In this document: positions 1 through 64,000 of the stretch, one piece after another
How positions within the stretch are numbered: the first letter of the stretch is position 1
Layout: each line of letters opens with the position of its first letter
NCBI GenBank assembly: GCA_028714495.1
Contig: JAQTMH010000002.1
Coordinates: 163,714 to 227,713 of the forward strand
Source: Patescibacteria group bacterium
GTDB lineage: Bacteria > Patescibacteriota > Patescibacteriia > JAHIZJ01
Reading direction: 5' to 3'
DNA: 64,000 bases
Notes under the pieces: model-generated
What the model was told of the DNA's origin: nothing
Seen by the model: the letters and a program-made list of their open reading frames with translations, nothing else
Databases searched by the model: none
Position numbers and translations under genes: made by a program

Positions 1-1
1 G

Positions 2-760
2 CTTAAGGATACCTACGGAGACTTTATTGAGTTGATCCAGAATAATCAGAATTTGGGTTTTGCCGGCGGGAATAATTCCGGCATCAAAAAGGCGCTGGCT
101 GAAAATTGCGATTATATTGTATTACTCAACAACGACACAATCGTTCACCCTGAATTTCTTAAATACCTGGTCGAGAGTTCCATGTCAGATCCGAAAATTG
201 GTATTATCGGCTCGAAAATACTCAAGAAGAATCAGCGCGATAATATTTGGTTTGCCGGTGGTGTCATTAGATGGTACAGCGGCCTGCGCGTTTTTCATCG
301 CGGTGTGCATCAAAGAGACGTTGGTCAATTCACTGCTTTGTCAGATGTTGACTTTATTACCGGCTGCTGTTTAATGATCCGAAAAGAGGTGATAGAAAAA
401 ATCGGTTTAATGTCCGAGGAGTACTTTCTCTATTTTGAGGATATTGACTGGTCAGTCGCCGCCAAAAGAGCCGGCTGGCGCGTTGTCTTTGAGCCGCGAA
501 GCGTCATCTGGCATAAAGAGGTTTCTGAATCAGCCGAGCTTTCTCCTCAAAAAACCTATTACCTGGTAAGAAATTACCTTTATTTTTCCAAAAAATACGC
601 CAGCTGGTTGCAAAAAATATTTTTCATCGCTTTCTTCGAAATTTATTACGGCCAACTTTATCTCCGGAATCTTTTGGCCAAGAAAGGCCAGCACAACCAT
701 ATGCTTCTAAAAGGAATCCGGGACTATCGGGCCGGTCTAAAAGGACAATTGTCAAATTAA
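2..760 (+). CDS. Glycosyltransferase family 2 (5'-truncated by window edge)
   Basis: The reading frame is open from the window edge. It has a GFAGGNN motif and a DxD-type GT-A core (LNNDT, YFEDIDW) typical of GT2 rhamnosyl/glycosyl transferases. No upstream stop falls within the window. Confidence 0.7.
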   Translation, partial: LKDTYGDFIELIQNNQNLGFAGGNNSGIKKALAENCDYIVLLNNDTIVHPEFLKYLVESSMSDPKIGIIGSKILKKNQRDNIWFAGGVIRWYSGLRVFHRGVHQRDVGQFTALSDVDFITGCCLMIRKEVIEKIGLMSEEYFLYFEDIDWSVAAKRAGWRVVFEPRSVIWHKEVSESAELSPQKTYYLVRNYLYFSKKYASWLQKIFFIAFFEIYYGQLYLRNLLAKKGQHNHMLLKGIRDYRAGLKGQLSN

Positions 761-764
761 TCAT

Positions 765-1889
765 ATGAAAATAGGCATTGACGCCCGCAGTCTCTTAATC
801 GAACAAAAGGAGGGCATGCACGTTTACGCGGATAATGTCATCCGGCAGTTTTCGAAATGGGACCGGCTGAATTCCTATTTACTTTTCGTAGATAAAACCG
901 TTCCGGAAAATATCAAATCGCAATTCCCGGATAACTTCCATTTTGTGACCTTAAGGCCGAAATATTTCTGGCCTCAAACCAGATTGACTCTTCGATTCCT
1001 TATCAAACGAGCAAAAGATACCGATGTCTTCTACTTTCCCACCCAGTCAATGTCTCTTTGGTGTCCAAAAAATACTCTGGCGATTATTCACGACGTGGCC
1101 TATCTGAAATTCCCTGAATATTTTACTTCCTGGAATAAATTTGTCCTGTCCAGGTTGACTACCAATTTCACTGTGAGACTGGCCACCAAACTCATCTGCG
1201 TTTCTGAACAAACCAGAAAGGACGTCATCGAACATTATAAGGTGCCGGAGAATAAAATCATTGTTATTCCACACGGTTATGATCCAAATGTTTTTTACGT
1301 CAGAAACCCCGAAGAGATTTCTCAAGCAAAGAACAAATACGGAATATCAAAAAAATACATTGCCTATCTCGGCACTTTGCAGAAACGTAAAAACATCGTC
1401 CGCCTGATTGAGGCGTATAATTGGCTGCGGCAAAACCACCACATTGATCATCAATTGATTATTGTCGGCAAACGGGGCTGGCTTTATCAAGACATCTTCG
1501 CACGAGTAAAAGCGCTGGGTCTAGAAAAAGATGTTATCTTTACCGGCTACGCTCCGATTAATGACGCTGCCGCGCTTTTAAGCGGAGCCGGGGCTTACGT
1601 ACTGCCGTCTCTTTATGAAGGATTTGGCATTCCGGTTATTGAAGCTATGGCTGCCGGCGCGCCGGTAGTTGTCTCAAACACCTCTTCCCTGCCTGAAGTC
1701 GCCGGGCAGGCCGCGGAATTCATTCAAGATCCATATGATCATCTATCGATTGCCCGAAGCCTTTGGTCAGTAATAAATAATCCCGCTCGTCAAAATGACC
1801 TGAAGCAGGCTGGTTTCGAACAGGCAAAAAAATTCTCCTGGGAAAAATGCGCCCGGGAGACTCTAGATGTTATTACGAGTTTAAAATAA
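765..1889 (+). CDS. Glycosyltransferase family 1/4 (GT-B)
   Basis: The C-terminal signature EGFGIPVIEAMAAGAPVV is the GT4 E-x7-E region. The start lies 4 nt after the upstream GT2 stop. Confidence 0.8.
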   Translation: MKIGIDARSLLIEQKEGMHVYADNVIRQFSKWDRLNSYLLFVDKTVPENIKSQFPDNFHFVTLRPKYFWPQTRLTLRFLIKRAKDTDVFYFPTQSMSLWCPKNTLAIIHDVAYLKFPEYFTSWNKFVLSRLTTNFTVRLATKLICVSEQTRKDVIEHYKVPENKIIVIPHGYDPNVFYVRNPEEISQAKNKYGISKKYIAYLGTLQKRKNIVRLIEAYNWLRQNHHIDHQLIIVGKRGWLYQDIFARVKALGLEKDVIFTGYAPINDAAALLSGAGAYVLPSLYEGFGIPVIEAMAAGAPVVVSNTSSLPEVAGQAAEFIQDPYDHLSIARSLWSVINNPARQNDLKQAGFEQAKKFSWEKCARETLDVITSLK

Positions 1890-1918
1890 CCAGAATTACT
1901 CGCATTTACCAGAGTATA

Positions 1919-4111
1919 TCAATCTGGTTTTTTTATTTTAAATACATACACGTCGCCAAGTTTTTCAGAGGCGCCAAAAACCGCGTGTAATTTATCAATT
2001 ATCGTCGCGTCTCCGCTAAAACGTTTTTCAAAGAGGAAAAAGCATTGATTTGCTCCGGTCAAATCAAAAGCGTCGAACACTTCACTGTAATTTTTTTGTG
2101 GATTATTAATTAGGCCGTAGAATATTTTATCCTTCTCGCTCTGAATAAAATCGCGACTGACTGGAAAACCGCCACCCTGAATTCTGTTCCGAGACGCTTC
2201 CTGCAAAGCCAATAGTTGCCACTCTTCAGCCAACACGCAGGGATTCGGCTTATCCTTCAAATATTGACTGTAGATATGATCAGCCGCCTTTATTTCATCT
2301 GTCGTTACGGTTTTCAGAATCGGAGCCCGGGTATACTGCTGCAAAAGCACCAAACTGATAATTAGCGAGGCTAGCATCAGGGCGGTCCGGCTAAAGCCAG
2401 CTCGCTCTAAAAACGACTGAACCCCCAGAACGATAAATGGCAAAGAAAAGAAAACGATAAATAGATCCATTCTGCCCGTGACTAGACGCAGTCCGTCCAT
2501 AAACTGCGTGGCGAAAAGATTTATAAAAAGCGCGAATAGCAAAAGCCAGGATAAAACTTTAAGAACTGTTTTTACCGTGCTATTTTGAAGGCTGGACAAT
2601 TTGCCTAAACCGATTATCACTAAAACCCAAAGGATGAATTGAGTAACCGCTGTTTGCGCGTTTTTGCTAATATCCGACGCTAAACCGCTGGAAATACCAA
2701 AAGCCGTGGCAATAAACCATTTCCATATGCCCGCGATAACAACGCTTACACTCTTTAACCGATCCCAAACTATTACTGACATCTGACCATATAGATCGAC
2801 TGCCACTAAAACAACGAATATCATTGCGAACATCGATAGAAGCAAAAATATTTTGTTTTTTAAAGACTTTTGGCTGTTGACAATCAGACCGATAATCAGC
2901 AATGACCCGAAAAACACCGTGGCGACTGGATATTGAAAAATAAACAAAGGAGACAATATGACAACGGGTAGGATTGATCTTATTTCCTTCTTCAGGTACA
3001 AAATCATGATGACGGAAAAGCCGGAAAACAATAATAGACTAATACTTAAAGGCACTGTTAATGAACCGCCTACCTGAAATACGTCAAAAACAACTGGGAG
3101 AAATGCCAGAAGATATTGCCAAGGACGGGAATCGAATAATAGTTTGCCGATCGTAAAAAATAATAACGGCATCAAAATAATCCAGAGAGTCGGGAAAAAC
3201 CAAATATCGAGAGCTAGGGTGTTTAAATGGGTTAGCTTGCCGATTGTCGCCATCACCCCCCAAGTGTAGCTATAACCGATTCTCGAATCGACCATGACAG
3301 CCGGGACTGAGACCGGACCGATCTTCTTCATTTCCGTTCCCTGCTCCGAAATCAAAGTGGGTGGGATCGGTCTTTCGTCTATTATTTGTTCCTCATAAGA
3401 CATGTGCCGCCAGCGATCCCCGCCAAATCCCCCTTCATAAACTACCATCAAATATGAATGGACTAAAAACGAGAATACGATAATGAGAAAAAGAATAACT
3501 TTTTTTGAAGTCTTGGTAAAAAATATCAAAACCAGTATCAGACTGAGAAGAAAAACTACCGGCGCGTAAAAAGACGGCAAGGCTTCCCAGGGCGAAGTAA
3601 TAAATTTGCCGGTCCGGCTCGAAAACACCATCACAAAAGCAGCAATAAACAAAGTCGGAATTGCCAGTCTAATCCAAATTGGTAAAGAGGATGACCGTCG
3701 GTTTTCTTTTCGGGGTTCTTCGGGCATAATTGGAGTTCGCCCAAGTGAATATTTCCGGTGGAGTATTACAAAAACCAGATTGGGAATAAGTAAAATAGCC
3801 AGCAGCGCCCAGAAATCCAGAGTGTAAACAAGTGTGGCTATCGCCGCGCCACTGCCAATAAAAAACAGCGTGGATAACAAACCGATAACCAGACGGATAA
3901 CAAATGATATTGGCAAAGATTTATAAATCCGGGCTAAAACAAACGCATTGAGAGTGAGGTATAAAACAAAAAGGGTCGTGCCTAAGAACGCTGAATGGCA
4001 ATAGCGAGTTTCCAGCGCCAGAATAAACGGCAAAATCAATAAAACAATCCGCAATAAATATCTTTGATCTTGGTAGAATATATATAACTTTTCTTCGAAG
4101 TTTCTGGGCAT
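1919..4111 (-). CDS. Large polytopic membrane protein (about 14 TM helices plus a C-terminal soluble domain); putative GT-C-type glycosyltransferase or polymerase of the glycan locus
   Basis: 730 aa with many hydrophobic helices and a C-terminal hydrophilic domain of about 150 aa. It is embedded between GT genes. No motif is recognised with certainty. Confidence 0.5.
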   Translation of the reverse strand: MPRNFEEKLYIFYQDQRYLLRIVLLILPFILALETRYCHSAFLGTTLFVLYLTLNAFVLARIYKSLPISFVIRLVIGLLSTLFFIGSGAAIATLVYTLDFWALLAILLIPNLVFVILHRKYSLGRTPIMPEEPRKENRRSSSLPIWIRLAIPTLFIAAFVMVFSSRTGKFITSPWEALPSFYAPVVFLLSLILVLIFFTKTSKKVILFLIIVFSFLVHSYLMVVYEGGFGGDRWRHMSYEEQIIDERPIPPTLISEQGTEMKKIGPVSVPAVMVDSRIGYSYTWGVMATIGKLTHLNTLALDIWFFPTLWIILMPLLFFTIGKLLFDSRPWQYLLAFLPVVFDVFQVGGSLTVPLSISLLLFSGFSVIMILYLKKEIRSILPVVILSPLFIFQYPVATVFFGSLLIIGLIVNSQKSLKNKIFLLLSMFAMIFVVLVAVDLYGQMSVIVWDRLKSVSVVIAGIWKWFIATAFGISSGLASDISKNAQTAVTQFILWVLVIIGLGKLSSLQNSTVKTVLKVLSWLLLFALFINLFATQFMDGLRLVTGRMDLFIVFFSLPFIVLGVQSFLERAGFSRTALMLASLIISLVLLQQYTRAPILKTVTTDEIKAADHIYSQYLKDKPNPCVLAEEWQLLALQEASRNRIQGGGFPVSRDFIQSEKDKIFYGLINNPQKNYSEVFDAFDLTGANQCFFLFEKRFSGDATIIDKLHAVFGASEKLGDVYVFKIKKPD

Positions 4112-4115
4112 TTTT

Positions 4116-5156
4116 TTAGGTAGCTTTAATCACTCGAAAATATTCTTTGACTGAATTTGGAAGGCTGTCGATAACGCCTATCTTTTTTAAATAGGTGGGG
4201 GTATTGACTCTGTTTTTTTTAATAAATTTTCTCTTCGCTATTAACTTTGGCAGATTTGGTAGGAAATTCAAATAGGCTTTAAAGATAATTACCGGCCCTT
4301 TCGGGTTCAAACGCACTAGAGATAAAATTAATATTAAAAAGTCAAAAATCGCCGAAACAATCAATCCGACAGCGATCTGCCCTGAAGAATAATTCTTAAT
4401 GAGCGTATACAGCCGGTTCCGTGTGGCAAAATACAGTCGAAAATTGTTCCGGTGTTTGCCTGAAGTGCCTCCAACCGCATGATAGACGATCGAATCGCTG
4501 ACATAGGCGCATTTGCCGCCATAAAGCCAATTGCGCAAACAAAGATCGACGTCTTCAAAATACATGAAGTAATCCTTGTCAAAGCCTCCCATTTTTTCAA
4601 AATATTCCCTCTGAACCATCAAGGAAGCGCCGCTGACACCGGCCGCATAACGGCTGGCAGAATAATCCTGGCTGTCTGGGCGGCCAAAGCCACGATCATA
4701 GCCAGAACCTATAGCGGTAATGCAAAAACCGGCTGAATTTAGAACCTTATTTTTACCTTGAATATAAATCTTGCTGCCAAAGAATTTAGCTTCGGGAAAA
4801 TCAAAAGTGGCTTTTACCAATTCGCTCAACCATCGAGCGTCAACCATTGTGTCATTGTTTAAAAAGACCACATATTCGCCCTGACACGCTTCACTGCCGA
4901 TATTATTCCCCTCGGCAAAACCATAATTCTCGCTGTTGGCAACTATTTTAACCGTCGGATACCTCTGCCGAACATATTCCACGCTGTCGTCTTGAGAGGC
5001 ATTGTCCACAAAAATAACTTCAAACCTATCCTTCGGGTAGTCTAATTTCTCAATCGCGGCCAAGCATGGATCGATATATTTTCGGCCGTTATAATTTAAT
5101 ATACAGATGCTGACAAGGGGTTGCTTGGATTCTGCTTGAAATTGATTATTTGTCAT
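4116..5156 (-). CDS. Glycosyltransferase family 2
   Basis: N-terminal SICILNYNG...DNASQDDS and a later FLNNDT/YFEDVD pattern of the GT-A fold, plus C-terminal TM helices. Confidence 0.75.
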   Translation of the reverse strand: MTNNQFQAESKQPLVSICILNYNGRKYIDPCLAAIEKLDYPKDRFEVIFVDNASQDDSVEYVRQRYPTVKIVANSENYGFAEGNNIGSEACQGEYVVFLNNDTMVDARWLSELVKATFDFPEAKFFGSKIYIQGKNKVLNSAGFCITAIGSGYDRGFGRPDSQDYSASRYAAGVSGASLMVQREYFEKMGGFDKDYFMYFEDVDLCLRNWLYGGKCAYVSDSIVYHAVGGTSGKHRNNFRLYFATRNRLYTLIKNYSSGQIAVGLIVSAIFDFLILILSLVRLNPKGPVIIFKAYLNFLPNLPKLIAKRKFIKKNRVNTPTYLKKIGVIDSLPNSVKEYFRVIKAT

Positions 5157-6091
5157 CGCGGAATAAATTTACTATAAATAGGCGTTTTACTAACTCGGTG
5201 GGTCAGATGCCAAGCCAACCCTTTCAACCGATGATGAAAAACTTTTATTTCTTTCGGAAAGTAGAATAGCAGATTGACAAACATGATAAACACGAACCAA
5301 GGAATGAAAATCAATCGATGATAAAATCTTCCGTGTTTTCTGATGAACATGATTGAATTTCGTGTATCATAGTACACTGTCAAAGGATTGCGAACATTAC
5401 CGCCCACTGACGCGCCCTCCTTATGATATATCTTCGACCCAGGCTCGCACAATATTCGATAACCGGCTTTAAATAACCGGTAACCCAAATCTACGTCCTC
5501 GGCGTAATAAAAATATTCTTCATCAAAATAACCCACTTCTTTTAAAGCCCGACAAGAAGCCATAAAGGCGCTGCCTGAGAAATATTTTAAGGTATATTTT
5601 CCATCGTCTTTAAAACGGGTGGGATGAAAAGTACCGCCGATAAACCTCCAGCCCGTATATAAACTGAGGATGCCACCGCGCGAATGGATAATTTCTCGCT
5701 GGTGATATAAATGGATTTCCGGGCCAACAATACCGCAACGAAGATCAGATTCAGCCCTAGCCACTAATCGATCTAAAAAATCAGGCTTAACTACCGTATC
5801 ATTGTTCAGAAACATTATATACTTACTATTCCCCTCAGTTAACACAAGGTTAATGCCGACATTATTTCCACCGGCAAAGCCTAAATTCTTTTCATTTTGA
5901 ATTAACCGAATATAATTACCGAATTTCTCCCTAAGTGTTTTTACATCGTCGCCCTTCGAATCATTATCCACGATAATTATTTCGTAGTTTGGATAAGAAA
6001 TCTGACGCAAAGAATTTAGACATTCAATGGTATCATTGAGTCCGTTCCAATTGATTATCACAAACGAGACACGTGGTTTAGAGCTTATCAT
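5153..6091 (-). CDS. Glycosyltransferase family 2
   Basis: VSFVIINWNG...DNDSKGD, GFAGGNN, FLNNDT and YAEDVD motifs. It overlaps the neighbouring genes by 4 nt, as in an operon. Confidence 0.75.
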   Translation of the reverse strand: MISSKPRVSFVIINWNGLNDTIECLNSLRQISYPNYEIIIVDNDSKGDDVKTLREKFGNYIRLIQNEKNLGFAGGNNVGINLVLTEGNSKYIMFLNNDTVVKPDFLDRLVARAESDLRCGIVGPEIHLYHQREIIHSRGGILSLYTGWRFIGGTFHPTRFKDDGKYTLKYFSGSAFMASCRALKEVGYFDEEYFYYAEDVDLGYRLFKAGYRILCEPGSKIYHKEGASVGGNVRNPLTVYYDTRNSIMFIRKHGRFYHRLIFIPWFVFIMFVNLLFYFPKEIKVFHHRLKGLAWHLTHRVSKTPIYSKFIPR

Positions 6092-7532
6092 TCGGTGAAT
6101 TTACTGTTTTCTTTAATACCAAATCCCTGAACAATCTAAATTCTTCCCTAGTAATTCCGCGAATCAACACTAAGATTGCAATATACGCGGCGCTGCCAAT
6201 TATAACAAGCAATAAAACCGGCCAGCTGCCGACCAGCCATAACACCAATAACATTCCCAGGCTGGCTATTAAGGGTTTGCCAAAATAGCTGATAAACGGT
6301 AGTCTGACAACCTTTTGAAATTTTATATAAATAAAAATAAGTACCGTCAACTCGGCTGCCAAGGTTGCCACCGCCGCGCCATTTAGGCTGTAGGCGGGAA
6401 TTAATATGAGGTTTAAAATAAAGTTTACTAAGGCGCCTAGACCAACCGCCGTGAGATAGGTCCTTTGCCGATCGCTGGCCTGAAGCCCGTTTCCAAATAC
6501 CACGCTCAAAAATACCACTACGGCAGTCCAACAAAGAATCCGAAAAGCCAAGGTGCCACCAAGGAATTCGACTCCAAAGATATATCTGATAATTGGCTCA
6601 GCTAAAAACAATCCCCCGAAACCCAGGGGCAGGGCCAAAGTAATCATTAGTTTTAATGATCGGGATAGCAATTCTTTCAGCCTGGGTAATGACTCTTTGT
6701 AGAGTCTGGAAATTTGCGGAAATAATACTACGCCAATGACATTGGCAAATATCAGTATAAATAAAACAATTTTATAGGCGGCGTTGTACCAACCCAGCTG
6801 AATATCTTCATCCATAAAGCCCAGCATCACGGAATCCATATAATAATACACTGATATAAAAACCGTGCTCAGGGCAAAAGGCCACGATTCGCGAAATAGA
6901 TATTTCCAAAAATTAGTTTCAAATTTAAATGAAAACCGAAAATACCTCTTTCGAAACAGAATTACCGTGTAGCCGAGGGCCACTAAGCCAGCCAAAGCGT
7001 ACATCAAACCAAACGACAAGAGTGAAAATTTTTGTGCGATAAAAAGAAACCCCAATATAAAAACCGTAGCCGAAAAAATCAGTTTTCCGATTACTTCATA
7101 TTGCATCTGATTATGAGCCCTGAAGATCGCCACAAATGACTGAATTAGATTCAAGAATATTACCTGAGCGCCAGTGAGCATAATCAGATATACTATGGTC
7201 AAATCCTTCCCGCCTAAAAATACCAGCGCCATTATCAAACCCAAAAAGATAAAACTGAGTAACACTCGAAGCGAAAGGATATTATCAAGATATTTATTAG
7301 CGAGTGATTTATCCCTGGCCACCTCACGAATTGCCAATGTCCCAAAACCAAAATCGATAGTCACTGAGAATAGAGTAACTAGACTGAGAGCGAATCCGAG
7401 CTTGCCGTAATCCGACGCGCCTAAATAACGCGCCAGCCAAATGGTCAAAAAAAACATCAAAATGCCGTTGACCAGCTCAGCCAACGATAACCATATTGTA
7501 TTCTTGAATATTATCCTGGCCAGACTCGACAT
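6078..7532 (-). CDS. Polysaccharide biosynthesis protein / Wzx-like oligosaccharide flippase (MOP superfamily)
   Basis: 484 aa with about 12-14 TM helices and a polysaccharide-biosynthesis-protein pattern of charged loops between helices. It lies inside the GT locus. Confidence 0.7.
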   Translation of the reverse strand: MSSLARIIFKNTIWLSLAELVNGILMFFLTIWLARYLGASDYGKLGFALSLVTLFSVTIDFGFGTLAIREVARDKSLANKYLDNILSLRVLLSFIFLGLIMALVFLGGKDLTIVYLIMLTGAQVIFLNLIQSFVAIFRAHNQMQYEVIGKLIFSATVFILGFLFIAQKFSLLSFGLMYALAGLVALGYTVILFRKRYFRFSFKFETNFWKYLFRESWPFALSTVFISVYYYMDSVMLGFMDEDIQLGWYNAAYKIVLFILIFANVIGVVLFPQISRLYKESLPRLKELLSRSLKLMITLALPLGFGGLFLAEPIIRYIFGVEFLGGTLAFRILCWTAVVVFLSVVFGNGLQASDRQRTYLTAVGLGALVNFILNLILIPAYSLNGAAVATLAAELTVLIFIYIKFQKVVRLPFISYFGKPLIASLGMLLVLWLVGSWPVLLLVIIGSAAYIAILVLIRGITREEFRLFRDLVLKKTVNSPNDKL

Positions 7533-7540
7533 AGCATATT

Positions 7541-8845
7541 TTATCGCCCGATGCCCAAATATTTATATCCGAGCTTTCTCATGGTATTCTGGTCCAAAAG
7601 ATTGCGTCCGTCAACCAGCTGGGGCGAGCGCATCAAGCCCTTAATTCTCTTCCAGTCTAGCTCCCGGAATTCGGGCCATTCTGTGGCGATTATAAGCAAA
7701 TCTTGCCCTTTAGCGAGAGAATAGGGCGAACGAGCTATTTCGACGCCCTGGAGGCGTTTTTTAGCGTTTAGAGAGGCCATGGGATCAAAGGCAGACACTA
7801 CAGAACCGGCTTTTTGCAGTAATTTTATGAGATCTATGGCGGCTGACTCTCGAATATCATCGGTGTTTTTTTTAAATGCTAGGCCCATAACTCCGATCTT
7901 TTTATTTTTTAATGAGCCGAGCAGGTTTTTGGCTTTGCGCAGAGCTACCTGGCGCTGGAGATTATTCACCTGGATTACCGACTTTAGCAGTTTAAATTCA
8001 TAGCCATTGCGGCCGGCCATTTGATGCAGCGCGCTGACATCTTTTGGGAAACAGCTGCCCCCGTAGCCAATCCCGGCCTTCAAAAAGCTGGGGCTGATCC
8101 GATTGTCTAAACCCATGCCATAAGCAACTTCCTTCACGTCCGCGCTCACGTGGTCGCAGATATTGGAAATCTCATTGATAAAAGAAATCTTCGTGGCCAA
8201 GAAAGCGTTCGAAGCGTATTTGATGAGCTCGGCGCTGGCCAAATCGGTAACGAGCCGGAGGGCCCGAATTGGTTTAAAAACATCCAGCAGAAGATTTATG
8301 GCTTTTTTAGTTTCGCCGCCGATGACTATGCGATCCGGATGCATGAAATCTTTTATGGCCGACCCCTCGCGCAAGAATTCAGGGCAGGAAACCACGTCAA
8401 AACGACCTTGATAATACTGTCCGATGATTCTTTTCACTTTCTGGGCTGTCCCCACCGGCACTGTGCTTTTGTCCACGATCACGGCGTAATCAACTAGGGC
8501 GCGAGCGATTGATTTAGCCGCTTGGAAAACATAGCTTAAATCAGCCAGGCCATCTCGGCGAGCCGGTGTCCCAACGGCAATCATAATAATCAAACTGCCT
8601 CTGATTGCCTTGGGGTAATCGGTGGTGAAAAAGAGACGTTTGGCTTTAAGATTTTTCTTTACCAAAACCGCCAGCCCCGGCTCATAAATCGGCATGAGTC
8701 CGCGTTTTAGACGAGCGATTTTTTTTCGATCAACATCAAGACAGGTAACCTGGTGACCCAATTCGGCCAGACAGGCGCCGGTGACTAAGCCGACATAGCC
8801 CGTGCCCACGATGGTAACTTTTATTGGAATTGTGGAATGATTCAT
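7541..8845 (-). CDS. ugd: UDP-glucose 6-dehydrogenase
   Basis: N-terminal Rossmann motif VTIVGTGYVGLVTGACLA. It carries the catalytic Cys motif GGSCFPKD and the UDP-binding C-terminal domain motif GLAFKKNTDDIRES. Confidence 0.85.
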   Translation of the reverse strand: MNHSTIPIKVTIVGTGYVGLVTGACLAELGHQVTCLDVDRKKIARLKRGLMPIYEPGLAVLVKKNLKAKRLFFTTDYPKAIRGSLIIMIAVGTPARRDGLADLSYVFQAAKSIARALVDYAVIVDKSTVPVGTAQKVKRIIGQYYQGRFDVVSCPEFLREGSAIKDFMHPDRIVIGGETKKAINLLLDVFKPIRALRLVTDLASAELIKYASNAFLATKISFINEISNICDHVSADVKEVAYGMGLDNRISPSFLKAGIGYGGSCFPKDVSALHQMAGRNGYEFKLLKSVIQVNNLQRQVALRKAKNLLGSLKNKKIGVMGLAFKKNTDDIRESAAIDLIKLLQKAGSVVSAFDPMASLNAKKRLQGVEIARSPYSLAKGQDLLIIATEWPEFRELDWKRIKGLMRSPQLVDGRNLLDQNTMRKLGYKYLGIGR

Positions 8846-8917
8846 GGAGTACAGACAAAGTCAAAGTTCCTCGAGCTGAAGAGGTTTATTATTGACTTAG
8901 TGCCACTTAAGATTGTC

Positions 8918-10090
8918 TTAGAGATATTTTCTTAGGATTTTTACTTGGTCTGTTTTTTCCCAGGTAAAACTTACCTCCTTGCGCCCAAAGTGCCCATAGG
9001 CAGCGGTGGCTTTATAGATTGGCCGCTTGAGTTTAAGATGACGAATAATCCCGCCTGGGGTCAGATCAAAATGCTTTCTGATTATCGCCACTAGCTTCTG
9101 GTCGCTGACCTGGCCAGTGCCAAAAGTATCCACCATGATGCTGATCGGCTCAGCGTAACCGATGACATAAGCGAATTGTATTTCGCATTTCTTGGCCAGG
9201 CCGGCGGCTACGATATTCTTAGCTACGTAACGGGCCATATACGAGGCTGAGCGATCGACTTTTGACGGATCTTTGCCGGAAAAACAGCCGCCGCCATGGC
9301 TCCCCTGCCCACCATAAGTGTCGACAATAATCTTCCGACCCGTCAATCCGGCATCAGCCGGCGGTCCGCCCTTGACAAATCGGCCGGTGGCATTGACGAA
9401 GACCTTTGTCTTCCGGTCAAAGTATTTGCCCGCGATGGGCTTGATAACTTTATTAAGCACGTCGCGTTTAACTCGCTCCTCGGCCACCGCTTCATCGTGC
9501 TGACAAGCGACAACCACTGTATCCAATCGTTTGGGCCGTCCATTAACGTATTCTATGGCTACTTCGGTTTTGCCGTCAGGCCTCAAATAGGGCAATTTAT
9601 TGCTCTTCCTGACTTGAGCCAGCCGGCGGGCCATTTTATGGGCCATGATTATCGGCAAGGGCATCAACTCCGGGGTTTCGTCTGAGGCATAACCAAACAT
9701 TAATCCCTGGTCGCCGGCTCCTTGTTTTTTAAATTTCCCTTTGCCCGCGTCCACACCCTGGGCAATATCCGGGCTTTGCTCATCAATGGCCACGATTACT
9801 CCACAGTCTTCCCAATGAAAGCCATAATCATGATTTGAATAGCCGATATCGCGAATTGTTCGCCGGACTATCTTCTGTACGTCAACGTAACCCTTAGTCC
9901 GTATTTCGCCGGCCACTACCACCAGGCCGGTAGTAACTAAAACCTCACAACCACAATGGCTTTCAGGATCCTGTCGGATCAATTCATCCAAAATGGCGTC
10001 CGAAATTTGATCGCAGATTTTATCCGGGTGGCCTTCGGTAACCGACTCGGAGGTAAAAATAAAACGTTCTGATTTTTTGAGTTTGGGCAT
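8918..10090 (-). CDS. metK: S-adenosylmethionine synthetase
   Basis: Matches the MetK signatures [36 protein letters not shown] and [19 protein letters not shown]. Confidence 0.9.
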
Positions 10091-10108
10091 GTTCTTTTTT
10101 ACTTATTA

Positions 10109-11134
10109 TTATAATTTAATATCTTCTAAACCGATTACCTTGCTCCCCTTCATGTCATCAATAGTGTACTTCAGGCCTTCTTCGATCGGCACGACCGGAA
10201 ACCAGCCAATTTTATTTTTGGCCAGAGAAATGTCGGGGATGCCTCGATAATGAGCGTAGGGAGAGTCTTTCTCAAAAGAAATTTCTGATTTTGAACCAGC
10301 CAGCTCCCGTATTTTCTCGGCAATTTCCTTCAACGTGATTGTCGTGGTGCTGCCGATATTTATCGGCCCGGCGATTTCCGATTTCATGATTTTTAAGATA
10401 GCTTCAATCACGTCGGTAATGTAGCAAATGGCTGTCTTGGCCGTTGGCTCGGCGTAGACCACCATGGGCTGGTTCATGATCGCTTTTGAGATTAAGCGGG
10501 GAATCATCCGGTTGTCCTTTAAATTCATCCGGGGACCGTAGGTCTGGAAAAGACGCATGATCCGGGCATCAATATTATATTCTTCACGATAGATTTTTAC
10601 CAAAGTTTCAGCATAACGCTTGCCCTCGTCATAACAGCCTCGGTTGCCTAAATGGTCAACAAAACCCCAATAATCTTCCTTGTAAACCTTACCCTCCTTA
10701 TCAATCGGCCAGCCGTAAACAGCCGAGCAGGAAGAAAAAAGAAATCGGGCGTGGTATTTTACCGCTAGATCAAGCGCGTTTTTAGTGCCGAGGCCGTTAG
10801 TCAAGACCGTGGCGATTTGGTGCTCGAGTTTTTCATAGTTCGAAGTGGGGCAAGCCAGGTGATAAATCTCCTGGATGCCATGAAAAGGGATTTTGAATTT
10901 TTTCAAGCCCGGGTAGGCTTCTAGGTCAGGCGGCTCAATCAAATCATGTTTGACAAACTCAAAATTCGGCAAGTGAAGCAGGTGCTGGATGTTTTCAATA
11001 TTGCCGGAAATGAAGTTGTCTAGACAGATGATATTTCCCTCTTTGATCAGGGCGTCGCACAAGTGGCTGCCGATGAAACCGGCGCCGCCTGTTACTAAGA
11101 TGTTTTTCTTTTGGATTAATTCGGATACGGCCAT
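10109..11134 (-). CDS. UDP-glucuronate decarboxylase (UDP-xylose synthase)-like NAD-dependent epimerase/dehydratase
   Basis: ILVTGGAGFIGSHLCDAL Rossmann motif plus a YDEGKRYAE catalytic YxxxK resembling UXS. It lies downstream of ugd. Confidence 0.7.
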   Translation of the reverse strand: MAVSELIQKKNILVTGGAGFIGSHLCDALIKEGNIICLDNFISGNIENIQHLLHLPNFEFVKHDLIEPPDLEAYPGLKKFKIPFHGIQEIYHLACPTSNYEKLEHQIATVLTNGLGTKNALDLAVKYHARFLFSSCSAVYGWPIDKEGKVYKEDYWGFVDHLGNRGCYDEGKRYAETLVKIYREEYNIDARIMRLFQTYGPRMNLKDNRMIPRLISKAIMNQPMVVYAEPTAKTAICYITDVIEAILKIMKSEIAGPINIGSTTTITLKEIAEKIRELAGSKSEISFEKDSPYAHYRGIPDISLAKNKIGWFPVVPIEEGLKYTIDDMKGSKVIGLEDIKL

Positions 11135-11135
11135 A

Positions 11136-11858
11136 TTATTTAAATAAATGTTGAAATCTTATTTTAACCAGGGCGAGAAACATGTTTAAGCTGGTTCTCA
11201 TTAGTTTCGTGGTTGAACCCAGCATTTCTGAGCTTGATTTGTCGACCCAGACGCTCGGTACTTCGGTGATATGAAAGCCGGCCCTCTTCGCCAGCCAAAG
11301 CAATTCAACGTCAAAAGCCATGTTTTTTTCCTTCAAATTCGGCAGTATCTTCTGCACCACCTCGCGACGGAAAAGCTTGGCTCCGCACTGCGTATCCCGA
11401 ACCGGCAGCCAGAATAAAAGCTTTGTGACCAGATGAAAACCCTGGCTGGTTAATTTTCTCAAGGGCGACTTCCGGCCGATAATTTGCGAGCCCTTTTTCC
11501 AACGCGAGGCGATTGCACCGTCGTATTTTTTCTGTAAGATGGCCTCAACTAATTTTCGATATTCCTCCGGGCTGGTTGAGCCATCAGCGTCCAGAAAGCC
11601 AACGAGCTCCCCTTCGGCCTTTTGAAAACCGTAGTGGACCGCCAAACCTTTGCCGCCGGTCTTTAAATCAAAATACCGAATGGCTGGACCCAATTCTTTG
11701 ATAGCCCGCTCAACCACTTCGCGGCTATCGTCTCTACAGCCATTTAAAACCACGATTATTTCTGTTTGGCCGGGATAAAAATCCTTCACGTACCGGTCCA
11801 AGGTCTCACGGATTCTTTTGGCTTCGTTATAGGCTGGAATGACTATGGAAATGAGCAT
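11136..11858 (-). CDS. Glycosyltransferase family 2 (dolichyl/polyprenyl-phosphate sugar transferase-like)
   Basis: ISIVIPAYNEAKRI...LDADGST pattern of Dpm1/GtrB-like GT2 enzymes. Confidence 0.7.
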   Translation of the reverse strand: MLISIVIPAYNEAKRIRETLDRYVKDFYPGQTEIIVVLNGCRDDSREVVERAIKELGPAIRYFDLKTGGKGLAVHYGFQKAEGELVGFLDADGSTSPEEYRKLVEAILQKKYDGAIASRWKKGSQIIGRKSPLRKLTSQGFHLVTKLLFWLPVRDTQCGAKLFRREVVQKILPNLKEKNMAFDVELLWLAKRAGFHITEVPSVWVDKSSSEMLGSTTKLMRTSLNMFLALVKIRFQHLFK

Positions 11859-11859
11859 A

Positions 11860-13095
11860 TTATTTTTGGGTTCCCAGAGTTACCTCGATGGTTTTAACTT
11901 CAGTGTCTCGCAATACTTCAAGTTTAACGCTATCGCCCGCCGAATAACTTAGAATTAGGTTGGTTAAATTGTTCGTTTCATCGACAGATAGGCTGCCGAC
12001 TTTCAAGATTATATCCCCTTTGGCCAAACCGGCCTTTTCAGCCGGACTATTGGTCAAAACCGCCGGCTGGTTTGCTTCCAAATCCCCATAAATCAACGCG
12101 CCGTTCTTTTTATTCTGGGAAAATAGACTGGCCACGTTTTCCGCCCGACCCAGATCAAGATAATAAACGCCTAATAACGGGCGAACTACTTGGTTATTTT
12201 TTAGCAGGCTGTTCAAGCCGCTTTGGATCTGATCGGCTGGAACCATCTGATTAGTCGGCCAATCGGCTGAAGCCACTATCCCGACAATTTCACTTGAGGC
12301 GTTAATAACAACGCTTCCTTGGTACTGGGCCGCTACTGGGTCTTTAATAAGCCAATGTTCATTGGAGGTGTCGCTCGACTGATAATATTCATCAGCCCGG
12401 GATGCGTCCGGCTGGTATTTTTGGATAAGCTTGGTCGGCCAAAGCATTGGTAAGGCTCCGCTGTTTTTTTTGATTAAGAAAATTTCTTGTCCAGCGGCAA
12501 TCTTATCTCTGGTCGCGAATTTATTTACCGTGAAATTTTTACCATTAATTTTTAAAAAGTACAAAGACGTGGCTGGATCAGCCATTATTTTTTCCACGGC
12601 GTATACCTCGCCACTTGAAGTAACGGCCACGTAAACTTGCTGTAAATCAGGCGTCGCCCACTTCGGTACCACCACCCAACCATCGCTAGTCACTAACAGG
12701 CCGGTTGATAACTGTTCCCAGGGATGATAAAGCGAAGCCCGCGGATCGGCCGCTGACTGATTTGTCTGTTTTTTAAATATTCCGACCAAGCCAGCTTGAG
12801 ACTGTTCAGCCAAATCCGATAATTTATTCGAGTCAATTTCGGTTTGGCGGTTTGTCTGGACAGTGGCAGTCCCCTGACTGGTATTTTGATCCGTAAAGAA
12901 GTTGTAGAAAAAATAACCACCAAAAAAACCCGAAAAAACACCAACAATAACGGCTAAAAGAATAATAAAAAGTCGTCCACTCTTAGGTGGCGGCCGATGT
13001 ATCTCGGTCAAGCTTTTATCATGATAGAGTTTGTCCAGTTCTTTGAGGCGTTTATTTTTTGGGGAGGTGGGTGTCGGTTCGATTTCCATAAACAT
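11860..13095 (-). CDS. Membrane-anchored trypsin-like (HtrA-family) domain plus a C-terminal PDZ domain; the catalytic His appears to be missing
   Basis: One TM helix is followed by a region alignable to HtrA protease-domain blocks (DGWVVV, YAVEKIMADPATSLYFLKI, DPVAAQYQGSVVINASSEIVGIV). The C-terminal PDZ reads GALIYG...AGLAKGDIILKVGS. There is no His where HtrA has NHV, and GNSGG is replaced by YQGSV. Confidence 0.55.
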   Translation of the reverse strand: MFMEIEPTPTSPKNKRLKELDKLYHDKSLTEIHRPPPKSGRLFIILLAVIVGVFSGFFGGYFFYNFFTDQNTSQGTATVQTNRQTEIDSNKLSDLAEQSQAGLVGIFKKQTNQSAADPRASLYHPWEQLSTGLLVTSDGWVVVPKWATPDLQQVYVAVTSSGEVYAVEKIMADPATSLYFLKINGKNFTVNKFATRDKIAAGQEIFLIKKNSGALPMLWPTKLIQKYQPDASRADEYYQSSDTSNEHWLIKDPVAAQYQGSVVINASSEIVGIVASADWPTNQMVPADQIQSGLNSLLKNNQVVRPLLGVYYLDLGRAENVASLFSQNKKNGALIYGDLEANQPAVLTNSPAEKAGLAKGDIILKVGSLSVDETNNLTNLILSYSAGDSVKLEVLRDTEVKTIEVTLGTQK

Positions 13096-13107
13096 TTATT
13101 ATTTATA

Positions 13108-13284
13108 GGACTTACGCGTTTGAGACAACCCCGGATCCGAGTCCGGGGGAGGAAAAATGCGAGGATTTTGCGAGGCGTAGTCAAACTACGACGAGTAAAA
13201 ACGTAGCATTTTGACAAAGAAATTGGCCAAAGCCGCTTTAGGATCGGGCTATGCCCGTCCGAAAAGCGGCAAGCGCGTAAGTCC
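13108..13284. repeat. MITE-like intergenic repeat, copy 1 (177 bp); its terminal inverted repeat is GGACTTACGCG, and each end is flanked by TA
   Basis: Near-identical to 45513-45672 apart from hairpin-loop indels. The ends ggacttacgcgtttgag and gcggcaagcgcgtaagtcc are inverted repeats. There are internal hairpins (cgtagtcaaactacg, gtcaaa..tttgac). TA occurs immediately outside both ends. Confidence 0.6.
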
Positions 13285-13291
13285 TAATTTG

Positions 13292-14053
13292 CTAGGCCCA
13301 ACGGGCGGTTATCAGCGTTAATATTAACACACTTAGACTGATTATTAAATACCTGACAACTACCGAGGCCTTTAGCTGCCCCAGCAGAGAATAGCGGCCT
13401 AAATTTATCGTGGTGTAATAAATTACCGTAAGGATAAAAGCGTTGACCAGCGCGGCTGAGGGTAAAAAACTTAGCGCCCAAAAAATTTCTCCGCAAACCA
13501 ATCCGCTCATCAGGGCAAAAAGCGCCGTCGCGCCGAAAGAAACCTTGCTGATCCAAATCGCCTGGAAGGTAAGCAGGGCCGAGATAATAAACATAGCCAA
13601 GGTCATCGCCCAGGCTGGCCAGCTCAGGTAGAGAATCAAACTAAAGCCGACGCTGCCCATAAGAAAAATAGCGATTAAATTCAGATAACTTGAAATATTT
13701 TGAAGGGCGTTGACCTGATATTTTTCCGTTCGAAAATTGTAGTAAAATATCTGCGTCAAATACAGCCCATTCAGGACTAAAGAACCGGCAATGACGATTT
13801 GCCTGGCTAGTTCTCCGGAAATGAAAAAAATGAAAAAGAATACTCCCGTATTTAAAACAGCGAGGGTGATAAAAAAGATATAGAGGATCCTACGAAGCCC
13901 TTTGGTCGATAGCCAGAGAAGGGTCAGGAATATAACCACAATAACTGCTCCCCAGAGATAAAAGAGATGTTCGGGAAAGCGCAATAAAGCCTCATAGGTT
14001 AAAACCAGGAATAAAGGCGTGGCGAGAGTGAGAATGCGTCTAATAAGAAGCAT
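13292..14053 (-). CDS. Polytopic membrane protein (hypothetical)
   Basis: 253 aa with about 7 hydrophobic helices. It starts a run of co-oriented envelope genes. Confidence 0.45.
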   Translation of the reverse strand: MLLIRRILTLATPLFLVLTYEALLRFPEHLFYLWGAVIVVIFLTLLWLSTKGLRRILYIFFITLAVLNTGVFFFIFFISGELARQIVIAGSLVLNGLYLTQIFYYNFRTEKYQVNALQNISSYLNLIAIFLMGSVGFSLILYLSWPAWAMTLAMFIISALLTFQAIWISKVSFGATALFALMSGLVCGEIFWALSFLPSAALVNAFILTVIYYTTINLGRYSLLGQLKASVVVRYLIISLSVLILTLITARWA

Positions 14054-14059
14054 AGTTTT

Positions 14060-14776
14060 TTAAAAAGGAAGTTTGGGATTAAGGACCTGGCCGGTTAAGA
14101 CCAGGGCGCCTGGCTCGGTCTTTAAAGTCTTTAGCTTTACGTAATTAATCGCTTCATTGTTTAAAGTTTTTAAAGGCACTTTGAGCATTTCATGCAATAA
14201 CGCGTTGACCAGAGAAGCTGGCAAGGGTAAACGCTCAATTTTTGCTTTGGTGATTTTAAAATCAATCTGGCCTTCTTTCACCATCGGCTTGGCCAGGGCC
14301 GCGAAGCGGTAGGTCCGGTTTTGAGAAATCAGCTGGCCATAAAATTCCACTCCTTCGGCTTCAACCGCCGCTTGGATCTCGCGAAAAATTGAGTCCTGGG
14401 TGAGAAGCGATTTTTGGATTAAAACCGTCAGCTCTGATTCAGAAATTTCTAAGCCGTCCTTTTGGGATATTACCGTGCTGGCAAATCTCTCGCCCAGCAC
14501 TAAACCAATTTTTCCGTCTAAGCCGGACTCAATCTGAACTGAACGAACCGGCTGAAGCGGACGATAGAAAAGCGGCGTGAAAACTGGAACCTTGGCGACT
14601 CCTAAATAGGCAACCAGCGCCGCTACCGAGAAAATAATTAAAGCTAATCCAAAAATTAATTGGCCGAGACAGCTTCGCGGAAATAGGCGGAAACGGAAAA
14701 ATGAAAAACGGGAACGCTTTGGCTTTGCTGCTATGGGAGTAATCGTTTGAGCTGATTGGGGAAATACTCGAGCCAT
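14060..14776 (-). CDS. Single-pass membrane protein (hypothetical)
   Basis: 238 aa with a basic N-terminus, one TM helix (LIFGLALIIFSVAALVAYL) and a soluble domain. Confidence 0.4.
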   Translation of the reverse strand: MARVFPQSAQTITPIAAKPKRSRFSFFRFRLFPRSCLGQLIFGLALIIFSVAALVAYLGVAKVPVFTPLFYRPLQPVRSVQIESGLDGKIGLVLGERFASTVISQKDGLEISESELTVLIQKSLLTQDSIFREIQAAVEAEGVEFYGQLISQNRTYRFAALAKPMVKEGQIDFKITKAKIERLPLPASLVNALLHEMLKVPLKTLNNEAINYVKLKTLKTEPGALVLTGQVLNPKLPF

Positions 14777-14781
14777 AACGC

Positions 14782-15873
14782 TTATTCAATAGCTCCAGGC
14801 AAAGGCGTCAACCAATTGTTCCCCTCGCGGGTTATGGCTTCTCGATAATTCCCTTGCTTATTCATTTTCCAGATTTGGGCTCTGGGTCCAGCTGGTCCGA
14901 GTTCAAGGGTATTGTACCAGATATCATTTTCCTTTGATGACCAGCGGGCTAAGATCCCGATGATGCCAAATTCCTGGATCTGACCGCCGTCAAGCGTCAC
15001 TTGGCCGATCCGGCCCTGGAATTTTTCCTCGTCCAGCATTGCCGTATAGACAATGCTTTGGCCATCGTCTGACAAATCAAGCGTCCAGTTAATCGTGCCG
15101 GCGATGTTCGGCAAAGCGATTATCTCTTTTTGAGCCTGGCCGCGCAAATCGCCGCTGGCCAGATAATAATTCTCATCTTGCTTTTTAACAAAAATAATCT
15201 CTTCGCTCGAGGCTGAAAATATCGGTGCCAATGCCTCGCCCGAGTAAATCAGAAACGGTTCGCTCAAAGTGTCGGTACGTATCAATTCACGTACTGATAT
15301 ACCCTCCTTATCCGCGTAGGCGATCCGGCGGCCATTGGGTGAAATATTCAGGCTGCTGATGCCTGAGCCGATTTCTTTGATTTGTCGCGAATCCAAATAT
15401 ATAATAAAGCTCCTTTGTTTGCCTGGTTGGATCGGGTCAACGACTGAGTAAACGGCCAAGCGGCCGTCAGTCGAGGCGGTCAAATTCACCGGCCGTTCAC
15501 TAATGGCTATCAGAAAGGTGTTGCTTTTCTCACTGAAAGAATAACTCCAAAGCTTATAAAAACCGCTTTCCTGGGTGAAATAGAGCAAACTTTCGTTGTC
15601 AATCAGGACTGGCAAAAGCTGGGCGGCCAGCCCTGGTAAAACAGCCCCAGCGGAGTTCTGGGCTGAATCGTAAAAGTATATCCTCCGAGTGCCATCGCGA
15701 TCAGAAACAAATGGTTCGCTCCAAGAAGACGGAACTATTTCAAAAGGCGCCGGTCGCGCGATTTTACCCCTGACCTCGCTGATACCGGCCGGAAGCTTTT
15801 TAATCTGCAACCAGCCGATGAAACCAGCTAGGCAGATTAAAGCTATTACTAAAAAAACGATTCGCTTGGCCAT
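14782..15873 (-). CDS. TolB-like PD40 beta-propeller repeat protein (secreted or membrane-anchored)
   Basis: N-terminal signal/TM sequence and repeated PD40-like segments (ISPNGRRIAYADKEG, DLSDDGQSIVYTA, STDGRLAVYSV). Confidence 0.5.
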   Translation of the reverse strand: MAKRIVFLVIALICLAGFIGWLQIKKLPAGISEVRGKIARPAPFEIVPSSWSEPFVSDRDGTRRIYFYDSAQNSAGAVLPGLAAQLLPVLIDNESLLYFTQESGFYKLWSYSFSEKSNTFLIAISERPVNLTASTDGRLAVYSVVDPIQPGKQRSFIIYLDSRQIKEIGSGISSLNISPNGRRIAYADKEGISVRELIRTDTLSEPFLIYSGEALAPIFSASSEEIIFVKKQDENYYLASGDLRGQAQKEIIALPNIAGTINWTLDLSDDGQSIVYTAMLDEEKFQGRIGQVTLDGGQIQEFGIIGILARWSSKENDIWYNTLELGPAGPRAQIWKMNKQGNYREAITREGNNWLTPLPGAIE

Positions 15874-15883
15874 AATTAATTAT

Positions 15884-16279
15884 TTACCCGCCCTTCTCCC
15901 TGAAACATTGTAAGAAATCTTCATTGTCCTTCCATTGGCATTGGCCCGAAACACAACCGCAGCTTGTTAGGGCGTAACATTGATAATACTCACGGTACAA
16001 ACAGGGCGAGGTGATGGTTTCAACCATGCCCTTCAAGCCGCAAATTTCATTAGAGCAGCCGCCAATAGCGCATTCACTGTCTTCGGCGCATCCGGTCTTG
16101 ATGGTCCCGTCCGAAGATGAGTTGTTGATATTAATTGAAGTGTTTCTATTGTTGATCACCTCGTTAATATTCGAAGGTTCGTCGCCATCTCCTGATTGCC
16201 AAAACAACAAATAGGTCATCAATCCGACCCAAAGTAGAAAAATCGCGGCAATTACTATTATTAGAATTCTTTTATTCAT
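15884..16279 (-). CDS. Small secreted Cys-rich protein
   Basis: Signal peptide MNKRILIIVIAAIFLLWVGL, then a C-terminal domain with 10 or more Cys (GCAEDSECAIGGCSNEICG...CGCVSGQC). Confidence 0.45.
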   Translation of the reverse strand: MNKRILIIVIAAIFLLWVGLMTYLLFWQSGDGDEPSNINEVINNRNTSININNSSSDGTIKTGCAEDSECAIGGCSNEICGLKGMVETITSPCLYREYYQCYALTSCGCVSGQCQWKDNEDFLQCFREKGG

Positions 16280-16314
16280 TATTCATCTAAATTAGCATAT
16301 TTGCGTCAGCGCGT

Positions 16315-17913
16315 TTACTCGGTCGCCTCTATTTTTCCATCACCCAAGGGATTGTAGCCGCTCTCAACTTCCTCGCCGTCAAGAAAACCATCGCCGTCTG
16401 AATCGGCTTTACTCGGTTCAGTCCCCCATTCGGCTTCTTCAGTATCTGACAATCCATCACCGTCAGTGTCAGTTGATGAATTACCGTCTCCGTTGGCTGT
16501 GTCTGCTTGAGCCTCGGCTTCCAACGAGATTGAATCTGGAGTTAAAGTATTCTGACCTTTGACATAAGTCCCTCGAATTGACGCCGCCTCTTCGTCGGAG
16601 AAATCCATTTGATATAACAGGGCGTATGCACCATCCTCTTTTTCATAAGCATATGGCTGATTAGTAAAAACATCTGTCGTCTCGACTTCATCTTTCAGGC
16701 TGCAGGCCAGGGTTTGAGTGGGAAGGCCAGTGTTATCGCAGGCATCGCCCAGAGCCGAAACTAATGTCTCAAGCGAAACCGGATAATCCCCCGAATTTTC
16801 ATAGATAATCGCCAGTGCCTGTTGAAGATTGTCAATTTGGGTTGCCTGACTCTGGACGTTCAATAGATTACCAATCGATACGTCCTCTGACGTGCCACCG
16901 GTAAAACCACCCATAAAACCAGTCAAAAAGTCCTGGAAAAGGCTCATAAAATTTTCTGACTCAGTTGGCGCCTCGACTGTTACCGGCTGATTTATCTTGC
17001 TTTGGTTGAGCGTGATCGTAAAATCAGCTTTTGTGTCAGTCTCCACGTCCATACTCGCCTTCACAACTAACTGCCGAACAAAATAATCCTTTTTACCGAT
17101 AGCCATCTCTCCTGATAGAGCCTTTACGTTCTTATAGATCGCGTCAACGGCTGATTGGATGGTCTCGCTAGTTATCCCAGAATTGCTGCTTAAAGTTTGA
17201 AGGCTAGAATTCAGTAATTCTTGAGTGAATTTTTTAATTTCATCAATATTAATGGCCAGGCTGTAGCGATAGCAATTTACCCCATCAAGCTTTTGATCAG
17301 GCAATCTTTTGTCAACACTGTATAAATTATATTTATTGACCAGCTCTTTGGCTTGGTCAAGCAATTTCTTCTGCTGTTCTTGATTGGGCAATTGCGTGTT
17401 TGTATTCTGATTCGTTAAGCCGGAATTTTTCAGGGCATCCTCGGCCGCTTTTTGCATTTCCACGGGGTCAAGGCGGAACCACTTACCTTCTATTTCGCTC
17501 AGAGACGCCACATCCAGCCCTGGGATTTGGGGTATTTTGGGAATCCGGAAATAAAAAATATCGTTAGCCGATTTGATATCAATATCAAATTTCAGCTCAG
17601 AGCCAGTCGAAGCGAATGTTCCTTGAAGCTGCCCCTGTAAATTTGACTGGTCGGAATCCATCAACAGTTTTAACTTGCCGTTAGATGAATTATTGGCCTG
17701 CGTAAGAGTAAAGGCGAATTCCAAATCAGAGTGAGCCGATTTAACAGCTGTCATTTTATCCTGACTGAGTTGCAAAACTTTATCGGGGCTTTTTTCTAAA
17801 AGTGGCAGAGTAAAAACCGTCTGGGTAAACGGAATTTGGCAACCGACAATAAAAACAACCGCGGCGCCTAAAACACTGAAAATTGCAATGCGCTTTTTCA
17901 TTTGATCTTTCAA
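16315..17913 (-). CDS. Secreted/lipoprotein with C-terminal calcium-binding DxDxDG (thrombospondin-type-3-like) repeats
   Basis: Signal peptide ending ...VGC (a lipobox-like site). The C-terminus reads DTDGDGLSDTEEAEWGTEPSKADSDGDGFLDGEEVESGYNPLGDG. Confidence 0.5.
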   Translation of the reverse strand: MKDQMKKRIAIFSVLGAAVVFIVGCQIPFTQTVFTLPLLEKSPDKVLQLSQDKMTAVKSAHSDLEFAFTLTQANNSSNGKLKLLMDSDQSNLQGQLQGTFASTGSELKFDIDIKSANDIFYFRIPKIPQIPGLDVASLSEIEGKWFRLDPVEMQKAAEDALKNSGLTNQNTNTQLPNQEQQKKLLDQAKELVNKYNLYSVDKRLPDQKLDGVNCYRYSLAINIDEIKKFTQELLNSSLQTLSSNSGITSETIQSAVDAIYKNVKALSGEMAIGKKDYFVRQLVVKASMDVETDTKADFTITLNQSKINQPVTVEAPTESENFMSLFQDFLTGFMGGFTGGTSEDVSIGNLLNVQSQATQIDNLQQALAIIYENSGDYPVSLETLVSALGDACDNTGLPTQTLACSLKDEVETTDVFTNQPYAYEKEDGAYALLYQMDFSDEEAASIRGTYVKGQNTLTPDSISLEAEAQADTANGDGNSSTDTDGDGLSDTEEAEWGTEPSKADSDGDGFLDGEEVESGYNPLGDGKIEATE

Positions 17914-17938
17914 AAATAATAATATTTAAATTCGTCGA

Positions 17939-19870
17939 TTAACCGGCACTGACACCGCCGCCACCGCCGCCACCGCCTGAAAATCCGCCAGAAAAGCCGG
18001 ACGAAGACGAGCTGCCCGACGAGCGAGGCGAAGATCCCAGCGAGGCGCCGGCCTGACTGGTAAATCCCGAAAGCTGTCTGGTAAAATCGGTGATGAGAAA
18101 CGCTCCCATGTAAGCTCCGGCCGGGTGATACCAATTTGGCGGCTCTTTGTAAATATCGGCAAAACGCTTGGCCCACTCTTTTTCCACGCCTAAAACCATG
18201 GCGTAGGGCAAATATTTTTCAAAAGTCTCCGGTGTCATCTGGCCGAGTCGAAACCGTTCAGCCGTGATTAAATACAGCTTGAAGCCTTGAATCCACCATT
18301 TGGCTTCAGCGCCCTTGACCGTTTTCTTCGGCATGGCAAGCGCGAATATTAAACCGATTATTCCAACTAATAAAATCGGAAAAAGCAGCCCGAAACTGAA
18401 AATCATCGTGACAAATCCCAAAATCAGAATGATCAAAGGCTTCATGGCATTCTGACGCCTCACTTTGTCCGGTGGAAGGTCGAAATATCCATTATCAGCC
18501 ACTGCTTGGTAAATGGATTTTTTTATCCCGGGAATTTCATGATAAAACTTCATTTGCAAATCGGACAGATCAACCTCTGGCTTTGAATGAAACAGACCCT
18601 CCAGCATAAGTCGCTCATATTCGGTTAAACCCTCGGGCGTCTTATTCGTTCTGATTAACCGGTAATCCTTTTTGCTAAACCTCGATTTTGGTTTCAGCTC
18701 CTGAATCGTCAGCCAGCCGCGGACAGCGAAATCAACTATCATCGGCGTAATGTCCTTGAGCTGAACTCGCTCGTCAATCACCGTTCCCATCTCGCTCGGG
18801 GTCATGTCTTGGGGGGGTTCATATTGGGCGATAATGGTTTTCTTCTCGTCTGGATCTTGCCCCAGCTTCTTCCAGCGTCGGTAATAATAGATAAAAGCAA
18901 AAATCGGCAGCAGCCAAACTGCCACCGCTAAAACCGCCAGGATAAATTTACCCCAGCGATACCACCAGGTTTCGGTCAGGGCAAACGAATAAGAGGTTGT
19001 TTTGCCTTTTTCGATGGTTAATTCTTTTGTTTCGCTGGTATAGCCGAACTTGCTGATTGAAATAGTAATAACTTCTCGAGTGGCTGTAGGGTCGCTGATT
19101 TGAAAAGCTTTCGGCGTCTGGCCGTCAGTTTTTTCGCCGTTTACAATGATGGCGGCACCTTCAATCTCACGCGTTCCAATCCTGGCTTCGATTCGAAGCG
19201 TGCCCGGATCTTCGACTATCCCCTTTGGCCAGCTCGAGACAATAGTAAAACCCTCGGCCGGGCCAATTAGCTGACCCCGGAACTTGATTGTTCGACTGTC
19301 CGATATTTCATAGTCTTCTGACTGTTGAGTGGAACCCTGCGGTCCAAGGTATATCGTCTGGGGATAATCAGCCAGATTGGGCGCGTCAGCCGGGAGAATC
19401 ACCGCCGCCCTGACAAAATCAACGCTAACCTCTCGATCCATCGGCAAGACGTTCCAGTAAAATTCGTCATGGTCCTCAAAAAAACCAACGCCGCCTAAAA
19501 CCTCATATTGAAAAATCCAAGTTTTTTTCTGGTCGGTGGCTGAAAAATTGAGCCTGGCCCAAACCCGGTCAGAATAATCAGCGGTTTCAACATCGGGAGA
19601 GCTCAATAGATTGTTTTGCTCGTCAAAGACCTGGAAATCAACGATATCCTCCACCCGGTTTTTATAAATCTCGGTCTCGACCCAAGAAAAAGAACCCTCA
19701 AAATCAAAGGTCCTGGTCTCCCGCACAGTAATAGTGCCATCCTCGTGAACTCGGATTTGCGAGTCCCAATCGCTAATATCCCAGGATTTCGCCTGGCTGG
19801 CTTTTGGCGCAAAAAGTAAAAGCCCAAAAGCTCCGACAAAAATAAGGGTTTTAATAAAAGTTTTCCCCAT
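17939..19870 (-). CDS. DUF2207-like membrane protein with a large extracytoplasmic N-domain and a Gly/Ser-rich C-tail
   Basis: Signal peptide, a beta-rich N-terminal domain of about 300 aa, central TM helices, and a C-terminal GSSSSSGFSGGFSGGGGGGGGVSAG tail characteristic of DUF2207/YciQ-like proteins. Confidence 0.5.
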   Translation of the reverse strand: MGKTFIKTLIFVGAFGLLLFAPKASQAKSWDISDWDSQIRVHEDGTITVRETRTFDFEGSFSWVETEIYKNRVEDIVDFQVFDEQNNLLSSPDVETADYSDRVWARLNFSATDQKKTWIFQYEVLGGVGFFEDHDEFYWNVLPMDREVSVDFVRAAVILPADAPNLADYPQTIYLGPQGSTQQSEDYEISDSRTIKFRGQLIGPAEGFTIVSSWPKGIVEDPGTLRIEARIGTREIEGAAIIVNGEKTDGQTPKAFQISDPTATREVITISISKFGYTSETKELTIEKGKTTSYSFALTETWWYRWGKFILAVLAVAVWLLPIFAFIYYYRRWKKLGQDPDEKKTIIAQYEPPQDMTPSEMGTVIDERVQLKDITPMIVDFAVRGWLTIQELKPKSRFSKKDYRLIRTNKTPEGLTEYERLMLEGLFHSKPEVDLSDLQMKFYHEIPGIKKSIYQAVADNGYFDLPPDKVRRQNAMKPLIILILGFVTMIFSFGLLFPILLVGIIGLIFALAMPKKTVKGAEAKWWIQGFKLYLITAERFRLGQMTPETFEKYLPYAMVLGVEKEWAKRFADIYKEPPNWYHPAGAYMGAFLITDFTRQLSGFTSQAGASLGSSPRSSGSSSSSGFSGGFSGGGGGGGGVSAG

Positions 19871-19966
19871 AAAATCTAAATCATTCTACCACTTTTACCT
19901 TGTTTTTGCAAATAAAACGCGGGCGAGGTTAGTTAACCTAGTCTACCTGGTTTCAATATAGCTATT

Positions 19967-20893
19967 TTATTCCCACCGATTCAAGTACACCTGAGCGGAA
20001 AGAAGTGCCGTTGCTCCTTGACCAACCGCTATAGTAATCTGTTTATAAGGTATATTGACCACATCTCCGGCGGCGAAAAACCCCGATATTTTTGTTTCCA
20101 TTCGGGTGTTCACCTCGATAAAACCCCCTTTGTCTAGGACACCCAAATTTTTTACCATCTCAGTGTTTGGAATTATTCCGGCGTGGATAAAAACGCCCTG
20201 GGTGGCAACCGTTTTTTTCTTATTCGTAACCTTATCCAGATATTCAACGCCAGTGACCGATTGATCACCCAGGATTTTGGTGGTTTGGGCGTTGCTGATC
20301 AATTCGACATTGGATAGATTTTTGATTTTTTCAATATAGACCCTTTCGCCCCGAAATTCCGAATTGCAATTAATCGAATATACTTTCTTGGCCAAACCGG
20401 CCAGCATGAGAATCGATTCTAGCGCGACATTGCCTCCGCCAATCGTTGTGACAACTTTATCACGATATAAAGGACCGTCGCAGGTTGAACAGTAGGATAG
20501 GCCTTTCAGATAGAGTTCTTTTTCGCCGGGCACGCCCAGAGGTCTGGGTCTCGCGCCAGTAGCCAGGATGATAGCCTTGGCCTCATAAGTCTTTGGCTGG
20601 TTATTTTCGTCTGTCGCGGCGACGATAAACGTCTTACCCGATAAGGTTACGTCTTTAACAGTAACGCCCATCTCAAAATCAATCCGGTTAAACTTTATTT
20701 GATCGGCAAACTTCTGGGCCAGTTCGAATCCGTGGATTTCATTGAAACCCGGATAATTCCCAATTTCGCCAGAATTGGCGACTTCTCCGCCAAGATCTTT
20801 GGCGATTACCTTAAAATTCATTTTGGCTCGAGCCGCGTAAATCGCGGCGGCTGAACCGGCAGCCACCCCGCCGATGATTAATAAATCTAACAT
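19967..20893 (-). CDS. trxB: Thioredoxin-disulfide reductase
   Basis: FAD motif LIIGGVAAGSAAAIYAARA, the redox CxxC motif CSTCDG, an NAD(P) motif GGGNVALE, and GDV near the C-terminus. Confidence 0.85.
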   Translation of the reverse strand: MLDLLIIGGVAAGSAAAIYAARAKMNFKVIAKDLGGEVANSGEIGNYPGFNEIHGFELAQKFADQIKFNRIDFEMGVTVKDVTLSGKTFIVAATDENNQPKTYEAKAIILATGARPRPLGVPGEKELYLKGLSYCSTCDGPLYRDKVVTTIGGGNVALESILMLAGLAKKVYSINCNSEFRGERVYIEKIKNLSNVELISNAQTTKILGDQSVTGVEYLDKVTNKKKTVATQGVFIHAGIIPNTEMVKNLGVLDKGGFIEVNTRMETKISGFFAAGDVVNIPYKQITIAVGQGATALLSAQVYLNRWE

Positions 20894-20914
20894 AATATGT
20901 TTCTTAGAAATTTT

Positions 20915-20988
20915 TGGCTGGGAGAGTAGGATTCGAACCTACGTTAGTGGAGCCAGAGTCCACTGTCCTACCACTAGACGATCTCCCA
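20915..20988 (-). tRNA. tRNA-Gln (anticodon CUG)
   Basis: The reverse complement folds into a cloverleaf. Acceptor TGGGAGA/TCTCCCA, D-stem GTCT/GGAC, anticodon stem GTGGA/TCCAC with loop CTCTGGC, T-arm GTAGGTTCGAATCCTAC, discriminator G and an encoded CCA. Confidence 0.8.
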
Positions 20989-21066
20989 ATGATATTTTTA
21001 AACGCTCTCGCTAGAGAGCCTCCTTCATTATTAATTATTAATTCTCAATTCTTAATTGCGCTCTTC

Positions 21067-22602
21067 TTACCCTACCACCTTCCCTCCAAACGTTTCCAAA
21101 ATCGGATTGAGCTCGCTGGAATCGTCCTCGCTTGAATCGCCAGCTGCGATATCGCCTATCACCGCCTCAATTTTTATCTCTTCGCCAAATACCTCGGACA
21201 GAACCTGCTCGATGTTTTTACGGGTGGTCTGCTGTTTCAAACGATTGATGTGAATAGCGTAGGGGCAGCGGAGAGTCAGAGTGTGGCCGGAAAGCTCGCA
21301 GGGTTCAGACAGTTTAAAGACCAGGGCAAGTGAAGGATTGGCTTCACTAAAACGTTTCTTAACCTCGCTCCACTGACCACGAATATCTTCCAGAGTTATC
21401 TTCAAGCTGTTATTTTTCTTAAGCGGAGCCGTTTTTGGCGGTTCTTTAGCAGCCGAACTAGAGCCGGTCGGGGCAACTGGGGGTTCAGGCGGCCTGGCCG
21501 ATGGCTCGGTTTCACAAATCTCGACAATCGCCAGTTCCAGTGGCAACTGCGGAATGTCGGAGTATTTGATATCCCTTTCTTTCTCTAAAAACAGATTGAT
21601 GGCTTTAACCAAGCGTTCAAGCTCAATCTCTTTAGCCTGGTCAATTGTTGATTTCTCCATTTCTTGAGTTAATTCCAGCGAAGAGAAAATATCCAGGCGC
21701 CCGTTAACCTTGATTAGAAGGATCTTGCGCAGAAATTCCACCAGCTCTTTTGAGAACTGCACGAAGTTAACGCCTTCCTGGGCCAGATTATTCACCAGTT
21801 CCAAGGCCCCGCTGGTTTTCCGACTGGCTAAGTAGTCGAAGAGCTTGGCCGCCGCTTCCAAATTTGAACGAGGTAAAACCAAATCAGCCATTTCAGCCGT
21901 GATCTTTTTTCCGCCGAGGGTGAGAATCTGACCGAGGAGACTCTCGGCATCCCTTGATGACCCTTCAGCCCGGCGCGCGATCGTCTGCAGAATGCTTTCG
22001 TCAACCTTAACCCCTTCCTTGTCGATAACAAACTTCAACCGCTTCAAAAGATCCGCCTGGTTTATTTTCTTGAAATCAAAGCGCTGGCAACGGGAAATTA
22101 TCGTCTCCGGCAACCGGTGGATCTCAGTGGTGCAAAGGATAAAAACCGCGTAGTCCGGAGGTTCTTCCAGGGTCTTGAGCAGGGCGTTGAAGGCCGAGAG
22201 AGAAAGCATATGCACCTCGTCGATAATAAATACCTTATACTTCCAGCGGCTGGGGGTAAACCGGGCATTTTCAATAATATTGTCCCTGACATTGTCAACG
22301 CCGGTGTGTGAGGCCGCGTCAATTTCAATCAAATCAAGCGATCGACCGCCAGTGATGTCTTTGCAGGAATCACATTTATTACATGGCTCGCTTTCGCTGG
22401 GTTTCCGTTTTTGGCAATTAATCGCCTTAGCAAAAATTCGGGCGGTCGTGGTCTTGCCAATGCCCCGTGGCCCGGCAAAAAGGTAAGCATGGGCAATCCG
22501 GCTGGTTAGTATTTCATTTTCCAGCGTGATTTTGATATGATTCTGCCCCATTATTTCTCCGAAGGTTTGGGGCCGATATTTTCTGTAGATAGTGTGTGAC
22601 AT
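21067..22602 (-). CDS. dnaX: DNA polymerase III subunit gamma/tau
   Basis: Walker A GPRGIGKTTTARIFAKA, zinc module CxxC...CxxC, DEVHMLS and the SRC/sensor motifs of clamp-loader AAA+. The C-terminal tau region is Pro-rich. Confidence 0.85.
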   Translation of the reverse strand: MSHTIYRKYRPQTFGEIMGQNHIKITLENEILTSRIAHAYLFAGPRGIGKTTTARIFAKAINCQKRKPSESEPCNKCDSCKDITGGRSLDLIEIDAASHTGVDNVRDNIIENARFTPSRWKYKVFIIDEVHMLSLSAFNALLKTLEEPPDYAVFILCTTEIHRLPETIISRCQRFDFKKINQADLLKRLKFVIDKEGVKVDESILQTIARRAEGSSRDAESLLGQILTLGGKKITAEMADLVLPRSNLEAAAKLFDYLASRKTSGALELVNNLAQEGVNFVQFSKELVEFLRKILLIKVNGRLDIFSSLELTQEMEKSTIDQAKEIELERLVKAINLFLEKERDIKYSDIPQLPLELAIVEICETEPSARPPEPPVAPTGSSSAAKEPPKTAPLKKNNSLKITLEDIRGQWSEVKKRFSEANPSLALVFKLSEPCELSGHTLTLRCPYAIHINRLKQQTTRKNIEQVLSEVFGEEIKIEAVIGDIAAGDSSEDDSSELNPILETFGGKVVG

Positions 22603-22747
22603 AGTTTGTTTGTTCTTCTTTTGTATCTTACCAGGGTCTCATTAATTAGGCAAAGGCGGCATGTTTCGATAACAAATAGCACCTGCTGGACGGTGACCGG
22701 GTGCCAACTTTAAAATAAAAACCATTTCTTTACCCAATAAACACTTT

Positions 22748-23359
22748 CTAGGTTAGGTCCTCGATCTTTTCCGGAGCGGGCGATGCCGCATCTGGTTCGT
22801 TGTTTTTCACGGTCTGGGCGATCCCACCCTTTTTTATGATATTTTCAACCGCCGCCCACTTACTATCTTTATCCTTCGGAATCAAAATAACCACTTCGTC
22901 GCCCGGCTCACCCTTAAAATAGGTAATGCTGGCCAGCAATACCTTATAGCTTCTGTTGTTAGCCAGAACCCGATATTCGCTGGTCTGCTCGTCCCGGGTT
23001 AAGACTCCGACCAGCCTTTGGCGTTCCGCTGGACCGATTTGCTTATAGATAAATGAACCGTCCGGCGTGATGGTCAACTTCAGGGTATCTCCTTCAACCA
23101 GTTTCGATTTCGAAGCATAGTTGGCCGGGACCGAGTACTGTTTGCCGTCCGGTCCGTTCATGTTCTGACCGTCGAATTGGCCCTCAATAATTTTTCCCTC
23201 TGGACCATCGGTCACTTTGCCCTCCACCGGTTCACTAATTGAAACCTCGGTGAGGTCTTTTCCACCCAGTTCAACAAGTAATTGTCGAGCGACTTGGATA
23301 TTTGTTTGGGCGTTTTCCAGGGCTTCTTTTATTTTTATGAGTTTTGGTATCTCGGTCAT
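22748..23359 (-). CDS. Hypothetical protein
   Basis: 203-aa ORF upstream of dnaX with no recognisable motif. A helical N-terminus is followed by a beta-rich region. Confidence 0.4.
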   Translation of the reverse strand: MTEIPKLIKIKEALENAQTNIQVARQLLVELGGKDLTEVSISEPVEGKVTDGPEGKIIEGQFDGQNMNGPDGKQYSVPANYASKSKLVEGDTLKLTITPDGSFIYKQIGPAERQRLVGVLTRDEQTSEYRVLANNRSYKVLLASITYFKGEPGDEVVILIPKDKDSKWAAVENIIKKGGIAQTVKNNEPDAASPAPEKIEDLT

Positions 23360-23454
23360 ATTTTTGTAATTTATTGGTTATTTATTGTGTTTGTTTAACT
23401 TTTGTATCTAGAAACTAGTATATCATATCAATGATTTGAGTCAATTAAAATTTT

Positions 23455-24009
23455 TCATTTGTTGCCAATTTTTCTAACCGGTTTGTTGTAGAGATAGATG
23501 GCGTTTGAATTCGACTCTGGTTTGCTCACTGCCACGGGCTGGCTGTCAGGCAGAGAAAAACTGTAAGAAACGAAACGGCTTCCCGGCCGCAGTTCTTTGG
23601 CCACCTTTGGTTTCAACTTGCGCATCGCCCAGGGAGTTAAAAAACAGACAATCACGTCAGCCGGACCAAAGTCCTCCCGAAAGAAATTACGATAGCGAAT
23701 CTTGATTCGACCCTGGCACCCGCTTAGCCAGACATTCAGAATTGACCAGAGCCAGTGAAAAAAGGAGATTTCAAAACCCACGCCGCGAGCGCCGTATTGC
23801 TTCGCCGCATTTATGAGTAAGCGTCCGTCCCCGGAACCCAGATCATAGACCAATTCGTCTCTTTGAATACTGGCTAAATCAAGAAGTCGCTTCAGGTCTT
23901 TTTTCCGGGTCGGCAGCCAAGGCGCGGCCAGCACCCCAGCCAAGAGCGCCGTGCCAAAAAAGAGCACCAACCCTATCAGAATCAATAAAAAAATAAGAGT
24001 ATTGGACAT
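23455..24009 (-). CDS. Class I SAM-dependent methyltransferase with an N-terminal TM helix
   Basis: Motif I VYDLGSGDGRLLINAAKQYGARGVGFEIS is preceded by a hydrophobic N-terminal helix. Confidence 0.6.
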   Translation of the reverse strand: MSNTLIFLLILIGLVLFFGTALLAGVLAAPWLPTRKKDLKRLLDLASIQRDELVYDLGSGDGRLLINAAKQYGARGVGFEISFFHWLWSILNVWLSGCQGRIKIRYRNFFREDFGPADVIVCFLTPWAMRKLKPKVAKELRPGSRFVSYSFSLPDSQPVAVSKPESNSNAIYLYNKPVRKIGNK

Positions 24010-24039
24010 GCTCTCAGTATAACTTAAATCTTAAGAAAA

Positions 24040-26592
24040 CTACATCTTGGAAGCCGCGCCAAGATTATTATCGGCTTGGGATGTCGGCGAGCCTAAACGG
24101 CTGCGCTCGATAATTTCCGCCTCGACCGCACGGCGCTCGCGGCCGTATTTGGTACGACATAGTTCCTTAATTTTCTGAGATAGCTCTTTATTGCCCGGCT
24201 GGGGCGGGAAGGGCTGGAAATTGAAAGCTCGGGAAGACTGATTGTCTATCAAAAGTCTAGCGTAGGCATTATATTTTTCGATATTAAGCACGTCGTATTC
24301 ATTAAACACCGGAGCGAACATCTTCGATACCATTTCAGCGTCCTCTACTCCAATCTTGAAGGCGACCACTGTGCCGGCATTGCCCAGGACCGCATCCCGG
24401 ATCTTCGCATCCTGACCTTGAACCAGCTGGCTGATGTATTGATGGGCAATAATCAGATTCAGGCGGTACTTCCTCGCCTCTGACAATATCGTAGCCACGC
24501 TGTCAGTCACGAAGTTTTGGAATTCGTCAATGTAGAGGTAGAAATCCGGCCGTTGATTTTGAGGCAGGCTGGCTCGCGATAAAGCCGCCATTTGGAGTTT
24601 TGAAACAATGATCAAACCAAGCAGCGAACTATTAACTTCGCCGGTCTTGCCTTTGGATAAATTAACCAGCAAAATTTTGCGGTTGTTCATTATGTCCTTG
24701 AAGTCAAAACCGGATTTTGATTGACCAATGATATTCCGCATCATTTCGTTTTCGACAAATCGGCCGACCTTCGAGATAAGATAACCCAACATTTCTGATT
24801 TATGAAAATCGGTAGTCTTGGCCATTTCCTTTTCCCAGAACGAGCGGACCACCGGATCGGTAACTTTGCTGAGTTTGAATTTTTGGTACTCGGGATCAGT
24901 GAACATCCGCGGAATTTCGACAATCGTGCCTGGCTTCTCCCGGTCAGCCATTAAAGTCAACATGACATTGCGCATATTATGTTCAAACATCGGTCCGATC
25001 ATCTCCGGCGGGAAAAGCTTATAAAAGATGGCAATCATCTCCTGGACCGTAAAATCGCGCTCCTCAGGACTGTCAGCCTCAAGCATATTCAGGCCGACTG
25101 GCCGTTCCATGTCAGAGGGGTTGAAAATTATCACGTCGTTTATCCGGCTTTCCGGAATATGGCCCAAGATGTCTTCAATCAAATCGCCGTGCGGGTCGAT
25201 AACGCAAACGCCTTCGCCGTTTTGAATGTCTTGAATCGCCATGTTGGACATCAGCACCGATTTGCCGACGCCCGATTTACCGATGATGTAAATGTGGCGT
25301 CGGCGGTCATCCGGCTTGATGCGCACCATTACCTTCTGTCCTCGGTAGAAGCTTTCGCCCAGGATCAGTCCCTCAGCCGGCAGATTCACGGGCGGCGCTG
25401 AACGCTTCGCCACAGCCCAGCGGATATTCGGCGTCTCGGTGTTTGATAAGGGTAGGTGGAATATGCTAGCCAGCTCCTCGGTATTAAGAATGAATTTGGC
25501 TCGGCTGCGGAAATAGCGATAGATGGAGTCCTTTATAAAACGGCTCTTGCGCAGAACCTTGACTCGACGGAATCTGTTGCCTGCTTCAGGTAAGCTGTAT
25601 TGCGAAAAAGTATTAATAATGTTTTCCATGAAAAGCTGCGCCCGGGAATCGTCCTGAGCCGACACGATCACTCGGATATTTGTCTCAAAGCCCAGTTTGT
25701 TTGCCTTTTCCCCAACCGCCTTGACCTTTTCCTCTTCCATCGGCGACATCCGATACATCCGTTCTCTATCAAACGATTTTTGGGCGTCGGCTTTTGATGA
25801 AAAAGCGGATTGCATAACGCCGCCCATGGCTCCGCCCACGCCGCCTGCCTTGCCTCTCCCCTTGATTATCCGGCGGCAGTATTCCTGCGCGCTAGACTGC
25901 CAATTCTTAGCCGCCGGCCGGATAAGGATCTGGATCGCCGCCCCCTCGGGCGCCTGGATCTTGCTCAGAACATTGGTTACGGCAAACATCGGATCGGTTT
26001 CCATCTTGAGATAGGTGCGGATCGGAAACATGTTCGGCTTGGTCAGCTTAAGATAGTTGCAGCGGATCACTCCTTGGGGCGAAAAAATATTGTAATCCTC
26101 CACCTCTTCAATTTCCGCGTCCGGGTATTGGGCGTGGATCAACTGTTCCACAAACTGTTGATATTTACGCGGCACGGCGAAATAAAAAGTAATAACGCCC
26201 TGAACCGCCACAATTTCAACCGCGATATGGTCCTGCCGGCCGAAAAGCAACCGGGAATAAAATTTCTGCTGGCGGACAATTCCTCCGAAATTGGAGTAAA
26301 GGTATTCGGCCACGGCCATCAGCTCTTTGATACCGCCCTGCGGCTTTTCCGATTTCTGGTCAAGCTCCAGATGTTCCTTAGGCACCGTCACCATCAGAAC
26401 AACCCGCTGAAAAGCCGCTGGTAATCTGTTGGCACTGATTAATACTTTTCGAATTATAAAAAAGGCGATGACAATCACCGCAACGGCTCCAAAGATCATG
26501 GCCAGCAATATAAAAAGATCGCTTACCGTCTCGGGTTCCGGTGTCGCTACATTTACCGTGGCTGGCAAAGTAACAAACATATCCAAAATCAT
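24040..26592 (-). CDS. TrwB/VirD4/TraD-like type IV coupling protein (T4CP) family ATPase with a TM anchor and a pre-ATPase extension of about 390 aa
   Basis: Walker A IIGKSGVGKSVLMS followed by VCVIDPHGDL (compare TrwB GKS...VDPNGD). Walker B YIDEFQNF, then ARKYRLNLIIAHQYISQL (the T4CP RK..Q motif). There is an N-terminal TM helix. Confidence 0.6.
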   Translation of the reverse strand: MILDMFVTLPATVNVATPEPETVSDLFILLAMIFGAVAVIVIAFFIIRKVLISANRLPAAFQRVVLMVTVPKEHLELDQKSEKPQGGIKELMAVAEYLYSNFGGIVRQQKFYSRLLFGRQDHIAVEIVAVQGVITFYFAVPRKYQQFVEQLIHAQYPDAEIEEVEDYNIFSPQGVIRCNYLKLTKPNMFPIRTYLKMETDPMFAVTNVLSKIQAPEGAAIQILIRPAAKNWQSSAQEYCRRIIKGRGKAGGVGGAMGGVMQSAFSSKADAQKSFDRERMYRMSPMEEEKVKAVGEKANKLGFETNIRVIVSAQDDSRAQLFMENIINTFSQYSLPEAGNRFRRVKVLRKSRFIKDSIYRYFRSRAKFILNTEELASIFHLPLSNTETPNIRWAVAKRSAPPVNLPAEGLILGESFYRGQKVMVRIKPDDRRRHIYIIGKSGVGKSVLMSNMAIQDIQNGEGVCVIDPHGDLIEDILGHIPESRINDVIIFNPSDMERPVGLNMLEADSPEERDFTVQEMIAIFYKLFPPEMIGPMFEHNMRNVMLTLMADREKPGTIVEIPRMFTDPEYQKFKLSKVTDPVVRSFWEKEMAKTTDFHKSEMLGYLISKVGRFVENEMMRNIIGQSKSGFDFKDIMNNRKILLVNLSKGKTGEVNSSLLGLIIVSKLQMAALSRASLPQNQRPDFYLYIDEFQNFVTDSVATILSEARKYRLNLIIAHQYISQLVQGQDAKIRDAVLGNAGTVVAFKIGVEDAEMVSKMFAPVFNEYDVLNIEKYNAYARLLIDNQSSRAFNFQPFPPQPGNKELSQKIKELCRTKYGRERRAVEAEIIERSRLGSPTSQADNNLGAASKM

Positions 26593-27122
26593 TACTCTTT
26601 TCGTTTCAAAGAGATTATTTTATCGGTTTTAATTTTTGCCTCCTGCTCGAGAAAAAATCTGTTGACGTGAGGGATAAACCTCAGCCATTTTTTAATCAGA
26701 TCAAGCACCTTCTTAATGTTGACCTTAGTGGCTTGAAGCAACAGTTCAATCTTAGTGGCTGTGCGCTCGCCTTCCTTTTTGAAACGCTCGCGGCTTTCAG
26801 CATCCAGGCTTTTGAATACTTCGATCAAGTCCTCGGCCATGATATTTTCAACCGCTTGAAGCGTCTCTGATTTAGCAGGCGCCGCTGAAGTCTGGACAGT
26901 TTTTGGCGGTGGCGCGGTACCTGGCTGTTCTTTGGTTTCTGTTTCACCCCTTTCCTCGATATCCGGTTTTTCGCGCTCGCGCTGGCCTTCTATTCCCTCT
27001 GGCGCTTTTTCAATCTCAACCGTCCGGCTCAAGGCAGTTTCTTGTTCCGGTTTTACCTCCCCAGCTTTTAAAACTGGATTAGGTTCAATTTTTTTCTCTT
27101 CTTCTATTGGAAACTGATTCAT
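26592..27122 (-). CDS. Hypothetical Glu/Lys-rich protein (disordered N-half, helical C-half)
   Basis: 176-aa ORF whose stop overlaps the start of the T4CP-like gene, so the two are probably translationally coupled. Confidence 0.4.
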   Translation of the reverse strand: MNQFPIEEEKKIEPNPVLKAGEVKPEQETALSRTVEIEKAPEGIEGQREREKPDIEERGETETKEQPGTAPPPKTVQTSAAPAKSETLQAVENIMAEDLIEVFKSLDAESRERFKKEGERTATKIELLLQATKVNIKKVLDLIKKWLRFIPHVNRFFLEQEAKIKTDKIISLKRKE

Positions 27123-27186
27123 TCTGTTTATAGTATATCACAAAATTGTCTTTTTGGCAAGGTAAATCTACCGTCTCACAGTGCTC

Positions 27187-27215
27187 TTGACAATAATTAT
27201 TTACTATGCTAATAT
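27187..27215 (+). promoter_or_regulatory. Sigma70-type promoter: TTGACA, 17-nt spacer, TAATAT
   Basis: Consensus -35 (27187-27192) and near-consensus -10 (27210-27215), with an AGGAGGG SD at 27277-27283, upstream of the 27292 lipoprotein gene. Confidence 0.4.
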
Positions 27216-27291
27216 TGCGAGTTCTGTGGTCTGGAAAAGGAGTATCGATCAGCCATAATGGCTGTAGGGTTCTAGAAGGAGGGCTGGTTCG

Positions 27292-27861
27292 ATGAAAGCT
27301 TCGTCGCTCTTTTTTGCTTGCATGGTCTGCGTCCTGGCTGGAACCATCTCCGGCTGCACTGTCATCCGGGGCGGACTCTACGTCGGGTTCAATCCGGTGG
27401 GGGCGATCTGCGGTAAAGTCCTGACCATCAAGGATGGTTCAGGCTACCGCTATCTGGGTGACGAGAAGATCAGCACCGATGGCAACACCACAACCTGGGC
27501 GATCTCACAGATTGCCACTTTGGACCGGGGCGTTCACTTCGGCATCAGACCGCGTACGCTGTACGGGATGTACATCTGGCGCGTGGAATGGCGTCAAGCA
27601 GATGGGGAATGGCATCGGATTCGATTCCAGAACTATCAAGCCAACCCCTACGAATTCACTGCGAATCGGAAAGCCATCGGGGCTTGCCAGATCGAGATGC
27701 GCATCATCTACCGGCTGGCAACTGCCACACCAGACTGCATCGACGGCACCGTGATCATCGGCTCCGATGAACCGGAGCACGATATCATTGTGGAGTCGGA
27801 TGTGGTTCACCACTATCTGATTCCAATCACGTTCTTATCGCGGTACTGCGATCTTCGCTGA
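27292..27861 (+). CDS. Secreted lipoprotein (hypothetical), higher GC than its surroundings
   Basis: Signal peptide with lipobox ...AGTISGC. The segment is GC-rich, which also produces many spurious overlapping ORFs in the track. It has its own promoter and terminator and sits on the plus strand among minus-strand genes. Confidence 0.55.
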   Translation: MKASSLFFACMVCVLAGTISGCTVIRGGLYVGFNPVGAICGKVLTIKDGSGYRYLGDEKISTDGNTTTWAISQIATLDRGVHFGIRPRTLYGMYIWRVEWRQADGEWHRIRFQNYQANPYEFTANRKAIGACQIEMRIIYRLATATPDCIDGTVIIGSDEPEHDIIVESDVVHHYLIPITFLSRYCDLR

Positions 27862-27875
27862 CCGCGACACCATGA

Positions 27876-27919
27876 AAGGCGCTCGTGTGGTTTCATCCCC
27901 GCGGCGCCTTCTTCTTTTT
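27876..27919 (+). terminator. Rho-independent terminator candidate
   Basis: GC stem aaggcgc...gcgcctt followed by cttcttttt, immediately after the lipoprotein stop codon. Confidence 0.4.
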
Positions 27920-27947
27920 ACCAAAAGAATTTAATCATCGCGAACCC

Positions 27948-27976
27948 TTGCTATTTTTCAAAAAATGTGCTACAAT
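27948..27976 (+). promoter_or_regulatory. Sigma70-type promoter: TTGCTA, 17-nt spacer, TACAAT
   Basis: Located upstream of the CorA-like gene. The spacing is canonical. Confidence 0.4.
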
Positions 27977-28029
27977 ATAGACATGGAGTAAAACTCTACT
28001 CCAAATCAAAAACAAAAGAAAAACAAACA

Positions 28030-28959
28030 ATGAACGTCAAAACTCTCCAAGTCAAAGACCTGCGTTGGGTTAATGTCGTCAAGCCAACTAACGAAGAAAT
28101 CGAATACCTGCGGAAAAATTTTTCATTTCACCCGCTTGATTTAAACGATTGCCTCTCTTCCCCAGCCCAACGTCCGAATCTGGACAAATACACGGATTAC
28201 ATGTTTATGATCCTCCTCTTCCCGGTTTTCGATCGGAAAACCCGCGAGATTAAACCATCAGAGGTGGATTTTTTTATCGGCAAAGATTATCTGGTGACTG
28301 TTCATCAAGACAATCTGCCGCCTCTAATCGATCTATTCGAGCTTTGTTCAGCCAATGAACAGGCTAAGGATAAATACCTCCAAGAGGGGGTGGAGAAGCT
28401 TCTCTTTACTATTCTTAATTCCCTCTTCCTCTATTGCTACCCGATGCTCGACCATGTCAGTATGGATATTGCCCAGCTTGAGAATAAAATATTTTCTGGC
28501 AATGAAAAGAAGACGGTCCGAGAGATAACGGTTATTCGTCGAAACATCACCAGTTTCCGGCGAATCATGCAGACGCATAAAAATGTCCTGAAAAAGCTGA
28601 CTCGCAGCTACGACAGCAGCGTCTTCAAACTCAACGGCTTAAAACTATATTTCGAACAGCTGATTGAAGATTCAAAAGACATCTGGGATACGCTGCAGGG
28701 ATTTAAAGAAGGGATTGAAACGCTCCAGCAAACCAACGAGTCCTTAATTTCTTTCCGGATAAATGATATCATTAAAACGCTGACCATAATTTCCGCGCTG
28801 GTCCTGCCAGTCTACGTCACGGCGTCAATTTTCGGGCTGATGAAGGGTTATTTCCCGGTCCTGGGCGAAACACATAATTTCTGGCTGCCCCTGGCCCTCT
28901 GTTTCGGCTCAGCCCTCAGTATGTACTGGTTCATGAAAAAAAAGAACATGTTGAAATAA
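28030..28959 (+). CDS. CorA/Mrs2-family-like divalent cation channel with a divergent GMN motif
   Basis: A soluble N-domain is followed by two C-terminal TM helices. The loop reads ASIFGLMKGYFP where CorA has YGMNF. Start chosen at the ATG at 28030. The ORF track begins at 27967, but that stretch overlaps the promoter and terminator. Confidence 0.55.
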   Translation: MNVKTLQVKDLRWVNVVKPTNEEIEYLRKNFSFHPLDLNDCLSSPAQRPNLDKYTDYMFMILLFPVFDRKTREIKPSEVDFFIGKDYLVTVHQDNLPPLIDLFELCSANEQAKDKYLQEGVEKLLFTILNSLFLYCYPMLDHVSMDIAQLENKIFSGNEKKTVREITVIRRNITSFRRIMQTHKNVLKKLTRSYDSSVFKLNGLKLYFEQLIEDSKDIWDTLQGFKEGIETLQQTNESLISFRINDIIKTLTIISALVLPVYVTASIFGLMKGYFPVLGETHNFWLPLALCFGSALSMYWFMKKKNMLK

Positions 28960-28962
28960 ACA

Positions 28963-29967
28963 ATGGATTATCTACTTTACTTCGCGATTATAATTTCCTT
29001 GATTTTTCTGGCCGCTTGGTTTAACCGAGGCCGCGGTTTTAATTTATCACGGGGCAAAACTCCCCTCCTAAATCTCTATGCCCGCGATCTGACTCAGCTC
29101 GCCCTCGAGGACAAGCTTGATCCGGTAATCGGCCGCAAGCATGAAATTAGCCGAGTAATCCAAATCCTCTCCCGCCGGACAAAAAACAATCCGGTTTTAA
29201 TCGGCGAATCCGGCGTGGGCAAAACCGCCATTGTCGAGGAACTGGCCGCTGAAGTCGCGAAAAACAACGTCCCTGGACCGCTGAAGAACAAACGGGTTCT
29301 CCAGCTCGACTTATCCGGCTTGGTTGCCGGAACAAAATACCGCGGCGAGTTTGAAAAGCGGCTTAAGGGCATCATGGACGAAATTGTAACGGCTCAACGA
29401 AACATTATCCTCTTTATTGACGAACTTCATACCCTAGCCGAAGCCGGCGAAGCCACTGGCGCGATTAACGCGGCCGATATCCTGAAACCGGCCTTGGCCC
29501 GGGGCGATCTCCAGGTTGTTGGCGCTTCGACTGACAGAGATTACAAAAAATACATTGAACACGATCAGACGCTAGAGCGGCGCTTCCAGTCCGTCTATGT
29601 CGAAGAGGCTACGCCTGAACAAACCCTGGAAATCTTAAAAGGCATTCGCAGCCGCTACGAGCAGCATCACCAGGTCGGCATCACCAACGAAGCGATTGAT
29701 GAAGCTGTTGAACTGGCCAAAACCGCCCTGCCCAAACGCACCTTCCCCGATAAGGCCATCGATATAGTTGACGAAGCCGCCGCCAAAGTCAGGCTCGACG
29801 CCATCAGCAACCCAGACAAATACAAAGGCGGAATTTATCCTCAAGTTACCAAAGACGATGTCCGCGAAGTGGTGGCTGAATGGGAAGACGATGCTGAGGC
29901 CGTGCACCGCCACGAAGCAAGCGCTTCCGCCCAAACCAATCCGACGGGCCCTACCGAACCGAGTTAA
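28963..29967 (+). CDS. Membrane-anchored Clp/Hsp100-type AAA+ ATPase containing only the D1 (NBD1) module
   Basis: N-terminal TM helix, then ClpA/B/C D1 blocks: [40 protein letters not shown], Walker [11 protein letters not shown], sensor [23 protein letters not shown]. There is no middle domain and no NBD2. The start lies 4 nt after the CorA-like stop. Confidence 0.6.
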
Positions 29968-30040
29968 GCTTTTTGAAACAAATTTGTGCTTTTATATGGC
30001 ACTTTTTTTATTGCCTAATTAATGCTAAACTAAAGGGCGT

Positions 30041-31417
30041 ATGCTTCAACTTTTCAATACCCTGTCGCGCGAAAAAGAGATTTTTAAACCCCAGCGAAAA
30101 GATTGGGTTGGTTTGTATACCTGCGGCCTGACTGTCTATAACTACGCCCACATCGGCAATTTGAGAACCTACCTATTTGAAGATATCCTGAAAAGGGTTT
30201 TGCTGCTCAATGGCTACCAGGTCAAGCACGTGATGAATATTACCGATGTCGGCCATTTAACCTCTGACGCTGATGAAGGCGAAGACAAGATGGAACTGGG
30301 CGCGGAGCGTGAACATAAGACCGCGGCCGAGATCGCCAAATACTACACCAAGGCTTTCCAACAGGATTTGAAAGACCTCAATATTCTCAAACCGTCAATC
30401 TGGGCAAAAGCCACCGCGCATATTGCGGAGCAAATTGCCTTAATCAAAAAACTAGAGCAGAAAGGCTTCATTTACAAAACTAGCGACGGCGTCTATTTTG
30501 ATACCTCGAAATATCCTGATTACGGCAAAATGGCTAGACTCGACTTAAAAGGCTTGAAAGAAGGCGCGCGCGTTGCTAAAAATTCCGAGAAGCGGAATCC
30601 GACTGACTTTGCCCTCTGGAAATTCTCGCCCAAAGACAAAAAACGCCAAATGGAGTGGCCTTCGCCCTGGGGCAAGGGTTTTCCGGGTTGGCACATCGAG
30701 TGTTCGGCCATGAGCATGAAATACCTGGGCGATACCCTGGATTTGCACGCCGGCGGAATTGATCATATTCCGGTCCATCACACCAACGAAATCGCCCAGT
30801 CTGAAGCCGCCACTGGCAAGCAGTTTGTCCGCTACTGGCTGCATGGGGATTTTTTGGTTCTCAACGAGGAACGAATGGGCAAGTCAAAAGGCAACTTTAT
30901 CACCCTAAAAACTCTAAAGGAAAAAGGTCTTAACCCGCTCGCCTATCGGTACTTCACTCTACAAGCTCACTACCGCGCTAAGCTTAATTTTTCCTGGGAT
31001 GCTCTCTCTGGCGCCCAAGCCGCTCTCGAGAAATTATCCGAACGGGTGCGTGAACTCCCGGCCCCAAAAGGCAAATGCGAGAAATACGAAACTAAGTTTC
31101 TCGAAGCCATAAATGACGACTTAAATACTCCCCAAGCCCTAGCCGTCGTCTGGGATTTGCTCAAGTCGGATTGCCCGGATTCGGCTAAGCGCGCGGCTCT
31201 CAATCGTTTCGATAAAGTTCTAGGGCTCGGCCTAGGTGGCTTGAAGAAAAAGCGGGCGGCTTCCGTGCCTTCGGATATTCAAAAACTTATTGACCGTCGG
31301 GAAAAAGCTAGAAAAAAAAATGACTGGGCCGGAGCCGACGCTCTCCGCCAGGAAATCGAAAAAGCCGGCTTTGCCGTCGAGGACACTTCAAAAGGCCCAA
31401 AACTGAAAAAGAAATAG
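30041..31417 (+). CDS. cysS: Cysteinyl-tRNA synthetase
   Basis: HIGN (HIGH) motif, zinc-binding Cys residues, and KMGKSKGN (KMSKS). Confidence 0.9.
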
Positions 31418-31483
31418 TTTAGAATATATAACAAAAAATCCTCCCATCGAAAGTTTTTTATTTATCCTTATTCCTTAATTCTT

Positions 31484-31531
31484 CCCAGAACCACTTTGGG
31501 TTCTGGGAATCCAGCACCCTATGTGGTGCTG
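31484..31531. terminator. Two tandem hairpins between convergent genes, a candidate bidirectional terminator
   Basis: cccagaacc-actttg-ggttctggg at 31484-31507 and cagcacc-ctatgt-ggtgctg at 31512-31531, in an AT-rich context. Confidence 0.4.
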
Positions 31532-31556
31532 AATTAATTCTAAATTTTAAATTGCT

Positions 31557-32120
31557 CTATACCTCATACTTGAACTTTTTCTCTTTCCCGCTCTTCAGGA
31601 GAATCATCAAAACGATCGGCGCCACAATCCAGACAAAGCGACCGACCTCACTGGCGAATATTGTCTTAGTCAGGGGTGAAAGGCTATTGAGCGAACTGTC
31701 AGGCAGGAACGAAAGAGTAATGCTGATAAGCAAGCCGACGTGGAGAATGCTGAAAATCATTATTTGAAAGAAGCCGCCTTTTTTATCCGAAGAAGCGATC
31801 GTCTGCAAAAGGGCTGAGCGCGAAAGCAATAGGAACAAAACAATGAACACGCCCAGGAACATTGAGATCCGGATCACGAAAAACTGGTTAATGCCAACCT
31901 CTGTGGAAAAGTTGCTGATATACGGCGCGGTATTTACAACCGCCAAGGACATGTAAATACTTACCAATATCACCAATATCCTATCCCGGCCCAGGGATAA
32001 ACCGTATAAAAACGAAGCGATTATGAAAAACAGGACTATAAACAAGTCCCAGGTCGGTTTTGACCAATCAATATTGGCAATAAAAGTAGAGCTTGTGCTT
32101 GCCGCGACCGCGAAAATCAT
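31557..32120 (-). CDS. Small polytopic membrane protein (hypothetical)
   Basis: 187 aa with 4-5 hydrophobic helices. Confidence 0.45.
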   Translation of the reverse strand: MIFAVAASTSSTFIANIDWSKPTWDLFIVLFFIIASFLYGLSLGRDRILVILVSIYMSLAVVNTAPYISNFSTEVGINQFFVIRISMFLGVFIVLFLLLSRSALLQTIASSDKKGGFFQIMIFSILHVGLLISITLSFLPDSSLNSLSPLTKTIFASEVGRFVWIVAPIVLMILLKSGKEKKFKYEV

Positions 32121-32252
32121 AGATAAACACTGTTATTTTTGTTTGACTCCTTTATTATAGCATAAAATATAAAAAGGGGCAACCTATCGACCCCAAAAAA
32201 AATAAAGAACCGCCTAGATGCGGTGCTATTTTTCAATTCGAAAACGATTTAT

Positions 32253-32603
32253 TTATTTTTTCAAATGCTGATTCATGTTCCTGGCTGGCTGGATCCCCTG
32301 CTTTTCAATGTCCGATGGTAATAGTGTCGGTCTTATTTCTTCGCCCATTACCTCGCCGGCTATCTCTGGAACTGGCTTAGCTGTTTCTGGCGCCCTAATC
32401 CCATGGTATCTCACGCCCAAAACCTGCGCCTGGGCTATCTCCCGGGATTCCTTCTCACTCCCGGAAAACGAACCCAAAACCGCCAGCCCGGCAATCCAGG
32501 CAAAAAATATCAAGGCCAGCCAATGCACGTGGCTGTGGTAGGGAAAAGCCTTCCAGCGCCGGTACCAATTCAGTTTCTTGGTTTTAGGGTTTGGTTTATT
32601 CAT
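32253..32603 (-). CDS. Hypothetical membrane-anchored protein (start uncertain)
   Basis: The track ORF runs 32253-32738. Its upstream 45 codons overlap a terminator hairpin and a palindrome. The internal Met MNKPNPK... at 32603 is the likelier start. One TM helix is present. Confidence 0.35.
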   Translation of the reverse strand: MNKPNPKTKKLNWYRRWKAFPYHSHVHWLALIFFAWIAGLAVLGSFSGSEKESREIAQAQVLGVRYHGIRAPETAKPVPEIAGEVMGEEIRPTLLPSDIEKQGIQPARNMNQHLKK

Positions 32604-32683
32604 CAAGCCATTATAGGCCCAGATTGCTGAAATTGTCAAGCTGGGATGGGAATTGTTCTTCACCTTATCGCGATAAGGTGAAT

Positions 32684-32712
32684 TAAAAAAAGACCCCGTG
32701 GAACGGAGTCTT
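32684..32712 (-). terminator. Rho-independent terminator (minus strand)
   Basis: On the minus strand this reads aagactccgttccacggggtctt followed by tttttt, directly after the 32735 stop codon. Confidence 0.45.
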
Positions 32713-32734
32713 GGAACACGACTGCTGCCAGTTA

Positions 32735-33133
32735 TCAACCTTCACCTTCATCTTCATCGTCATCGTCACCCACATCAGGGTCCACTGGTTCAGCCCGGGG
32801 AACCTCGAAACGATCAAGATGAGTAATGATGGTGATGGAAAAGTGCGGCGCACCAGGGCCACGGCCATCAAGAAGCCACAAGCCCGTCTCCCGGTTCAGT
32901 ACGAAGTGGTGGTAGTAGGAGGCGCTGTTGCTGTTCGTTGTGAGCGTGCAACGTACTCCAGTCAACAAATCAGTATATACCACCACTGGACGAAGGACTT
33001 CTCCAGGCTCAAAGTTAGCCCACCGTTTCTCTGCCAGACAGACTGCCTCGATGACATCACCGGGTGTTGGTATGGTCACTTCTCCGACCCCGATCTTCTC
33101 AACGCGTCTTTGGTATTCATCCGGCATATTCAC
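32735..33133 (-). CDS. Hypothetical small protein with an acidic C-terminal tail (DPDVGDDDDEDEGEG), GC-rich with a strong SD
   Basis: The region is about 54% GC against about 45% for the window. AGGAGGTGAAT-ATG is a canonical SD, whereas most genes here have weak or no SD. It has its own terminator. Confidence 0.45.
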   Translation of the reverse strand: MNMPDEYQRRVEKIGVGEVTIPTPGDVIEAVCLAEKRWANFEPGEVLRPVVVYTDLLTGVRCTLTTNSNSASYYHHFVLNRETGLWLLDGRGPGAPHFSITIITHLDRFEVPRAEPVDPDVGDDDDEDEGEG

Positions 33134-33235
33134 CTCCTGGTAAAAGCCAAGTGCTACTGCTTCTTACTTTAACCCAAAAACAAAAAGAGCCAAGGCTATC
33201 TTAATAGTATAGTCTGAGACTGTCAAGAACTTTCT

Positions 33236-33856
33236 CTATACCATTAATATGGCCTGTTTGAGCTCCTTTATATTATGAGCCAGGTAGTCGGGCCTAGCTT
33301 TCTTCAGGCGTGATTCGCTGTGTACGCCCCAAACTACTCCTATCGTAAGCACGCCAGCCTCTTGGCCCACGAATATCTCATAGTCAGTGTCGCCGATAAA
33401 AATTGTCTCTTCCCTTTTTAATTGATGACTGCTGATTATTTGGTTCAGCCCGGCTAATTTATCGTGGGCTCCGCAAGCTACATCGTCTAACAACCCGTCT
33501 AATTTAAATTCTTTAATTTCGCTAAAAAGATAATCTTTGTGTTCCGAAGTGACAACGAATATTTTTAGATCCTTAGCCTTGCATTTTACGATAAATTCCC
33601 GTATTCCGCGATACGGTTTTGGTTTGGGTAGTTTCGGATAAACTGCTTTAAAAACAACGTCTTGCTGTTCTTTGGTTAAATCCGGCAAATAATTCTTATA
33701 AAAATCCATATAGGGCATCTGCCATTTTTCTTTGAATTCTTCGAACGACAACCTCTTTCCTCCGTAGGTTTTCAGAACAGTCATAGCTGCTCGATAAGTC
33801 AATTTCGCGTTATCTGATATTACGCCTGACCAGTCAAAAATTATATTGTTGATCAT
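33236..33856 (-). CDS. HAD-superfamily hydrolase (phosphatase-like)
   Basis: N-terminal IIFDWSGVISDN (HAD motif I variant), TSEHK, and C-terminal GDTDYEI (motif IV). Confidence 0.55.
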   Translation of the reverse strand: MINNIIFDWSGVISDNAKLTYRAAMTVLKTYGGKRLSFEEFKEKWQMPYMDFYKNYLPDLTKEQQDVVFKAVYPKLPKPKPYRGIREFIVKCKAKDLKIFVVTSEHKDYLFSEIKEFKLDGLLDDVACGAHDKLAGLNQIISSHQLKREETIFIGDTDYEIFVGQEAGVLTIGVVWGVHSESRLKKARPDYLAHNIKELKQAILMV

Positions 33857-33933
33857 AAAAAGCTAAAATTGATAACTCGAACAATCCGCTATCCAAAATT
33901 TTGAATTATTAATTTTGAATTTTTAATTTCCTC

Positions 33934-35028
33934 TTATTCCCCCTCCTCTGCCAATCCCTCCAATAGCTGTTTGGCTTTGCGCGAGAGGTGCTTGGGTACG
34001 CGCACGTGAACCGTAATCATCTGATCGCCTCTGCCCCTGCCCCGCAGTCTTGGCACGCCGCGATCAGCCAGACGAAACACTTTTCCCGACGGAGTGCCTG
34101 CTGGAATTTTTAAATTTACTTCACCCTCAAGCGTATTTATGGCTACCTTGCCGCCAAGCGCGGCCACAGTGTAGGGAATCTCAACCGTCGAGATAATATT
34201 GTCGCCTTCGCGTTTGAATTCATGGTCCTCGTTCACCCGCACCCGGATAAACAAATCGCCGGCCGGACCGCCGTTCTTTCCAGCCTCACCTCGGCCAGTC
34301 AGGCGGATCGTTTGTCCGTCTGAAATGCCGGCCGGTATCTTTACCTCAAAGTTGTCATAATCCTTGACCGCGCCCTGGCCATGGCATTTTTTGCATTTCT
34401 GGGTTGCGTGCTTGCCTTCTCCCGAGCACTCTGGGCAAACCCGGGCAGTGCGAAATTGCCCTAGAATCGTCGACTGAACCTGCTCAACCTGGCCAGAGCC
34501 TCCGCACTTGGGGCAAGTTTCTATTTTGGTTCCCGGTTCTGCGCCATTGCCAGAGCAGTGTGGGCAAGTCATCGTTTTATAAAGCTTCAGGGGCTTAGCC
34601 ACGCCGAAAACCGCCTCGCGAAATTCCAGGGGCAAATCAACTTCGATGTCCCCGCCCCTTTTTGTCCTGGTCCGTCTGCGGCCGCCGCCCATGCCAAAGA
34701 TATCGCCAAAGACGTCTCCCAAATTCCCGAAACCCAGGTCCTCGAAATTGACGTTAGTTCTGTAGCCATTGGCCCCGCCGCCCTGCGCGAAATCCTGCCA
34801 ATTAAAACCCTGCGACCCGTCAAATGACTGGCCGAATTGGTCGTACTGGGCGCGTTTGTCCTTGTTCGAAAGGGTTTGGTAGGCTTCGTTTATCTCCTTG
34901 ATTTTCGTTTCGTCGCCGCCGGTTTTGTCCGGGTGATGCTGATGGGCTAATTTTCTGTAGGCAGCCTTAATTTCGGCCTCTGAAGCCTCCCGCGAAACGC
35001 CTAATATTTCATAATAATCCTTAGCCAA
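33934..35028 (-). CDS. dnaJ: Chaperone DnaJ
   Basis: J-domain YYEILGVSREASEAEIKAAYRKLAHQHHPD, G/F-rich linker, four CxxCxGxG zinc-finger repeats, and a C-terminal substrate-binding domain. Confidence 0.9.
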   Translation of the reverse strand: MAKDYYEILGVSREASEAEIKAAYRKLAHQHHPDKTGGDETKIKEINEAYQTLSNKDKRAQYDQFGQSFDGSQGFNWQDFAQGGGANGYRTNVNFEDLGFGNLGDVFGDIFGMGGGRRRTRTKRGGDIEVDLPLEFREAVFGVAKPLKLYKTMTCPHCSGNGAEPGTKIETCPKCGGSGQVEQVQSTILGQFRTARVCPECSGEGKHATQKCKKCHGQGAVKDYDNFEVKIPAGISDGQTIRLTGRGEAGKNGGPAGDLFIRVRVNEDHEFKREGDNIISTVEIPYTVAALGGKVAINTLEGEVNLKIPAGTPSGKVFRLADRGVPRLRGRGRGDQMITVHVRVPKHLSRKAKQLLEGLAEEGE

Positions 35029-35038
35029 GTGAAAAATT

Positions 35039-36193
35039 TTATAGCTTAATAATCTGGCACTCCTTCATTTCTTTTTCGTACCGGACAAACTTGGTCAGCC
35101 GCAATATTCCGTAAACAACAAAAGCCAGAAACCGGGTAATCCAGCAGTAAACAAAACCGAAAATCTGCAAAAGGAAATAAACCGTCAAAGCCAAGATCGG
35201 CGGAATGAGATATTTAAACGGCTTGAAGAGATCGTCGAAATAAGCCTCAAGAGCTTTCTCCAAAACCGTTCCCATTTGATCATCGCCGTCGGCTTCGATA
35301 TTCAAAGCCTTGACCAGTTGTTCCCTGGCCTTGGCAATCTGCTGTCCAACCATCTGATCTTTGATATCCTGAAAAACCTTTTTGATGTATTCCGGGTCTT
35401 TCTTTACCTGTTCTTCAAAATCAGGCGGGATTGCCGCTTTCAGCTCATCAGGCGAAATACCCTGAAGTTCATTAGTCATGCCAGAGAGATCCAGGCCGAA
35501 AAATGAGCTCTGGTCTCCGCCTATCGGTAAATTCAATTCTGACTGTTCTTCGGCGGCTTCAACTTTTTGCGCTCCTTCGCTGCCTTGGGCCAGGAGCAAT
35601 AGAATAAATTCATCCAATGTCATTTTCGGGTTGTACCCGGGTACTTGCATGACCAAAATCTGATTGCCCGCGTTGGCCGTGAATTTTGACAGCACCTCGA
35701 CCGAATCAAGCCCCTCAGTACCCTTCGTGGTCATCGCTCCGTAAAAGCTGATGGAAATCGCCAGAAGCAGCGCGCTGATGCACAAGCCTAGGCCATTACG
35801 CAAAAATTTGACTATTGATGCCTTGATCCGCGCTCTTTTCTCCTCCCTAATCTTAAAGCCGAACTGCAGCAGCCCCAGGAACCAGATGCCGGCAGCCACT
35901 AAAGTGTATAGGCTATCTCCCAAAGCCACCAGAAGGGTCATCGGCAAAACCGCGCTAGTCAAAACCATAAACCACCTCTTCTGCTCAACCGCCGCTAAAA
36001 TCCCGAAAATCGCCAGAGCCAATAACAGAAAAAATAGGCTGGCGACAAAATTCCAAAGGGTGGTCATGGTCAGCGGTTTGAAAACGAACTGCATGCCACC
36101 GAATGTCTCGCCCAAAAACCACCAGCCGGCCAGGCTCGTTAAGATCAAAACCAGCCCTAAGCCGACTAATTTAATAATCTCCCTTTGTTTCAT
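35039..36193 (-). CDS. Polytopic membrane protein (hypothetical)
   Basis: 384 aa. N- and C-terminal TM helix clusters flank a hydrophilic central region. It lies between dnaJ and dnaK. Confidence 0.45.
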   Translation of the reverse strand: MKQREIIKLVGLGLVLILTSLAGWWFLGETFGGMQFVFKPLTMTTLWNFVASLFFLLLALAIFGILAAVEQKRWFMVLTSAVLPMTLLVALGDSLYTLVAAGIWFLGLLQFGFKIREEKRARIKASIVKFLRNGLGLCISALLLAISISFYGAMTTKGTEGLDSVEVLSKFTANAGNQILVMQVPGYNPKMTLDEFILLLLAQGSEGAQKVEAAEEQSELNLPIGGDQSSFFGLDLSGMTNELQGISPDELKAAIPPDFEEQVKKDPEYIKKVFQDIKDQMVGQQIAKAREQLVKALNIEADGDDQMGTVLEKALEAYFDDLFKPFKYLIPPILALTVYFLLQIFGFVYCWITRFLAFVVYGILRLTKFVRYEKEMKECQIIKL

Positions 36194-36226
36194 AGTATTC
36201 CGATTTGATTTTAATAATTCGCTTTT

Positions 36227-36541
36227 TTAAACGGTCTTAAAACCGATCGGCTCTGGCGCCTGGGCTTCCTCGATCTTGCCAAACTGGTTCTCGTACTTCT
36301 TGATATTGTCCTGGAGCGCCGAGATAATCCGCTTCATGTGCCCGGGCGAAATGATAATCCGGCCGGTCACGATGCCGGCGCCCTGGTGCGGGTAGATGTT
36401 CATGAAATCGAGCGTGAATTCCTCCTTTGAGTGTACCACGGACATGGCGTTCGCATAAACTCCGCGCATAATTTCATCCGTAACTTTAATCTGGATTTGT
36501 CGGGTTTGTTGTTGGGCATTTGGATTCGGTTGATTTTGCAT
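36227..36541 (-). CDS. Small conserved-looking hypothetical protein (104 aa)
   Basis: Gln-rich N-terminus, then IKVTDEIMRGVYANAMSVVHSKEEFTLDF. It sits between dnaK and the membrane protein and may match a small DUF family; the fold is not certain. Confidence 0.4.
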   Translation of the reverse strand: MQNQPNPNAQQQTRQIQIKVTDEIMRGVYANAMSVVHSKEEFTLDFMNIYPHQGAGIVTGRIIISPGHMKRIISALQDNIKKYENQFGKIEEAQAPEPIGFKTV

Positions 36542-36602
36542 TGGTATTGTTGTTAATGAATAATTTTATTTTTAGTCTCCGTGGGCGGGTCCATCCACCC
36601 TC

Positions 36603-36780
36603 GTAGGCGAGGATGGCCATCCTCGCCTACAATGGCCTAGGATGATCATCCTCGCCTACGGTGACGTTACCTCGTCATCGTAAGCGGGCAAACGTTTGCC
36701 CGCTTGCTGATGTATTATCGTCTTCGTAGGCGGACAAGCGCTTGTCCGCCTACAATGGCCTAGGATGATCATCCTAGGCC
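36603..36780. repeat. Cluster of REP-like perfect palindromes with GTAGGCG arms
   Basis: gtaggcgaggatggccatcctcgcctac (36603-36630), a chimeric ggcctaggatgatcatcctcgcctacgg, gcgggcaaacgtttgcccgc (36684-36703), gtaggcggacaagcgcttgtccgcctac (36726-36753), and ggcctaggatgatcatcctaggcc (36757-36780). Confidence 0.6.
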
Positions 36781-36794
36781 ACTTCCAAAATTAT

Positions 36795-38699
36795 TTACTT
36801 TTTCACATCCTCAACTTCACCCTCAACCGGACCCTCGTCCTTTTTCTTCTCGTCTCCACCTTTGGCGGACTTCCCATCCGCGCCGGGTTGGGCACCAGGC
36901 TGATTGCCGTACATGGCCGCGCCAATCTTTTGGATTGCCTGGCTTAATTCGTCAGTGGCTTTCTTGATATCTTCAAGGCTGTCATGATCTTTGACTTTTT
37001 TCAAAGCTTCGAGTTTCGACTCAATGTCTTTTTTATCATCGGCCTTTACCTTGTCCTTGGCATCGCGCAACGACTTCTCGGTGGTGTAAATCAAGGCGTC
37101 AGCCGTGTTCCTGGCATCAATCAGCTCGCGCTTTTTCTTATCCTCAACCGCGTGGGCTTCAGCGTCCTTTTGCATCTTGGCCACCTCGTCTTTGTTTAAG
37201 CTGGTCGAGGCGGTGATGGTGATTTTCTGCGATTTGCTCGTGGCCTTGTCTTTGGCGGTTACGTTCAATATGCCGTTCGCGTCAATGTCAAAAGTAACCT
37301 CGATCTGAGGCATGCCTCTGGGCGCCGGCACTATGCCGTCAAGAATGAACCGGCCCAGGGTTTTATTGTCATGAGCCATTTCACGCTCGCCCTGGAGCAC
37401 GTGGATCTCCACGCTGGGCTGATTGTCAGCCGCCGTGGAAAAAACCTGCGTCTTCGCGGTCGGAATCGTGGTATTGCGTTCAATCAGAGGCGTACGCACA
37501 CCGCCCAGGGTCTCAATGCCCAGGGTCAACGGAGTAACATCCAGCAATAACACGTCTTTCACGTCGCCCTGGAGCACGCCGGCTTGAACCGCGGCGCCAA
37601 TAGCCACCACTTCGTCTGGATTAACGCCCATGTGAGGCTTCTTGCCAAAGAATTTCTCGACTGTCTGAACCACCAGAGGCATGCGGGTCTGGCCGCCGAC
37701 TAGAACAACCTCTTCGATATCTGAAGTTTTTAGTTTGGCGTCAACCAAAGCCTTTTTCACCGGTTCAAGAGTTGCTTCAACCAAATCGCCCACCAGCTCT
37801 TCCAGCTTGGCCCGGGTCATCTTCAAGACCAAATGTTTGGGTCCTGAAGAATCCTGGGTGATAAACGGCTGGTTGATTTCAGTTTCAGCGGCTGTGGAAA
37901 GCTCATGCTTGGCTTTTTCCGCTGCCTCTTTCAGCCGTTGAAGCGCCAGTGGATCTTTTGACAGGTCAATGCCCTGATCTTTTTTAAATTCGCTGATTAT
38001 CCAGTCAATTATCTTGCGGTCAAAATCGTCTCCGCCCAGATGAGTGTCTCCGTTGGTTGACAGCACATGCACTGTATCCGCATCCACGTCCAATATCGAA
38101 ATATCAAACGTGCCGCCGCCCAAGTCATAAACCGCTATCTGCTGGTTTTTCTTCTTGTCAAAACCATAGGCGAGCGCCGCCGCCGTCGGTTCGTTGATTA
38201 TCCGCTTCACGTTGAGGCCGGCGATCTTGCCCGCGTCTTTCGTGGCCTGGCGCTGGGAATCGTCAAAATAAGCCGGTACCGTAATTACGGCGTCGGTTAT
38301 TGTCTCGCCCAGACGTTCTTCGGCGTCGGCTTTCAGCTTCTGAAGAATCATCGCGGAGATTTCCTGCGGCGAGTAATCCTTATCGCCCATAGTCACGGCC
38401 ACGCCTTCGCCGGCTTGCTTCATTTTATAGGGCAAGACCTTGAGATCGCGTTGAACTTCCGGATCTTCGAAGCGGCGGCCGATCAGCCGTTTAATCGAGA
38501 AAATGGTGTTCTCGTGATTGGTCACGGCCTGACGTTTGGCGGTCATGCCGACCAAACGCTCCCCGCTTTTCGTAATCGTTACCACTGACGGGGTGGTTCG
38601 GGCGCCCTCTTTATTTTCCAAAATCTTGGGCTTGCCGCCTTCGATTACCGCCATCGCGGAATTTGTCGTGCCTAAATCGATACCTAAAATCTTTGACAT
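36795..38699 (-). CDS. dnaK: Chaperone DnaK (Hsp70)
   Basis: [33 protein letters not shown], and a C-terminal lid with EEVD-like charged tail. Confidence 0.95.
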
Positions 38700-38738
38700 T
38701 GTTGATTTCTCCTTATTATCCTTGATTATTAATATTTT

Positions 38739-38927
38739 TTACTTGCGCTTAAAATTGGGATTGGTCCGGAAATATCCGTCGACGTGACCGCCTTTTCCCG
38801 TGTATCCCGAGACCCAGATCATTTTCCGGGTGCGGGCCTTCGGCTCTTGGTGCGCGTCCGAACGGCTGTATTTCCGCCCGGTTGTCCGCTCTTTTTTCCA
38901 ACTGCCTGATGATTTTTTCATATCCAT
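38739..38927 (-). CDS. Possible small basic protein (62 aa) between hsp20 and dnaK; may be non-coding
   Basis: ORF in a GC-rich spacer that is open in two frames. There is no SD and no recognisable family. Confidence 0.2.
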   Translation of the reverse strand: MDMKKSSGSWKKERTTGRKYSRSDAHQEPKARTRKMIWVSGYTGKGGHVDGYFRTNPNFKRK

Positions 38928-39009
38928 ATTGGTTAATAATCATCCCGTGACCCGGGCCCTTCCGCTCACCTTTCAGGTGAAATAGAAGACGGACCGGGGT
39001 ACTGAATGA

Positions 39010-39438
39010 CTATTTTTTATTAGATTTCACTTGAATCTTCACGGTCTTTGGCTTGACGCGTTCCTCCTTCGGAATGGTGATTTTGAGCACTCCATTCTCG
39101 AAGACAGCCTGGGCCCTGTCCCCTTTCACGGCTGTGGGCAGGACCACCGAGCGATGAAAAGAGCCTGACCGGATTTCTTTGCGGTAATAGTCTTTTTCGT
39201 CAACTTCGCTCTTTTTCTCACTTCCGCCCTCGACAGTCAGGACGTCATTCTCGATTGAGATGTTGACGTCTTCGGTTTTGAAGCCCGCCAAAGGGGTTTC
39301 GACCACTACCGAGTCCTTGGTCTGATAGACGTCGATCGCCGGGACAAAGGCGCCTTTTTGGAAAGGTCCAAATTCGCTCAGCCACCGATCCATGTCATCC
39401 CAGGGCTCAATTGAGGGTCGCCATCTGATAATTGCCAT
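39010..39438 (-). CDS. Small heat-shock protein (Hsp20 / alpha-crystallin family)
   Basis: Alpha-crystallin domain PAIDVYQTKDSVVVETPLAGFKTEDVNISIENDVLTVEGG...RSVVLP. Confidence 0.85.
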   Translation of the reverse strand: MAIIRWRPSIEPWDDMDRWLSEFGPFQKGAFVPAIDVYQTKDSVVVETPLAGFKTEDVNISIENDVLTVEGGSEKKSEVDEKDYYRKEIRSGSFHRSVVLPTAVKGDRAQAVFENGVLKITIPKEERVKPKTVKIQVKSNKK

Positions 39439-39496
39439 ATTTATTTCCTCTTCATTTAATTATTAATTCTGAATTTTTAATTTTGAATTATACTTC

Positions 39497-40009
39497 TTAC
39501 TTCGCTACTTTAACCCGCGCCGGCATCAGAAGCTTGTCGTGCAAGCTAAAGCCGGTTTTCACTTCTTCGACAATCGTGCCCGAAGCCTCTTCGCTCTGAA
39601 TTTGCTCTACCGCTTCGTGGACAGCCGGATCAAACTTTTCACCGACAGTCGGGATTTCCTTGACGCCGAAATAAGCCAGGGTTTTTTCGAGATTCGTCTG
39701 GATATGCCGGATGCCCTCAACCCAGTCAGAGGCTTTTAAATCTTCCGGCAAATGCTTGAAAGCCTGCTTGAAATGATCCACCAGCGGCAAGAGTTCGCGC
39801 AACAGGCCCTCATTGGCATACTGAACAAATTCCAGCTGCCTTTTGTCCGTCTCTTTCTGGAGATTGGCGTAATCGGCCTTGGCCCGCTTCCAGCCGTTTA
39901 AATATTCTTCAGCCTGTTTTTTCAGTTTTTCCAGCTCGCCTTTCGTTGAAGCGTCCGCCTCAGAAGTTTTTTGTTCGCTCGGCGTTTGGGTAATTTTCTG
40001 GTCGCTCAT
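39497..40009 (-). CDS. grpE: Nucleotide exchange factor GrpE
   Basis: Coiled-coil N-region, then LLPLVDHFKQA and the beta-sheet C-terminal domain. Start chosen at MSDQKIT to avoid overlapping hrcA; the ORF track extends to 40072. Confidence 0.8.
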   Translation of the reverse strand: MSDQKITQTPSEQKTSEADASTKGELEKLKKQAEEYLNGWKRAKADYANLQKETDKRQLEFVQYANEGLLRELLPLVDHFKQAFKHLPEDLKASDWVEGIRHIQTNLEKTLAYFGVKEIPTVGEKFDPAVHEAVEQIQSEEASGTIVEEVKTGFSLHDKLLMPARVKVAK

Positions 40010-40019
40010 TTTTAAATAA

Positions 40020-40718
40020 TTATTTGCTAAGTAAATTCCGAGTGTATTCCAGCAGAGCCCGGTGCCGTTCATAGGGCATGCGAATCGGTCCGAGTATGCC
40101 GAACATGCCCGCGGGTATTTTGCCGCCGCCGTATTTGGTCAGGAGGACGCCGCAGGTTTGGCCAAAGGGATTATGCTTGCCCAGTAAAATTTCAACCCGG
40201 GGTCTGATTCGCGGGAATATTTCCTCCATCACTTCATCCAGGTGATCGACAATCTGAGAAAAATTCTGGATTAAATCAATCTCGGCGAATTCAGGCTGGC
40301 GGAAAAGATTGGACAGTCCGGTGTAATATGAATCCCGGGGCGCGAACCCGACAATTACCGCGACTGATGAAAGGTCAGCCACTGCCTTGGCCAGCTCGCG
40401 GATTACTAATCCGTACTGTCCGCGGTGAGCTGATAGAACTCTCTGTAATCTTTGCTGTTCAGCCTTATCCAGTTCCCGCTCATGCAAAAAATTAGCCACG
40501 TAATATTCATAGGCCTTAGTCGTCGGGATTCGGCCGGCTGACGTATGCGGCTGTTCAATCAAACCAACCCGCTCCAGCTCTATCATATCATTGCGGATAG
40601 TGGCCGAGCTGATGTCTTTGAGATACTTTTCCACGATAACCTTCGAGCCGACCGGCCGTGAATGCCGGATGTGCTCGGTAATTATCGCCAATAATAGCTG
40701 CTTTTCTCTTTCGGTCAT
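40020..40718 (-). CDS. hrcA: Heat-inducible transcription repressor HrcA (short form, 232 aa)
   Basis: N-terminal winged helix LLLAIITEHIRHSRPVGSKVIVEKY. A CIRCE operator lies directly upstream. Confidence 0.75.
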   Translation of the reverse strand: MTEREKQLLLAIITEHIRHSRPVGSKVIVEKYLKDISSATIRNDMIELERVGLIEQPHTSAGRIPTTKAYEYYVANFLHERELDKAEQQRLQRVLSAHRGQYGLVIRELAKAVADLSSVAVIVGFAPRDSYYTGLSNLFRQPEFAEIDLIQNFSQIVDHLDEVMEEIFPRIRPRVEILLGKHNPFGQTCGVLLTKYGGGKIPAGMFGILGPIRMPYERHRALLEYTRNLLSK

Positions 40719-40727
40719 AGATATCTA

Positions 40728-40754
40728 TTAGCACTCTTTATATCCGAGTGCTAA
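40728..40754. promoter_or_regulatory. CIRCE operator: TTAGCACTC, 9-nt spacer, GAGTGCTAA
   Basis: Perfect consensus CIRCE inverted repeat 10 nt upstream of the hrcA start codon. On the minus strand a TTGACA -35 lies at 40783-40788, with AT-rich -10 candidates between. Confidence 0.8.
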
Positions 40755-40817
40755 TTGTATAATATAATAAGAAAAAAGGGGTGTCAAGACCTATCCCCCG
40801 TTCCTACCCAATTTCTT

Positions 40818-41963
40818 TTATTTGGCCTTAATTAGCCTAGATTTCTTAACCTTATTCAGCACTTCTTTATAATACTTCTCAATCTCCAAAGTTACCTTTG
40901 GCCAGGAATAGCGCAGGGCTTCGGCTCTCCCCTGCCGTCCCATCTGCGTGCGCAGTTTTTTCTGCTTGAGGAGCTCGATCACCTTTTCGGCTATTTTTAT
41001 CGGCTGTTTTATTGGAATAAGAAAGCCGGTCCGGCCATTTTTTACTACCGAGTTATAGCCTTCGATATCCGATGCCACCACTGGCACGCCCGAAGCCAGT
41101 GCCTCAATCAATACGATTCCGAAGCTTTCGCCTTCAGTGGCCGGTGAACAAAAAACATCGGCGGTTCGATAGTACCGGGGCAAATCTTCGGCTGAGACAA
41201 AGCCGGCGAAATGAATTCGGTCAATGATATTTTCGCTGATTTGGGTCCGGTAATATTCCTGGAGAATCCCGCCGCCCACGACAATCAATCTGGTTTTAGG
41301 AACGGCGGCGATAATCAATGGCATGGCCTTGATTAGATGCTTCAGCCCCTTCCTCGGATCCATCCGGCCGACAAAAAGAATATTAAAAAAGCCGTTACGG
41401 AATTCCTCTAACGGTTTTACGGCTGGACTGAAGCGTTCAGTGTCCACGCCGTTTGGGATAATCCGATAGTCTCCTGGGAAATATTTGCTAAAAAATGTTT
41501 TAGCGTCCTGGGATACCGCGATCCGGCCGTTTAGCTTTTTAAAATATCCCTCCAGCAGCCTTTGAAAAAAATTAAAACCATTAGAACTTTTCATGTATGA
41601 ATGGAACGTGCCGACCTTAGGCGCCCGGATAACCTTGGCGGCGACCAAGGGCAGCACCGGATCAACCGGCGAATGGATATGAACTATATCAAACTTTTTT
41701 TCCCGCTCGATTGCCCGAAGCTGCTGGGCCAATCGCCAGCCAATCGTCACGTTGCCAAAAGCCCCGTTGCTCGGCACAGTCAGGTCAAAGCCGATCCGCC
41801 TGACCAACGGGCTGTCATAAAGCCTATCCTCCCGGCCGAAATTCGCCGTGATGATAGTCACGTCGTGCCCGCGCTTTTTCAGCTCCAGAGCCGTGTGATG
41901 CACGTGTTCAGTCACCCCTCCGTGAATGGGAAAATAGGCCTGCGAGATAATGCCAATTCTCAT
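40818..41963 (-). CDS. Glycosyltransferase family 1/4 (GT-B)
   Basis: EGESFGIVLIEALASGVPVVASD signature. The N-terminal domain reads GGVTEHVHHTA. Confidence 0.75.
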   Translation of the reverse strand: MRIGIISQAYFPIHGGVTEHVHHTALELKKRGHDVTIITANFGREDRLYDSPLVRRIGFDLTVPSNGAFGNVTIGWRLAQQLRAIEREKKFDIVHIHSPVDPVLPLVAAKVIRAPKVGTFHSYMKSSNGFNFFQRLLEGYFKKLNGRIAVSQDAKTFFSKYFPGDYRIIPNGVDTERFSPAVKPLEEFRNGFFNILFVGRMDPRKGLKHLIKAMPLIIAAVPKTRLIVVGGGILQEYYRTQISENIIDRIHFAGFVSAEDLPRYYRTADVFCSPATEGESFGIVLIEALASGVPVVASDIEGYNSVVKNGRTGFLIPIKQPIKIAEKVIELLKQKKLRTQMGRQGRAEALRYSWPKVTLEIEKYYKEVLNKVKKSRLIKAK

Positions 41964-42053
41964 TGAGTATCAAAAAAAGAGTTTATCGAACTCTTGTATT
42001 GTAGCGGAAAAATGAGAGAGAGTAAACCTAGCAATCCGCACAATTTACTGACT

Positions 42054-42127
42054 GGTACCGCTACCGGGAGTCGAACCCGGGTTACCAGGATGAGAACCTG
42101 GCGTCCTAGCCCCTAGACGATAGCGGC
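42054..42127 (-). tRNA. tRNA-Glu (anticodon CUC)
   Basis: The reverse complement reads GCCGCTATCGTCTAGGGGCTAGGACGCCAGGTTCTCATCCTGGTAACCCGGGTTCGACTCCCGGTAGCGGTACCA. It forms a cloverleaf with anticodon loop TTCTCAT and an encoded CCA. Confidence 0.8.
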
Positions 42128-42139
42128 ATGTTTACACCT

Positions 42140-42248
42140 GTAGGCGAACAAGCGCTTGTTCGCCTACGGAAATTATTACGTACCAAGTGTACGAAAAATT
42201 TATAAAAGCGTCAATATAATGCAGGCGAGGATGATCATCCTCGCCTAC
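42140..42248. repeat. REP-like palindromes with GTAGGCG arms flanking an AT-rich spacer (second cluster)
   Basis: gtaggcgaacaagcgcttgttcgcctac (42140-42167) and gcaggcgaggatgatcatcctcgcctac (42221-42248). Same family as the 36603-36780 cluster. Confidence 0.55.
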
Positions 42249-42279
42249 GGCACTTATTTATTACCAATCAACCAATCAA

Positions 42280-43308
42280 CTATTTCCTATTCTTGACTTT
42301 CTTTCCTATGTACACTGCCATCTCGGCTAAACGGCAGGAATAGGCCCATTCATTGTCATACCAGGCGATAACTTTTGCCAAATCTCCGTCAACAACCTTG
42401 GTGAGTTCCAAATCAACAATCCCGGAAAATTCATTGCCGATATAATCCGATGAAACCAGGGGCTCGCTGGATACGCCAAGAATGCCCTGGTACCTGGGGC
42501 TCTTCGAAGCGCGGATCAGTACTCGGTTAATCTCCTCGGCCGTTACCTTTCTTTTGAGCAGCATCGTAAAATCAGAAAGCGATACTACCGGAGTTGGGAC
42601 GCGGATCGATAAGCCGTCAAAATGGTTTTTCAGCTCGGGAACGGCTTCGGTCACAGCTACGGCAGCGCCGGTCGTGGTCGGGACAATGTTCTCGGCCGCT
42701 CCCCTGGCTCGACGCAAATCCTTATGCGGCCCGTCCTGGAGATTCTGATCGGCGGTGTATGAGTGAACCGTGGTCATAAACGACTTTTTCACGCCAAAAT
42801 GCTCATGGATGACCTGAATGACCGGCGCGATGCAGTTGGTGGTGCAGGAACCCATATTTATCACCGGCTCGCCTTTGAAATTCTTCTCGTTAACGCCCAG
42901 CAGAAGCGTCGGCACTCCCCCACCCTTGGCCGGAGCCGAGATAATCACTTGCTTGGCGCCGGCTTTTATATGGAGCGAGGCGTCTTCCTTAGTCGTGAAC
43001 CGTCCGGTACATTCGAGAACGATATCCACGCGGTATTTTTTCCAGGGAAGTTTAATCGGGTCTTTCACGGCCAATACCTTATAAGCCTTGCCGTCTACCA
43101 CGATCGCGTCCTTCCTGGCTTTCACCGGCCGGTGGCACTCCCGATAGCTGGTGTCGTGTTTCAAGAGATGGGCCAGGGTGGCGGGTTCGGTCAAATCGTT
43201 AATTGCCACAATTTCCACGGCTGGCTTGTTCAGCAGGGCTTTGAAAGTATTCCGGCCGATCCGGCCGAAGCCGTTGATTGCCACTCGAATTTTTTGTGGA
43301 TTTTTCAT
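42280..43308 (-). CDS. gap: Glyceraldehyde-3-phosphate dehydrogenase
   Basis: INGFGRIGRN and the active-site SCTTNCIAP motif. Confidence 0.9.
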   Translation of the reverse strand: MKNPQKIRVAINGFGRIGRNTFKALLNKPAVEIVAINDLTEPATLAHLLKHDTSYRECHRPVKARKDAIVVDGKAYKVLAVKDPIKLPWKKYRVDIVLECTGRFTTKEDASLHIKAGAKQVIISAPAKGGGVPTLLLGVNEKNFKGEPVINMGSCTTNCIAPVIQVIHEHFGVKKSFMTTVHSYTADQNLQDGPHKDLRRARGAAENIVPTTTGAAVAVTEAVPELKNHFDGLSIRVPTPVVSLSDFTMLLKRKVTAEEINRVLIRASKSPRYQGILGVSSEPLVSSDYIGNEFSGIVDLELTKVVDGDLAKVIAWYDNEWAYSCRLAEMAVYIGKKVKNRK

Positions 43309-43345
43309 AAGAAATATTACTAAATTGTTAATTTAATGTTGCTGA

Positions 43346-43855
43346 CTAATCGGGACAACGAGTCGACCAGGTCACTGCTGGTTCGCCTTGAATAAAAGAA
43401 GTCGGAGGAATGTTACAATTATTTTCTTGGGGTCCCTTTTCCAGCATGAAGTAAAGCGCGTAGGAATGGGTTCTGCCCCCCTGGTCTGTAGCGTCTGTCA
43501 TATAAACGTACATATTTTGATTTGGATTAGCGTGACTGCCAGGGTCTCGAGGTGGCGGGGTGATATATTCTTGCAGCCAAGGGATCCAGTATTGAACAGC
43601 TGACATTGAATTGCATGTCCATCTACCGCTGCCAGGAGGAGACTCTTCACAACCGCTTGGCGGGTAGTTTGTATTATCATGATAATACAAAGCCATAGCT
43701 GTCTGGAGAGTTGAAATATCAGCTCGCCGCCTGGCATCACGGGCTTTAGCGCGGGAATCCTGCAATGTTATTATCAGCATAGTGGACAGCAGGCCGATTA
43801 TGGCAATCACCACGAGCAATTCAACCAGAGTAAAACCTTTCTTGTGGTGCTCCAT
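43346..43855 (-). CDS. Type IV pilin / pseudopilin-like protein (prepilin N-terminal methylation motif)
   Basis: The N-terminus KKGFTLVELLVVIAIIGLLS is a class III signal peptide (G|FTLVE). It lies between gap and fba. Confidence 0.65.
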   Translation of the reverse strand: MEHHKKGFTLVELLVVIAIIGLLSTMLIITLQDSRAKARDARRRADISTLQTAMALYYHDNTNYPPSGCEESPPGSGRWTCNSMSAVQYWIPWLQEYITPPPRDPGSHANPNQNMYVYMTDATDQGGRTHSYALYFMLEKGPQENNCNIPPTSFIQGEPAVTWSTRCPD

Positions 43856-43856
43856 T

Positions 43857-44711
43857 TTATATCTTATTCGCTGAACCTAATATATTTATTTTCTCTTTGA
43901 CCAGATTCTTGATCGCCTCGATCGTCGGCGCCATCAGGCCTCGAGCGCCATCGATATGCTGGTTGGCCTGAATCGTTTGGCGGATCGAATCGACAAAAAG
44001 ATTCTTTATCTCGGTGCCGAAATTAATCTTGGTTATGCCGCTTTTTATCGCTTGGCTTATTTCCGAATCCGGCAAGCCAGACGCTCCGTGAAGAACTAAC
44101 GGCAGGTCGGTAATTCCCTTAATTTCGCGCAGTAAATCAAAATGGATTTTTTCATTGTCAAACTTTCCGTGGACCGTGCCCAGGGCCGCGGCCAAAAGAT
44201 CCACTTCAGTGCGTTCGATAAATTCACTGACTTCGCCCGGATTGGCTAGGGGGATTTTACCTTTGAATTCCCCGGACTCGCCGTGACCGCCGTAAATCGC
44301 TCCCAGCTCGCCTTCAACCCAAATCTTGCGCAAATGGGCGTATTCGACCACTTGGCTGGTTAAATTAATATTCTCATCAAAAGGCAGGTGCGAACCATCG
44401 ATTTGCACTGAGGTAAAGCCCTCCTCAATGCAGGCCTTAGCTGAAGCCAGACTTCGGCCATGATCGAGGTGCAAGGCAATGGGCACGCTCACGCCCTGAT
44501 TCTCGGCGATGCTTCGAACCAGCTGGGCAATCGTCTCGCAGCCAGCGAAAGCGATGGTGAATTCCGAAACTCCGATAATAACCGGCGAACGCATTTCCAC
44601 GGCGGCCTCGGCAATTGCCAGCGTAGATTCAAGATTATAGGTGATAAAACAGCCGATGCCGTAGCCCTCTTTTTTCGCCCGGTTTATAAGATAGTCGGTT
44701 TTTATTAACAT
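43857..44711 (-). CDS. fba: Class II fructose/tagatose-bisphosphate aldolase
   Basis: LHLDHG metal-binding motif, VQIDGSHLPFDENI and LVLHGASG. Confidence 0.85.
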   Translation of the reverse strand: MLIKTDYLINRAKKEGYGIGCFITYNLESTLAIAEAAVEMRSPVIIGVSEFTIAFAGCETIAQLVRSIAENQGVSVPIALHLDHGRSLASAKACIEEGFTSVQIDGSHLPFDENINLTSQVVEYAHLRKIWVEGELGAIYGGHGESGEFKGKIPLANPGEVSEFIERTEVDLLAAALGTVHGKFDNEKIHFDLLREIKGITDLPLVLHGASGLPDSEISQAIKSGITKINFGTEIKNLFVDSIRQTIQANQHIDGARGLMAPTIEAIKNLVKEKINILGSANKI

Positions 44712-44715
44712 AATT

Positions 44716-45483
44716 CTATTTTGATAATTTTGTTACTTGCACCAACTTTGTAAATTCTTCCAGGTTCAGGCTGGCTGTTCCAACCAGACCGCCAACCACA
44801 TACCTAAGTTTGAGAAAATCTCCGATGTTTCCAGAGTCAATGCTACCGCCGTAAATAATCCGAAAATTCTTCATTATCAGATCCAGCGGAAACAGGTCGA
44901 CTAAAGTTTGATGGATCAATTCCACCATCAAGGCGACTTCCGAAGGTTCAGCCGGTATTCCCGTGCCGATAGCCCAGATTGGTTCATAGGAAATGACTGT
45001 TGGTTGGTCGCCTTTAATATTTTTTAGGGCGGCTTTGAGCTGACTTATAACCTTGACCTCTTTCTTCCCGGCCTGGCGTTCATCAAGACTCTCTCCGACA
45101 CAGATAATAGGCGTAAGTCCGTGGCTAATGGCGCTTAACGCTTTTTTGTTGACCATATCATCTGTCTCGCCTAAATTCCGGCGGCGCTCTGAGTGGCCGA
45201 CAATGCAGTATCTGGCGCCAGCGTCTTTCAACATCCCAGCCGAAACACCTCCGGTCAATGCCCAGTTCTCTCCCCAGGCCATGTCCTGCGCTCCCAAAAT
45301 AAGCTTGGTCGGCTTTAATATCTTGCTCACTTCTATCAGTCCCAAGTGGGTCGGACAGACTACCACTTCGGCTTTTTCGGCAAAACGTTCAAGCTTGACC
45401 GCGAATTGCTTCGCTAAACCAACCTCTTCATTCAGCAAAAGGTTCATTTTCCAGTTGGCGATAATCAGCGGCTTTTTATCCAT
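44716..45483 (-). CDS. tpiA: Triosephosphate isomerase
   Basis: IIANWKMN, IVGHSERR and ISYEPIWAIGTG. Confidence 0.9.
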   Translation of the reverse strand: MDKKPLIIANWKMNLLLNEEVGLAKQFAVKLERFAEKAEVVVCPTHLGLIEVSKILKPTKLILGAQDMAWGENWALTGGVSAGMLKDAGARYCIVGHSERRRNLGETDDMVNKKALSAISHGLTPIICVGESLDERQAGKKEVKVISQLKAALKNIKGDQPTVISYEPIWAIGTGIPAEPSEVALMVELIHQTLVDLFPLDLIMKNFRIIYGGSIDSGNIGDFLKLRYVVGGLVGTASLNLEEFTKLVQVTKLSK

Positions 45484-45512
45484 AAATCACTTCTAATTAT
45501 ATCACACTTCTA

Positions 45513-45672
45513 GGACTTACGCGTTTGAGCCAAGTTCGAGGAAAAATGCGAGGATTTTGCGAGGCGTAGTCAAACTACGACGAGTAAAAACGAAGCATTT
45601 TGACGAAGAAATTGGCCAAAGCCGCTTGCTGACCCGGCTTCGCCGGGCCGAAAGCGGCAAGCGCGTAAGTCC
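45513..45672. repeat. MITE-like intergenic repeat, copy 2 (160 bp)
   Basis: Matches 13108-13284 (same TIR ggacttacgcg/cgcgtaagtcc and same internal core gcgaggattttgcgaggcgtagtcaaactacgacgagtaaaaacg). It is flanked by TA on both sides. Confidence 0.6.
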
Positions 45673-46601
45673 TAAATGGACCAGCGCCAGTTTTCAAATG
45701 TCCAGGTTATCAAGCCCTTAATCTCCTGAAAACGGCTTTCCGAGCTCTCGGAACCTAAAACAACTAAAATAACTTTGTGCCCTTGACCGTCGTCAGTTCG
45801 CACGACCAGACAATTACCCGCTTCATTGGTAAAGCCGGTCTTACTGCCGGTCATTCTGACAAAAGATTCAAAAAGCTTATTGGTGTTTGTAATCGTTACG
45901 ACTCGCCGGCTGCCGATTGGTTCAAAAAGGTATTCCGGCAAACTGGTGGCTTCGCTGATAAAAGAATTGTTAAAGGCGTAATTCGCGAGCTGGGCTATTT
46001 CCAGGGCGGTTGAAACATTGCCCGAGCTTAAACCCGTAACGTCGACAAATTTGGTATGGCTTAAACCCAGATCCTTGGCCCGCTGATTCATGGTTGCGAT
46101 AAAAGACTCTTCGCTTTTGCCGCTTAATCTGGCCAGGGCCTTGGTCGCGTTATTAGCCGAGCCAACCAAGCTGGCGTGAAAAAGGTCTCCCACGATCAGA
46201 TGTTCGCCATCTTTGAGCTCCAGGTTTCCGCCTTCAACCTGGTCCGCAGCGGTAAGCTCCGCTTCTTGGCCAAAATTGGGATTTGATTCGAGAAAGACTA
46301 GGGCAGTCATCAACTTTGTCAGGCTGGCGATCGGCCTGACTTCCTCAACATTCTTCTGGAATAATAAGCTTTGGCTGGCCGGATCAAAAACTAAAGCCGA
46401 ATGAGCCGTGGTCTCGATGCCCAAACTCTGGGATATTTTGGCCGGGGCCGGCGAGCGGTAAATTTCCGGCTTCAGAGAAATTGCCGGCACGATTTCCACC
46501 TGATGCTCGGTCGTTACTTCCGCGGCCAGGGGTCCAATCAAAAGATCCGGCTGCAATAACCGGCTAGTAAAAAATATTCCAATAATCAGTGAGCTAAGCA
46601 T
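45672..46601 (-). CDS. D-alanyl-D-alanine carboxypeptidase (peptidase S11, PBP5-like)
   Basis: SLTKLMT (SxxK), SGN and KTGFT (KTG) motifs, with an N-terminal signal/TM sequence. Confidence 0.8.
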   Translation of the reverse strand: MLSSLIIGIFFTSRLLQPDLLIGPLAAEVTTEHQVEIVPAISLKPEIYRSPAPAKISQSLGIETTAHSALVFDPASQSLLFQKNVEEVRPIASLTKLMTALVFLESNPNFGQEAELTAADQVEGGNLELKDGEHLIVGDLFHASLVGSANNATKALARLSGKSEESFIATMNQRAKDLGLSHTKFVDVTGLSSGNVSTALEIAQLANYAFNNSFISEATSLPEYLFEPIGSRRVVTITNTNKLFESFVRMTGSKTGFTNEAGNCLVVRTDDGQGHKVILVVLGSESSESRFQEIKGLITWTFENWRWSI

Positions 46602-47157
46602 TTTCTTCCTCGGGTTTTTCCTGGTTTAAAGTCAATACTTTTTCCAGCGTCTCATGGTGAGACAGCTTGTCGTAATCAGGCAGCTCATTGACCTCTCGGA
46701 TGCCTAAGTAGCGGATAAAATCAAAGGTGGTGGTATAAACCGTCAGCATCCGTTCCTTGTCTTCATTAGCCTCGACCAGGCCCTTGATCATCAGATTGCG
46801 CAAAATCAAGCTGCAGTTAACCCCGCGGATCTGCTCCAGCTCGGGCTTGGTAATCGGCCCGCGGTAAGTGACGATGGTCAGCGTTTCTAGAGACGGCTTG
46901 GTTAATTCGCCGAATTGCTCATCCCGCAGGTAAGCCTCGACTACCGAGCGGCTCTCGGGGCTGGTCATCAGCTGCGCCTTGGTGTGGTGGGTAACCAGCT
47001 GGATGCCGCGCTTGGAATCATTGTATTCTTTTTTTAGCTCTTCCAGGGCGGCTTTGACCTCCGCCTCCGCCGCGCCGGTCAGCTCGGCAATTTTACCGAG
47101 GCTTAAGGGCTTGGTCGCCACGAACAGGAGGCTTTCGAGTTTATTCTTGAGAGACAT
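46594..47157 (-). CDS. scpB: Segregation and condensation protein B
   Basis: Two winged-helix ScpB repeats (LESLLFVATKPLSLGKIAEL...). Start placed at the internal Met to limit the overlap with scpA; the ORF track extends to 47208. Confidence 0.7.
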   Translation of the reverse strand: MSLKNKLESLLFVATKPLSLGKIAELTGAAEAEVKAALEELKKEYNDSKRGIQLVTHHTKAQLMTSPESRSVVEAYLRDEQFGELTKPSLETLTIVTYRGPITKPELEQIRGVNCSLILRNLMIKGLVEANEDKERMLTVYTTTFDFIRYLGIREVNELPDYDKLSHHETLEKVLTLNQEKPEEENA

Positions 47158-47851
47158 GTTCTTCGTATGTCTTAATGGTAATTTCTTCAAACGTGCTTTT
47201 TTGAACAACCACGATGGTTTCTTGTTTAATGAGTTCGAGCAAGGCCAGAAAAGTCACGATAATGTCGGTCCGGGTTTTGGCCTGGTTGAGCAGAGAGCGA
47301 AAATCGGTCTGGGCTTGGCTGGCAATAAAATCTTTTATCTGGGCGATTTTTTCCTGGATTGAAATAGTCCGTTCGATGACCGCTTCAGGCAGGCTGATAA
47401 GCGGCTCAAGCCGGTTAATTATTCCCAGCATCATTTTACGAAGATCTTCAATTTCCAGACCCGCCGGCGGAGTGAATATGGGCTCTAAAAAGGCTCGGCT
47501 GACCTCCCGGGTGTAGGTGAAGCGCTTTTTCCGGATCAGCCGAAGCAGCCCTTTTGACGCCTCGAGATATTCCTTGTAAATCTTGAGTTGCTGCTCGAGA
47601 TCAATCTCGTCCTCCTCGGGCTGCAGGATCGGCAGCAAGGTCTTCGACTTGATCAAAAGAAGCTTGGCCGCCACGACCAAAAAATCTGCCAATTCTTCGG
47701 CTTTAATATTTTCAAGAGTTTCCAGGTGAGCCAGGTATTGATCGGTAACTTTGGCCAGCGAGACTGTGGTAATATCAAGCTTTTCCTCCTCAATCAGCTT
47801 CAGCAAGAGATCAAGCGGCCCTTCGAATTGCTCAAGGGTGATTTTGTACAT
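47141..47851 (-). CDS. scpA: Segregation and condensation protein A
   Basis: FEGPLDLLLKLIEEEKLDI N-terminal signature and a kleisin-like C-terminus. Confidence 0.75.
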   Translation of the reverse strand: MYKITLEQFEGPLDLLLKLIEEEKLDITTVSLAKVTDQYLAHLETLENIKAEELADFLVVAAKLLLIKSKTLLPILQPEEDEIDLEQQLKIYKEYLEASKGLLRLIRKKRFTYTREVSRAFLEPIFTPPAGLEIEDLRKMMLGIINRLEPLISLPEAVIERTISIQEKIAQIKDFIASQAQTDFRSLLNQAKTRTDIIVTFLALLELIKQETIVVVQKSTFEEITIKTYEEHVSQE

Positions 47852-47870
47852 TCAAAATATCCGATTTTTA

Positions 47871-48341
47871 TTATTTTTTCTTTTGGGCAAAGCTGCCGAC
47901 CACTGGTTTCTCGAGTTTGATCACGGCCGCCGGGCTCATTTTCAATGATTCTTCGAAGCAGCCTGAGCCGACCAAAATGGTCTTCTGGCGTTTTAACGAC
48001 GCTTCAAAATATACCGGCAATTTGTAGAGCTGTCCGAAGGGCGTGATCGCGCCAGGCTTGATATTAAGCTTCTTCTTCATCAAGCCCTCTTTCGGCAAAG
48101 CCACTTTTTTGGCCTTGGCCAGGACCTTTAACTTGTTGAAATCCAACCGGCTCGAGGCTGATAAAACCGCCAGTCCCAAACCGCCGTCGATCTGGACCAG
48201 GAGCGTTTTCGCGATCTGGGGCAGTTTCAACCGGAGCGTCTGAGCCACATCGTAGGCGGTATAAACAGTCTTATGTTTAACTACTTGGTATTTGATTTTG
48301 TTTTTGTCTAGATACTGCAGGAGCTTCTTTGGTGTAGCCAT
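47871..48341 (-). CDS. YbaK/ProX-like aminoacyl-tRNA deacylase
   Basis: 156 aa with the YbaK-fold pattern KTLLVQIDGGLGLAVLSASSRLDFNKLK...ITPFG. Confidence 0.6.
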   Translation of the reverse strand: MATPKKLLQYLDKNKIKYQVVKHKTVYTAYDVAQTLRLKLPQIAKTLLVQIDGGLGLAVLSASSRLDFNKLKVLAKAKKVALPKEGLMKKKLNIKPGAITPFGQLYKLPVYFEASLKRQKTILVGSGCFEESLKMSPAAVIKLEKPVVGSFAQKKK

Positions 48342-48355
48342 GGGTGTAATATTAA

Positions 48356-48673
48356 TTATTTAATCGTTTTATTGGGAGCGGGCTTATTCTTTTCAGCCTC
48401 GGCTATTTGACAAATTTCGAGCTTAACTCCGCCTACCCAGTCCGACCAAAGGTTATAGAGCCAGGCGACTAAGACACCGAAGATAAATCCCGCGATATAA
48501 CCCAGAACCACCAGGCCAATGCCAAAACCGATTATCCATCCGGCATCCGAATCTATCAAAAAAGAGGCGTAAAAAATGATCGAAACAACCAGGCTGATGA
48601 GCGACAGGCAGCCAGAAATCCAGCCAGCCATCAGGGCCGAGCCGATAACGCTAATTTTCTTAATTTCGTACAT
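48356..48673 (-). CDS. Small membrane protein (hypothetical)
   Basis: 105 aa with 3 TM helices. Confidence 0.4.
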   Translation of the reverse strand: MYEIKKISVIGSALMAGWISGCLSLISLVVSIIFYASFLIDSDAGWIIGFGIGLVVLGYIAGFIFGVLVAWLYNLWSDWVGGVKLEICQIAEAEKNKPAPNKTIK

Positions 48674-48690
48674 ACTTTTTTAATTAATGG

Positions 48691-49239
48691 CTATTTTTCG
48701 TTTAGTTGCTTCCGGCGTTGCAGGAAAACTATCAGTCCGGTTAGAATAATAATCAGAAATATAAAGACCAGATACACCCCAAGCGTCTTCTGCTGGACCA
48801 CGAGAAAAGCCGCCAGTTCTATCACCACGTGGACCAGAAGCCAAAAGGCAAAAACTACACCAGACCAGGTTAAGCCCCGGTAGTAGGGCTGGCCGGTGGT
48901 TCTTAAATGGGTAAAGAAATACAGAATAATCGCGCCAAGCAAGATCGGGATAGCGAAGGCGCTGTGCAACATTATTTCATTAGTTCGGTAGTCGGCCGTC
49001 TGACAATTAACTGATTGATAAATCGGGGTAGCGCTTTCATATAATACAGCCGGGTGATATGAGCTAAGGCGGCAACCACCGTATTCAGGGTTGAAGGCTT
49101 TGTTCAAGTCGGAAAAAACCCGCTCGCCCAAAAGTATCAGAACGACCGTTAAAATAATGATTAATACGATAGCCAGCGGAGCAGTCGCGTGCTTCTTAGG
49201 TTGCGCTATGGGTGCGTTGGCTAAAACATTGTTGGCCAT
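48691..49239 (-). CDS. Membrane protein (hypothetical)
   Basis: 182 aa with 4 TM helices. Confidence 0.4.
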   Translation of the reverse strand: MANNVLANAPIAQPKKHATAPLAIVLIIILTVVLILLGERVFSDLNKAFNPEYGGCRLSSYHPAVLYESATPIYQSVNCQTADYRTNEIMLHSAFAIPILLGAIILYFFTHLRTTGQPYYRGLTWSGVVFAFWLLVHVVIELAAFLVVQQKTLGVYLVFIFLIIILTGLIVFLQRRKQLNEK

Positions 49240-49243
49240 GGTT

Positions 49244-51094
49244 TTATTGTCGGTTAGTTTTAATCTTATTGTTACTTGGTTTAGTCTCTTTTTTATTGAG
49301 AAAAAAGAAGATTAATACCAGCAAAACCACGCTCAAAAAAGAGCCGGAGAGCATAACGATTTCAAAAGCCCGCGTTTTATCAGCCGACTTCTCCGGAGCA
49401 TTAACAGCCGTATCGTCATCCGCCTGTCGGAAGATCAGATCATCCTTCATCTCCGTGGTTTGCATCACTCGATAGAATTTGGTCAAATAATATTTTTTCT
49501 GGCTGGCCTGAACCCAAGGCTGGGTTTGATCATCAAAAGCCAGCTCTTCGACCTGCTTCTTTGTCAGCCAACCGGCATAAGGCGTGCTATACCCCGGCGC
49601 TGACTGTTTATGACCGCTAATTACGTAGAGAGTGAGTGTTACTGTCGCTGGCGGTTCATAGGTCGTCCAGCCTGACGCCGTACGATTATAGACCAGCAGC
49701 TCGATTTGACCGTCGCGCCTGGTCAGGTTCAAGTTATTTTCAAATGACGCTGACCAAAGGAGCGAGTCCAGCTGTTCATTCGAACCGAGCGAATAGCTGG
49801 CGGCGATTTGTTCAGTGGTTAGGGCTGAATTGAATATTGCTAATTCGTCCATGCCACCGCCTAAAGGATATTCGTCTAGATATATTCCCCGCTGGCCAAA
49901 GTAAATCGTGCCTGAAGTTGTGGGATTAATATCGCCGGCCACAAGTACTTCCTTAATGTTGTTTCTGTCGCGAGTGGCTAAAGCCTGTCCGTCAAAGTAA
50001 ATTTGCGGCTTCTGATTTTCAGCCCAGGTTACGGCTACTTGATGCCAACCAGTCGAAGTCGTGTCCGAATCAATAAAGGATTGCCAGATAGTAGCTTGAC
50101 CTGATTCAGAATAGTCAGCAAATTCGATTTTTCTTCCTTGAGAACGAAATTCCATAATATCGTTTGACTCTGAGCTTACGACATTCACAAATTCCTGATA
50201 AGTGGCTCCATCGGAGAAATCAAGTCCTTTAACCCAAAGCGCCATGGTCCCGGCTGAAGCGTTAAAATTGCCCATAATCGGCACAATCAATTGATCCCCT
50301 TTACCAAGGCGTATCGCTTGGCCGGATTTACCGGTGAGATATCTGGGGTTCGTAGTGTTTGTAGCTATCTGAGCGTCTTCTGTAATCCCCGACTCTGGAG
50401 TTGGCTCATCTCTATATATTATCTGGCTGTCATCGTTGTAATAATTCATCGCTCCCGAAATCTTCAAGGGGTAGATAATCTTGTCGGATTTAAATACGAT
50501 TTTCACTGGGGTGGCATGGCCGGTTTTCAACTCCTGGCCTACTTGGTCGCTTAATTCCTCGGCGTTGATTTTCATGGCCACGAAATACCAGCCTTCATTA
50601 ACGTAATCCTCAAGAATTCTCTCCCCCAGCGAAGGATAATAGTAATCATTGTCATCAAACCACTCGAGCAATTCATCCGTGTCCTCGGCCTGAAGAGTGG
50701 TAACTTCGTAATAATCGACTTTTTTTGTTTCAATCACATTGACCCCGCTTTCCTTGGTATCTTCGATAGAACCAATTGGGTAATCCAGCCTCTGGCTGTA
50801 GTTCGCTATCTGGGTCAATTCTTCGAGCGAGGTGAATAATTCATCAGATGATTTTGAAATCTCCGGCTTATTTGGAGTCGGCACGAGCCAGGCGAAATCA
50901 CGGGCATCGCCCTGAAAAGCCGTGGACAGAACTAAGGTCTCGGTTCCGTTCTCGTAAAAAATTGCCGCCTTTTGCGCGGTTTCGTACATGTAATAATCGG
51001 GCGGCGGCACTATCATGCCATCAGCCAGGGCGACCGAGGGCAGCATTAAAGAAGCCGTTAAGATAAAAAATGCTGTTTTGATCAATTTTTTCAT
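49244..51094 (-). CDS. Secreted protein with a LamG-like (concanavalin-A-like lectin) domain and a C-terminal TM anchor
   Basis: Signal peptide. Central region GTMALWVKGLDFSDG...WHQVAVTW...IYFDGQ...MDELAIFNSALTTEQI is typical of Laminin_G_3. A hydrophobic helix and a basic tail end the protein. Confidence 0.5.
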   Translation of the reverse strand: MKKLIKTAFFILTASLMLPSVALADGMIVPPPDYYMYETAQKAAIFYENGTETLVLSTAFQGDARDFAWLVPTPNKPEISKSSDELFTSLEELTQIANYSQRLDYPIGSIEDTKESGVNVIETKKVDYYEVTTLQAEDTDELLEWFDDNDYYYPSLGERILEDYVNEGWYFVAMKINAEELSDQVGQELKTGHATPVKIVFKSDKIIYPLKISGAMNYYNDDSQIIYRDEPTPESGITEDAQIATNTTNPRYLTGKSGQAIRLGKGDQLIVPIMGNFNASAGTMALWVKGLDFSDGATYQEFVNVVSSESNDIMEFRSQGRKIEFADYSESGQATIWQSFIDSDTTSTGWHQVAVTWAENQKPQIYFDGQALATRDRNNIKEVLVAGDINPTTSGTIYFGQRGIYLDEYPLGGGMDELAIFNSALTTEQIAASYSLGSNEQLDSLLWSASFENNLNLTRRDGQIELLVYNRTASGWTTYEPPATVTLTLYVISGHKQSAPGYSTPYAGWLTKKQVEELAFDDQTQPWVQASQKKYYLTKFYRVMQTTEMKDDLIFRQADDDTAVNAPEKSADKTRAFEIVMLSGSFLSVVLLVLIFFFLNKKETKPSNNKIKTNRQ

Positions 51095-51098
51095 GATA

Positions 51099-51428
51099 TT
51101 ATTTCTTCTTTTTTAAATGTAAGGGCAGGGCTTGCTGGCGGCCGAGAAGACTCCGAGCCGTCCGCCGGCCGAACGGTGTCAATTTCACCTCGCCAATAAA
51201 CCATTTTTGAGAGGTCCGCCGGCCAAAGCCGATAAGCAATTCCTTGTCGATCAATCGTTCCAGGCTTTTGGTAATAATATTCTGGATATCATCGATTTTG
51301 GGGTGCTTGGCCTGGCCATTGTAAAATTTAATGATGCCTGAACGAGGGTAGTTTTTCGAACGGCTGGCTGCTACTTCGCGCAAAATAAATTTTTGAAGCG
51401 GAGAGAGCTTCATTTTAGCCTTTATCAA
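51099..51428 (-). CDS. Small basic hypothetical protein (possible winged-helix DNA binding)
   Basis: 109-aa Lys/Arg-rich ORF that overlaps the aspS start by 14 nt. Confidence 0.35.
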   Translation of the reverse strand: MIKAKMKLSPLQKFILREVAASRSKNYPRSGIIKFYNGQAKHPKIDDIQNIITKSLERLIDKELLIGFGRRTSQKWFIGEVKLTPFGRRTARSLLGRQQALPLHLKKKK

Positions 51429-52827
51429 CTCTTAAGCCTAAATCACGGAGCTGGGCTGGAGTAACCTTGGTCGGTGAATCCATCATCGGATCCCGGCCTT
51501 CGCTCGTCAGAGGAAAAGCAATCACCTCTTTCAGGTTTTTTTCTCCCAGGATCGCCATTAGCAGGCGCTCAATGCCCGGGGCAATGCCGCCGTGGGGCGG
51601 GACACCGTATTGAAAAGCCGTGAGCAAATGCTTAAATTGTTTTTTCTGGTCCTTAGTAAAACCGATGATGTCAAAAACTTTCTCCTGGATCTCCGCCTGG
51701 TGGATCCGAATGCTCCCGCCGCCGACCTCAAATCCGTTTAACACCAAGTCGTGCTGGTAGGAATGTACTTTTTCAGGAGCGGTGTCCAAAAGCGGCAGAT
51801 CCTCTTCCTTGGGCGCCGTAAACATGTGATGTGAAGGCGCTAATTTATCCCCGGCCCCGTGGAAAAAATCTTCCTTTGTCTGTTTTGTGAAAAGCGGAAA
51901 ATCAACTATCCAGGCAAAGGCCAATTCGTCCTTGTTGTCCCGGTTCTTCCTCAAATCCGGCTTGTCAGTGCCGTACTTCTCCATTGCCTCGGCGTGCTTT
52001 AACCTTGGCCAAGGTTCCTGGCTGAGGCGCTTGTTTGGAAAAAGCTTTTTGACAAGAGCGGTGACCATTTCCTCGACCAGCTTCAAAATATCGTCTTGGC
52101 TGATAAAAGCCATCTCAATATCCAGTTGGTAAAATTCGCCAGGACTGCGGTCAGCTCGGGCATCTTCATCGCGAAAGCATGGAGCAATCTGAAAATACTT
52201 TTCAAAACCCGCCACCATCAAGAGCTGCTTGTACTGCTGGGGCGATTGGGGCAAGGCGAAAAACTTACCCTTTTGAAGCCGCGAGGGGACCAGATAATCC
52301 CGGGCTCCCTCGGGAGTTGATTTAGAAAGTATCGGCGTTTGAATTTCGGCAAATCCCCGGCCGTGCAGCCAATCGCGTAAAAACCACATCATTTCAGATC
52401 GTAAAATCAAATTTTGTCTCATTCTCTCGTGGCGCAGATCAAGGTAGCGGTATTTCAAACGCAGCTCCTCCGAAGCTTGCCGCGTCTCATTGTCAATCTC
52501 AAATGGCGGTGTAAATGATGGACATAATATCACTAGGTTTCTTGCAATAAGGTCGATTCGGCCAGTCGTCTGCTTTGGATTAATGTTTTTCCCAATACGC
52601 TCAACGACTTGTCCAGTTACCTGAATAACCGATTCCGGCTTAACACTCTTGGCTTTTGCAAATGGTTCCGCTTGATCATTTAAAAAAACAATCTGTAAAT
52701 GCCCGCTGATATCGCGCAAATTAATAAAAATAATCTGGCTGAGAATCCGTATTTTCTCAACCCAGCCAGCCACGGTAACGATCCGGCTTACAGATTTAAT
52801 TGTTTGAGAGGAAAGTATTCTCTGCAT
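51415..52827 (-). CDS. aspS: Aspartyl-tRNA synthetase, bacterial-type motifs but lacking the GAD insertion domain
   Basis: Class IIb. OB-fold N-domain, FQIAPCFRDEDARADRSPGEFYQLDIEMAF (bacterial AspRS motif 2), and GGGSIRIH...PPHGGIAPGIERLLM (motif 3). It is only 470 aa. Confidence 0.8.
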   Translation of the reverse strand: MQRILSSQTIKSVSRIVTVAGWVEKIRILSQIIFINLRDISGHLQIVFLNDQAEPFAKAKSVKPESVIQVTGQVVERIGKNINPKQTTGRIDLIARNLVILCPSFTPPFEIDNETRQASEELRLKYRYLDLRHERMRQNLILRSEMMWFLRDWLHGRGFAEIQTPILSKSTPEGARDYLVPSRLQKGKFFALPQSPQQYKQLLMVAGFEKYFQIAPCFRDEDARADRSPGEFYQLDIEMAFISQDDILKLVEEMVTALVKKLFPNKRLSQEPWPRLKHAEAMEKYGTDKPDLRKNRDNKDELAFAWIVDFPLFTKQTKEDFFHGAGDKLAPSHHMFTAPKEEDLPLLDTAPEKVHSYQHDLVLNGFEVGGGSIRIHQAEIQEKVFDIIGFTKDQKKQFKHLLTAFQYGVPPHGGIAPGIERLLMAILGEKNLKEVIAFPLTSEGRDPMMDSPTKVTPAQLRDLGLRVDKG

Positions 52828-52838
52828 ATAAATGAATC

Positions 52839-54131
52839 CTAGGGCTTTAAACGATTAATGAGGCGCGGGAATGGAATAGTCTCGCGGATATGCTCCAGCC
52901 CGCAAATCCAGCGCACCAGCCGCTCCAAACCCAGGCCGAAACCCGAGTGCGGGAATGAACCATAGCGCCGTAAATCAAGATACCATTCGAAATCCTTGCG
53001 CGGGAGTTTGAATTCCTTGAGCCGCTTTTCCAAAAGCTTCAGATCATCTATTCTCTCTGACCCGCCGATAATTTCACCAAAGCCTTCTGGCGCCAGCAAA
53101 TCATCGCCCAGCGAGAGTTCGGGATCAGCCGGGTCAGGCTTCATGTAAAAGGCCTTGATCTTTGTCGGGAAGTGGGTGATGAAAACCGGCTTGTCAAATT
53201 GTTTCGAGAGAACCGTTTCTTCGTCGCCCCCAAAGTCATCTCCCCTTTTCATTTTTAAACCCGCCTTGATTAATCTGGTAACAGCCTCGTCATAGGTAAG
53301 GCGCGGGAAAGGAACTGCTACTTTTTCCAAAATCTTGGTATCTCGCTCAAGCAGTTTTAATTCCTCCCGCCTTTCAATCAAGATGTTTTGAACAACCTGG
53401 CTGACAAGCTCTTCCTGGATTTTCAAATTCTCTTCGAAATCCACAAAAGCCGCTTCGGCATCAAGCATCCAAAACTCAGTTAGGTGGCGCCGGGTCTTTG
53501 ATTTTTCCGCGCGGAAGGTCGGACCAAAATCATACACCCGGCCCAAAGCCGCGGCCGTGGCCTCGATATAGAGCTGGCCGGTCTGGGCCAGATAAGCTTT
53601 TGTGTCAAAATAGTCGGTGCTAAAAAGGGTGGTCGTGCCTTCGCAGGAAGTCGGGGTGAGAACTGGCGAATCAGTCAGGACAAATCCCCGTTCGCGAAAA
53701 AACTTCCTAAGTTGCCAAACCACTTCATCCCGCACTTTTAAAATCGCGGCCTGACGCGCTGAGCGCAGCCAAAGATGTCTATTGTCCATCAAAAACTCAG
53801 GGCCGTGCTCTTTCTTGGCAATCGGATATTCCTCAGCCAGCTGAATAATCTTCAGATCCTTTACCTCAAGTTCAAAACCGTAGGCAGAACGCTTATCCTC
53901 GTGGACCGTGCCAAAAAGCTCGATTGAGCTTTCCATGGTCAGTTTCCCGCAAGCCTGCCAAGTCTTTGAATCAACCTCTTTTTTGCTGATTACAGCCTGA
54001 ATCCGGCCGCTGCCATCCCGAAATTGGAGGAAATAAATACTGCCCGAAGAACGGACATTAAAAACCCAGCCCTTTAGGCTGACCTCTTTTTCTGGATACT
54101 TTGATACCTCGGAAAGCTGAATTAATGGCAT
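52839..54131 (-). CDS. asnS: Asparaginyl-tRNA synthetase (class IIb)
   Basis: FRAEKSKTRRHLTEFWMLDAEAAF closely matches AsnRS motif 2. The C-terminus reads GSFPHSGFGLGLERLV. Confidence 0.7.
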   Translation of the reverse strand: MPLIQLSEVSKYPEKEVSLKGWVFNVRSSGSIYFLQFRDGSGRIQAVISKKEVDSKTWQACGKLTMESSIELFGTVHEDKRSAYGFELEVKDLKIIQLAEEYPIAKKEHGPEFLMDNRHLWLRSARQAAILKVRDEVVWQLRKFFRERGFVLTDSPVLTPTSCEGTTTLFSTDYFDTKAYLAQTGQLYIEATAAALGRVYDFGPTFRAEKSKTRRHLTEFWMLDAEAAFVDFEENLKIQEELVSQVVQNILIERREELKLLERDTKILEKVAVPFPRLTYDEAVTRLIKAGLKMKRGDDFGGDEETVLSKQFDKPVFITHFPTKIKAFYMKPDPADPELSLGDDLLAPEGFGEIIGGSERIDDLKLLEKRLKEFKLPRKDFEWYLDLRRYGSFPHSGFGLGLERLVRWICGLEHIRETIPFPRLINRLKP

Positions 54132-54372
54132 ATAAAAAATCGCTATTTAGTGAATAAATTATAGCGATTTTCTGCGAAGAAGTCAAAAAGCAGAATATTT
54201 CACAATAATCATTTAAACATTTCGTTAAATGTTGTTGAACAACCAAATACTAAATATTCCAGAAAATAATATGCTGGGTATCAATAGGAAAATCAAATGC
54301 TCCATATTATGTACCAACTAAAGAAGATGAGGAATTCAACATTACTATTAATAATTTTGAATTAACCTTAAT

Positions 54373-54408
54373 GCTATCATGCTATATAGCATGATAGCAC
54401 ATGATAGC
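54373..54408. promoter_or_regulatory. 26-bp perfect AT-rich palindrome plus an extra half-site, a candidate operator upstream of asnS
   Basis: gctatcatgctatatagcatgatagc (54373-54398) followed by ac atgatagc. It lies in the 340-bp AT-rich spacer 5' of asnS on the minus strand. Confidence 0.35.
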
Positions 54409-54471
54409 GCCACAAAAATTTATGGCTTCAGTGCCGCGCTTGCTGGAAATATGCGGTGACATAATTTGGCG

Positions 54472-55074
54472 CTACAAATCAACACCCCTGGGATTTTCTT
54501 TATTCTTTTTTATTCGCGCAATCAAAACGCAAAAAATTACTACAATAACGGCTCCTAACAAGTTCCACATCAAGTCATCAGCCGTATCAAACAAATCCGT
54601 TATCCGGTGGGTGGGAAAAAGCTGATCTCCGATGTATTCTGATATTTCATATATAACCACTATCAGCATTGTTAGGCTGATAGACACCATATTAGTCAAC
54701 CAGCTCGGCAGTCGCAGTAAAGATTTTTTATGGAATTCGCTTAAGACCGCCCAGAACATGGCTGTCGGAGCCATTGAACCTACGAAATGAGCCAGCTTGT
54801 CCCACCAAAGTATCCGCCCAAAAAGATGCTGGAAATTGGCCAACCCATCGATCCAAATCCCGGCCGCCACCAGCCAAGCGATTATCCAAGGCAAGGCAAT
54901 TCCGCGGCGGCGCAGAGAAAAAAATATTATAAGAAAAATCCCCCCGCCAACAATGTTTGTTACCGATAAAGCCACTTGTCGCGGCCAGGTGTCGTATTTC
55001 GTCGCCAGCTCGATTACCAACAACACGACAAGTGAGACAAAAGCCATCGCCGTAAAAACGTCATTTCTCCGCAT
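54472..55074 (-). CDS. Polytopic membrane protein (hypothetical)
   Basis: 200 aa with 5-6 TM helices. Confidence 0.45.
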   Translation of the reverse strand: MRRNDVFTAMAFVSLVVLLVIELATKYDTWPRQVALSVTNIVGGGIFLIIFFSLRRRGIALPWIIAWLVAAGIWIDGLANFQHLFGRILWWDKLAHFVGSMAPTAMFWAVLSEFHKKSLLRLPSWLTNMVSISLTMLIVVIYEISEYIGDQLFPTHRITDLFDTADDLMWNLLGAVIVVIFCVLIARIKKNKENPRGVDL

Positions 55075-57751
55075 ATACTTTTTTTTGCTGCAAGAATAAA
55101 TATTTTAATAGCTCGATAAAAAGAATAACGAATACGACCACCGCTCCGATAATCAGCCAGTGCTCCAACGTCAGGGGAACCGTCTGCAGTACTTTTTGGA
55201 TTGGGCCGAGATACACAGCCGCGAATTGGAGTAACATTCCGCCCAACACCGCTATGATCAGCCAGGGGTTTGAAAAAGGATTTTGCTTAAATACGGATAC
55301 CCGGAGCGAGCGGCAGCTAAAAACGTAAATCAGCGAATCGATTCCGACCGAGGTAAAAGCTATGGTCCTGGCTAGATTCAAATCATCGGTTGTCTTCCAA
55401 AAGTAATAAAAAAGTCCGAGCGTCACTATCCCGGTAACAGCGCTGATCGTCCCAATCAGCGTTTTCATCTCAGTATCGAGAATGGACGCCTGACGGCGAA
55501 TCGGCCGCTCATCCATAATGTGTTTTTCTTCTGGTTCGACTGTCAGGGCCATATTGGGCAGGCCATCGCCGACCAGATTGATCCATAATATCTGCGCGGC
55601 CAGAAGCGGCAAGGGAATGCCGAGAAACAAGGCTCCGGCAATAATTATGACTTCGGAAAAGCTGTCCGACATAAGATAAAGCACAATCTTCCGGATATTT
55701 TCAAAAATTACGCGTCCCTGTTTCACCGCCGCGACAATAGTTTTAAAATTGTTGTCCAAAATAACGAGATTAGCCGTCTCTTTGGCAATGTCCGTGCCCG
55801 AACCGACTGCCACGCCGATATCAGCCGCTCGCAAAGCCGGCGCGTCATTGACGCCGTCGCCGGTCATCGCCACCACCTCCCCGGCTGCCTGCCAGGCATC
55901 GACAATCCGAAGCTTGTCCCGAGGCGTTACCCGGGCATAAACTGAAATATTCCTGACTCGCTTTTGGAGTTCGGTATTGTTCATTTTTGCCAGCCCGTCG
56001 CCGTCTAAAATGTTTTCCGCTCTGGCTGGCAAACCCAGTTCCTGGGCAATCGCCTGCGCGGTCAGCCGGTGATCGCCAGTAATCATCACCGTGCTGATAC
56101 CGGCCCTTTGGCACAGAGCAATCGTTTCTTTAGCTTCCTGCCTCAGGGGATCTTTGATGCCCATCAGACCGACAAAGGCGAAATTCTCATAGAGCGCCGG
56201 CGATTCCTGCAACTTCTTCATTTCAAGCGGTACGAATTTAAAAGCCAAGGCGATAATCCTCAAACCTTTGTTGCTCAAATGCTCATAGCGTCTGCGGATT
56301 CGTTCCCGCTGATGCGGCAAAAAATGATGGAGCTTGCCCTCGATATCGATCAGGCTCGACATTTCCAAAATCTTTTCAGGCGCGCCCTTGAGATAAACAA
56401 TGTTATGAACCTTGGTATCGCGGTGGAGCGTCATCATCATTTTTCGATCAGAACTGAATGGGATTGTATCAAGCCGGGGTTGGATTTTTTCGAGATTCCG
56501 GCGGTTCAGGCCGATCTGGCTGCCGGCCAAGATTAGAGCTTTCTCGGTCGGGTTGCCCAATATTACCCAATCTTTCAAATCGCTGTATTCATTTTCAATA
56601 ATGGCGTCATTGCTGAGCACACCGATTTTTAAGGCTCTCAAAAAACTCGACTGGTCGCCGGTTTCCTGCAAATGCGTTTTAAATCTATCATGACCGGCTT
56701 CCAAATCGTGATTATTGGTAATCACCCTGACCACCCTCATTTCTCCCTCGGTTAATGTCCCCGTCTTGTCCGTACAAATTACTGTTGTCGAACCCAGGGT
56801 TTCAGCCGCTACCAGCTTCCGCACCAGGGCGTTTTTCTTCAAAACCCGCTGCATCCCGATCGCCAATACCACTGTTACGCCCACAGCCAGACCTTCTGGC
56901 ACCGCTGCCACGGCTAAGGCTACGGAGGTGGTAAACATTTCCAAAAAACTATGCCCGACCAAAAGGCCGATAGCCAGAATTGCCAGGCTGACAATAAGTA
57001 TAAAACCGCCTATCAGCCTGCTCAGAGAGTCAAGCTTGGTTTGGAGCGGTGTTTGCTCTTCTTTGGTTTCCTTAATAAGCTTGGCGATTTGGCCCAGTTC
57101 GGTCCGAAGGCCGGTTTCACAAACTATTCCCGCGCCCGTGCCGCCAATGACAATCGTCCCCATAAAAGCCATATTCACCCGATCAGCCAAAACCAAGTCC
57201 GGGCCGAGAATTTGAGTTATTTTCGTCACCGGATTGGCTTCGCCCGTTAACCTGGCCTCGTTTATCCTTAAATTGCTCGCTTCAATCAGGCGCAAATCAG
57301 CCGGTATCTTGTCTCCGGGCCGTAACACGACCAAGTCGCCGGGTACTAATTCCTTTACCTCAACCAATTTATCCTCGTTGTCGCGAACCACGATTGTCTG
57401 GAATTTCACGATCTGGCGCAGTTTCTCCATCGCCTTCATGGCCCGGCGTTCCTGAAAAAATCCCACAATGACATTCAGAAAAACCGCCGCCAAAATCACG
57501 TACATATCAACCAAATCTTCCAGGAGCAAACTGATGCCCGCGGCCACCAGCAGAATATAAACCAGGGAATTTTTAAACTGCCTCAAAAAAACAATCAGGC
57601 CCGTGATCTTCTTCCCTTCGGGCAGGACATTCAAACCGTGTTGTTTTTGACGAAGACTGACCTCTCGATTGGTCAAACCTGTCTTCCGGGTCTTGAGCAA
57701 ATCAAAAACTTTTGGAAGGGCTAAATTATACCAAACAATATTGGTGGTCAT
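55061..57751 (-). CDS. P-type cation-transporting ATPase (P2-type, Ca2+/Mg2+-like)
   Basis: Phosphorylation motif ICTDKTGTLT, TGES-like actuator, hinge MITGDHRLTA, GDGVNDAPAL and 10 TM helices. Confidence 0.85.
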   Translation of the reverse strand: MTTNIVWYNLALPKVFDLLKTRKTGLTNREVSLRQKQHGLNVLPEGKKITGLIVFLRQFKNSLVYILLVAAGISLLLEDLVDMYVILAAVFLNVIVGFFQERRAMKAMEKLRQIVKFQTIVVRDNEDKLVEVKELVPGDLVVLRPGDKIPADLRLIEASNLRINEARLTGEANPVTKITQILGPDLVLADRVNMAFMGTIVIGGTGAGIVCETGLRTELGQIAKLIKETKEEQTPLQTKLDSLSRLIGGFILIVSLAILAIGLLVGHSFLEMFTTSVALAVAAVPEGLAVGVTVVLAIGMQRVLKKNALVRKLVAAETLGSTTVICTDKTGTLTEGEMRVVRVITNNHDLEAGHDRFKTHLQETGDQSSFLRALKIGVLSNDAIIENEYSDLKDWVILGNPTEKALILAGSQIGLNRRNLEKIQPRLDTIPFSSDRKMMMTLHRDTKVHNIVYLKGAPEKILEMSSLIDIEGKLHHFLPHQRERIRRRYEHLSNKGLRIIALAFKFVPLEMKKLQESPALYENFAFVGLMGIKDPLRQEAKETIALCQRAGISTVMITGDHRLTAQAIAQELGLPARAENILDGDGLAKMNNTELQKRVRNISVYARVTPRDKLRIVDAWQAAGEVVAMTGDGVNDAPALRAADIGVAVGSGTDIAKETANLVILDNNFKTIVAAVKQGRVIFENIRKIVLYLMSDSFSEVIIIAGALFLGIPLPLLAAQILWINLVGDGLPNMALTVEPEEKHIMDERPIRRQASILDTEMKTLIGTISAVTGIVTLGLFYYFWKTTDDLNLARTIAFTSVGIDSLIYVFSCRSLRVSVFKQNPFSNPWLIIAVLGGMLLQFAAVYLGPIQKVLQTVPLTLEHWLIIGAVVVFVILFIELLKYLFLQQKKVYAEK

Positions 57752-57890
57752 AACTGCCTTAAATTGTACAATAAAAAAACGTTATTATCAATATAACGCT
57801 TAATAGGCCCCTTCAGTGCGAGCGGGGTAACAGGGTTTCGCTTCGGCTCGAGGCATGACAGAATTTCCCCCGCACCCCTCTTATGCCAGC

Positions 57891-58466
57891 CTACGCTTCC
57901 GACGACGATTTTTTCGTCGGGTTTATCATAATCCAGTGTTTGTATTCTGAAGAATTTTGGTGAGGGAGATGTAATTTTCTTTTTTCGCCAAAATTTCTAT
58001 CTGAAATATAATAAACGTTTTTCGCGCTAAGACGAATATCCTTATCAAACCAATTTTCAAATGCCCTAAACCCTTTCGTCTGCGTCAGGCGCCAAAGCAG
58101 ACTCAATTGAGTGTCGGTAGAAGTATTATTATTTGTAAAACGGACAACCGCTATATGGTTCGAGGGTATTAAAATATCTTTGCCCGTATCGGCTGTCACA
58201 AAAATTGTTTTCCAGTTTTTGTGCGAAATAACATCGGATATTTGAGTATCAGTAGCTCCTGCGAATGCAACCAATTCAACTTTGGCAATCGTTAGTCCAA
58301 AGAAAACATCCGTTATGCCCTGAGCAGCGGCTAAACCAAAAACGTTTTCATCAAACACAACTACTGTTCGGCCGTCCTCTGGAATTGCAGAGTTAAAATC
58401 CGAATTGGTAGTTGAGGGATTAAAAGAAGATAAAAATAAATTGTCATTCTGAAATTCGTCAATCAT
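57891..58466 (-). CDS. Hypothetical protein, downstream partner of the proteasome-like gene
   Basis: 191-aa ORF whose ATG overlaps the stop of the upstream gene (ATGA). Predicted alpha/beta fold (VVVFDENVFGLAAAQGITDVFFGLTIAKVELVAFAGA). No family recognised. Confidence 0.45.
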   Translation of the reverse strand: MIDEFQNDNLFLSSFNPSTTNSDFNSAIPEDGRTVVVFDENVFGLAAAQGITDVFFGLTIAKVELVAFAGATDTQISDVISHKNWKTIFVTADTGKDILIPSNHIAVVRFTNNNTSTDTQLSLLWRLTQTKGFRAFENWFDKDIRLSAKNVYYISDRNFGEKRKLHLPHQNSSEYKHWIMINPTKKSSSEA

Positions 58467-59197
58467 GCGGTAAGCGTTTTATTTTTTATAAAACTCGCCT
58501 TGTCGGGAGTAATTACAAGTACATCAACGGGGCCACCGACATTTTTGGGGCGAGCTTGAAAACGAATTGTGTCAATCGTTGCCTTGATTGCAAATTCTGA
58601 AAAATCTATTGCGTCTTGCAGTGGCATGGCATCCCAAATGATAGGAGCGGGTTGGCGTAATACTTTTTGTGTACCAGTCTGATCGGCAACAACAACTGGA
58701 GTAATAAGTCCGGAAATTACATCAGCTTGGCCAGACCATGTTGCCCCATATGCAAGCGAGTTGTCTGGTTTTAGGTTTCTGCGAGAAACTTCGTTGCGAC
58801 CAATATGACAATAAAAAACATACGGAACGCTCACTTTGCCGTCTTTCTTATACCCGCAAACATGGAAACCACAATCTGTTTTTCCAAATTCTTTTGCAAA
58901 AAAATCGACGAGCTTGCGGGCGATTAATTCTACATCATCAGTATCTTTCAAAACTTCTTCGCTGAAACGCTTTATATGACTTGCCATTGGTACGCCGCCG
59001 AGCAAATCCTGTCCAAAATTCGAAATACCCACCTTCTGTTTTTCAAGAAGGAAGGTTTTTGTAACGGCATCAGAGTTTACTGTTTCCACATTAAACTCTT
59101 TGCCATCGGGACTTTTGCCGGAAATGGTAACAGACTGGCGACTATCAGACGCCATTGCGATACCTTCTGGAACATATGTTGCGACAACTAAACTCAT
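58463..59197 (-). CDS. 20S-proteasome-beta / HslV-like Ntn-hydrolase homolog with Ser at position 1
   Basis: Alignable to archaeal proteasome beta. The N-terminus M-S-LVVATYVPEGIAMASDSRQS matches T1..GxxxAxDxR (Asp17/Arg19 equivalents present). ...YGATWSGQADVISGL matches the YASTGSGS Ser129/Gly130 block. No propeptide. Confidence 0.5.
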   Translation of the reverse strand: MSLVVATYVPEGIAMASDSRQSVTISGKSPDGKEFNVETVNSDAVTKTFLLEKQKVGISNFGQDLLGGVPMASHIKRFSEEVLKDTDDVELIARKLVDFFAKEFGKTDCGFHVCGYKKDGKVSVPYVFYCHIGRNEVSRRNLKPDNSLAYGATWSGQADVISGLITPVVVADQTGTQKVLRQPAPIIWDAMPLQDAIDFSEFAIKATIDTIRFQARPKNVGGPVDVLVITPDKASFIKNKTLTA

Positions 59198-59203
59198 AAA
59201 GAT

Positions 59204-59232
59204 ATTATATTTTAATAATTAGATTTTGTCAA
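59204..59232 (-). promoter_or_regulatory. Perfect consensus sigma70 promoter (TTGACA, 17-nt spacer, TATAAT) reading the minus strand; predicts a leaderless transcript
   Basis: Minus-strand -35 at 59227-59232, -10 at 59204-59209. The -10 ends 6-7 nt before the ATG at 59197, and there is no SD. Confidence 0.45.
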
Positions 59233-59330
59233 GTTTTATGCTAGATTTAATTCCAGAATTTTTTCACCGGGTACTATCTCTCGCTTTTTTTTGATGGCTA
59301 TGCTATCCGAAGCTCCAAAGGAGTGAAGGC

Positions 59331-59351
59331 TGGTGCGCCGTGGAGGATTCG
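59331..59351. repeat. 21-bp direct repeat of the tRNA-Lys 3' end, an att-like footprint
   Basis: tggtgcgccgtggaggattcg is identical to 59489-59509, the 3' end of tRNA-Lys including CCA. The sequence diverges after the T-arm. Confidence 0.6.
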
Positions 59352-59488
59352 TGTCCTGGGCAGCGGCGACCTGCCACTGGCAGCTCGCCGATCGCTCGTC
59401 TGTCGCTTCGCTCGGTCTCGCTCCTGCCCTTCGAATCCCCTTCATGGTACAAGGCTGATTTCTGTATTTAAACTGAGCGTGGATTCTA

Positions 59489-59565
59489 TGGTGCGCCGTG
59501 GAGGATTCGAACCTCCGACCGTCTGCTTAAAAGGCAGCTGCTCTACCAGGCTGAGCTAACGGCGC
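59489..59565 (-). tRNA. tRNA-Lys (anticodon UUU)
   Basis: The reverse complement reads GCGCCGTTAGCTCAGCCTGGTAGAGCAGCTGCCTTTTAAGCAGACGGTCGGAGGTTCGAATCCTCCACGGCGCACCA. It forms a cloverleaf with anticodon loop CTTTTAA and an encoded CCA. Confidence 0.8.
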
Positions 59566-59635
59566 GAGTTTTTACTTAATGAAGATTAGCAGATATTTAT
59601 ATTTTTTGCAAGGGTCGAACTGAAGCATAAAAAAA

Positions 59636-59660
59636 GCCCGGATACTAGGTGGTATCCAGG
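59636..59660 (-). terminator. Rho-independent terminator (minus strand) after the 59673 gene
   Basis: On the minus strand: cctggatac-cacc-tagtatccgggc followed by ttttttt. The aaaaaagcccggata motif is shared with the 61560 terminator. Confidence 0.4.
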
Positions 59661-59672
59661 CGTGGTACTTGC

Positions 59673-60476
59673 TCAAGTCAATGAGCCGCTGAAAAACACA
59701 GGCTCCTCAGTCGGAGTGAATGTTGACCGACTGGTCAGCAACGGACCGCTAATTCGGAATGTTGGAAATCTGTCCGTCTGACCCCTGGTCGGATCTTGGT
59801 CGTCGTTGAGTTCATGGAGCACGCCCGAACAAACGATGAATTCCGGTCCGCCACAGAGCCGACTCCATTCTGGATGCGTGAGCAGGAGAATTGCCACTTC
59901 AAAGGGCGTGAGGACAAACCGGCTTTGCATGCGGTTTGTTTCACTGATCGCGCGAGTGAAATCACGGTCTGGCACGGTCAGACAAGTGACAGACACGACC
60001 ATGAAGTCAAATTCATCGAATGTAGCGATGTGCTGAATGTGTTCATTCGCGATCGAGAAGGTAGGTCCTAGGACAGATTGAAGATCGAAGCCCGAGGTGA
60101 TGGACGTCACGAATGGCTGGCGCGACATCAGCAGAATCAGGGCGTGATAAAGCGCCAATCGGTAATGGCTGCTTAGTCGGTTTGGATTTGGGATGACTGC
60201 CAGACTTCTCTTTGGCCCGCGTGTGAGCAATGCTTCGGCTTGCGGACGCACTGGCTCTGCGTTGAATCTCTGGAACAGTGGCCACTCGAGCAATAAATCT
60301 AGCTGCTCCTCCCAGGGCCGAAGCTCACAGGGCTTCTCCAGTCTGGTCGAGCCGATAATCTTCTGAAGTAGGCAGCTTACCTCATGCGGATCTCGCTGGC
60401 CATCGACTACCAGTTTGCTAACCGTTGCCCATTGCCGGAACAATCGGTCTCCGGCCCGGACCGCGACACTACTCAT
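59673..60476 (-). CDS. Hypothetical protein, GC-rich (about 55%), probably horizontally acquired
   Basis: 267-aa Arg-rich ORF. The codon usage is atypical for the window. It is flanked by tRNA-Lys and a tandem repeat region. No family recognised. Confidence 0.4.
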   Translation of the reverse strand: MSSVAVRAGDRLFRQWATVSKLVVDGQRDPHEVSCLLQKIIGSTRLEKPCELRPWEEQLDLLLEWPLFQRFNAEPVRPQAEALLTRGPKRSLAVIPNPNRLSSHYRLALYHALILLMSRQPFVTSITSGFDLQSVLGPTFSIANEHIQHIATFDEFDFMVVSVTCLTVPDRDFTRAISETNRMQSRFVLTPFEVAILLLTHPEWSRLCGGPEFIVCSGVLHELNDDQDPTRGQTDRFPTFRISGPLLTSRSTFTPTEEPVFFSGSLT

Positions 60477-60619
60477 GTCATTTCTCCTTTGAAAAGAGCC
60501 TTGGTCAACAGCTGACTGCTCATCAGCCGGCTCATCTCACTTTGAGACGAGCACAATTAAATTAAGCTAATAATGCTGATTTGTCAACCCCAGACTAGTT
60601 TGCCCTTCAATGTGTTCAG

Positions 60620-60925
60620 GGGTGAAGGGGCGTCTCCTTGGTTGCCTTATGAATCCCTGACCCAGGATTCCGATCCAGGGGAAAGGTCTCCTACTCTATG
60701 GAGATGCTTCGTTTCACTCAGCAATTCAGGACAAGAATCCCTGAACGTAGTGAAGGGTCTCCTACTCCAGGGAGATGCTTCGTTTCACTCAGCAATACAG
60801 AACATGAATCCCTGACCCCGAGTCATATCGAGGGGGAAGGGTCTCACAATGATAAAAGTCGTTCTCGGTTAGGAGATCCTTCGGCCAGGCCTCAGGAATA
60901 CAGACCAAGTATCCCTGACCCCGGA
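60620..60925. repeat. Degenerate tandem repeat: 4 units with a 56-83 bp period
   Basis: Each unit starts g(g)gaagggtctc and ends gaatccctgac(cc). Units 2 and 3 are about 90% identical and include the hairpin tctcc-tactcYRg-ggaga. There are no unique-spacer/short-repeat CRISPR features. Confidence 0.5.
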
Positions 60926-61007
60926 CTCCCTGCGCCTCTCAGACCTAAACCCTTCAAAGACCTTTTTTATATTTGACTATCTTTTTCATCTGGAGCAAAA
61001 TATAAGC

Positions 61008-61505
61008 ATGGAAGAAATCGCGAAAAAAGACGCCCTGGCCAAAGCCAAAGAATGGCGGGCCGCCGGTAAAATCTGGCATTTTCATCTGCTGACGCCTGAT
61101 TGCGTTTTCAATGAAAGCAATGATAGACACGCCGTAATCTTGGAAAATACCGAGGACGAACAAATCTTCGTGGTTTATACTGACAAGCGTTCCCTGACCA
61201 TGGGCAAAATCCTGCTAAAGCTCCTCCATGGCAGCAAGGTCCTGGATCGGCCAAAGCGAGCTGCCCCGCCGAAAAACCCGGAGCTCCAGAAATTGCTGAA
61301 CCGGGCCAAGGAAATGAATCGCCTGGGTATTCCCTGGCACCACCACAATCTTTTTCCCGATTGCCAATTTAACGACCACGTGGGGCAGTGGAATATCGTG
61401 ATGGAGGACAAGGATAAAGGCAACCTGCTCGAAGCCGCCTACAACACCGAACCGAAAGAAGACATCAAAGAAATCGAGCGCCTTTTCTACGCACAGAAGG
61501 AATAA
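61008..61505 (+). CDS. Small protein with an internal tandem duplication (two WHxH-L-x-PDC-xFN domains); function unknown
   Basis: KIWHFHLLTPDCVFNESNDRHAVILENTEDEQIFVV aligns to IPWHHHNLFPDCQFNDHVGQWNIVMEDKDKGNLLEA. The only plus-strand gene in the terminal island. Confidence 0.5.
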   Translation: MEEIAKKDALAKAKEWRAAGKIWHFHLLTPDCVFNESNDRHAVILENTEDEQIFVVYTDKRSLTMGKILLKLLHGSKVLDRPKRAAPPKNPELQKLLNRAKEMNRLGIPWHHHNLFPDCQFNDHVGQWNIVMEDKDKGNLLEAAYNTEPKEDIKEIERLFYAQKE

Positions 61506-61559
61506 ATATTTTATTAAGCAAAATCTTATTTTAGGGATTTTGTTTTTTGAAATAAAAAA

Positions 61560-61597
61560 GCCCGGATATTCATCTAGAATACCGGGCAAAGGAACGA
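61560..61597. terminator. Bidirectional intrinsic terminator between convergent genes
   Basis: gcccggatattcatctagaataccgggc, flanked by an A-run on one side and a T-run on the other. Confidence 0.45.
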
Positions 61598-61613
61598 ATG
61601 AAGTGCTTTGCTG

Positions 61614-63971
61614 TCAATTGCCTTCAGGCTGACTGCCCTGCCTGGAGACAATCTCCAGCCGTTTGTTCTCGTATCCCCTTCGCTTGGCTTTCACCTCCCA
61701 GGTGAATCCCGAGCTACTGCCTGAGGGATCGATGATATCGAAACCGGTCTTTCCGGGCTGGTAGTACCAGTTTCCATGGGGCCCAAGGAAAGACGCGTTG
61801 ACGATGAGCGGATATTCATCCGAGATCGTCACGAGTTCAAGGAACAGAGGGTCAAGCTCGACATGCGCAATTCCGTTCACTAACTGGCCTCTACCCAAGT
61901 CAGAAAGGTGGCCCTCTGTCGATGTAGAAACATAGCTCTCCCTCATTTCACCGCCATCTTCCTGAACCATAGAAATACCACCAGTTGCCTCAATTCTGCC
62001 GATGCAGTAAAGGCCCAGGGCACTACTGTTTGGCATCTTGATGTAGACGCCTGTGCCGTTCACGGAGTTATTCTCCGCCAGAATAGTCCTCGCAGAACCA
62101 GTCGTGTGTTTTGAGATTGCCTTCACGGCAGCCGCGTCGGCATTGCTGGATTCAATGTCTCCTTCAAGTCCATAGACGATTCCTGATCCATGGACAGCTT
62201 CGCCAAACACGCCAGCCGGCACACTGGAATTTGAGCCTGATTGCTTGTAACCATGCGTTCGCCCAAGAACTCCGAAAGTAGCGCCCCCAACAGTAGCCCC
62301 GGTATCAAGTGCCATTCCGTAAACTCCAACAGCCGCCGCGCCTCCTGGATTGGGTTTTCCTTTTGCACGCGTTATCCCTTTCACACCATATGTCGCATTC
62401 TCGCCCTCGTACTTGTTATCCGCTTCGATAGCGGATTGATCCTGGCTTCCCACTGAAGCAGTGCCGGCTCTCACGAGGATACCATGACCTTGACCTTCGT
62501 TAACCACCCGTAGAACAGGGACACCCAATGACGTGTTGTCTCTGACATGAAGTTTGTTTTCCGGATCAGCAGTCCCCATTCCAACTCGTCCGTCTGTCAT
62601 CGCGGTTAGAATCCGCGTGCCGCCGGAAGCACCCTCAGTATCGATGAAAAACTGGTCCACGGCGCCCCGCTGGTCGACCAACATCCTCCAGAGATTCTTG
62701 TTTGGGTTCAGCCGCACCTCGGTACCGTCGTAGTACCCGTTGAAGTTAATTGCCTGGAACCCGCTGTTTTCACCGGGGAGCGGTTGAATGATGATGTTGG
62801 AATTCGCAGTACCATCCGTAACGCGCAATCCCCGATGAGTCAACTGTTGGCATTGTACCGTGAAGCGGCTTTGAGGCGTCGAAGTGCCGACTCCGACATT
62901 GCCAGAGTTCGTACTGTAAATGTCATTGCCAGAGCCAGCCCAGTAGGATGTCCCCGCGGCCGTAGTCTGCACGGTGCCGTCAGGGAACTTGAAACCTCCG
63001 GAGGCCGAGTGGATTCGACCTACCACCTGCAGTTTCTCCGTTGGATCAGTAGTGCCAACACCGAGATTCCCGCCCACGAAACCATCCTGATATGATCCAA
63101 ATCCATCGGCATCAGCCCAGAAATAGGTGAGGGTGGCTCCATTGTTCTGAACGCCGAAGTATCCATTCGCACCAGGGATACGAGCAGCCAGATTCGTGTT
63201 GTCGCTATACCACCCGGACAATACATTTCCCATTCCTTGAATGCCATTAATGCCGAAGATCTCTCCGCCCTGAACACGCACATCCCCATTGACATCAAGG
63301 GCATGGGCTGGGTTGGCCGTCCCAATCCCGACTTTGCCATCCTTACGAACAAGAAAACGTGAGTTGGTTTCATGGGACAGATGGGCCAGATATCCTTCAG
63401 TTGAGCCCGAACTTACGATGAACAAACCCTCACCATTCTTGTAGGCAAGTCGCACATCTGACGAGTTGTCTCCCAGACTGTTCGTAAAGCGCGCTGCCCA
63501 GTCATCACTATGGCCGTCAACATGAAGACGAGTGATAGGTAAAGTTGTCCCAATCCCCACATTACCATTGCCCAAAACGCAAAATTCGGTACCCACCGCG
63601 TTGCTCACCTGGAACAACCGTTCGGTCAATGGCACATTCCCTAAGCCGTTAACCAGCATCAGTTCATGCGAGCCGGTTAGATAGAACGGCCACATGGCTG
63701 AACCGCCATCGAAGTGAAACTTGTATCCAGGGTTGCTCGTACCGAATCCGATATAGCCCGGGTTCGTGTTGTAGATGTTGCCGTTCGACTCGGCCCAGTG
63801 GCTGTCACCACCTCCGCCCGTTCCGGAGGAATCAGCATAGGCCGCGTGGGTCGCGTAATCAGCAGTTTCCGCGTGACTAGCTGCCCGGGCTGAATCAGCC
63901 AGGGTAGCCTCTTGGGCGGTCTGCGAAGATACTGCCTGATTGGCCATCTGTGTCAGAAACGCGTATGGCAC
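61614..63971 (-). CDS. Large Gly-rich repeat protein resembling a tail fiber or beta-helical adhesin (5 or more 'GxGTxxP' repeats), GC-rich
   Basis: Repeats NVGIGTTLPITRLHV, KVGIGTANPAHALDV, NLGVGTTDPTEKLQV, NVGVGTSTPQSRFTV and RVGMGTADPENKLHV resemble tail-fiber-domain proteins. About 55% GC. Has its own terminator. Confidence 0.5.
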   Translation of the reverse strand: MPYAFLTQMANQAVSSQTAQEATLADSARAASHAETADYATHAAYADSSGTGGGGDSHWAESNGNIYNTNPGYIGFGTSNPGYKFHFDGGSAMWPFYLTGSHELMLVNGLGNVPLTERLFQVSNAVGTEFCVLGNGNVGIGTTLPITRLHVDGHSDDWAARFTNSLGDNSSDVRLAYKNGEGLFIVSSGSTEGYLAHLSHETNSRFLVRKDGKVGIGTANPAHALDVNGDVRVQGGEIFGINGIQGMGNVLSGWYSDNTNLAARIPGANGYFGVQNNGATLTYFWADADGFGSYQDGFVGGNLGVGTTDPTEKLQVVGRIHSASGGFKFPDGTVQTTAAGTSYWAGSGNDIYSTNSGNVGVGTSTPQSRFTVQCQQLTHRGLRVTDGTANSNIIIQPLPGENSGFQAINFNGYYDGTEVRLNPNKNLWRMLVDQRGAVDQFFIDTEGASGGTRILTAMTDGRVGMGTADPENKLHVRDNTSLGVPVLRVVNEGQGHGILVRAGTASVGSQDQSAIEADNKYEGENATYGVKGITRAKGKPNPGGAAAVGVYGMALDTGATVGGATFGVLGRTHGYKQSGSNSSVPAGVFGEAVHGSGIVYGLEGDIESSNADAAAVKAISKHTTGSARTILAENNSVNGTGVYIKMPNSSALGLYCIGRIEATGGISMVQEDGGEMRESYVSTSTEGHLSDLGRGQLVNGIAHVELDPLFLELVTISDEYPLIVNASFLGPHGNWYYQPGKTGFDIIDPSGSSSGFTWEVKAKRRGYENKRLEIVSRQGSQPEGN

Positions 63972-64000
63972 CGAGGCAAGCTCTGTGCGGGGAGAAAGCG

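Follow-up and report, generated by a model that had tools for sequence, protein, structure and literature searches.

Two dispersed repeats in a 64-kb stretch of a Patescibacteria chromosome (64,000 nucleotides, here referred to as the window) are, with high confidence, copies of a MITE that is probably mobilised in trans by an IS element of the IS701 family and whose AT-rich 5-bp targets are duplicated upon insertion. The window itself belongs to the Patescibacteria; its source MAG encodes the proteins MDD5342178.1 and MDD5342210.1.

The window contained two copies in identical orientation, here named A (13106-13286) and B (45511-45674, TA ends included in both). Over 136 nt they were 91% identical (blastn E = 5e-44), and a core of 55 nt did not differ between them. 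The perfect 13-nt termini common to both copies were TAGGACTTACGCG; over the inverted repeats 16 of 17 positions matched, with a single T/G position. The 11-mer GGACTTACGCG occurred exactly four times in the window, at the inverted ends of A and B and nowhere else. With up to one mismatch five matches were obtained compared to 0.68 expected, a number that was reached in none of 100 shuffles. Folding energies were far below those of shuffled sequences with -85.3 kcal/mol for A (z = -8.8) and -77.7 kcal/mol for B (z = -8.6). Alignment, 11-mer count and folding confirmed the original prediction of two similar copies with inverted ends and a structured core. Their location stood as well; the limits were shifted outward to take in the TA, resulting in 181 and 164 nt, respectively. 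The elements, their parts and their flanks are as follows:

13101 to 13105, no strand: left target duplication of A, ATTTA
13106 to 13286, plus strand: MITE copy A, 181 nt, found over its full length by the family profile (nhmmer E = 5e-37)
13106 to 13122, plus strand: left terminal inverted repeat of A, TAGGACTTACGCGTTTG
13129 to 13148, plus strand: extra GC hairpin of A only, CCCCGGA-TCCGAG-TCCGGGG, from alignments
13232 to 13270, plus strand: 3' hairpin of A, homologous to 45621-45658, with another inner stem (CGGGC-TAT-GCCCG)
13270 to 13286, plus strand: right terminal inverted repeat of A, CAAGCGCGTAAGTCCTA
13287 to 13291, no strand: right target duplication of A, ATTTG
45506 to 45510, no strand: left flank of B, expected duplication site, ACTTC
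45511 to 45674, plus strand: MITE copy B, 164 nt, nhmmer E = 3e-42, canonical family architecture
45511 to 45527, plus strand: left terminal inverted repeat of B, from sequence and end consensus
45529 to 45616, plus strand: central domain of B, from RNAalifold consensus and pair counts
45621 to 45658, plus strand: 3' hairpin of B, GCCGCTTG ... AAGCGGC, the GC-rich inner stem being variable
45658 to 45674, plus strand: right terminal inverted repeat of B, the last CTA being the TAG stop of the minus-strand Peptidase_S11 gene
45675 to 45679, no strand: right flank of B, expected duplication site, AATGG, encoding the last residues of Peptidase_S11

Neither copy had coding capacity, the sole ORFs crossing them being 69-aa frames extending from the flanks. 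A third copy was found in the window neither by blastn-short nor by nhmmer with a profile of 23 family members. One nhmmer match (57641-57695, E = 0.016), located within a long ORF, was treated as chance.

Copy B matched the metagenomic copies of about 166 nt column for column in the alignment. Its helix 2 is formed by GCCAAGTTC (45529-45537) pairing with GAAATTGGC (45608-45616) and closes a long interrupted hairpin (45538-45604). Two GC hairpin inserts had been proposed as the main differences between the copies. This applies to the insert at 13129-13148, which breaks the family helix 2 in A and is missing from B and from all 21 aligned metagenomic copies. The other pair of hairpins (13232-13270 and 45621-45658) turned out to be homologous with a diverged inner stem, the sequence of which differs between A and B with the pairing kept. 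That the GC hairpins form a separate family of mobile mini-palindromes was rejected, as CCGCC-N3-6-GGCGG was found once in the window, which is not above chance.

Scanning metagenome contigs for TA plus the terminus yielded at least 120 loci. Among the matches listed there were 74 inverted pairs, 62 of them spanning 52-236 bp and 12 spanning 1044-1127 bp, and approximately 35 metagenomic loci fitted the profile of the window element interior. Several length variants exist within the MITE family. One NCBI 'Patescibacteria group bacterium' MAG carried at least 7 MITE copies over 4 contigs, further copies were located on contigs of Candidatus Yanofskybacteria, and a full-length IS was found in Parcubacteria / Candidatus Gribaldobacteria. 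The family is widespread in groundwater Patescibacteria, including Yanofskybacteria, Gribaldobacteria and unclassified lineages. A core 26-mer and a core 25-mer gave no match in scans of genome contigs and a core 22-mer none in the metagenome scan, so the core variant of the window is private to its source lineage. Contigs of the source strain in Logan stop inside the element. Reading these breaks as a sign of further copies was rejected, since the 55-nt core identical in A and B suffices to explain them.

As predicted, TA was present at each end of A and of B. It was also present at 138 of 144 ends of the metagenomic set among the matches listed, where the search pattern contained TA, so that it is given by construction at the selected end; the partner ends were sought without it. 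Scored as a duplication, TA was observed 54 times compared to 54.2 expected with shuffled flanks, that is, no better than chance, because it is nearly invariant. TA is the outermost step of the inverted repeat and no duplication. Directly outside TA...TA, a perfect 5-bp direct repeat was found in 27 of 60 non-redundant MITEs among the matches listed (shuffles: mean 0.85, maximum 4), and in a further 9 the 5-bp flanks matched at four of five positions. Other duplication lengths and offsets gave no signal in these 60 MITEs beyond what a 5-bp duplication predicts. The 31 perfect duplications comprised 25 distinct 5-mers with 86% A+T. Within the window, the flanks of A (ATTTA / ATTTG) agreed at four of five positions and those of B (ACTTC / AATGG) at one of five, the latter not being recognisable as a duplication. 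The duplications of A and B are decayed or rearranged.

A pair of metagenomic loci confirms the 5-bp duplication. The filled site L096 reads ...GCT TGTTA|TAGG..CCTA|TGTTT AATTC... and the empty site L029 ...GCT TGTTT AATTC..., where TGTTT occurs once and the junction lacks TA. A second pair, L040 with and L139 without the element, was too diverged for a clean junction. The site was filled in L128 (a relative of L036) and in L142, which belongs to the same strain as its relative L020; the Yanofskybacteria loci L132-L138 stop before the site, and L140 (a relative of L019) is too short for the comparison.

The 12 long elements with MITE-type ends (1.04-1.13 kb, among the metagenome matches listed) contained one ORF of approximately 322-328 aa, in one case 328 aa with a TTG start and in one case 322 aa. 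Two of the transposases scored 350.9 and 347.2 bits against the NCBIfam model NF049921 'IS701 family transposase', the cut-off of which is 250. The Pfam models DDE_5, DDE_Tnp_1 and DDE_Tnp_2 were above their cut-offs as well, and the next-best models, IS4 and IS1634, were all below theirs. Furthermore, UniRef names the product of the Gribaldobacteria IS an IS701 family transposase; accessions for the Gribaldobacteria transposase are PIX02827.1 and OIO50667.1. The terminal consensus TAGGACTTACGCGtTTG, derived from 124 MITE ends and 24 IS ends, was the same in both. In translation the 322-aa ORF reads ...HFEQRWNIEEFHRGIKQ..., corresponding to F-x2-R-x3-E-x6-K. The catalytic region FEQRWNIEEFHRGIK carries a YREK motif that lacks the tyrosine, which is the case in most IS701 members (PMC2266710). 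The 5-bp duplication was found in 2 of 12 full-length IS copies, a low count that may be due to chimeric flanks, which repeats of about 1 kb acquire in short-read assemblies. Members of the IS701 family mostly generate 4-bp duplications, and the 'emerging families' as a group generate duplications of about 5 bp (PMC2266710).

The original prediction had assigned the repeats to a Tc1/mariner- or IS630-type MITE duplicating a TA target. This part of the prediction is refuted. It would account for TA at both ends of both window copies and at nearly all metagenomic ends, and the size of the element and the length of its inverted repeats are typical of IS630-derived MITEs. However, the TA duplication did not exceed its expectation, and 27 of 60 copies carry a 5-bp repeat on the outer side of the TA. 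TA flanks not behaving as a duplication at empty sites had been named beforehand as evidence against this assignment, and precisely this is seen at L029, whose junction lacks TA. The search for an autonomous transposase with matching ends, which had been suggested as well, was successful, but the elements encode a transposase of the IS701 family (351 bits, cut-off 250) and not of IS630/Tc1.

The designation as a MITE itself is well borne out: the elements are non-coding and fall under the size limit of about 300-500 bp, have inverted termini and form a dispersed family, and a full-length IS with the same ends, target duplications and an empty/filled pair were found. The element, non-coding and about 165 nt in length, cannot move by itself. 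The probable mobilising enzyme, acting in trans, is the DDE transposase encoded by the 1.04-1.13 kb IS701-family IS, with which the element has the 17-nt termini TAGGACTTACGCGYTTG in common. Insertion occurs into AT-rich 5-bp targets, subsequently duplicated, which in these compact genomes are mostly short intergenic spacers. With their termini intact, the copies of the window are presumably still substrates of the transposase.

Copies A and B each nearly fill a short spacer between genes of the minus strand. The flanking genes are:

11860 to 13095, minus strand: PDZ-domain S1C-type protease gene (PF13180, PF17820), downstream of A
13292 to 14053, minus strand: DUF5656 membrane protein gene, upstream of A, with its stop 6 nt from A (5 intervening bases)
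44716 to 45483, minus strand: tpiA, downstream of B, first gene of a tpiA / class-II aldolase / pilin / GAPDH array
45672 to 46601, minus strand: D-Ala-D-Ala carboxypeptidase (Peptidase_S11) gene, upstream of B, its ORF ending at 45672-45674

The start codon (ATG) of the PDZ/S1C protease gene lies 11 nt from A (10 intervening bases) and that of tpiA 28 nt from B (27 intervening bases). The proposed placement just upstream of minus-strand gene starts, in front of the PDZ gene and of the tpiA array, was correct in this respect, but each copy equally adjoins the 3' end of the preceding gene. In the case of B, the stop codon of Peptidase_S11 (45672-45674) is built from the terminal CTA of the element. 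All family copies examined were intergenic, mostly within 15 bp of a flanking ORF. With respect to co-directional flanking genes their orientation was 10:3, a skew that is not significant (p about 0.09) and amounts to 8:3 without the window copies.

Simple scans for consensus promoters and terminators around A and B gave nothing relevant. By eye, a candidate extended -10-like sequence, TGTGATATAAT, was noted on the minus strand between B and tpiA (45496-45506), together with candidate outward-facing -35-like hexamers (TTGGCT, TTGTCT) 15 nt from the left terminus; the spacing of these candidates is off consensus. The original suggestion that the element affects expression or gives rise to a small RNA was neither borne out nor contradicted. 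An effect on neighbouring genes, if there is any, would probably be a side effect of a very stable structure (about -80 kcal/mol) lying between cistrons, to which an outward-facing -35-like hexamer possibly adds.

The one unexpected feature is the interior of the element; a purely selfish-DNA account does not require its strong covariation. According to the RNAalifold consensus it adopts a multi-helix fold in which 28 of 52 pairs showed compensatory changes, helices 2-5 had 21 pairs with such changes, and 95% of cells were paired compared to 27-44% for slid controls. Helix 1, the terminal one, had the same sequence throughout the family. The plus strand folded better than its complement by about 10 kcal/mol in 23 of 23 copies, and in the inner helices G-U pairs outnumbered A-C mismatches 39 to 10. 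With Rfam 15 three tRNAs and nothing else were found over the window at the gathering score, and the region 13050-13340 gave no match even at E <= 10.

The covarying fold and the strand asymmetry in stability, together with the syntenic position of B in the closest relative, would also be compatible with a non-mobile structured regulatory RNA or a small-RNA gene in front of the PDZ protease gene and the glycolytic operon, the inverted ends being a closing helix. Such a reading is very unlikely. Homologues lie between unrelated genes on many Patescibacteria contigs and in both orientations, their 5-bp duplications are diverse, and one empty allele exists (L029). The supposed closing helix has exactly the sequence found at the ends of an IS that codes for a transposase. 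Additionally, B of the relative lacks half of the central hairpin and carries three additional hairpins, and helix 2 is interrupted in A. The lack of a match in Rfam and of a promoter or terminator in the simple scans points in the same direction.

A different possibility is that the repeats are a MITE whose interior has itself been selected, as RNA or as single-stranded DNA, the fold not being a by-product of palindromic DNA. Such an interior might insulate neighbouring cistrons from each other, offer a target to RNase, stabilise the mRNA or enhance transposition. Compensatory changes in all inner helices next to termini constrained in sequence, the excess of G-U over A-C, the consistent strand asymmetry in stability and the conserved unpaired motifs GAGG and GAAGAAATTGGCCAAAG (the latter partly paired) speak for it, as does the orientation skew. 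However, the skew is not significant, and the G-U excess is biased, since the structure was predicted on the plus strand and a few inherited columns contribute much of it. The copies are related by descent, so that the counts are not independent events, and helix disruption is tolerated in A of the window and in B of the relative. Moreover, when palindromic DNA undergoes hairpin-templated mutation or repair, apparent compensatory changes can arise without selection. On balance we consider a selected interior rather doubtful. In the specific form of a strand-specific, covarying three-way-junction module without Rfam counterpart that is carried by the MITE and tolerated or exploited between genes, selection appears unlikely; such a module might serve as a processing site or an insulator between cistrons, or function as antisense or small RNA.

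Regarding the age of the window copies, B is found at this site also in the relative GCA_028717285.1, whose TpiA is 96% identical, and is therefore old; its insertion predates the split from this relative. There, half of the central hairpin of B has been lost and three new hairpins have been added; B was remodelled by indels and probably by exchange with other family members. Insertion polymorphism was not found at site B, which is filled in GCA_028717285.1, the sole close relative compared. For A, a PDZ-protease orthologue from this genome was not among the protein matches, where the window's own protein was followed by proteins of about 50% identity. Taken as MITE insertions, A and B look like old, fixed ones in a chromosome of the Patescibacteria (CPR).

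Genomes of the Patescibacteria (CPR) are about 1 Mb in size, have very short intergenic spacers and are usually held to be poor in mobile DNA. ISAba11 of Acinetobacter, a small IS701-family element, itself generates 5-bp duplications. The partner IS resembles such small elements (ISAba11, ISMesi2-like; about 1.1 kb with a transposase of about 320 aa) in size and ORF; ISAba11 comprises 1,101 bp (PMC7760358) and has been placed in the IS701 family (PMC9771954). The score above the NF049921 cut-off and the YREK motif without tyrosine add to this likeness. The duplication of the MITEs is short, 4-5 bp being the range known from IS701 and related families (PMC2266710), but it is 5 bp here and typically 4 bp in the family. 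In contrast, the identity to plasmid-borne relatives (Gloeocapsa, Piscirickettsia) is only 40-42%, with Acinetobacter matched as well, and the hosts are Patescibacteria.

Likewise, Correia/NEMIS of Neisseria, RUP of Streptococcus pneumoniae, Nezha of cyanobacteria and MITEAba12, a MITE of Acinetobacter (PMC6382973), share only the inverted repeats with their parent IS. The elements described here have in common with these bacterial MITEs a size of 100-250 bp, a non-coding interior unrelated to the IS, intergenic location, strong hairpin potential, length subfamilies built on one terminus and possible side effects on transcription. They differ in parent family and host phylum and in a branched covarying fold instead of a simple long palindrome. 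Correia and RUP duplicate TA, and RUP has been linked to IS630.

In the searchable literature we found no papers on MITEs in Patescibacteria. Our analysis documents a MITE family and its IS701-type parent across many groundwater members of this group, with insertions right at gene boundaries, one of which supplies a stop codon. Such repeats break short-read assemblies and can be mis-annotated as small ORFs; they are also usable as markers for strain-level comparison. The covarying fold is a lead on an action at the level of RNA or single-stranded DNA. If the module were indeed selected, the MITEs would represent mobile regulatory cassettes in genomes nearly devoid of intergenic space, and not inert selfish DNA.

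REP/BIME sequences are linked to Y1 (RAYT) transposases and are similarly short, GC-rich, intergenic and hairpin-forming. However, the MITE described here has long inverted termini which are those of an IS with a DDE transposase, as well as target duplications; REPs are not known to have long IS-type inverted termini or target duplications. Separate from copies A and B, REP-like palindromes were observed in the window at 36.6 and 42.1 kb.

Both copies of the element described in the original prediction were found in the window, and both lie on the + strand, with all four flanking genes on the minus strand. Their placement upstream of minus-strand gene starts was confirmed as well:

window 13106-13286, + strand: copy A, 181 nt including the terminal TA, filling 181 of the 196 bp between a DUF5656 membrane-protein gene, which stops at 13292, and the ATG of the PDZ/S1C protease gene (13095; MDD5342178.1)
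window 45511-45674, + strand: copy B, 164 nt including the terminal TA, between the Peptidase_S11 gene and tpiA (MDD5342210.1), the first gene of a tpiA / class-II aldolase / pilin / GAPDH array

Aligned with their flanks, the copies showed a mean column identity of 88%; blastn aligned 136 nt at 91% identity (E = 5e-44), and an identical core of 55 nt was common to both. The shared inverted ends hold true: GGACTTACGCG occurs four times in the 64 kb, solely as the ends of A and B, and with up to one mismatch it was matched five times in the window versus 0.68 expected (five reached in 0 of 100 shuffles). Both copies fold far above shuffled controls (z ~ -8.7 for both). A third copy was found in the window neither by blastn-short nor by an nhmmer profile of 23 sequences. 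Both filled sites also occur, identical in sequence, in the independent Logan assemblies of SRR22315508 and SRR22315509. There the contigs stop inside the element, which is no sign of further copies because the 55-nt core that A and B have in common suffices to cause such breaks. Copy B supplies the stop codon of the Peptidase_S11 gene: its final three bases, CTA, read TAG on the minus strand (45672-45674). Before the insertion this gene probably ended one or two residues further on, at a TGA in the flank.

Exact-match scans with the window core gave no match in 185,579 species genomes and in the metagenome collection. A scan with the terminus TAGGACTTACGCGYTTGMS returned at least 120 loci, in which the partner ends were searched again with the 11-mer lacking TA. 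Among the matches listed, 74 inverted pairs were present, 62 of 52-236 bp and 12 of 1044-1127 bp, and about 35 loci matched the interior profile of the window element. At least seven copies are located on contigs from a single MAG labelled 'Patescibacteria group bacterium' (MFA48184xx-MFA48192xx) and one further copy on Candidatus Yanofskybacteria contigs. All copies examined were intergenic, often with both neighbouring ORFs less than 15 bp away. Other MITE length classes (~100, 130 and 215 nt) had the termini in common with an interior unrelated to the window family, so that several MITE families go back to one IS terminus. The outside loci concerned were:

~132 nt: L014, L064, L091, L102, L103, L111, L121
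~217 nt: L011, L029, L116, L120
101 nt: L031, L087

The original prediction read the flanking TA as a target-site duplication of the IS630/Tc1 type. TA was indeed present at 138 of 144 ends among the matches listed. As a 2-bp duplication it was observed 54 times with 54.2 expected, no better than in shuffled flanks. With TA assigned to the element, 27 of the 60 non-redundant MITEs among the matches listed have a perfect direct repeat of 5 bp just outside it, and nine more match at four of the five positions; shuffles gave a mean of 0.85 perfect repeats and a maximum of 4. Other lengths and offsets gave no signal besides the inner 3 bp implied by the 5-bp repeat. The 31 perfect duplications comprised 25 different 5-mers with 86% A+T and hence stand for many independent insertions into AT-rich targets. 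Empty alleles were sought by simulated excision and one was found. The filled locus L096 reads ...TTGCT TGTTA / TAGGACTT...AAGTCCTA / TGTTT AATTC... and the empty locus L029 ...TTTGCT TGTTT AATTC.... This pair shows mobility, a 5-bp duplication and TA as part of the element, and the TA duplication has to be given up. Copy A retains four of five positions (ATTTA / ATTTG) and copy B one of five (ACTTC / AATGG).

The original prediction proposed to look for an autonomous IS630/Tc1-family transposase with matching termini. Autonomous elements with such termini do exist: 12 long elements of 1.04-1.13 kb were listed, here with an IS701-type transposase. The terminal consensus was the same for both classes (TAGGACTTACGCGTTTGC for the IS ends, TAGGACTTACGCGtTTG for the MITE ends), and the similarity was limited to the termini, with none between MITE and IS interiors. 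Each long element carried one ORF of ~322-328 aa, which matched NCBIfam NF049921 'IS701 family transposase' with 351 and 347 bits (cut-off 250) and DDE_5, DDE_Tnp_1 and DDE_Tnp_2 in Pfam. Its catalytic region F-x2-R-x3-E-x6-K is the same tyrosine-less YREK signature that has been described for IS701 (PMC2266710). A full-length IS between gdh and trpS was present in Parcubacteria CG1_02_44_65 / Candidatus Gribaldobacteria, and UniRef already names its product IS701 family transposase. At E <= 1e-30 the transposase family comprised 2,704 members; almost all of them were on contigs 1.0-1.5 kb long, the pattern that collapse of a multi-copy repeat would produce. The nearest plasmid-borne relatives were only 40-42% identical, among them those of Gloeocapsa and Piscirickettsia and a transposase annotated 'IS701-like ISMesi2 family'; Acinetobacter accounted for 121 of the matching records in this search. 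The parent of the MITE falls into the same small-transposase branch of the IS701 family as ISAba11 and ISMesi2-like elements. Two proteins of the P0309 cluster (P0405 and P0408), annotated to Candidatus Methanoperedens and an uncultured archaeon, were ~65% identical to the Patescibacteria enzyme, and their annotations hint that the IS group may be spread across domains.

A 5-bp duplication was found in only two of the 12 full-length IS (absent in L109, L010, L061, L037, L094, L122, L099, L119, L071 and L015). This may be an assembly artefact, since 1-kb repeats in short-read assemblies may acquire chimeric flanks, or it may reflect recombination between copies.

Every defining feature of a MITE that we tested was found. 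The data show an element that lacks coding capacity, has IS701-type termini and AT-rich duplications of 5 bp, is polymorphic for insertion and is dispersed over several Patescibacteria lineages. Neither of the two defining features of the IS630/Tc1 class was found. The original prediction was therefore right in proposing a MITE and has to be corrected in its TA duplication and family assignment; the element is very probably an IS701-type MITE. It works like the classical bacterial MITEs Correia, RUP, Nezha and MITEAba12. The IS701-type transposase would bind the 17-nt termini and move the MITE in trans, and A and B, their termini being perfect, would remain substrates if a transposase were present.

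By TpiA comparison, GCA_028717285.1 is the sole close relative on record (96% identical; next-best 54%). Its copy-B site is filled, with the same flanks, the same two ends and a body of 239 nt including TA (L005:9735-9973), in which sequence resembling another family subtype stands in place of half the central hairpin and three GC hairpins are additional. Since the site is filled in both genomes and the body altered, copy B is older than the split of the two lineages and has been remodelled since. No PDZ-protease orthologue was returned from this relative; the matches following the window's own protein were ~50% identical. Over 1.57 kb (window 45618-47190, L005 8219-9791), a stretch that holds scpB, the Peptidase_S11 gene and the right-hand portion of copy B, the two genomes were 99.2% identical, compared with 95.7-95.8% in the flanking 7.3 kb and 1 kb, which suggests recent recombination between the lineages. 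Between its scpA and scpB genes, the relative also carried an AT-rich insertion of 874 bp (L005 7345-8218; window counterpart 47173-47190), bounded by an 18-bp direct repeat (TTGAAGAAATTACCATTA) and absent from the window. It contained two small ORFs of 92 and 174 aa without Pfam match.

Copy B has the canonical architecture of termini, helix 2 (GCCAAGTTC / GAAATTGGC), a long interrupted central hairpin and a 3' hairpin (GCCGCTTG...AAGCGGC) with a GC-rich, variable inner stem. In copy A, helix 2 is interrupted by a 20-nt GC hairpin (13129-13148). The family alignment comprised 21 full-length copies besides A and B. RNAalifold predicted 52 pairs, 28 of them with compensatory changes. Paired cells amounted to 95.2% versus 84.6% in column shuffles (observed value reached in 0 of 500) and 27-44% in controls with partners slid by 1-3 columns; these controls had double changes in 9-13 pairs versus 28. 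Every inner helix covaried and the terminal helix never did, for which reason the latter is constrained in sequence, as expected of a transposase-binding site. In all 23 copies the + strand was predicted to be more stable than the complementary strand, by ~10 kcal/mol, and the inner helices had 39 G-U pairs versus 10 A-C mismatches. This asymmetry is suggestive only, because it was the + strand that was folded, the copies have a common ancestry and a single column contributes nine of the G-U cells. Orientation to co-directional neighbours was antisense in ten cases (including A and B) and sense in three, which is not significant. Rfam matched nothing in the element, even with the threshold relaxed to E <= 10. 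Individual copies had additional GC hairpins, 15-28 nt long (e.g. CCCGCC-N3-5-GGCGGG, GTCGCC-TCAT-CGGCGAC), at varying internal positions (L040 10449-10650, L005 9735-9973, L008 5868-6035, window 13129-13148). These could be due to template switching, or could form a mini-palindrome family of their own; their motif was not enriched elsewhere in the window.

Neighbouring genes might be affected by a structure of ~-80 kcal/mol between two cistrons at each copy. A candidate extended -10-like TGTGATATAAT lies ahead of tpiA with copy B directly upstream, and the left terminus has, 15 nt from its end, a candidate hexamer (TTGGCT/TTGTCT) that faces outwards; consensus scans detected neither. Since full-text searches for MITEs of Patescibacteria or CPR yielded no paper, the family seems undescribed so far. 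The kind of element itself is well known, the covarying branched interior being the only feature beyond the ordinary.

Further repeats were present in the window. GC-rich palindromes of 24-30 nt that are perfect and lack a loop (e.g. GTAGGCGGACAAGCGCTTGTCCGCCTAC, AGGCGAGGATGATCATCCTCGCCTAC) recur in clusters in two intergenic regions (36597-36782 and 42140-42248), one adjoining tRNA-Glu, and look like a REP-like family unrelated to the MITE. The 530-bp spacer 60477-61007 contained two to three tandem-like units of ~71 nt with 79-91% identity (60681-60923; pattern GAAAGGTCTCCTACTC.ATGGAGATGCTTCGTTTCACTCAGCAAT.CAG.ACA.GAATCCCTGA) and no Rfam match. A perfect 28-nt palindrome (TGCTATCATGCTAT/ATAGCATGATAGCA) at 54372-54399, within the 340-bp spacer 54131-54472, is kept in the relative (L005 129-156).

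What the first reader, a model, noticed from the sequence alone, without database searches (positions are those of the whole stretch)
28030..29967. A CorA-like channel with a non-canonical GMN motif, translationally coupled to a membrane-tethered Clp ATPase that has only the D1 ring
Gene 1 has the CorA/Mrs2 architecture, a soluble N-domain plus two C-terminal TM helices. Its pore-loop signature is FGLMKGY instead of the conserved YGMNF, which may indicate altered ion selectivity or a non-channel role. Gene 2 starts 4 nt later. It is a Clp/Hsp100 D1 module with Walker A and B, sensor and arginine-finger blocks conserved. Its N-terminal TM helix replaces the Clp_N domain, and it has no middle domain and no NBD2. 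A membrane-anchored single-ring Clp-type AAA+ ATPase paired with a CorA-like protein is an unusual module. The pair has its own promoter (27948-27976).
Basis: partly seen in the sequence, partly recalled or inferred. Interest (0 to 1): 0.6.

Follow-up and report, generated by a model that had tools for sequence, protein, structure and literature searches.

The report
Membrane-anchored single-ring Clp beside altered CorA
A Patescibacteria chromosome carries a CorA-type channel gene that has lost its magnesium-selectivity signature, followed by a gene for a membrane-tethered, one-ring Clp ATPase; both proteins are real, conserved and uncharacterised variants of known families, but they are probably neighbours by descent, not a dedicated two-part machine.

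Summary
Gene 1 (28030-28959) is a full-length CorA-family protein with GLM in place of GMN. Gene 2 (28963-29967) has a TM helix plus a complete ClpC/ClpB-type D1 AAA+ module. It has no Clp_N, M-domain or D2, and no D2 is encoded elsewhere in the window.

Gene 2 is not a one-off or a fragment. It belongs to a Patescibacteria-wide family of about 300-350 aa with the same architecture and invariant Walker A/B, pore-loop Tyr and Arg-finger residues. Most likely it is a ClpP-independent, membrane-tethered hexameric threading motor.

The GLM state is a stable remodelling. Loop and TM2 are 27% and 34% identical to GMN sisters but 75% and 83% conserved within the GLM subclade, while the cytosolic domain is unchanged.

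The "module" reading is only partly supported. All CorA-D1 adjacencies fall in one CorA clade, inside a conserved housekeeping block (T4CP-like ... CorA-(small TM ORF)-D1-CysS ... DnaJ). Only 9 of 53 informative CorA loci are followed by D1, and 3 of 8 independently sampled D1 loci lack CorA. GMN loss also occurs without D1. A co-evolution test failed its negative controls. Elsewhere, D1's most faithful neighbours are two small membrane-protein families that are absent here.

Verdict: a new variant of known kinds, of moderate interest.

The parts
27948..27976 (+). Sigma-70-type promoter-like site: TTGCTA, 17-nt spacer, TACAAT, with TG before the -10 hexamer
   Evidence: 9 of 12 consensus matches. 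This is a consensus match only. It lies inside the alternative GTG-27967 ORF, which supports ATG 28030 as the true start.
27977..28029 (+). A-rich 5' leader of about 53 nt, with a short hairpin-forming inverted repeat at 27984-28003
   Evidence: No Rfam family matches it, M-box included, at E <= 1. No CIRCE element is present.
28030..28959 (+). Gene 1: a CorA-family 2-TM protein of 309 aa with a conserved cytosolic domain and a remodelled outer pore
   Evidence: Pfam PF01544 161 bits, full length. TmCorA E = 1e-23. AF2 pLDDT 87.4. Foldseek top hits are TmCorA and MjCorA, TM-score 0.69-0.84 normalised to the query.
28834..28842 (+). GLM codons at the position of the canonical GMN signature (residues 269-271). 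The wider altered loop FGLMKGYFPVLG spans 28831-28866.
   Evidence: Gap-free alignment to TmCorA G312-M313-N314 and to FGMN relatives. The Glu of the MPEL loop is replaced by Val. Tm T305 corresponds to Tyr262.
28882..28941 (+). TM2 of gene 1 (residues 285-304), remodelled together with the loop
   Evidence: TM2 plus tail is 34% identical to GMN sisters but 83% identical within the GLM subclade. AF2 models a helix at 285-304.
28960..28962 (+). 3-nt spacer (ACA) between the gene 1 stop and the gene 2 start. The two ORFs are in the same frame.
   Evidence: Relatives have spacers of 1-6 nt and are not in frame with each other.
28963..29967 (+). Gene 2: a membrane-anchored, D1-only Clp/Hsp100 AAA+ ATPase of 334 aa
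   Evidence: ClpB TIGR03346 positions 155-435 only. ClpC D1 at 312 bits. AF2 pLDDT 90.8. Foldseek finds ClpC/ClpC1/ClpB D1 at 2-3 A rmsd over about 275 columns. The 119 closest clusters other than the window's own protein are 59-81% identical; all but one (a 535-aa protein with Clp_N) are 289-350 aa.
28969..29025 (+). N-terminal transmembrane anchor (residues 3-21), followed by a basic juxtamembrane linker
   Evidence: Kyte-Doolittle maximum 2.06. 107 of the 120 listed clusters (the window's own protein included) exceed 1.6. AF2 helix at 3-21, low-confidence linker at 25-30. The positive charges lie after the helix, which implies the AAA+ domain is cytoplasmic (inference).
29203..29226 (+). 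Walker A, GESGVGKT (residues 81-88)
   Evidence: G81, G84, V85, G86, K87 and T88 are invariant in 42 family members.
29326..29355 (+). D1 pore loop [10 protein letters not shown] (residues 122-131), including the substrate-gripping Tyr126
   Evidence: Invariant across the family. Aligns with the ClpC/ClpB D1 pore loop.
29413..29424 (+). Walker B, FIDE (residues 151-154)
   Evidence: Invariant.
29578..29583 (+). Arg-finger pair R206-R207, within LERRFQ
   Evidence: Invariant. These residues act in trans, which implies a ring oligomer (established AAA+ knowledge).
29986..30009 (+). Intrinsic-terminator-like hairpin GTGCTTTTATATGGCAC followed by a T-run, between gene 2 and cysS
30041..31417 (+). 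cysS (cysteine--tRNA ligase). A context gene, and the conserved downstream neighbour.
   Evidence: TIGR00435 at 453 bits, above its cutoff. Syntenic in relatives.

Best explanation
The region is a two-gene transcription unit in the core chromosome of a Patescibacteria (CPR) bacterium.

Gene 2 belongs to a conserved Patescibacteria family that derives from a ClpC/ClpB-type class-I Hsp100. The family keeps only the first AAA+ module. The M-domain is cleanly absent, the protein ends at the D1/D2 boundary, and a single N-terminal membrane anchor stands where the Clp_N domain would be.

Walker A/B, the pore-loop tyrosine and the trans-acting arginine pair are all invariant. I therefore infer that gene 2 assembles into a ring, probably a hexamer helped by membrane tethering, on the cytoplasmic face of the membrane. 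There it would thread or extract polypeptides using ATP.

It has no D2, so it lacks the D2 module that carries the ClpP-docking loop in ClpA and ClpC. It also has no N-domain and no M-domain. It should therefore work without ClpP, MecA-type adaptors or DnaK coupling. In logic it resembles Msp1/ATAD1 or the AAA ring of FtsH, but it is not homologous to them in this respect.

Gene 1 is a CorA-family protein with its cytosolic domain under normal constraint. Its outer pore was rebuilt in a short burst and then kept under purifying selection: end of TM1, the GMN/MPEL loop and TM2. The changes include GMN to GLM, loss of the loop's acidic residues, gain of a Lys, and Tyr at the Tm T305 position. 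I infer that it is no longer a canonical Mg2+/Co2+-selective channel. It either conducts something else or has a non-conducting role.

The two genes are co-transcribed here. Their adjacency, however, is an inherited feature of one clade inside a conserved housekeeping block. It is not good evidence for a dedicated partnership.

Shown here: the identities, architectures, conservation, phylogenetic distribution and operon layout. Inferred: ring assembly, unfoldase or extractase activity, topology, and loss of Mg2+ selectivity.
For: Family and architecture:
- Searches show D1 only, closest to ClpC/ClpB.
- The C-terminal [14 protein letters not shown] matches ClpC's post-M-domain EVTVDDIAMVVSSW.
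- No D2 or Clp_N is found in the window or in 100 related loci, 861 kb in total.
- Of the 119 closest clusters other than the window's own protein, all but one are 289-350 aa.
- 107 of the 120 listed clusters have an N-terminal TM segment.
- Catalytic, pore-loop and Arg-finger residues are invariant at 56-78% identity.
- The AF2 model is confident, pLDDT 90.8.

CorA:
- establish the family and the fold.
- Searches show GLM at the GMN position.
- One search gives region-wise identity for within-GLM, within-GMN and GLM-versus-GMN: cytosolic 74/77/72%, loop 75/84/27%, TM2 83/52/34%.

Distribution:
- One search shows a single D1-adjacent clade, with GMN kept in the window's nearest sisters (L002, L004, L005).
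- only 9 of 53 informative CorA loci have D1 downstream.
- D1 occurs with and without CorA, always in the same macro-synteny.

Operon.

Context: the surroundings are core chromosome. There is no PADLOC defence-system hit for gene 1, and only weak generic AAA hits for gene 2.
Against: - No biochemical evidence exists for ring formation by a lone D1. From general knowledge, isolated ClpB D1 oligomerises poorly, because D2 is the main oligomerisation module in ClpB.
- A separately encoded partner elsewhere in the genome (a D2-like protein, FtsH or another) cannot be excluded from 64 kb.
- GMN variants are common across Patescibacteria CorAs. Some of them may still conduct Mg2+, so loss of selectivity is an inference.
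- Tight 1-6 nt CorA-D1 spacing has persisted down to about 40% CorA identity. CorA is also more often degenerate or truncated next to D1: GMN is missing in 11 of 17 D1-adjacent CorAs in the tree, and also in L099, L100 and L101. That compares with 13 of 44 loci without adjacent D1. Both points leave room for a real functional link.
Confidence: 0.6

Rival explanations
1. Dedicated CorA-D1 membrane module. The GMN-less CorA-like pentamer would be the client, receptor or gate-partner of the membrane-anchored D1 ring. For example, the AAA+ ring could remodel, open or extract it, or use its cytoplasmic funnel as a docking platform.
For: - Co-transcription with 1-6 nt gaps is kept from the window's clade down to CorAs about 40% identical (L070, L078).
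- The CorA next to D1 is disproportionately non-canonical: GLM, SAG, AIN, SIN, AAR, AAK, GLD, GLE, SIK, GLG, ASG, and a 232-aa one-TM stump in L101.
- The GLM loop and TM2 are under purifying selection after remodelling.
Against: - The adjacency arose once, in a single clade, so the correlation rests on few independent events.
- GMN is also lost or changed in 13 of 44 loci without adjacent D1.
- D1 occurs without CorA in L010, L014 and L098, and CorA without D1 in 44 of 53 loci.
- In most D1 lineages a small TM ORF lies between the two genes, and cysS can overlap D1.
- The partial-Mantel co-evolution signal (r = 0.40) is no higher than the negative controls at 0.48-0.64.
- A 5-fold CorA against a 6-fold AAA+ ring is not prohibitive, but it gives no support.
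Confidence: 0.2
2. Split or hetero-oligomeric Clp. The D1-only protein would work together with a separately encoded second AAA+ module or protease, such as a D2-only protein or FtsH, to rebuild a two-tier machine.
For: In class-I Hsp100 proteins, D2 usually contributes most of the ATPase power and, in ClpB, oligomerisation (general knowledge). The Arg fingers are conserved, so some ring must form.
Against: No D2-type or Clp_N-type sequence is found in the window or within about 5-8 kb of D1 in any of the 100 loci, 861 kb in total. A split gene pair is normally adjacent. The architecture has been stable across a deep family without a linked partner.
Confidence: 0.1
3. Gene 1 is still an ordinary Mg2+/Co2+ channel, and GLM is a tolerated variant. 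Gene 2 is an unrelated housekeeping chaperone. The finding would then be nothing more than conserved gene order.
For: The cytosolic domain and the hydrophobic gate positions are conserved. The family tolerates many variants at this position. The region is housekeeping synteny.
Against: In GLM the Asn that contacts hydrated Mg2+ is replaced by Met. The loop Glu is lost and a Lys is introduced at the pore mouth. The whole loop and TM2 were replaced in a burst and then fixed, which looks like a change of function and not neutral tolerance. That GMN mutations abolish CorA transport is established knowledge and was not tested here.
Confidence: 0.08
4. Gene 2 is a decaying remnant (pseudogene) of a full-length clpC or clpB.
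For: It is less than half the length of ClpB or ClpC. One NCBI record with an intact copy has no gene on record at that position.
Against: There are over a hundred distinct clusters of the same length and architecture, with all catalytic residues invariant. The domain boundaries are clean: the M-domain is excised and the protein ends at the D1/D2 junction. A TM anchor has been gained. cysS follows after 73 nt, and no D2 remnant exists in any frame.
Confidence: 0.02

Closest known systems
ClpC / ClpB (class-I Clp/Hsp100 unfoldases and disaggregases), D1 module
   Same: 52-57% identical to the D1 of B. subtilis and S. aureus ClpC, M. tuberculosis ClpC1 and E. coli ClpB. The fold superposes at 2-3 A. 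It has the same Walker A/B, the KYRGEFE pore loop, the RR arginine-finger pair and the AAA_lid_9 small domain.
   Different: It has no Clp_N domain, which is replaced by a TM anchor. It has no M-domain coiled coil and no D2 ring. It therefore lacks the D2 module that carries the ClpP-docking loop in ClpA and ClpC, the MecA and McsB adaptor surfaces, and the DnaK-binding motif. It scores far below every NCBIfam equivalog cutoff, for example 372 against 1232 bits for ClpB.
Msp1/ATAD1 and the AAA ring of FtsH (membrane-anchored single-ring AAA+ motors)
   Same: The architecture is the same: N-terminal membrane anchor, short linker, and one cytoplasmic AAA+ ring with a pore-loop aromatic residue. 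This suggests an analogous extraction or unfolding role at the membrane (inference).
   Different: It is not homologous beyond the general AAA+ fold. Gene 2 belongs to the Clp D1 clade, not the classical AAA clade. It has no M41 protease domain (FtsH). No Pfam, NCBIfam or PDB match to these families ranks above the Clp hits.
CorA (2-TM-GMN Mg2+/Co2+ channels; T. maritima and M. jannaschii CorA structures)
   Same: Full-length Pfam match. The same fold: an alpha/beta N-domain, a long stalk helix continuing into TM1, and TM2. Conserved positions include Tm N288, L294 and P303.
   Different: GMN is replaced by GLM and MPEL by FPVL. Tm T305 is Tyr and Tm D253 is Gln. The protein is about 40 residues shorter at the N-terminus. 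It scores below the TIGR00383 equivalog cutoff, 160 against 200.75.
CRISPR type III-associated CorA effectors (activated by SAM-AMP; PMC10600005)
   Same: A precedent for CorA-family proteins recruited to a role other than Mg2+ uptake.
   Different: No cas genes, NrN or SAM-lyase genes lie nearby. The context is housekeeping. Gene 1 has no PADLOC hit.

Membership tests
CorA / 2-TM-GMN family | Full-length match to the family profile (Pfam PF01544) above the gathering score | tested here: met
   161 bits against a cutoff of 27; residues 9-304 match profile positions 2-292 of 292.
CorA / 2-TM-GMN family | CorA fold: alpha/beta N-domain, long stalk helix into TM1, short outer loop, TM2 | tested here: met
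   AF2 pLDDT 87.4, with helix 205-270, loop 271-284 and helix 285-304. Foldseek top hits are TmCorA and MjCorA, TM-score 0.69-0.84 normalised to the query.
CorA / 2-TM-GMN family | Gly-Met-Asn signature at the end of TM1 | tested here: not met
   GLM at residues 269-271, aligned without gaps to TmCorA G312-M313-N314 and to FGMN relatives.
CorA / 2-TM-GMN family | Acidic MPEL-type periplasmic loop after GMN | tested here: not met
   FPVL in place of MPEL. Gly is at the Tm E316 position, Val at the Tm E320 position, and Lys at the Tm F315 position.
CorA / 2-TM-GMN family | NCBIfam equivalog (TIGR00383 corA) trusted cutoff | tested here: not met
   160.1 bits against 200.75.
CorA / 2-TM-GMN family | Pentameric assembly and Mg2+/Co2+ transport | not testable with these tools
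   Needs complementation or flux assays, and structure determination or multimer modelling.
Class-I Clp/Hsp100 (ClpA/B/C) | D1 AAA+ module with Walker A/B, pore-loop Tyr, Arg finger and AAA_lid_9 | tested here: met
Class-I Clp/Hsp100 (ClpA/B/C) | Second AAA+ module (D2) in the same polypeptide | tested here: not met
   The protein ends at the D1/D2 junction. No D2 is found in the window or in the related loci.
Class-I Clp/Hsp100 (ClpA/B/C) | N-terminal Clp_N (Clp repeat) domain | tested here: not met
   No PF02861 hit. Residues 1-35 are a TM helix plus linker.
Class-I Clp/Hsp100 (ClpB/ClpC) | M-domain coiled coil inserted in the D1 small domain | tested here: not met
   Query residues 284-307 align with ClpC 459-483, directly after query 288 = ClpC 414. 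The 415-458 insert is absent.
Class-I Clp/Hsp100 (ClpA/ClpC) | ClpP-docking loop (carried by D2) | tested here: not met
   No D2 is present, so the module that carries the loop in ClpA and ClpC is absent. That the loop lies in D2 is established knowledge.
Patescibacteria TM-anchored D1-only Clp family (defined here) | About 300-350 aa; N-terminal TM helix; basic linker; complete D1; no N-domain, M-domain or D2 | tested here: met
   The window protein is 56-78% identical to the 41 other members of alignment A2, and 59-81% identical to the listed clusters. Architecture is shared by 107 of the 120 listed clusters.
Msp1/ATAD1-type membrane extractase (works-like comparison only) | Homology to the classical AAA clade, and demonstrated extraction of membrane proteins | tested here: not met
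   The best matches are all Clp D1. Activity is not testable here. Only the anchor-plus-single-ring architecture is shared.
CRISPR-associated CorA effector | Genomic association with type III CRISPR-Cas and with SAM-AMP synthesis or degradation genes | tested here: not met
   The neighbours are housekeeping genes. Gene 1 has no PADLOC hit.

The most novel reading that the evidence does not exclude
The GMN-less CorA-like pentamer and the membrane-anchored D1 ring would be parts of one previously unknown CPR membrane machine. In other lineages it would also include the two small single-pass proteins that flank D1, and possibly the divergently transcribed T4CP-like ATPase. In this machine an Hsp100-type motor would act on or through a CorA-derived funnel, for example ATP-driven gating, extraction or translocation of a non-Mg2+ substrate.
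Probability: 0.12. Interest if true: 0.8.

Novelty: new variant of a known kind. Interest (0 to 1): 0.48.

Why it matters
(1) Gene 2 represents a natural, widespread Hsp100 derivative that has been reduced to a single D1 ring and tethered to the membrane. If active, it would show that a class-I D1 ring can work alone, without M-domain control, D2 power or ClpP. That speaks to the long-running question of how labour is divided between the two Hsp100 rings. It would also identify a membrane-proximal proteostasis factor in the reduced genomes of Patescibacteria.

(2) The CorA result shows that the GMN signature, usually treated as universal, is repeatedly replaced in this phylum. In the window's lineage the replacement is a selected remodelling of the whole outer pore. 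These proteins are therefore probably mis-annotated as magnesium transporters. They are good candidates for a new selectivity or a non-channel role.

(3) In practical terms, the automatic names 'magnesium transporter CorA' and 'ATP-dependent Clp protease ATP-binding subunit' both overstate what is known for these proteins.

Tried and rejected
- **Raw association of D1 adjacency with GMN loss.** It looked strong: 9 of 11 D1-adjacent loci lack GMN, against 13 of 44 without adjacent D1. The CorA tree shows that all adjacent cases belong to one clade. Most of the signal is therefore shared ancestry plus a family-wide laxity at GMN. I kept it only as weak support for the module rival.

- **Mirror-tree / partial-Mantel co-evolution test.** This compared the CorA membrane part with the D1 TM anchor and linker. 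It gave r = 0.33-0.40, with few or no permutations reaching that value. Negative controls using unrelated fast-evolving positions gave 0.48-0.64. I rejected it as evidence of contact.

- **Heat-shock regulon membership.** The only CIRCE element in the window is the perfect one at 40728-40754, in front of hrcA. None lies upstream of gene 1.

- **Mg2+ riboswitch or another known leader RNA.** Rfam gives no hit at E <= 1.

- **Defence-system reading.** Gene 1 has no PADLOC hit. Gene 2 has only weak generic AAA hits.

- **Split Clp with an adjacent D2.** None is found in 861 kb of related loci plus the window.

- **Stop-codon read-through fusion.** The genes are in frame here (TAA ACA ATG) but not in relatives L002 and L004. 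A fusion would also place the AAA+ domain on the wrong side of the membrane. I rejected this as chance.

- **Shine-Dalgarno absence as evidence for translational coupling.** It is uninformative, since only 7 of 47 genes have one.

- **Exhaustive 50%-cluster search.** It added little. The family collapses into a few clusters, and full-length Clp D1 domains are nearly as similar.

- **Literature searches.** They found no description of this D1-only family in the library searched. That is absence of evidence only, because many journals are not covered.
Full report
**What is in the sequence**

Two + strand ORFs occupy 28030-28959 (309 aa) and 28963-29967 (334 aa). They are separated by TAA-ACA-ATG. 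A sigma-70-like site lies at 27948-27976: TTGCTA, 17 nt, TACAAT, with an upstream TG. A hairpin with a T-run lies at 29986-30009, ahead of cysS at 30041-31417. The pair therefore looks like a self-contained bicistronic unit.

Only 7 of 47 genes in the window have a Shine-Dalgarno match. Its absence before gene 2 says nothing about translational coupling. Co-transcription is well supported, while coupling remains an inference.

**Gene 1**

Gene 1 matches Pfam CorA over its whole length (161 bits). It falls below the NCBIfam corA equivalog cutoff, 160 against 200.75.

- Against T. maritima CorA (E = 1e-23) the alignment is gap-free across TM1 and the loop. Tm Y-G-M-N-F-E-Y-M-P-E-L pairs with F-G-L-M-K-G-Y-F-P-V-L.
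- The Asn of GMN is therefore Met, and both loop glutamates are lost. A Lys appears at the pore mouth, and pore-lining T305 corresponds to Tyr262.
- Hydrophobic gate positions and Tm N288 are kept.
- AF2 gives a confident CorA fold (pLDDT 87.4). Foldseek returns TmCorA and MjCorA as top hits.

**Gene 2**

Gene 2 matches only the D1 part of ClpB, ClpV, ClpA and ClpG models and ClpC residues 155-414 (312 bits). Its C-terminal [14 protein letters not shown] aligns with ClpC 459-483, the segment that follows the M-domain. The M-domain is therefore cleanly missing, and the protein stops at the D1/D2 junction.

AF2 (pLDDT 90.8, pTM 0.83) shows four elements:

- a helix at residues 3-21;
- a low-confidence linker at 25-30;
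- a complete AAA+ large domain plus lid;
- a terminal helix at 297-324.

Foldseek superposes the model on ClpC, ClpC1 and ClpB D1 at 2-3 A over about 275 columns. No D2-like or Clp_N-like sequence is found anywhere in the window, or in 100 related loci totalling 861 kb.

**Gene 2 belongs to a family**

Besides the window's own protein, the 119 best clusters in the 5.8-billion-protein search are 59-81% identical. All but one (a 535-aa protein with Clp_N) are 289-350 aa. Where named, they are labelled Patescibacteria, Kerfeldbacteria or Nomurabacteria.

- 107 of the 120 listed clusters have a clear N-terminal hydrophobic helix followed by basic residues. Most of the rest are borderline or N-terminally truncated.
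- In a 42-member alignment the following are invariant: Walker A, the [10 protein letters not shown] pore loop, Walker B, T190, R206/R207 and the PDKAID region.
- At 50% clustering the family collapses into a few representatives, and full-length Clp D1 domains are 55-60% identical to it. Architecture, not sequence drift, sets the family apart.
- Literature searches found no description of the family.

**Is the pair a module?**

Close relatives (L002-L006) are fully syntenic, which cannot show a specific link.

D1-centred sampling of eight more distant lineages gave three patterns:

- CorA, then a small TM ORF, then D1, in L012, L016, L099 and L100;
- a 232-aa CorA stump with a single TM in L101;
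- no CorA at all in L010, L014 and L098.

CorA-centred sampling used 80 metagenome loci. Of 53 loci with enough downstream sequence, only 9 have D1 downstream. In 7 loci cysS follows CorA directly.

The constant picture is one housekeeping block:

- a T4CP-like gene and a 176-aa gene on one strand;
- then, on the other strand, a lipoprotein-like gene, CorA, a small 'up' ORF, D1, a small 'dn' ORF, CysS and Dus;
- then the dnaJ/dnaK region.

In L012 and L022, D1 overlaps cysS by 4 nt. The 'up' and 'dn' small ORFs are two genuine families of single-pass membrane proteins. They flank D1 even where CorA is absent, and they have no counterpart in the window.

**GMN status**

The raw table looked striking: GMN is missing in 9 of 11 D1-adjacent CorAs, against 13 of 44 non-adjacent ones. 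A neighbour-joining tree of 80 distinct CorAs then shows that all D1-adjacent proteins form one clade.

- Inside that clade GMN is kept in L012, L021, L022, L002, L004 and L005.
- It was lost at least three times: GLM in the window's subclade, SAG in L019, and a diversified A/S/G-x-x subclade.
- Outside the clade it is also changed many times, to AMK, AMR, QIN, SMN, TMN, GMK, GVN, AIR, GMS, SMS, SMR and SMA.

The association is therefore mostly shared ancestry plus family-wide laxity at this position. The excess next to D1 is suggestive at best.

**Decay or new state?**

I compared the GLM group (P0121-P0123) with its GMN sisters (P0124-P0128) region by region.

| Region | Within GLM | Within GMN | GLM vs GMN |
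|---|---|---|---|
| Cytosolic domain (1-244) | 74% | 77% | 72% |
| Loop (268-284) | 75% | 84% | 27% |
| TM2 plus tail (285-309) | 83% | 52% | 34% |

The outer pore was rebuilt in a burst and has since been held under purifying selection. This argues for a change of function, not erosion. The SAG group shows the same pattern independently.

**Co-evolution**

A partial-Mantel test compared the CorA membrane part with the D1 anchor and linker. It gave r = 0.33-0.40. Control pairs of unrelated fast-evolving positions gave 0.48-0.64. There is no specific signal.

**Context**

The window is core chromosome. It carries glycosyltransferases, metK, dnaX, glycolysis genes, aminoacyl-tRNA synthetase genes and a type IIA P-type ATPase. 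It also has hrcA-grpE-dnaK-(a 384-aa gene of unknown function)-dnaJ, with a perfect CIRCE element at 40728-40754. No CIRCE, no Rfam element and no defence-system signature is associated with the pair.

**Conclusion**

Gene 2 is best explained as a ClpP-independent threading motor. It is tethered to the membrane, has a single ring, and belongs to an uncharacterised Patescibacteria family.

Gene 1 is a CorA derivative whose selectivity region has been replaced and fixed.

The two genes are co-transcribed here, but comparative evidence favours inherited neighbourhood over a dedicated partnership. I give the module reading about 0.2.

Both proteins are new variants of known kinds, and both are attractive targets for experiment.

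Noticed in passing
L010 5713-5952 and 7073-7258; L014 5694-5948 and 7170-7337; L016 5707-5994 and 7015-7179; L100 4743-4976 and 6106-6252; L099 4806-4994; L024 1866-2132; L079 2565-2717: In most D1-bearing lineages the D1 gene is flanked by two small single-pass membrane ORFs. The upstream one is 50-95 aa, with a polar N-terminus followed by a TM segment. The downstream one is 48-61 aa and tail-anchored, with an LVEVMEGVTLSALL-type motif. Each type forms a homologous family (BLASTP E from 1e-4 to 1e-15). They accompany D1 even where CorA is absent. Neither has a counterpart in the window.
   Followed up: partly
window 24040-26592 (-) and 26592-27122 (-): An 850-aa T4SS coupling-protein-like ATPase (DUF8128 plus TrwB_AAD_bind/TraG-D_C) and a 176-aa partner that overlaps it by 1 nt are transcribed divergently from the CorA side. 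This trio is conserved in most CorA loci sampled, far more constantly than CorA-D1. It behaves as a core Patescibacteria gene, not a mobile element.
   Followed up: partly
L018-L097 (metagenome CorA loci); tree: Across Patescibacteria CorAs the 'universal' GMN signature is changed in roughly 30% of loci that have no D1 nearby. Variants seen are SMN, TMN, GVN, GMS, SMS, GMK, AMK, AMR, SMR, SMA, AIR and QIN. Many proteins annotated as 'magnesium transporter CorA' in this phylum may not be canonical Mg2+ channels.
   Followed up: partly
L101 4148-4846: Next to D1 sits a 232-aa CorA remnant. It keeps only the N-terminal cytosolic domain (homology to residues 1-132) plus one C-terminal TM helix, so it is a CorA-derived protein that cannot be a channel.
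   Followed up: partly
window 35039-36193 (-): A 384-aa ORF with no Pfam or NCBIfam match sits between dnaK and dnaJ in the hrcA-grpE-dnaK-x-dnaJ cluster. ORFs of similar size and without annotation hold the same position in relatives: 380 aa in L012, 355 aa in L014 and 394 aa in L016.
   Followed up: partly
window 40728-40754: A perfect CIRCE element (TTAGCACTC-N9-GAGTGCTAA) lies immediately upstream of hrcA. It is the only one in the window at up to 3 mismatches.
   Followed up: yes
L102 2934-3938 (NCBI GCA_028717285.1, JAQUOI010000016.1): This near-identical strain has an intact D1 ORF (3 nt differences, one change S63N). Even so, no gene is on record between CorA and CysS in that record. 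The short Clp may have been skipped or pseudogenised by the annotation pipeline there.
   Followed up: partly
window, all ORFs of at least 150 aa: Only 7 of 47 genes have a recognisable Shine-Dalgarno sequence; most start regions are A-rich. Genes 1 and 2 both start in the context AAACAATG.
   Followed up: yes
window 28957-28965: Gene 1 and gene 2 are in the same reading frame, separated only by TAA-ACA. This is not conserved in relatives, and a fusion would be topologically implausible, so it is probably chance.
   Followed up: partly
window 27292-27861 (+): A 189-aa ORF between the T4CP-like pair and CorA has a lipoprotein-like N-terminus (MKASSLFFACMVCVLAGTISGC). It also has the strongest Shine-Dalgarno match in the window (AGGAGG, -12.2 kcal/mol). 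It evolves fast: 25-45% identity in close relatives whose CorA is 65-76% identical.
   Followed up: no
window 55061-57751 (-): An 896-aa type IIA P-type cation ATPase. It is closest to PMR1/SERCA-type Ca2+ pumps (666 bits, below the cutoff) and matches MgtA-type models more weakly. It could matter for divalent-cation handling if the CorA here no longer carries Mg2+.
   Followed up: no
window 51415-52827 (-) and 52839-54131 (-): Two adjacent class-II aminoacyl-tRNA synthetase genes of the Asp/Lys/Asn type (tRNA-synt_2 plus an OB anticodon-binding domain).
   Followed up: no

What the first reader, a model, noticed from the sequence alone, without database searches (positions are those of the whole stretch)
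57891..59232. Two-gene operon: a proteasome-beta-like Ntn hydrolase with Ser1 plus an unknown 191-aa partner, under a perfect leaderless consensus promoter next to tRNA-Lys
The 244-aa product aligns to archaeal and actinobacterial 20S beta subunits and HslV in the key blocks. These are the N-terminal nucleophile position directly after Met, the Asp17/Arg19-like SDSR and the Ser129/Gly130-like WSGQ. It has Ser rather than Thr at position 1 and no propeptide. It is translationally coupled by an ATGA overlap to a 191-aa protein with no recognisable family. The pair is expressed from a textbook TTGACA-N17-TATAAT promoter whose -10 abuts the ATG, so the mRNA would be leaderless. The operon sits in an accessory-looking island at a tRNA-Lys integration hotspot. 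The architecture matches none of the described bacterial proteasome homolog contexts (HslUV, the Anbu operon with transglutaminase and ATP-grasp, BPH, the Pup-proteasome). It could be a novel compartmentalised protease/effector module. A defence or toxin function is speculative.
Basis: partly seen in the sequence, partly recalled or inferred. Interest (0 to 1): 0.8.

Follow-up and report, generated by a model that had tools for sequence, protein, structure and literature searches.

The report
Orphan proteasome-like hydrolase with nuclease-like partner
A candidate-phylum (Patescibacteria) bacterium carries a small mobile two-gene cassette encoding a divergent relative of the proteasome's catalytic subunit and a lineage-specific, possibly nuclease-like protein; the enzyme belongs to a large uncharacterised family, so the find is real and moderately interesting but not a new kind of machine.

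Summary
Two minus-strand genes (244 aa, 59197-58463; 191 aa, 58466-57891) overlap by ATGA. They follow a 12/12 TTGACA-N17-TATAAT promoter whose -10 ends 6 nt before the ATG, and lie downstream of tRNA-Lys.

The 191-aa partner is not a family-wide partner. It has 16 known clusters, all in the closest relatives, and only sub-threshold PIN-like hits. The pair and its promoter geometry recur in five different genomic contexts, three of them downstream of tRNA genes and two next to restriction-modification genes. Other family members are mostly solitary. About 13% sit tightly beside HEPN RNases, DUF4145 or restriction enzymes.

The best reading is an active Ser1 proteasome-like hydrolase on a mobile cassette, possibly gating an RNase effector. 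Orphan proteasome homologs and Ser1 nucleophiles were already described (Fuchs et al. 2017, 2021), and leaderless-type starts are common in this genome.

The parts
59227..59232 (-). -35 hexamer TTGACA
   Evidence: 12/12 promoter match; sequence read
59204..59209 (-). -10 hexamer TATAAT, ending 6 nt before the ATG (leaderless-type geometry)
   Evidence: The same 6-nt distance from the -10 to the ATG is kept in four other contexts of the cassette (L088, L092, L176, L178).
58463..59197 (-). 244-aa proteasome-beta-like Ntn hydrolase with Ser at position 2 (Ser1 after Met removal) and no propeptide
58463..58466 (-). ATGA stop/start overlap (translational coupling)
   Evidence: A 4- or 8-nt overlap is kept in L088-L093, L176 and L178.
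57891..58466 (-). 191-aa lineage-specific partner with a weak PIN-like signal; D39, D73 and D93 are invariant
   Evidence: 16 clusters only. Alignment. PIN_10 (PF18478) matches at E=0.002-0.1 in 3 of 14 members, residues 36-95 against profile positions 3-59. DUF5615 matches at E=0.16 in 1 member. All hits are below the curated cut-offs.
59489..59565 (-). tRNA-Lys(UUU), same orientation as the cassette, which lies downstream of its 3' end
   Evidence: ARAGORN; Rfam tRNA at 69.6 bits
59331..59351 (.). Exact 21-nt duplicate of the tRNA-Lys 3' end (att-like scar), 137 nt downstream of the tRNA and about 100 nt upstream of the promoter
   Evidence: 2 matches, 0 expected by chance; D4. No third copy lies beyond the pair.

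Best explanation
The locus is a horizontally mobile two-gene cassette.

Gene 1 encodes a cytosolic, propeptide-free member of a large uncharacterised clade of proteasome-like Ntn hydrolases. The clade has the same insertion style as the 'PMI' group II homologs of Fuchs et al. 2021. After removal of the start Met, Ser1 would be the nucleophile, assisted by Asp17 (D18), Lys33 (K47) and the Gly47-type oxyanion glycine (G62). The protein has an elongated S3-S4 hairpin and a beta-hairpin inserted between helices H3 and H4. It probably acts as a specific peptidase rather than as an ATPase-fed degradation barrel.

Gene 2 is translationally coupled to gene 1 and is confined to this lineage. It is probably a PIN-like nuclease-type effector.

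I infer that the hydrolase controls this effector by cleaving or degrading it. The pair would then work as a toxin/defence-type module. It travels with its own leaderless-type promoter between tRNA-adjacent islands and restriction-modification loci.

Shown: the fold, the conserved catalytic residues, conservation of the cassette and its promoter, and the neighbourhoods.
Inferred: peptidase activity, nuclease activity, any interaction between the two proteins, and the biological role.

The confidence of 0.4 applies to the whole statement including the functional inference. The structural and family assignment alone I would put at about 0.9.
For: Fold and active site:
- AF2 model with pLDDT 97.4.
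- The family profile aligns position 2 to Thr1 of mature beta subunits, at E=2e-4. 39 of 123 members weakly hit PF00227.
- Conservation in 123 members: S/T at position 2 in 121, D18 in 120, R20 in 123, K47 in 119, G62 in 118, G156 in 123.

Cassette:
- The 244-aa gene plus partner, with a 4- or 8-nt overlap, occurs in five different contexts (window, L088, L092, L176, L178).
- The -10 ends exactly 6 nt before the ATG in all five.
- Three contexts lie just downstream of tRNA genes in the same orientation. There is an att-like 21-nt repeat. GC is 0.38-0.43 against 0.47-0.55 in the flanks.

Conflict-system links:
- Relatives lie directly after N6_N4 methyltransferase plus MutH-type endonuclease (L002-4, L088-91) or next to a BglII system (L092-93).
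- L176 keeps a remnant of the MutH 3' end upstream of the cassette.
- In other lineages the downstream slot holds a Cthe_2314-like HEPN protein with an intact Rx4H motif, in 8 loci, or DUF4145. Type ISP or HsdR restriction enzymes sit immediately upstream.

Partner:
- D39, D73 and D93 are invariant.
- PIN_10 hits fall in the expected register.

Met removal that exposes residue 1 has been shown for BPH (PMC5777263).
Against: - Most family members are solitary and sit next to unrelated housekeeping genes. 126 neighbour proteins are singletons with no recurrent family.
- There is conserved dapF-X-aminotransferase synteny in 16 Dehalococcoidia loci and ahcY-X(-purA) synteny in about 15 Caldisericota loci. 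The hydrolase therefore works without any partner.
- The hydrolase is unusually conserved for a conflict gene, at 50-71% identity across phyla and domains.
- Neither protein, nor the HEPN partners, match any PADLOC defence model.
- The PIN-like assignment is below Pfam thresholds, and there is no PDB hit.
- No structure could be predicted for the partner or the complex.
- Solved BPH was proteolytically inert in vitro (PMC5777263), so activity cannot be assumed.
Confidence: 0.4

Rival explanations
1. The 244-aa protein is a self-sufficient accessory peptidase for general or stress-related protein or peptide turnover, possibly ring-forming like BPH or Anbu. The 191-aa gene and the HEPN or R-M neighbours are hitch-hikers that share islands and a strong promoter without any functional coupling.
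For: - Most loci are monocistronic with random housekeeping neighbours.
- Synteny is stable in Dehalococcoidia (dapF) and Caldisericota (ahcY).
- Sequence conservation is high.
- HEPN is present or absent at the same dapF locus (L010 and L016 versus L011-L028).
Against: - The 4- or 8-nt overlap and co-transfer of the pair through five contexts point to co-function.
- About 20 of roughly 150 distinct loci have an R-M, HEPN, DUF4145 or PIN-like gene as the immediate, tightly spaced neighbour. That is well above what I would expect for a random gene, though this is my estimate and was not formally tested.
- The family is rare and patchy: 189 hits among 185,579 species genomes for the close subfamily.
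- The H3/H4 insertion lies at the ring-ring contact (PMC8665760).
Confidence: 0.3
2. The protein is a connectase-like, sequence-specific transpeptidase or processing enzyme. Its substrate is a particular cellular protein, or the variable neighbour's N- or C-terminal extension. It would be a maturation enzyme rather than a degradative or defence enzyme.
For: - 8 of 123 members weakly hit the connectase N-terminal domain PF09894, and connectase 6zvz appears in the profile search at E=0.03.
- The S3-S4 region is elongated by about 13 residues. This is the site where connectase carries its specificity element (PMC8665760).
- There is no ATPase partner.
- The partner has a roughly 30-residue N-terminal extension before its conserved core.
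Against: - Helices H1 and H2, which connectase lacks, are present.
- No conserved substrate gene accompanies the family.
Confidence: 0.12
3. The hydrolase is the antitoxin-like element of a toxin-antitoxin pair. It sits in the upstream position, overlaps the toxin gene, and would continuously neutralise the RNase partner. Solitary copies would be orphan 'anti-addiction' genes.
For: - The gene order and ATGA overlap are typical of type II and type VII toxin-antitoxin modules.
- The partners are toxin-type domains: HEPN with Rx4H, and a PIN-like domain.
- Many orphan copies exist.
Against: - Antitoxins normally evolve fast, whereas this protein is more conserved than its partners: 78-90% identity against 53-83% in the same relatives.
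- It has no DNA-binding domain for autoregulation.
- Many members are fixed in housekeeping synteny.
Confidence: 0.15

Closest known systems
PMI group (Proteasome homologs with Multiple Insertions, PMI-1..6) and other group II orphan proteasome homologs of Fuchs, Alva & Lupas 2021 (PMC8665760)
   Same: - Propeptide-free start directly at the nucleophile.
- Thr1/Ser1-Asp17-Lys33-Gly47 set is kept.
- Insertions at S3/S4 and between H3 and H4.
- No ATPase partner.
- Sporadic distribution in bacteria and Euryarchaeota that suggests HGT. PMI-3's representative comes from a CPR genome.
- No known function.
   Different: - Membership could not be tested, because the reference sequences and the HHpred database were not available here.
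- The model shows only a 4-residue loop after H2, whereas PMI-3 and PMI-4 are described with long insertions there.
- The paper does not report partner genes, R-M or HEPN links, or this cassette.
BPH (beta-proteobacterial proteasome homolog; PDB 5OVS/5OVU)
   Same: - Stand-alone and ATPase-independent.
- Start Met is removed to expose residue 1.
- Ser1 replaces Thr1 in all BPH outside the Betaproteobacteria (PMC5777263).
   Different: - BPH is compact (about 185-200 aa) and has no H3/H4 insertion.
- BPH forms double heptameric rings. The quaternary state here is unknown.
20S proteasome beta subunit (Pfam PF00227, MEROPS T1)
   Same: - The catalytic residues are in register.
   Different: - No alpha paralogue, propeptide, Pup, Mpa or ARC genes.
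- PF00227 does not reach significance for this protein.
- About 40 extra residues lie in two insertions.
- Ser replaces Thr.
Anbu and HslV
   Same: - Bacterial proteasome-like hydrolases.
   Different: - No ATP-grasp, alpha-E or transglutaminase operon (Anbu) and no HslU (HslV) nearby.
- No NCBIfam or Pfam match to either.
[quoted passage not shown]
   Same: - A conserved enzyme is followed by interchangeable RNase-type effectors (HEPN with Rx4H, DUF4145, a PIN-like domain).
- Genes are tightly overlapped.
- Location in R-M operons and tRNA-linked islands.
   Different: - No such system is known to use a proteasome-like Ntn hydrolase.
- Cthe_2314 HEPN was listed with 'None detected' for associations.
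- No PADLOC model matches.
- Most hydrolase genes are solitary.

Membership tests
Proteasome-like Ntn hydrolase superfamily (MEROPS T1 / Pfam PF00227 clan) | Four-layer alpha-beta-beta-alpha Ntn fold | tested here: met
   [not shown]
Proteasome-like Ntn hydrolase superfamily (MEROPS T1 / Pfam PF00227 clan) | Nucleophile (Thr or Ser) at the mature N-terminus | tested here: met
   Met-Ser start with no upstream start. S or T at position 2 in 121 of 123 relatives. This position aligns to Thr1. Actual Met removal was not tested.
Proteasome-like Ntn hydrolase superfamily (MEROPS T1 / Pfam PF00227 clan) | Asp17, Lys33 and Gly47 equivalents | tested here: met
   D18 in 120 of 123, K47 in 119 of 123, G62 in 118 of 123. 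K47 aligns to Lys33 in the HMM alignment. The Ser129 equivalent (S155) is not conserved in the wider family.
Proteasome-like Ntn hydrolase superfamily (MEROPS T1 / Pfam PF00227 clan) | Significant match to the Pfam model PF00227 | tested here: not met
   No hit for the window protein at E<=10. Only weak hits (best E=1e-4) in 39 of 123 relatives.
Proteasome-like Ntn hydrolase superfamily (MEROPS T1 / Pfam PF00227 clan) | Peptidase activity dependent on residue 1 | not testable with these tools
   Needs biochemistry.
PMI families (Fuchs et al. 2021) | Sequence clustering with PMI representatives (e.g. OGZ26396.1, HDY66466.1, WP_137109689.1) | not testable with these tools
   The reference sequences are not retrievable here. 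The cluster look-up returned other accessions only.
PMI families (Fuchs et al. 2021) | Insertions at S3/S4, after H1/H2 and/or between H3 and H4 | tested here: inconclusive
   The model has a longer S3-S4 hairpin (strands 21-28 and 34-42) and a beta-hairpin at 168-181 between H3 (159-165) and H4 (193-211). There is no long insertion after H2, only the loop at 105-108.
HslV (HslUV protease) | Adjacent or co-occurring HslU AAA+ ATPase; compact subunit of about 175 aa | tested here: not met
   [not shown]
Anbu | Operon with ATP-grasp, alpha-E and transglutaminase genes | tested here: not met
   None in the window flanks or in more than 170 related loci.
Actinobacterial/archaeal 20S proteasome | Paired alpha and beta paralogues, beta propeptide, Pup/Mpa or PAN | tested here: not met
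   No second homolog in the window by tblastn or family HMM. No propeptide.
Connectase | Lacks helices H1/H2; two-helix S3/S4 insertion; methanogen-specific | tested here: not met
   [not shown]
PIN-like nuclease (PIN_10 PF18478 / DUF5615 PF18480), for the 191-aa partner | Significant profile match and conserved acidic residues on an alpha/beta core | tested here: inconclusive
   PIN_10 matches at 18.6 bits against a cut-off of 26.2, in 3 of 14 members, with a consistent register (residues 36-95 to profile 3-59). DUF5615 matches at E=0.16 in 1 member. D39, D73 and D93 are invariant.
Known anti-phage defence systems (PADLOC-DB 2.0) | Match to a catalogued defence protein model | tested here: not met
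   No credible hit for either protein, for relatives, or for HEPN-type partners.

The most novel reading that the evidence does not exclude
A previously unrecognised class of conflict module in which a proteasome-like Ser1 Ntn hydrolase is the conserved core. It would gate interchangeable RNase or membrane effectors (a PIN-like protein here; Cthe_2314-type HEPN, DUF4145 and small membrane proteins elsewhere). The module would ride as an accessory layer on restriction-modification systems and tRNA-linked islands across bacteria and archaea. This would be the first assigned biological role for any orphan proteasome homolog of this group.
Probability: 0.3. Interest if true: 0.8.

Novelty: new variant of a known kind. 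Interest (0 to 1): 0.5.

Why it matters
Dozens of orphan proteasome homolog families have been catalogued, but apart from connectase none has a known function. This family is large (about 1,470 clusters at 50% identity), has no Pfam coverage, is strongly conserved and has been transferred horizontally between phyla and domains. The recurring tight linkage to RNase-type effectors and restriction systems gives a concrete hypothesis that can be tested with a toxicity/rescue assay and an S1A mutant. The hypothesis is that a proteasome-type active site has been recruited to control toxins or immunity. If the hypothesis is wrong, the locus still supplies a compact, propeptide-free Ser1 enzyme for studying Ntn catalysis and oligomer evolution.

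Tried and rejected
- Single-sequence searches of the 244-aa protein against Pfam, NCBIfam, PADLOC, PHROGs and PDB found nothing.
- A shallow 29-sequence alignment gave a poor model (pLDDT 62.7) and only a spurious cystatin hit. I replaced it with a 123-sequence alignment.
- The afdb50 fold library was unavailable.
- Phage origin is rejected. There is no tblastn hit in 50,697 phage records, one hit in IMG/VR, and only distant fold-level matches in BFVD.
- A conserved partner for the family is rejected. The 191-aa protein is absent from 87 loci. The partner families are unrelated by hhalign. The neighbour singletons share no family.
- I looked for a third tRNA-derived repeat that would bracket the pair and found none.
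- I looked for native DUF5615 or PIN proteins in about 1 Mb of fetched loci, to build a reference profile for the partner, and found none.
- The cluster look-up meant to tie the family to the PMI accessions was uninformative.
- Rfam finds only the tRNA in 57000-61200.
- Literature searches for a proteasome-like/HEPN/defence link found nothing.

Full report
**1. Observation**

They overlap by ATGA.

A perfect sigma-70 consensus precedes them. TTGACA lies at 59232-59227, followed by a 17-nt spacer and TATAAT at 59209-59204. Six more bases lead to the ATG. This is the only 12/12 site in the region.

tRNA-Lys(UUU) lies at 59489-59565 on the same strand.

**2. What the 244-aa protein is**

On its own it hits nothing in Pfam, NCBIfam, PADLOC or PDB. 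It does have 765 relatives among the 90% clusters. A profile search found 1,472 clusters at 50% identity. Almost all are 230-260 aa and start M-S/T-[LFI], followed by EGIVMA(S/A)DSR.

A 123-sequence profile hits PDB 20S beta subunits at E=2e-4. Family position 2 aligns with Thr1, DSR with Asp17-x-Arg19, and K47 with Lys33. 39 of 123 members weakly match PF00227 and 8 match the connectase N-domain.

With this alignment AlphaFold gives pLDDT 97.4. A 29-sequence alignment had given only 62.7.

- designed Anbu: 19.8
- HslV: 16.1
- BPH: 15.5
- connectase: 12.8

Conservation across the 123 sequences:
- S/T at position 2: 121
- D18: 120
- R20: 123
- K47: 119
- G62: 118
- G156: 123
- D195: 116

Relative to beta subunits the model has a longer S3-S4 hairpin (strands 21-28 and 34-42). 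It also has a beta-hairpin at 168-181 inserted between H3 and H4.

I conclude that this is a genuine, probably active, propeptide-free proteasome-like Ntn hydrolase with a Ser nucleophile.

**3. Distribution**

Among species-representative genomes the close subfamily occurs mainly in Chloroflexota/Dehalococcoidia, Caldisericota and Patescibacteria/Saccharibacteria. It also occurs in Cloacimonadota, some Proteobacteria, Acidimicrobiia, and archaea (Thermoplasmatales, Methanoregula). Identity to the window protein is 48-71%. This implies horizontal transfer.

The exact window protein is annotated at NCBI as a hypothetical protein of a Patescibacteria MAG.

The family is essentially absent from phages.

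**4. The partner and the cassette**

The 191-aa protein has only 16 clusters, even when searched with a profile. It is absent from 87 loci that carry other family members.

Wherever the partner occurs, it directly follows a 244-aa homolog with a 4- or 8-nt overlap. I found five distinct contexts:
- the window
- L088-91: tRNA-Val/Ala, N6_N4 methyltransferase, MutH-type endonuclease, hydrolase, partner, NYN
- L092-93: beside a BglII restriction-modification system
- L176: 85 nt after tRNA-Ser
- L178

In all five, the best -35/-10 pair ends exactly 6 nt before the ATG, scoring 12, 10, 10, 9 and 8 of 12.

L176 still carries the last roughly 25 nt of a MutH gene upstream of the promoter. This points to descent from an R-M-linked ancestor.

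In the window, an exact 21-nt copy of the tRNA-Lys 3' end lies 137 nt downstream of the tRNA. The pair has lower GC than its flanks. No third repeat brackets the pair.

The pair is therefore a small mobile cassette that tends to sit in tRNA-linked or R-M islands.

The partner's invariant D39, D73 and D93 lie in an alternating strand/helix pattern: VVVFDEN...GATDTQIS...IFVTAD. From memory this resembles DUF5615/Mut7-C-type PIN-like domains. Pfam gives only sub-threshold support. PIN_10 reaches E=0.002 in the right register in 3 of 14 members, and DUF5615 reaches E=0.16 in one. There is no PDB hit. This remains a lead, not a finding.

**5. Neighbourhoods of the wider family**

There is no universal partner.

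Housekeeping settings:
- Sixteen Dehalococcoidia loci show dapF-X-aminotransferase synteny.
- About fifteen Caldisericota loci show SAH hydrolase-X(-PurA) synteny.
- In a more distant subfamily most genes are monocistronic.
- 123 non-recurrent neighbours are assorted housekeeping genes.

Conflict-type settings (a clear minority):
- Eight loci from four phyla have a Cthe_2314-like HEPN protein 6-35 nt downstream or overlapping, with an intact Rx4H motif.
- One locus has DUF4145 downstream.
- Four have a Type ISP restriction enzyme immediately upstream, and one has HsdR.
- Others have small membrane proteins or a LexA-type HTH protein.

Counting distinct loci, about 20 of roughly 150 have such a neighbour. 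This is my count and has no formal background.

The 2013 HEPN survey lists no associations for Cthe_2314. PADLOC has no model for any of these proteins.

**6. Mechanism**

Shown:
- the fold
- the catalytic constellation
- the absence of a propeptide
- the absence of a paralogue, an ATPase or Anbu-type genes
- conservation of the cassette and its promoter

Established knowledge:
- Met aminopeptidase removes Met before Ser.
- BPH was shown to lose its Met and expose residue 1.
- Ser1 is a known alternative nucleophile (PMC5777263).
- H3/H4 mediate ring-ring contacts, so insertions there may prevent double rings (PMC8665760).

Inferred:
- The enzyme is a specific peptidase.
- In this lineage it controls the coupled PIN-like effector by activating cleavage or by neutralising degradation.
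- The pair forms a toxin/defence-type module.

I put this at about 0.4. The main rival, at about 0.3, is a self-sufficient accessory peptidase with hitch-hiking neighbours. That rival is favoured by the many solitary, syntenic and highly conserved copies.

**7. Comparison and novelty**

However, Fuchs, Alva and Lupas (2021) already described 22 orphan proteasome-like families. These include the PMI group, which has S3/S4 and H3/H4 insertions, bacterial plus euryarchaeal distribution and a CPR-derived representative. None of the 22 has a known function.

I could not test membership in a specific PMI cluster.

The 'leaderless' feature is also ordinary here. Only 17 of 56 ORFs in the window have any SD-like motif, and several have -10-like boxes close to the start.

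What appears new is the mobile hydrolase-plus-partner cassette and the recurrent coupling of this hydrolase family to RNase-type effectors and R-M systems.

Verdict: a real feature, a new variant of a known kind, of moderate interest (0.5).

Noticed in passing
window 59331-59351 and 59489-59509: An exact 21-nt direct repeat of the tRNA-Lys 3' end sits 137 nt downstream of the tRNA (0 expected by chance). It looks like the att scar of a lost or miniature integrated element. The cassette lies just beyond it, and no third copy was found.
   Followed up: partly
window 60653-60929 (also 61177-61199): A cluster of imperfect direct repeats lies in the intergenic or ORFan region beyond the tRNA: 64-nt units at 60681 and 60752 (91% identical, 71-nt spacing), plus 23-33-nt sub-repeats. 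Its function is unknown.
   Followed up: no
window 59673-60476(-), 61008-61505(+), 61614-63971(-): Three ORFs on the far side of tRNA-Lys have no Pfam family. The 785-aa ORF carries many 'GIGTxxPxxxLxV'-like repeats reminiscent of tail-fibre or surface proteins. This is the only clearly 'accessory-looking' part of the neighbourhood. The other flank holds a P-type ATPase, AsnRS and AspRS.
   Followed up: partly
whole window: Only 17 of 56 larger ORFs have any Shine-Dalgarno-like motif, and several have TATAAT-like boxes 6-13 nt before the start. This genome seems to rely widely on SD-independent or leaderless initiation.
   Followed up: partly
L010, L016, L027, L038, L042, L044, L045, L052 (gene directly downstream of the hydrolase homolog): Cthe_2314-like HEPN proteins (244-300 aa) with a conserved FR[HN]xxTHE (Rx4H) motif and a C-terminal [LF]PI[PQKS] motif follow the hydrolase gene. 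The loci come from Dehalococcoidia, Bdellovibrionales, Cloacimonadota and Chloroflexota. The 2013 HEPN survey lists no association for this HEPN family.
   Followed up: partly
L176 4429-4600: tRNA-Ser(GGA) is followed by a roughly 25-nt remnant of a MutH-type endonuclease 3' end (ATTTTTGAAACAGCATCGTAG) and then the cassette promoter. The same MutH 3' end is intact in L088 and L002. This suggests the cassette moved out of an MTase-MutH restriction operon.
   Followed up: partly
L001, L010-L028, L053, L083 and L056-L086: The hydrolase gene lies in conserved housekeeping synteny in two phyla. In Dehalococcoidia it is DAP epimerase-X-aminotransferase, 22 nt after dapF. In Caldisericota it is S-adenosylhomocysteine hydrolase-X, with adenylosuccinate synthetase following in three of those loci. 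HEPN is present or absent at the same dapF site.
   Followed up: partly
L132, L158, L162, L167, L145, L126: In a more distant subfamily the hydrolase gene sits 0-45 nt after a Type ISP restriction-modification enzyme (4 loci) or a Type I HsdR (1 locus). In one locus it lies 4 nt before a DUF4145 protein.
   Followed up: partly
window 58463-59197, residues 132-182: A weak profile match to a plant cystatin (PDB 4tx4, E=0.014) appeared with the shallow alignment only. It covers the region around the WSGQ block and H3/H4 hairpin. It is probably spurious and disappeared with the deeper profile.
   Followed up: no
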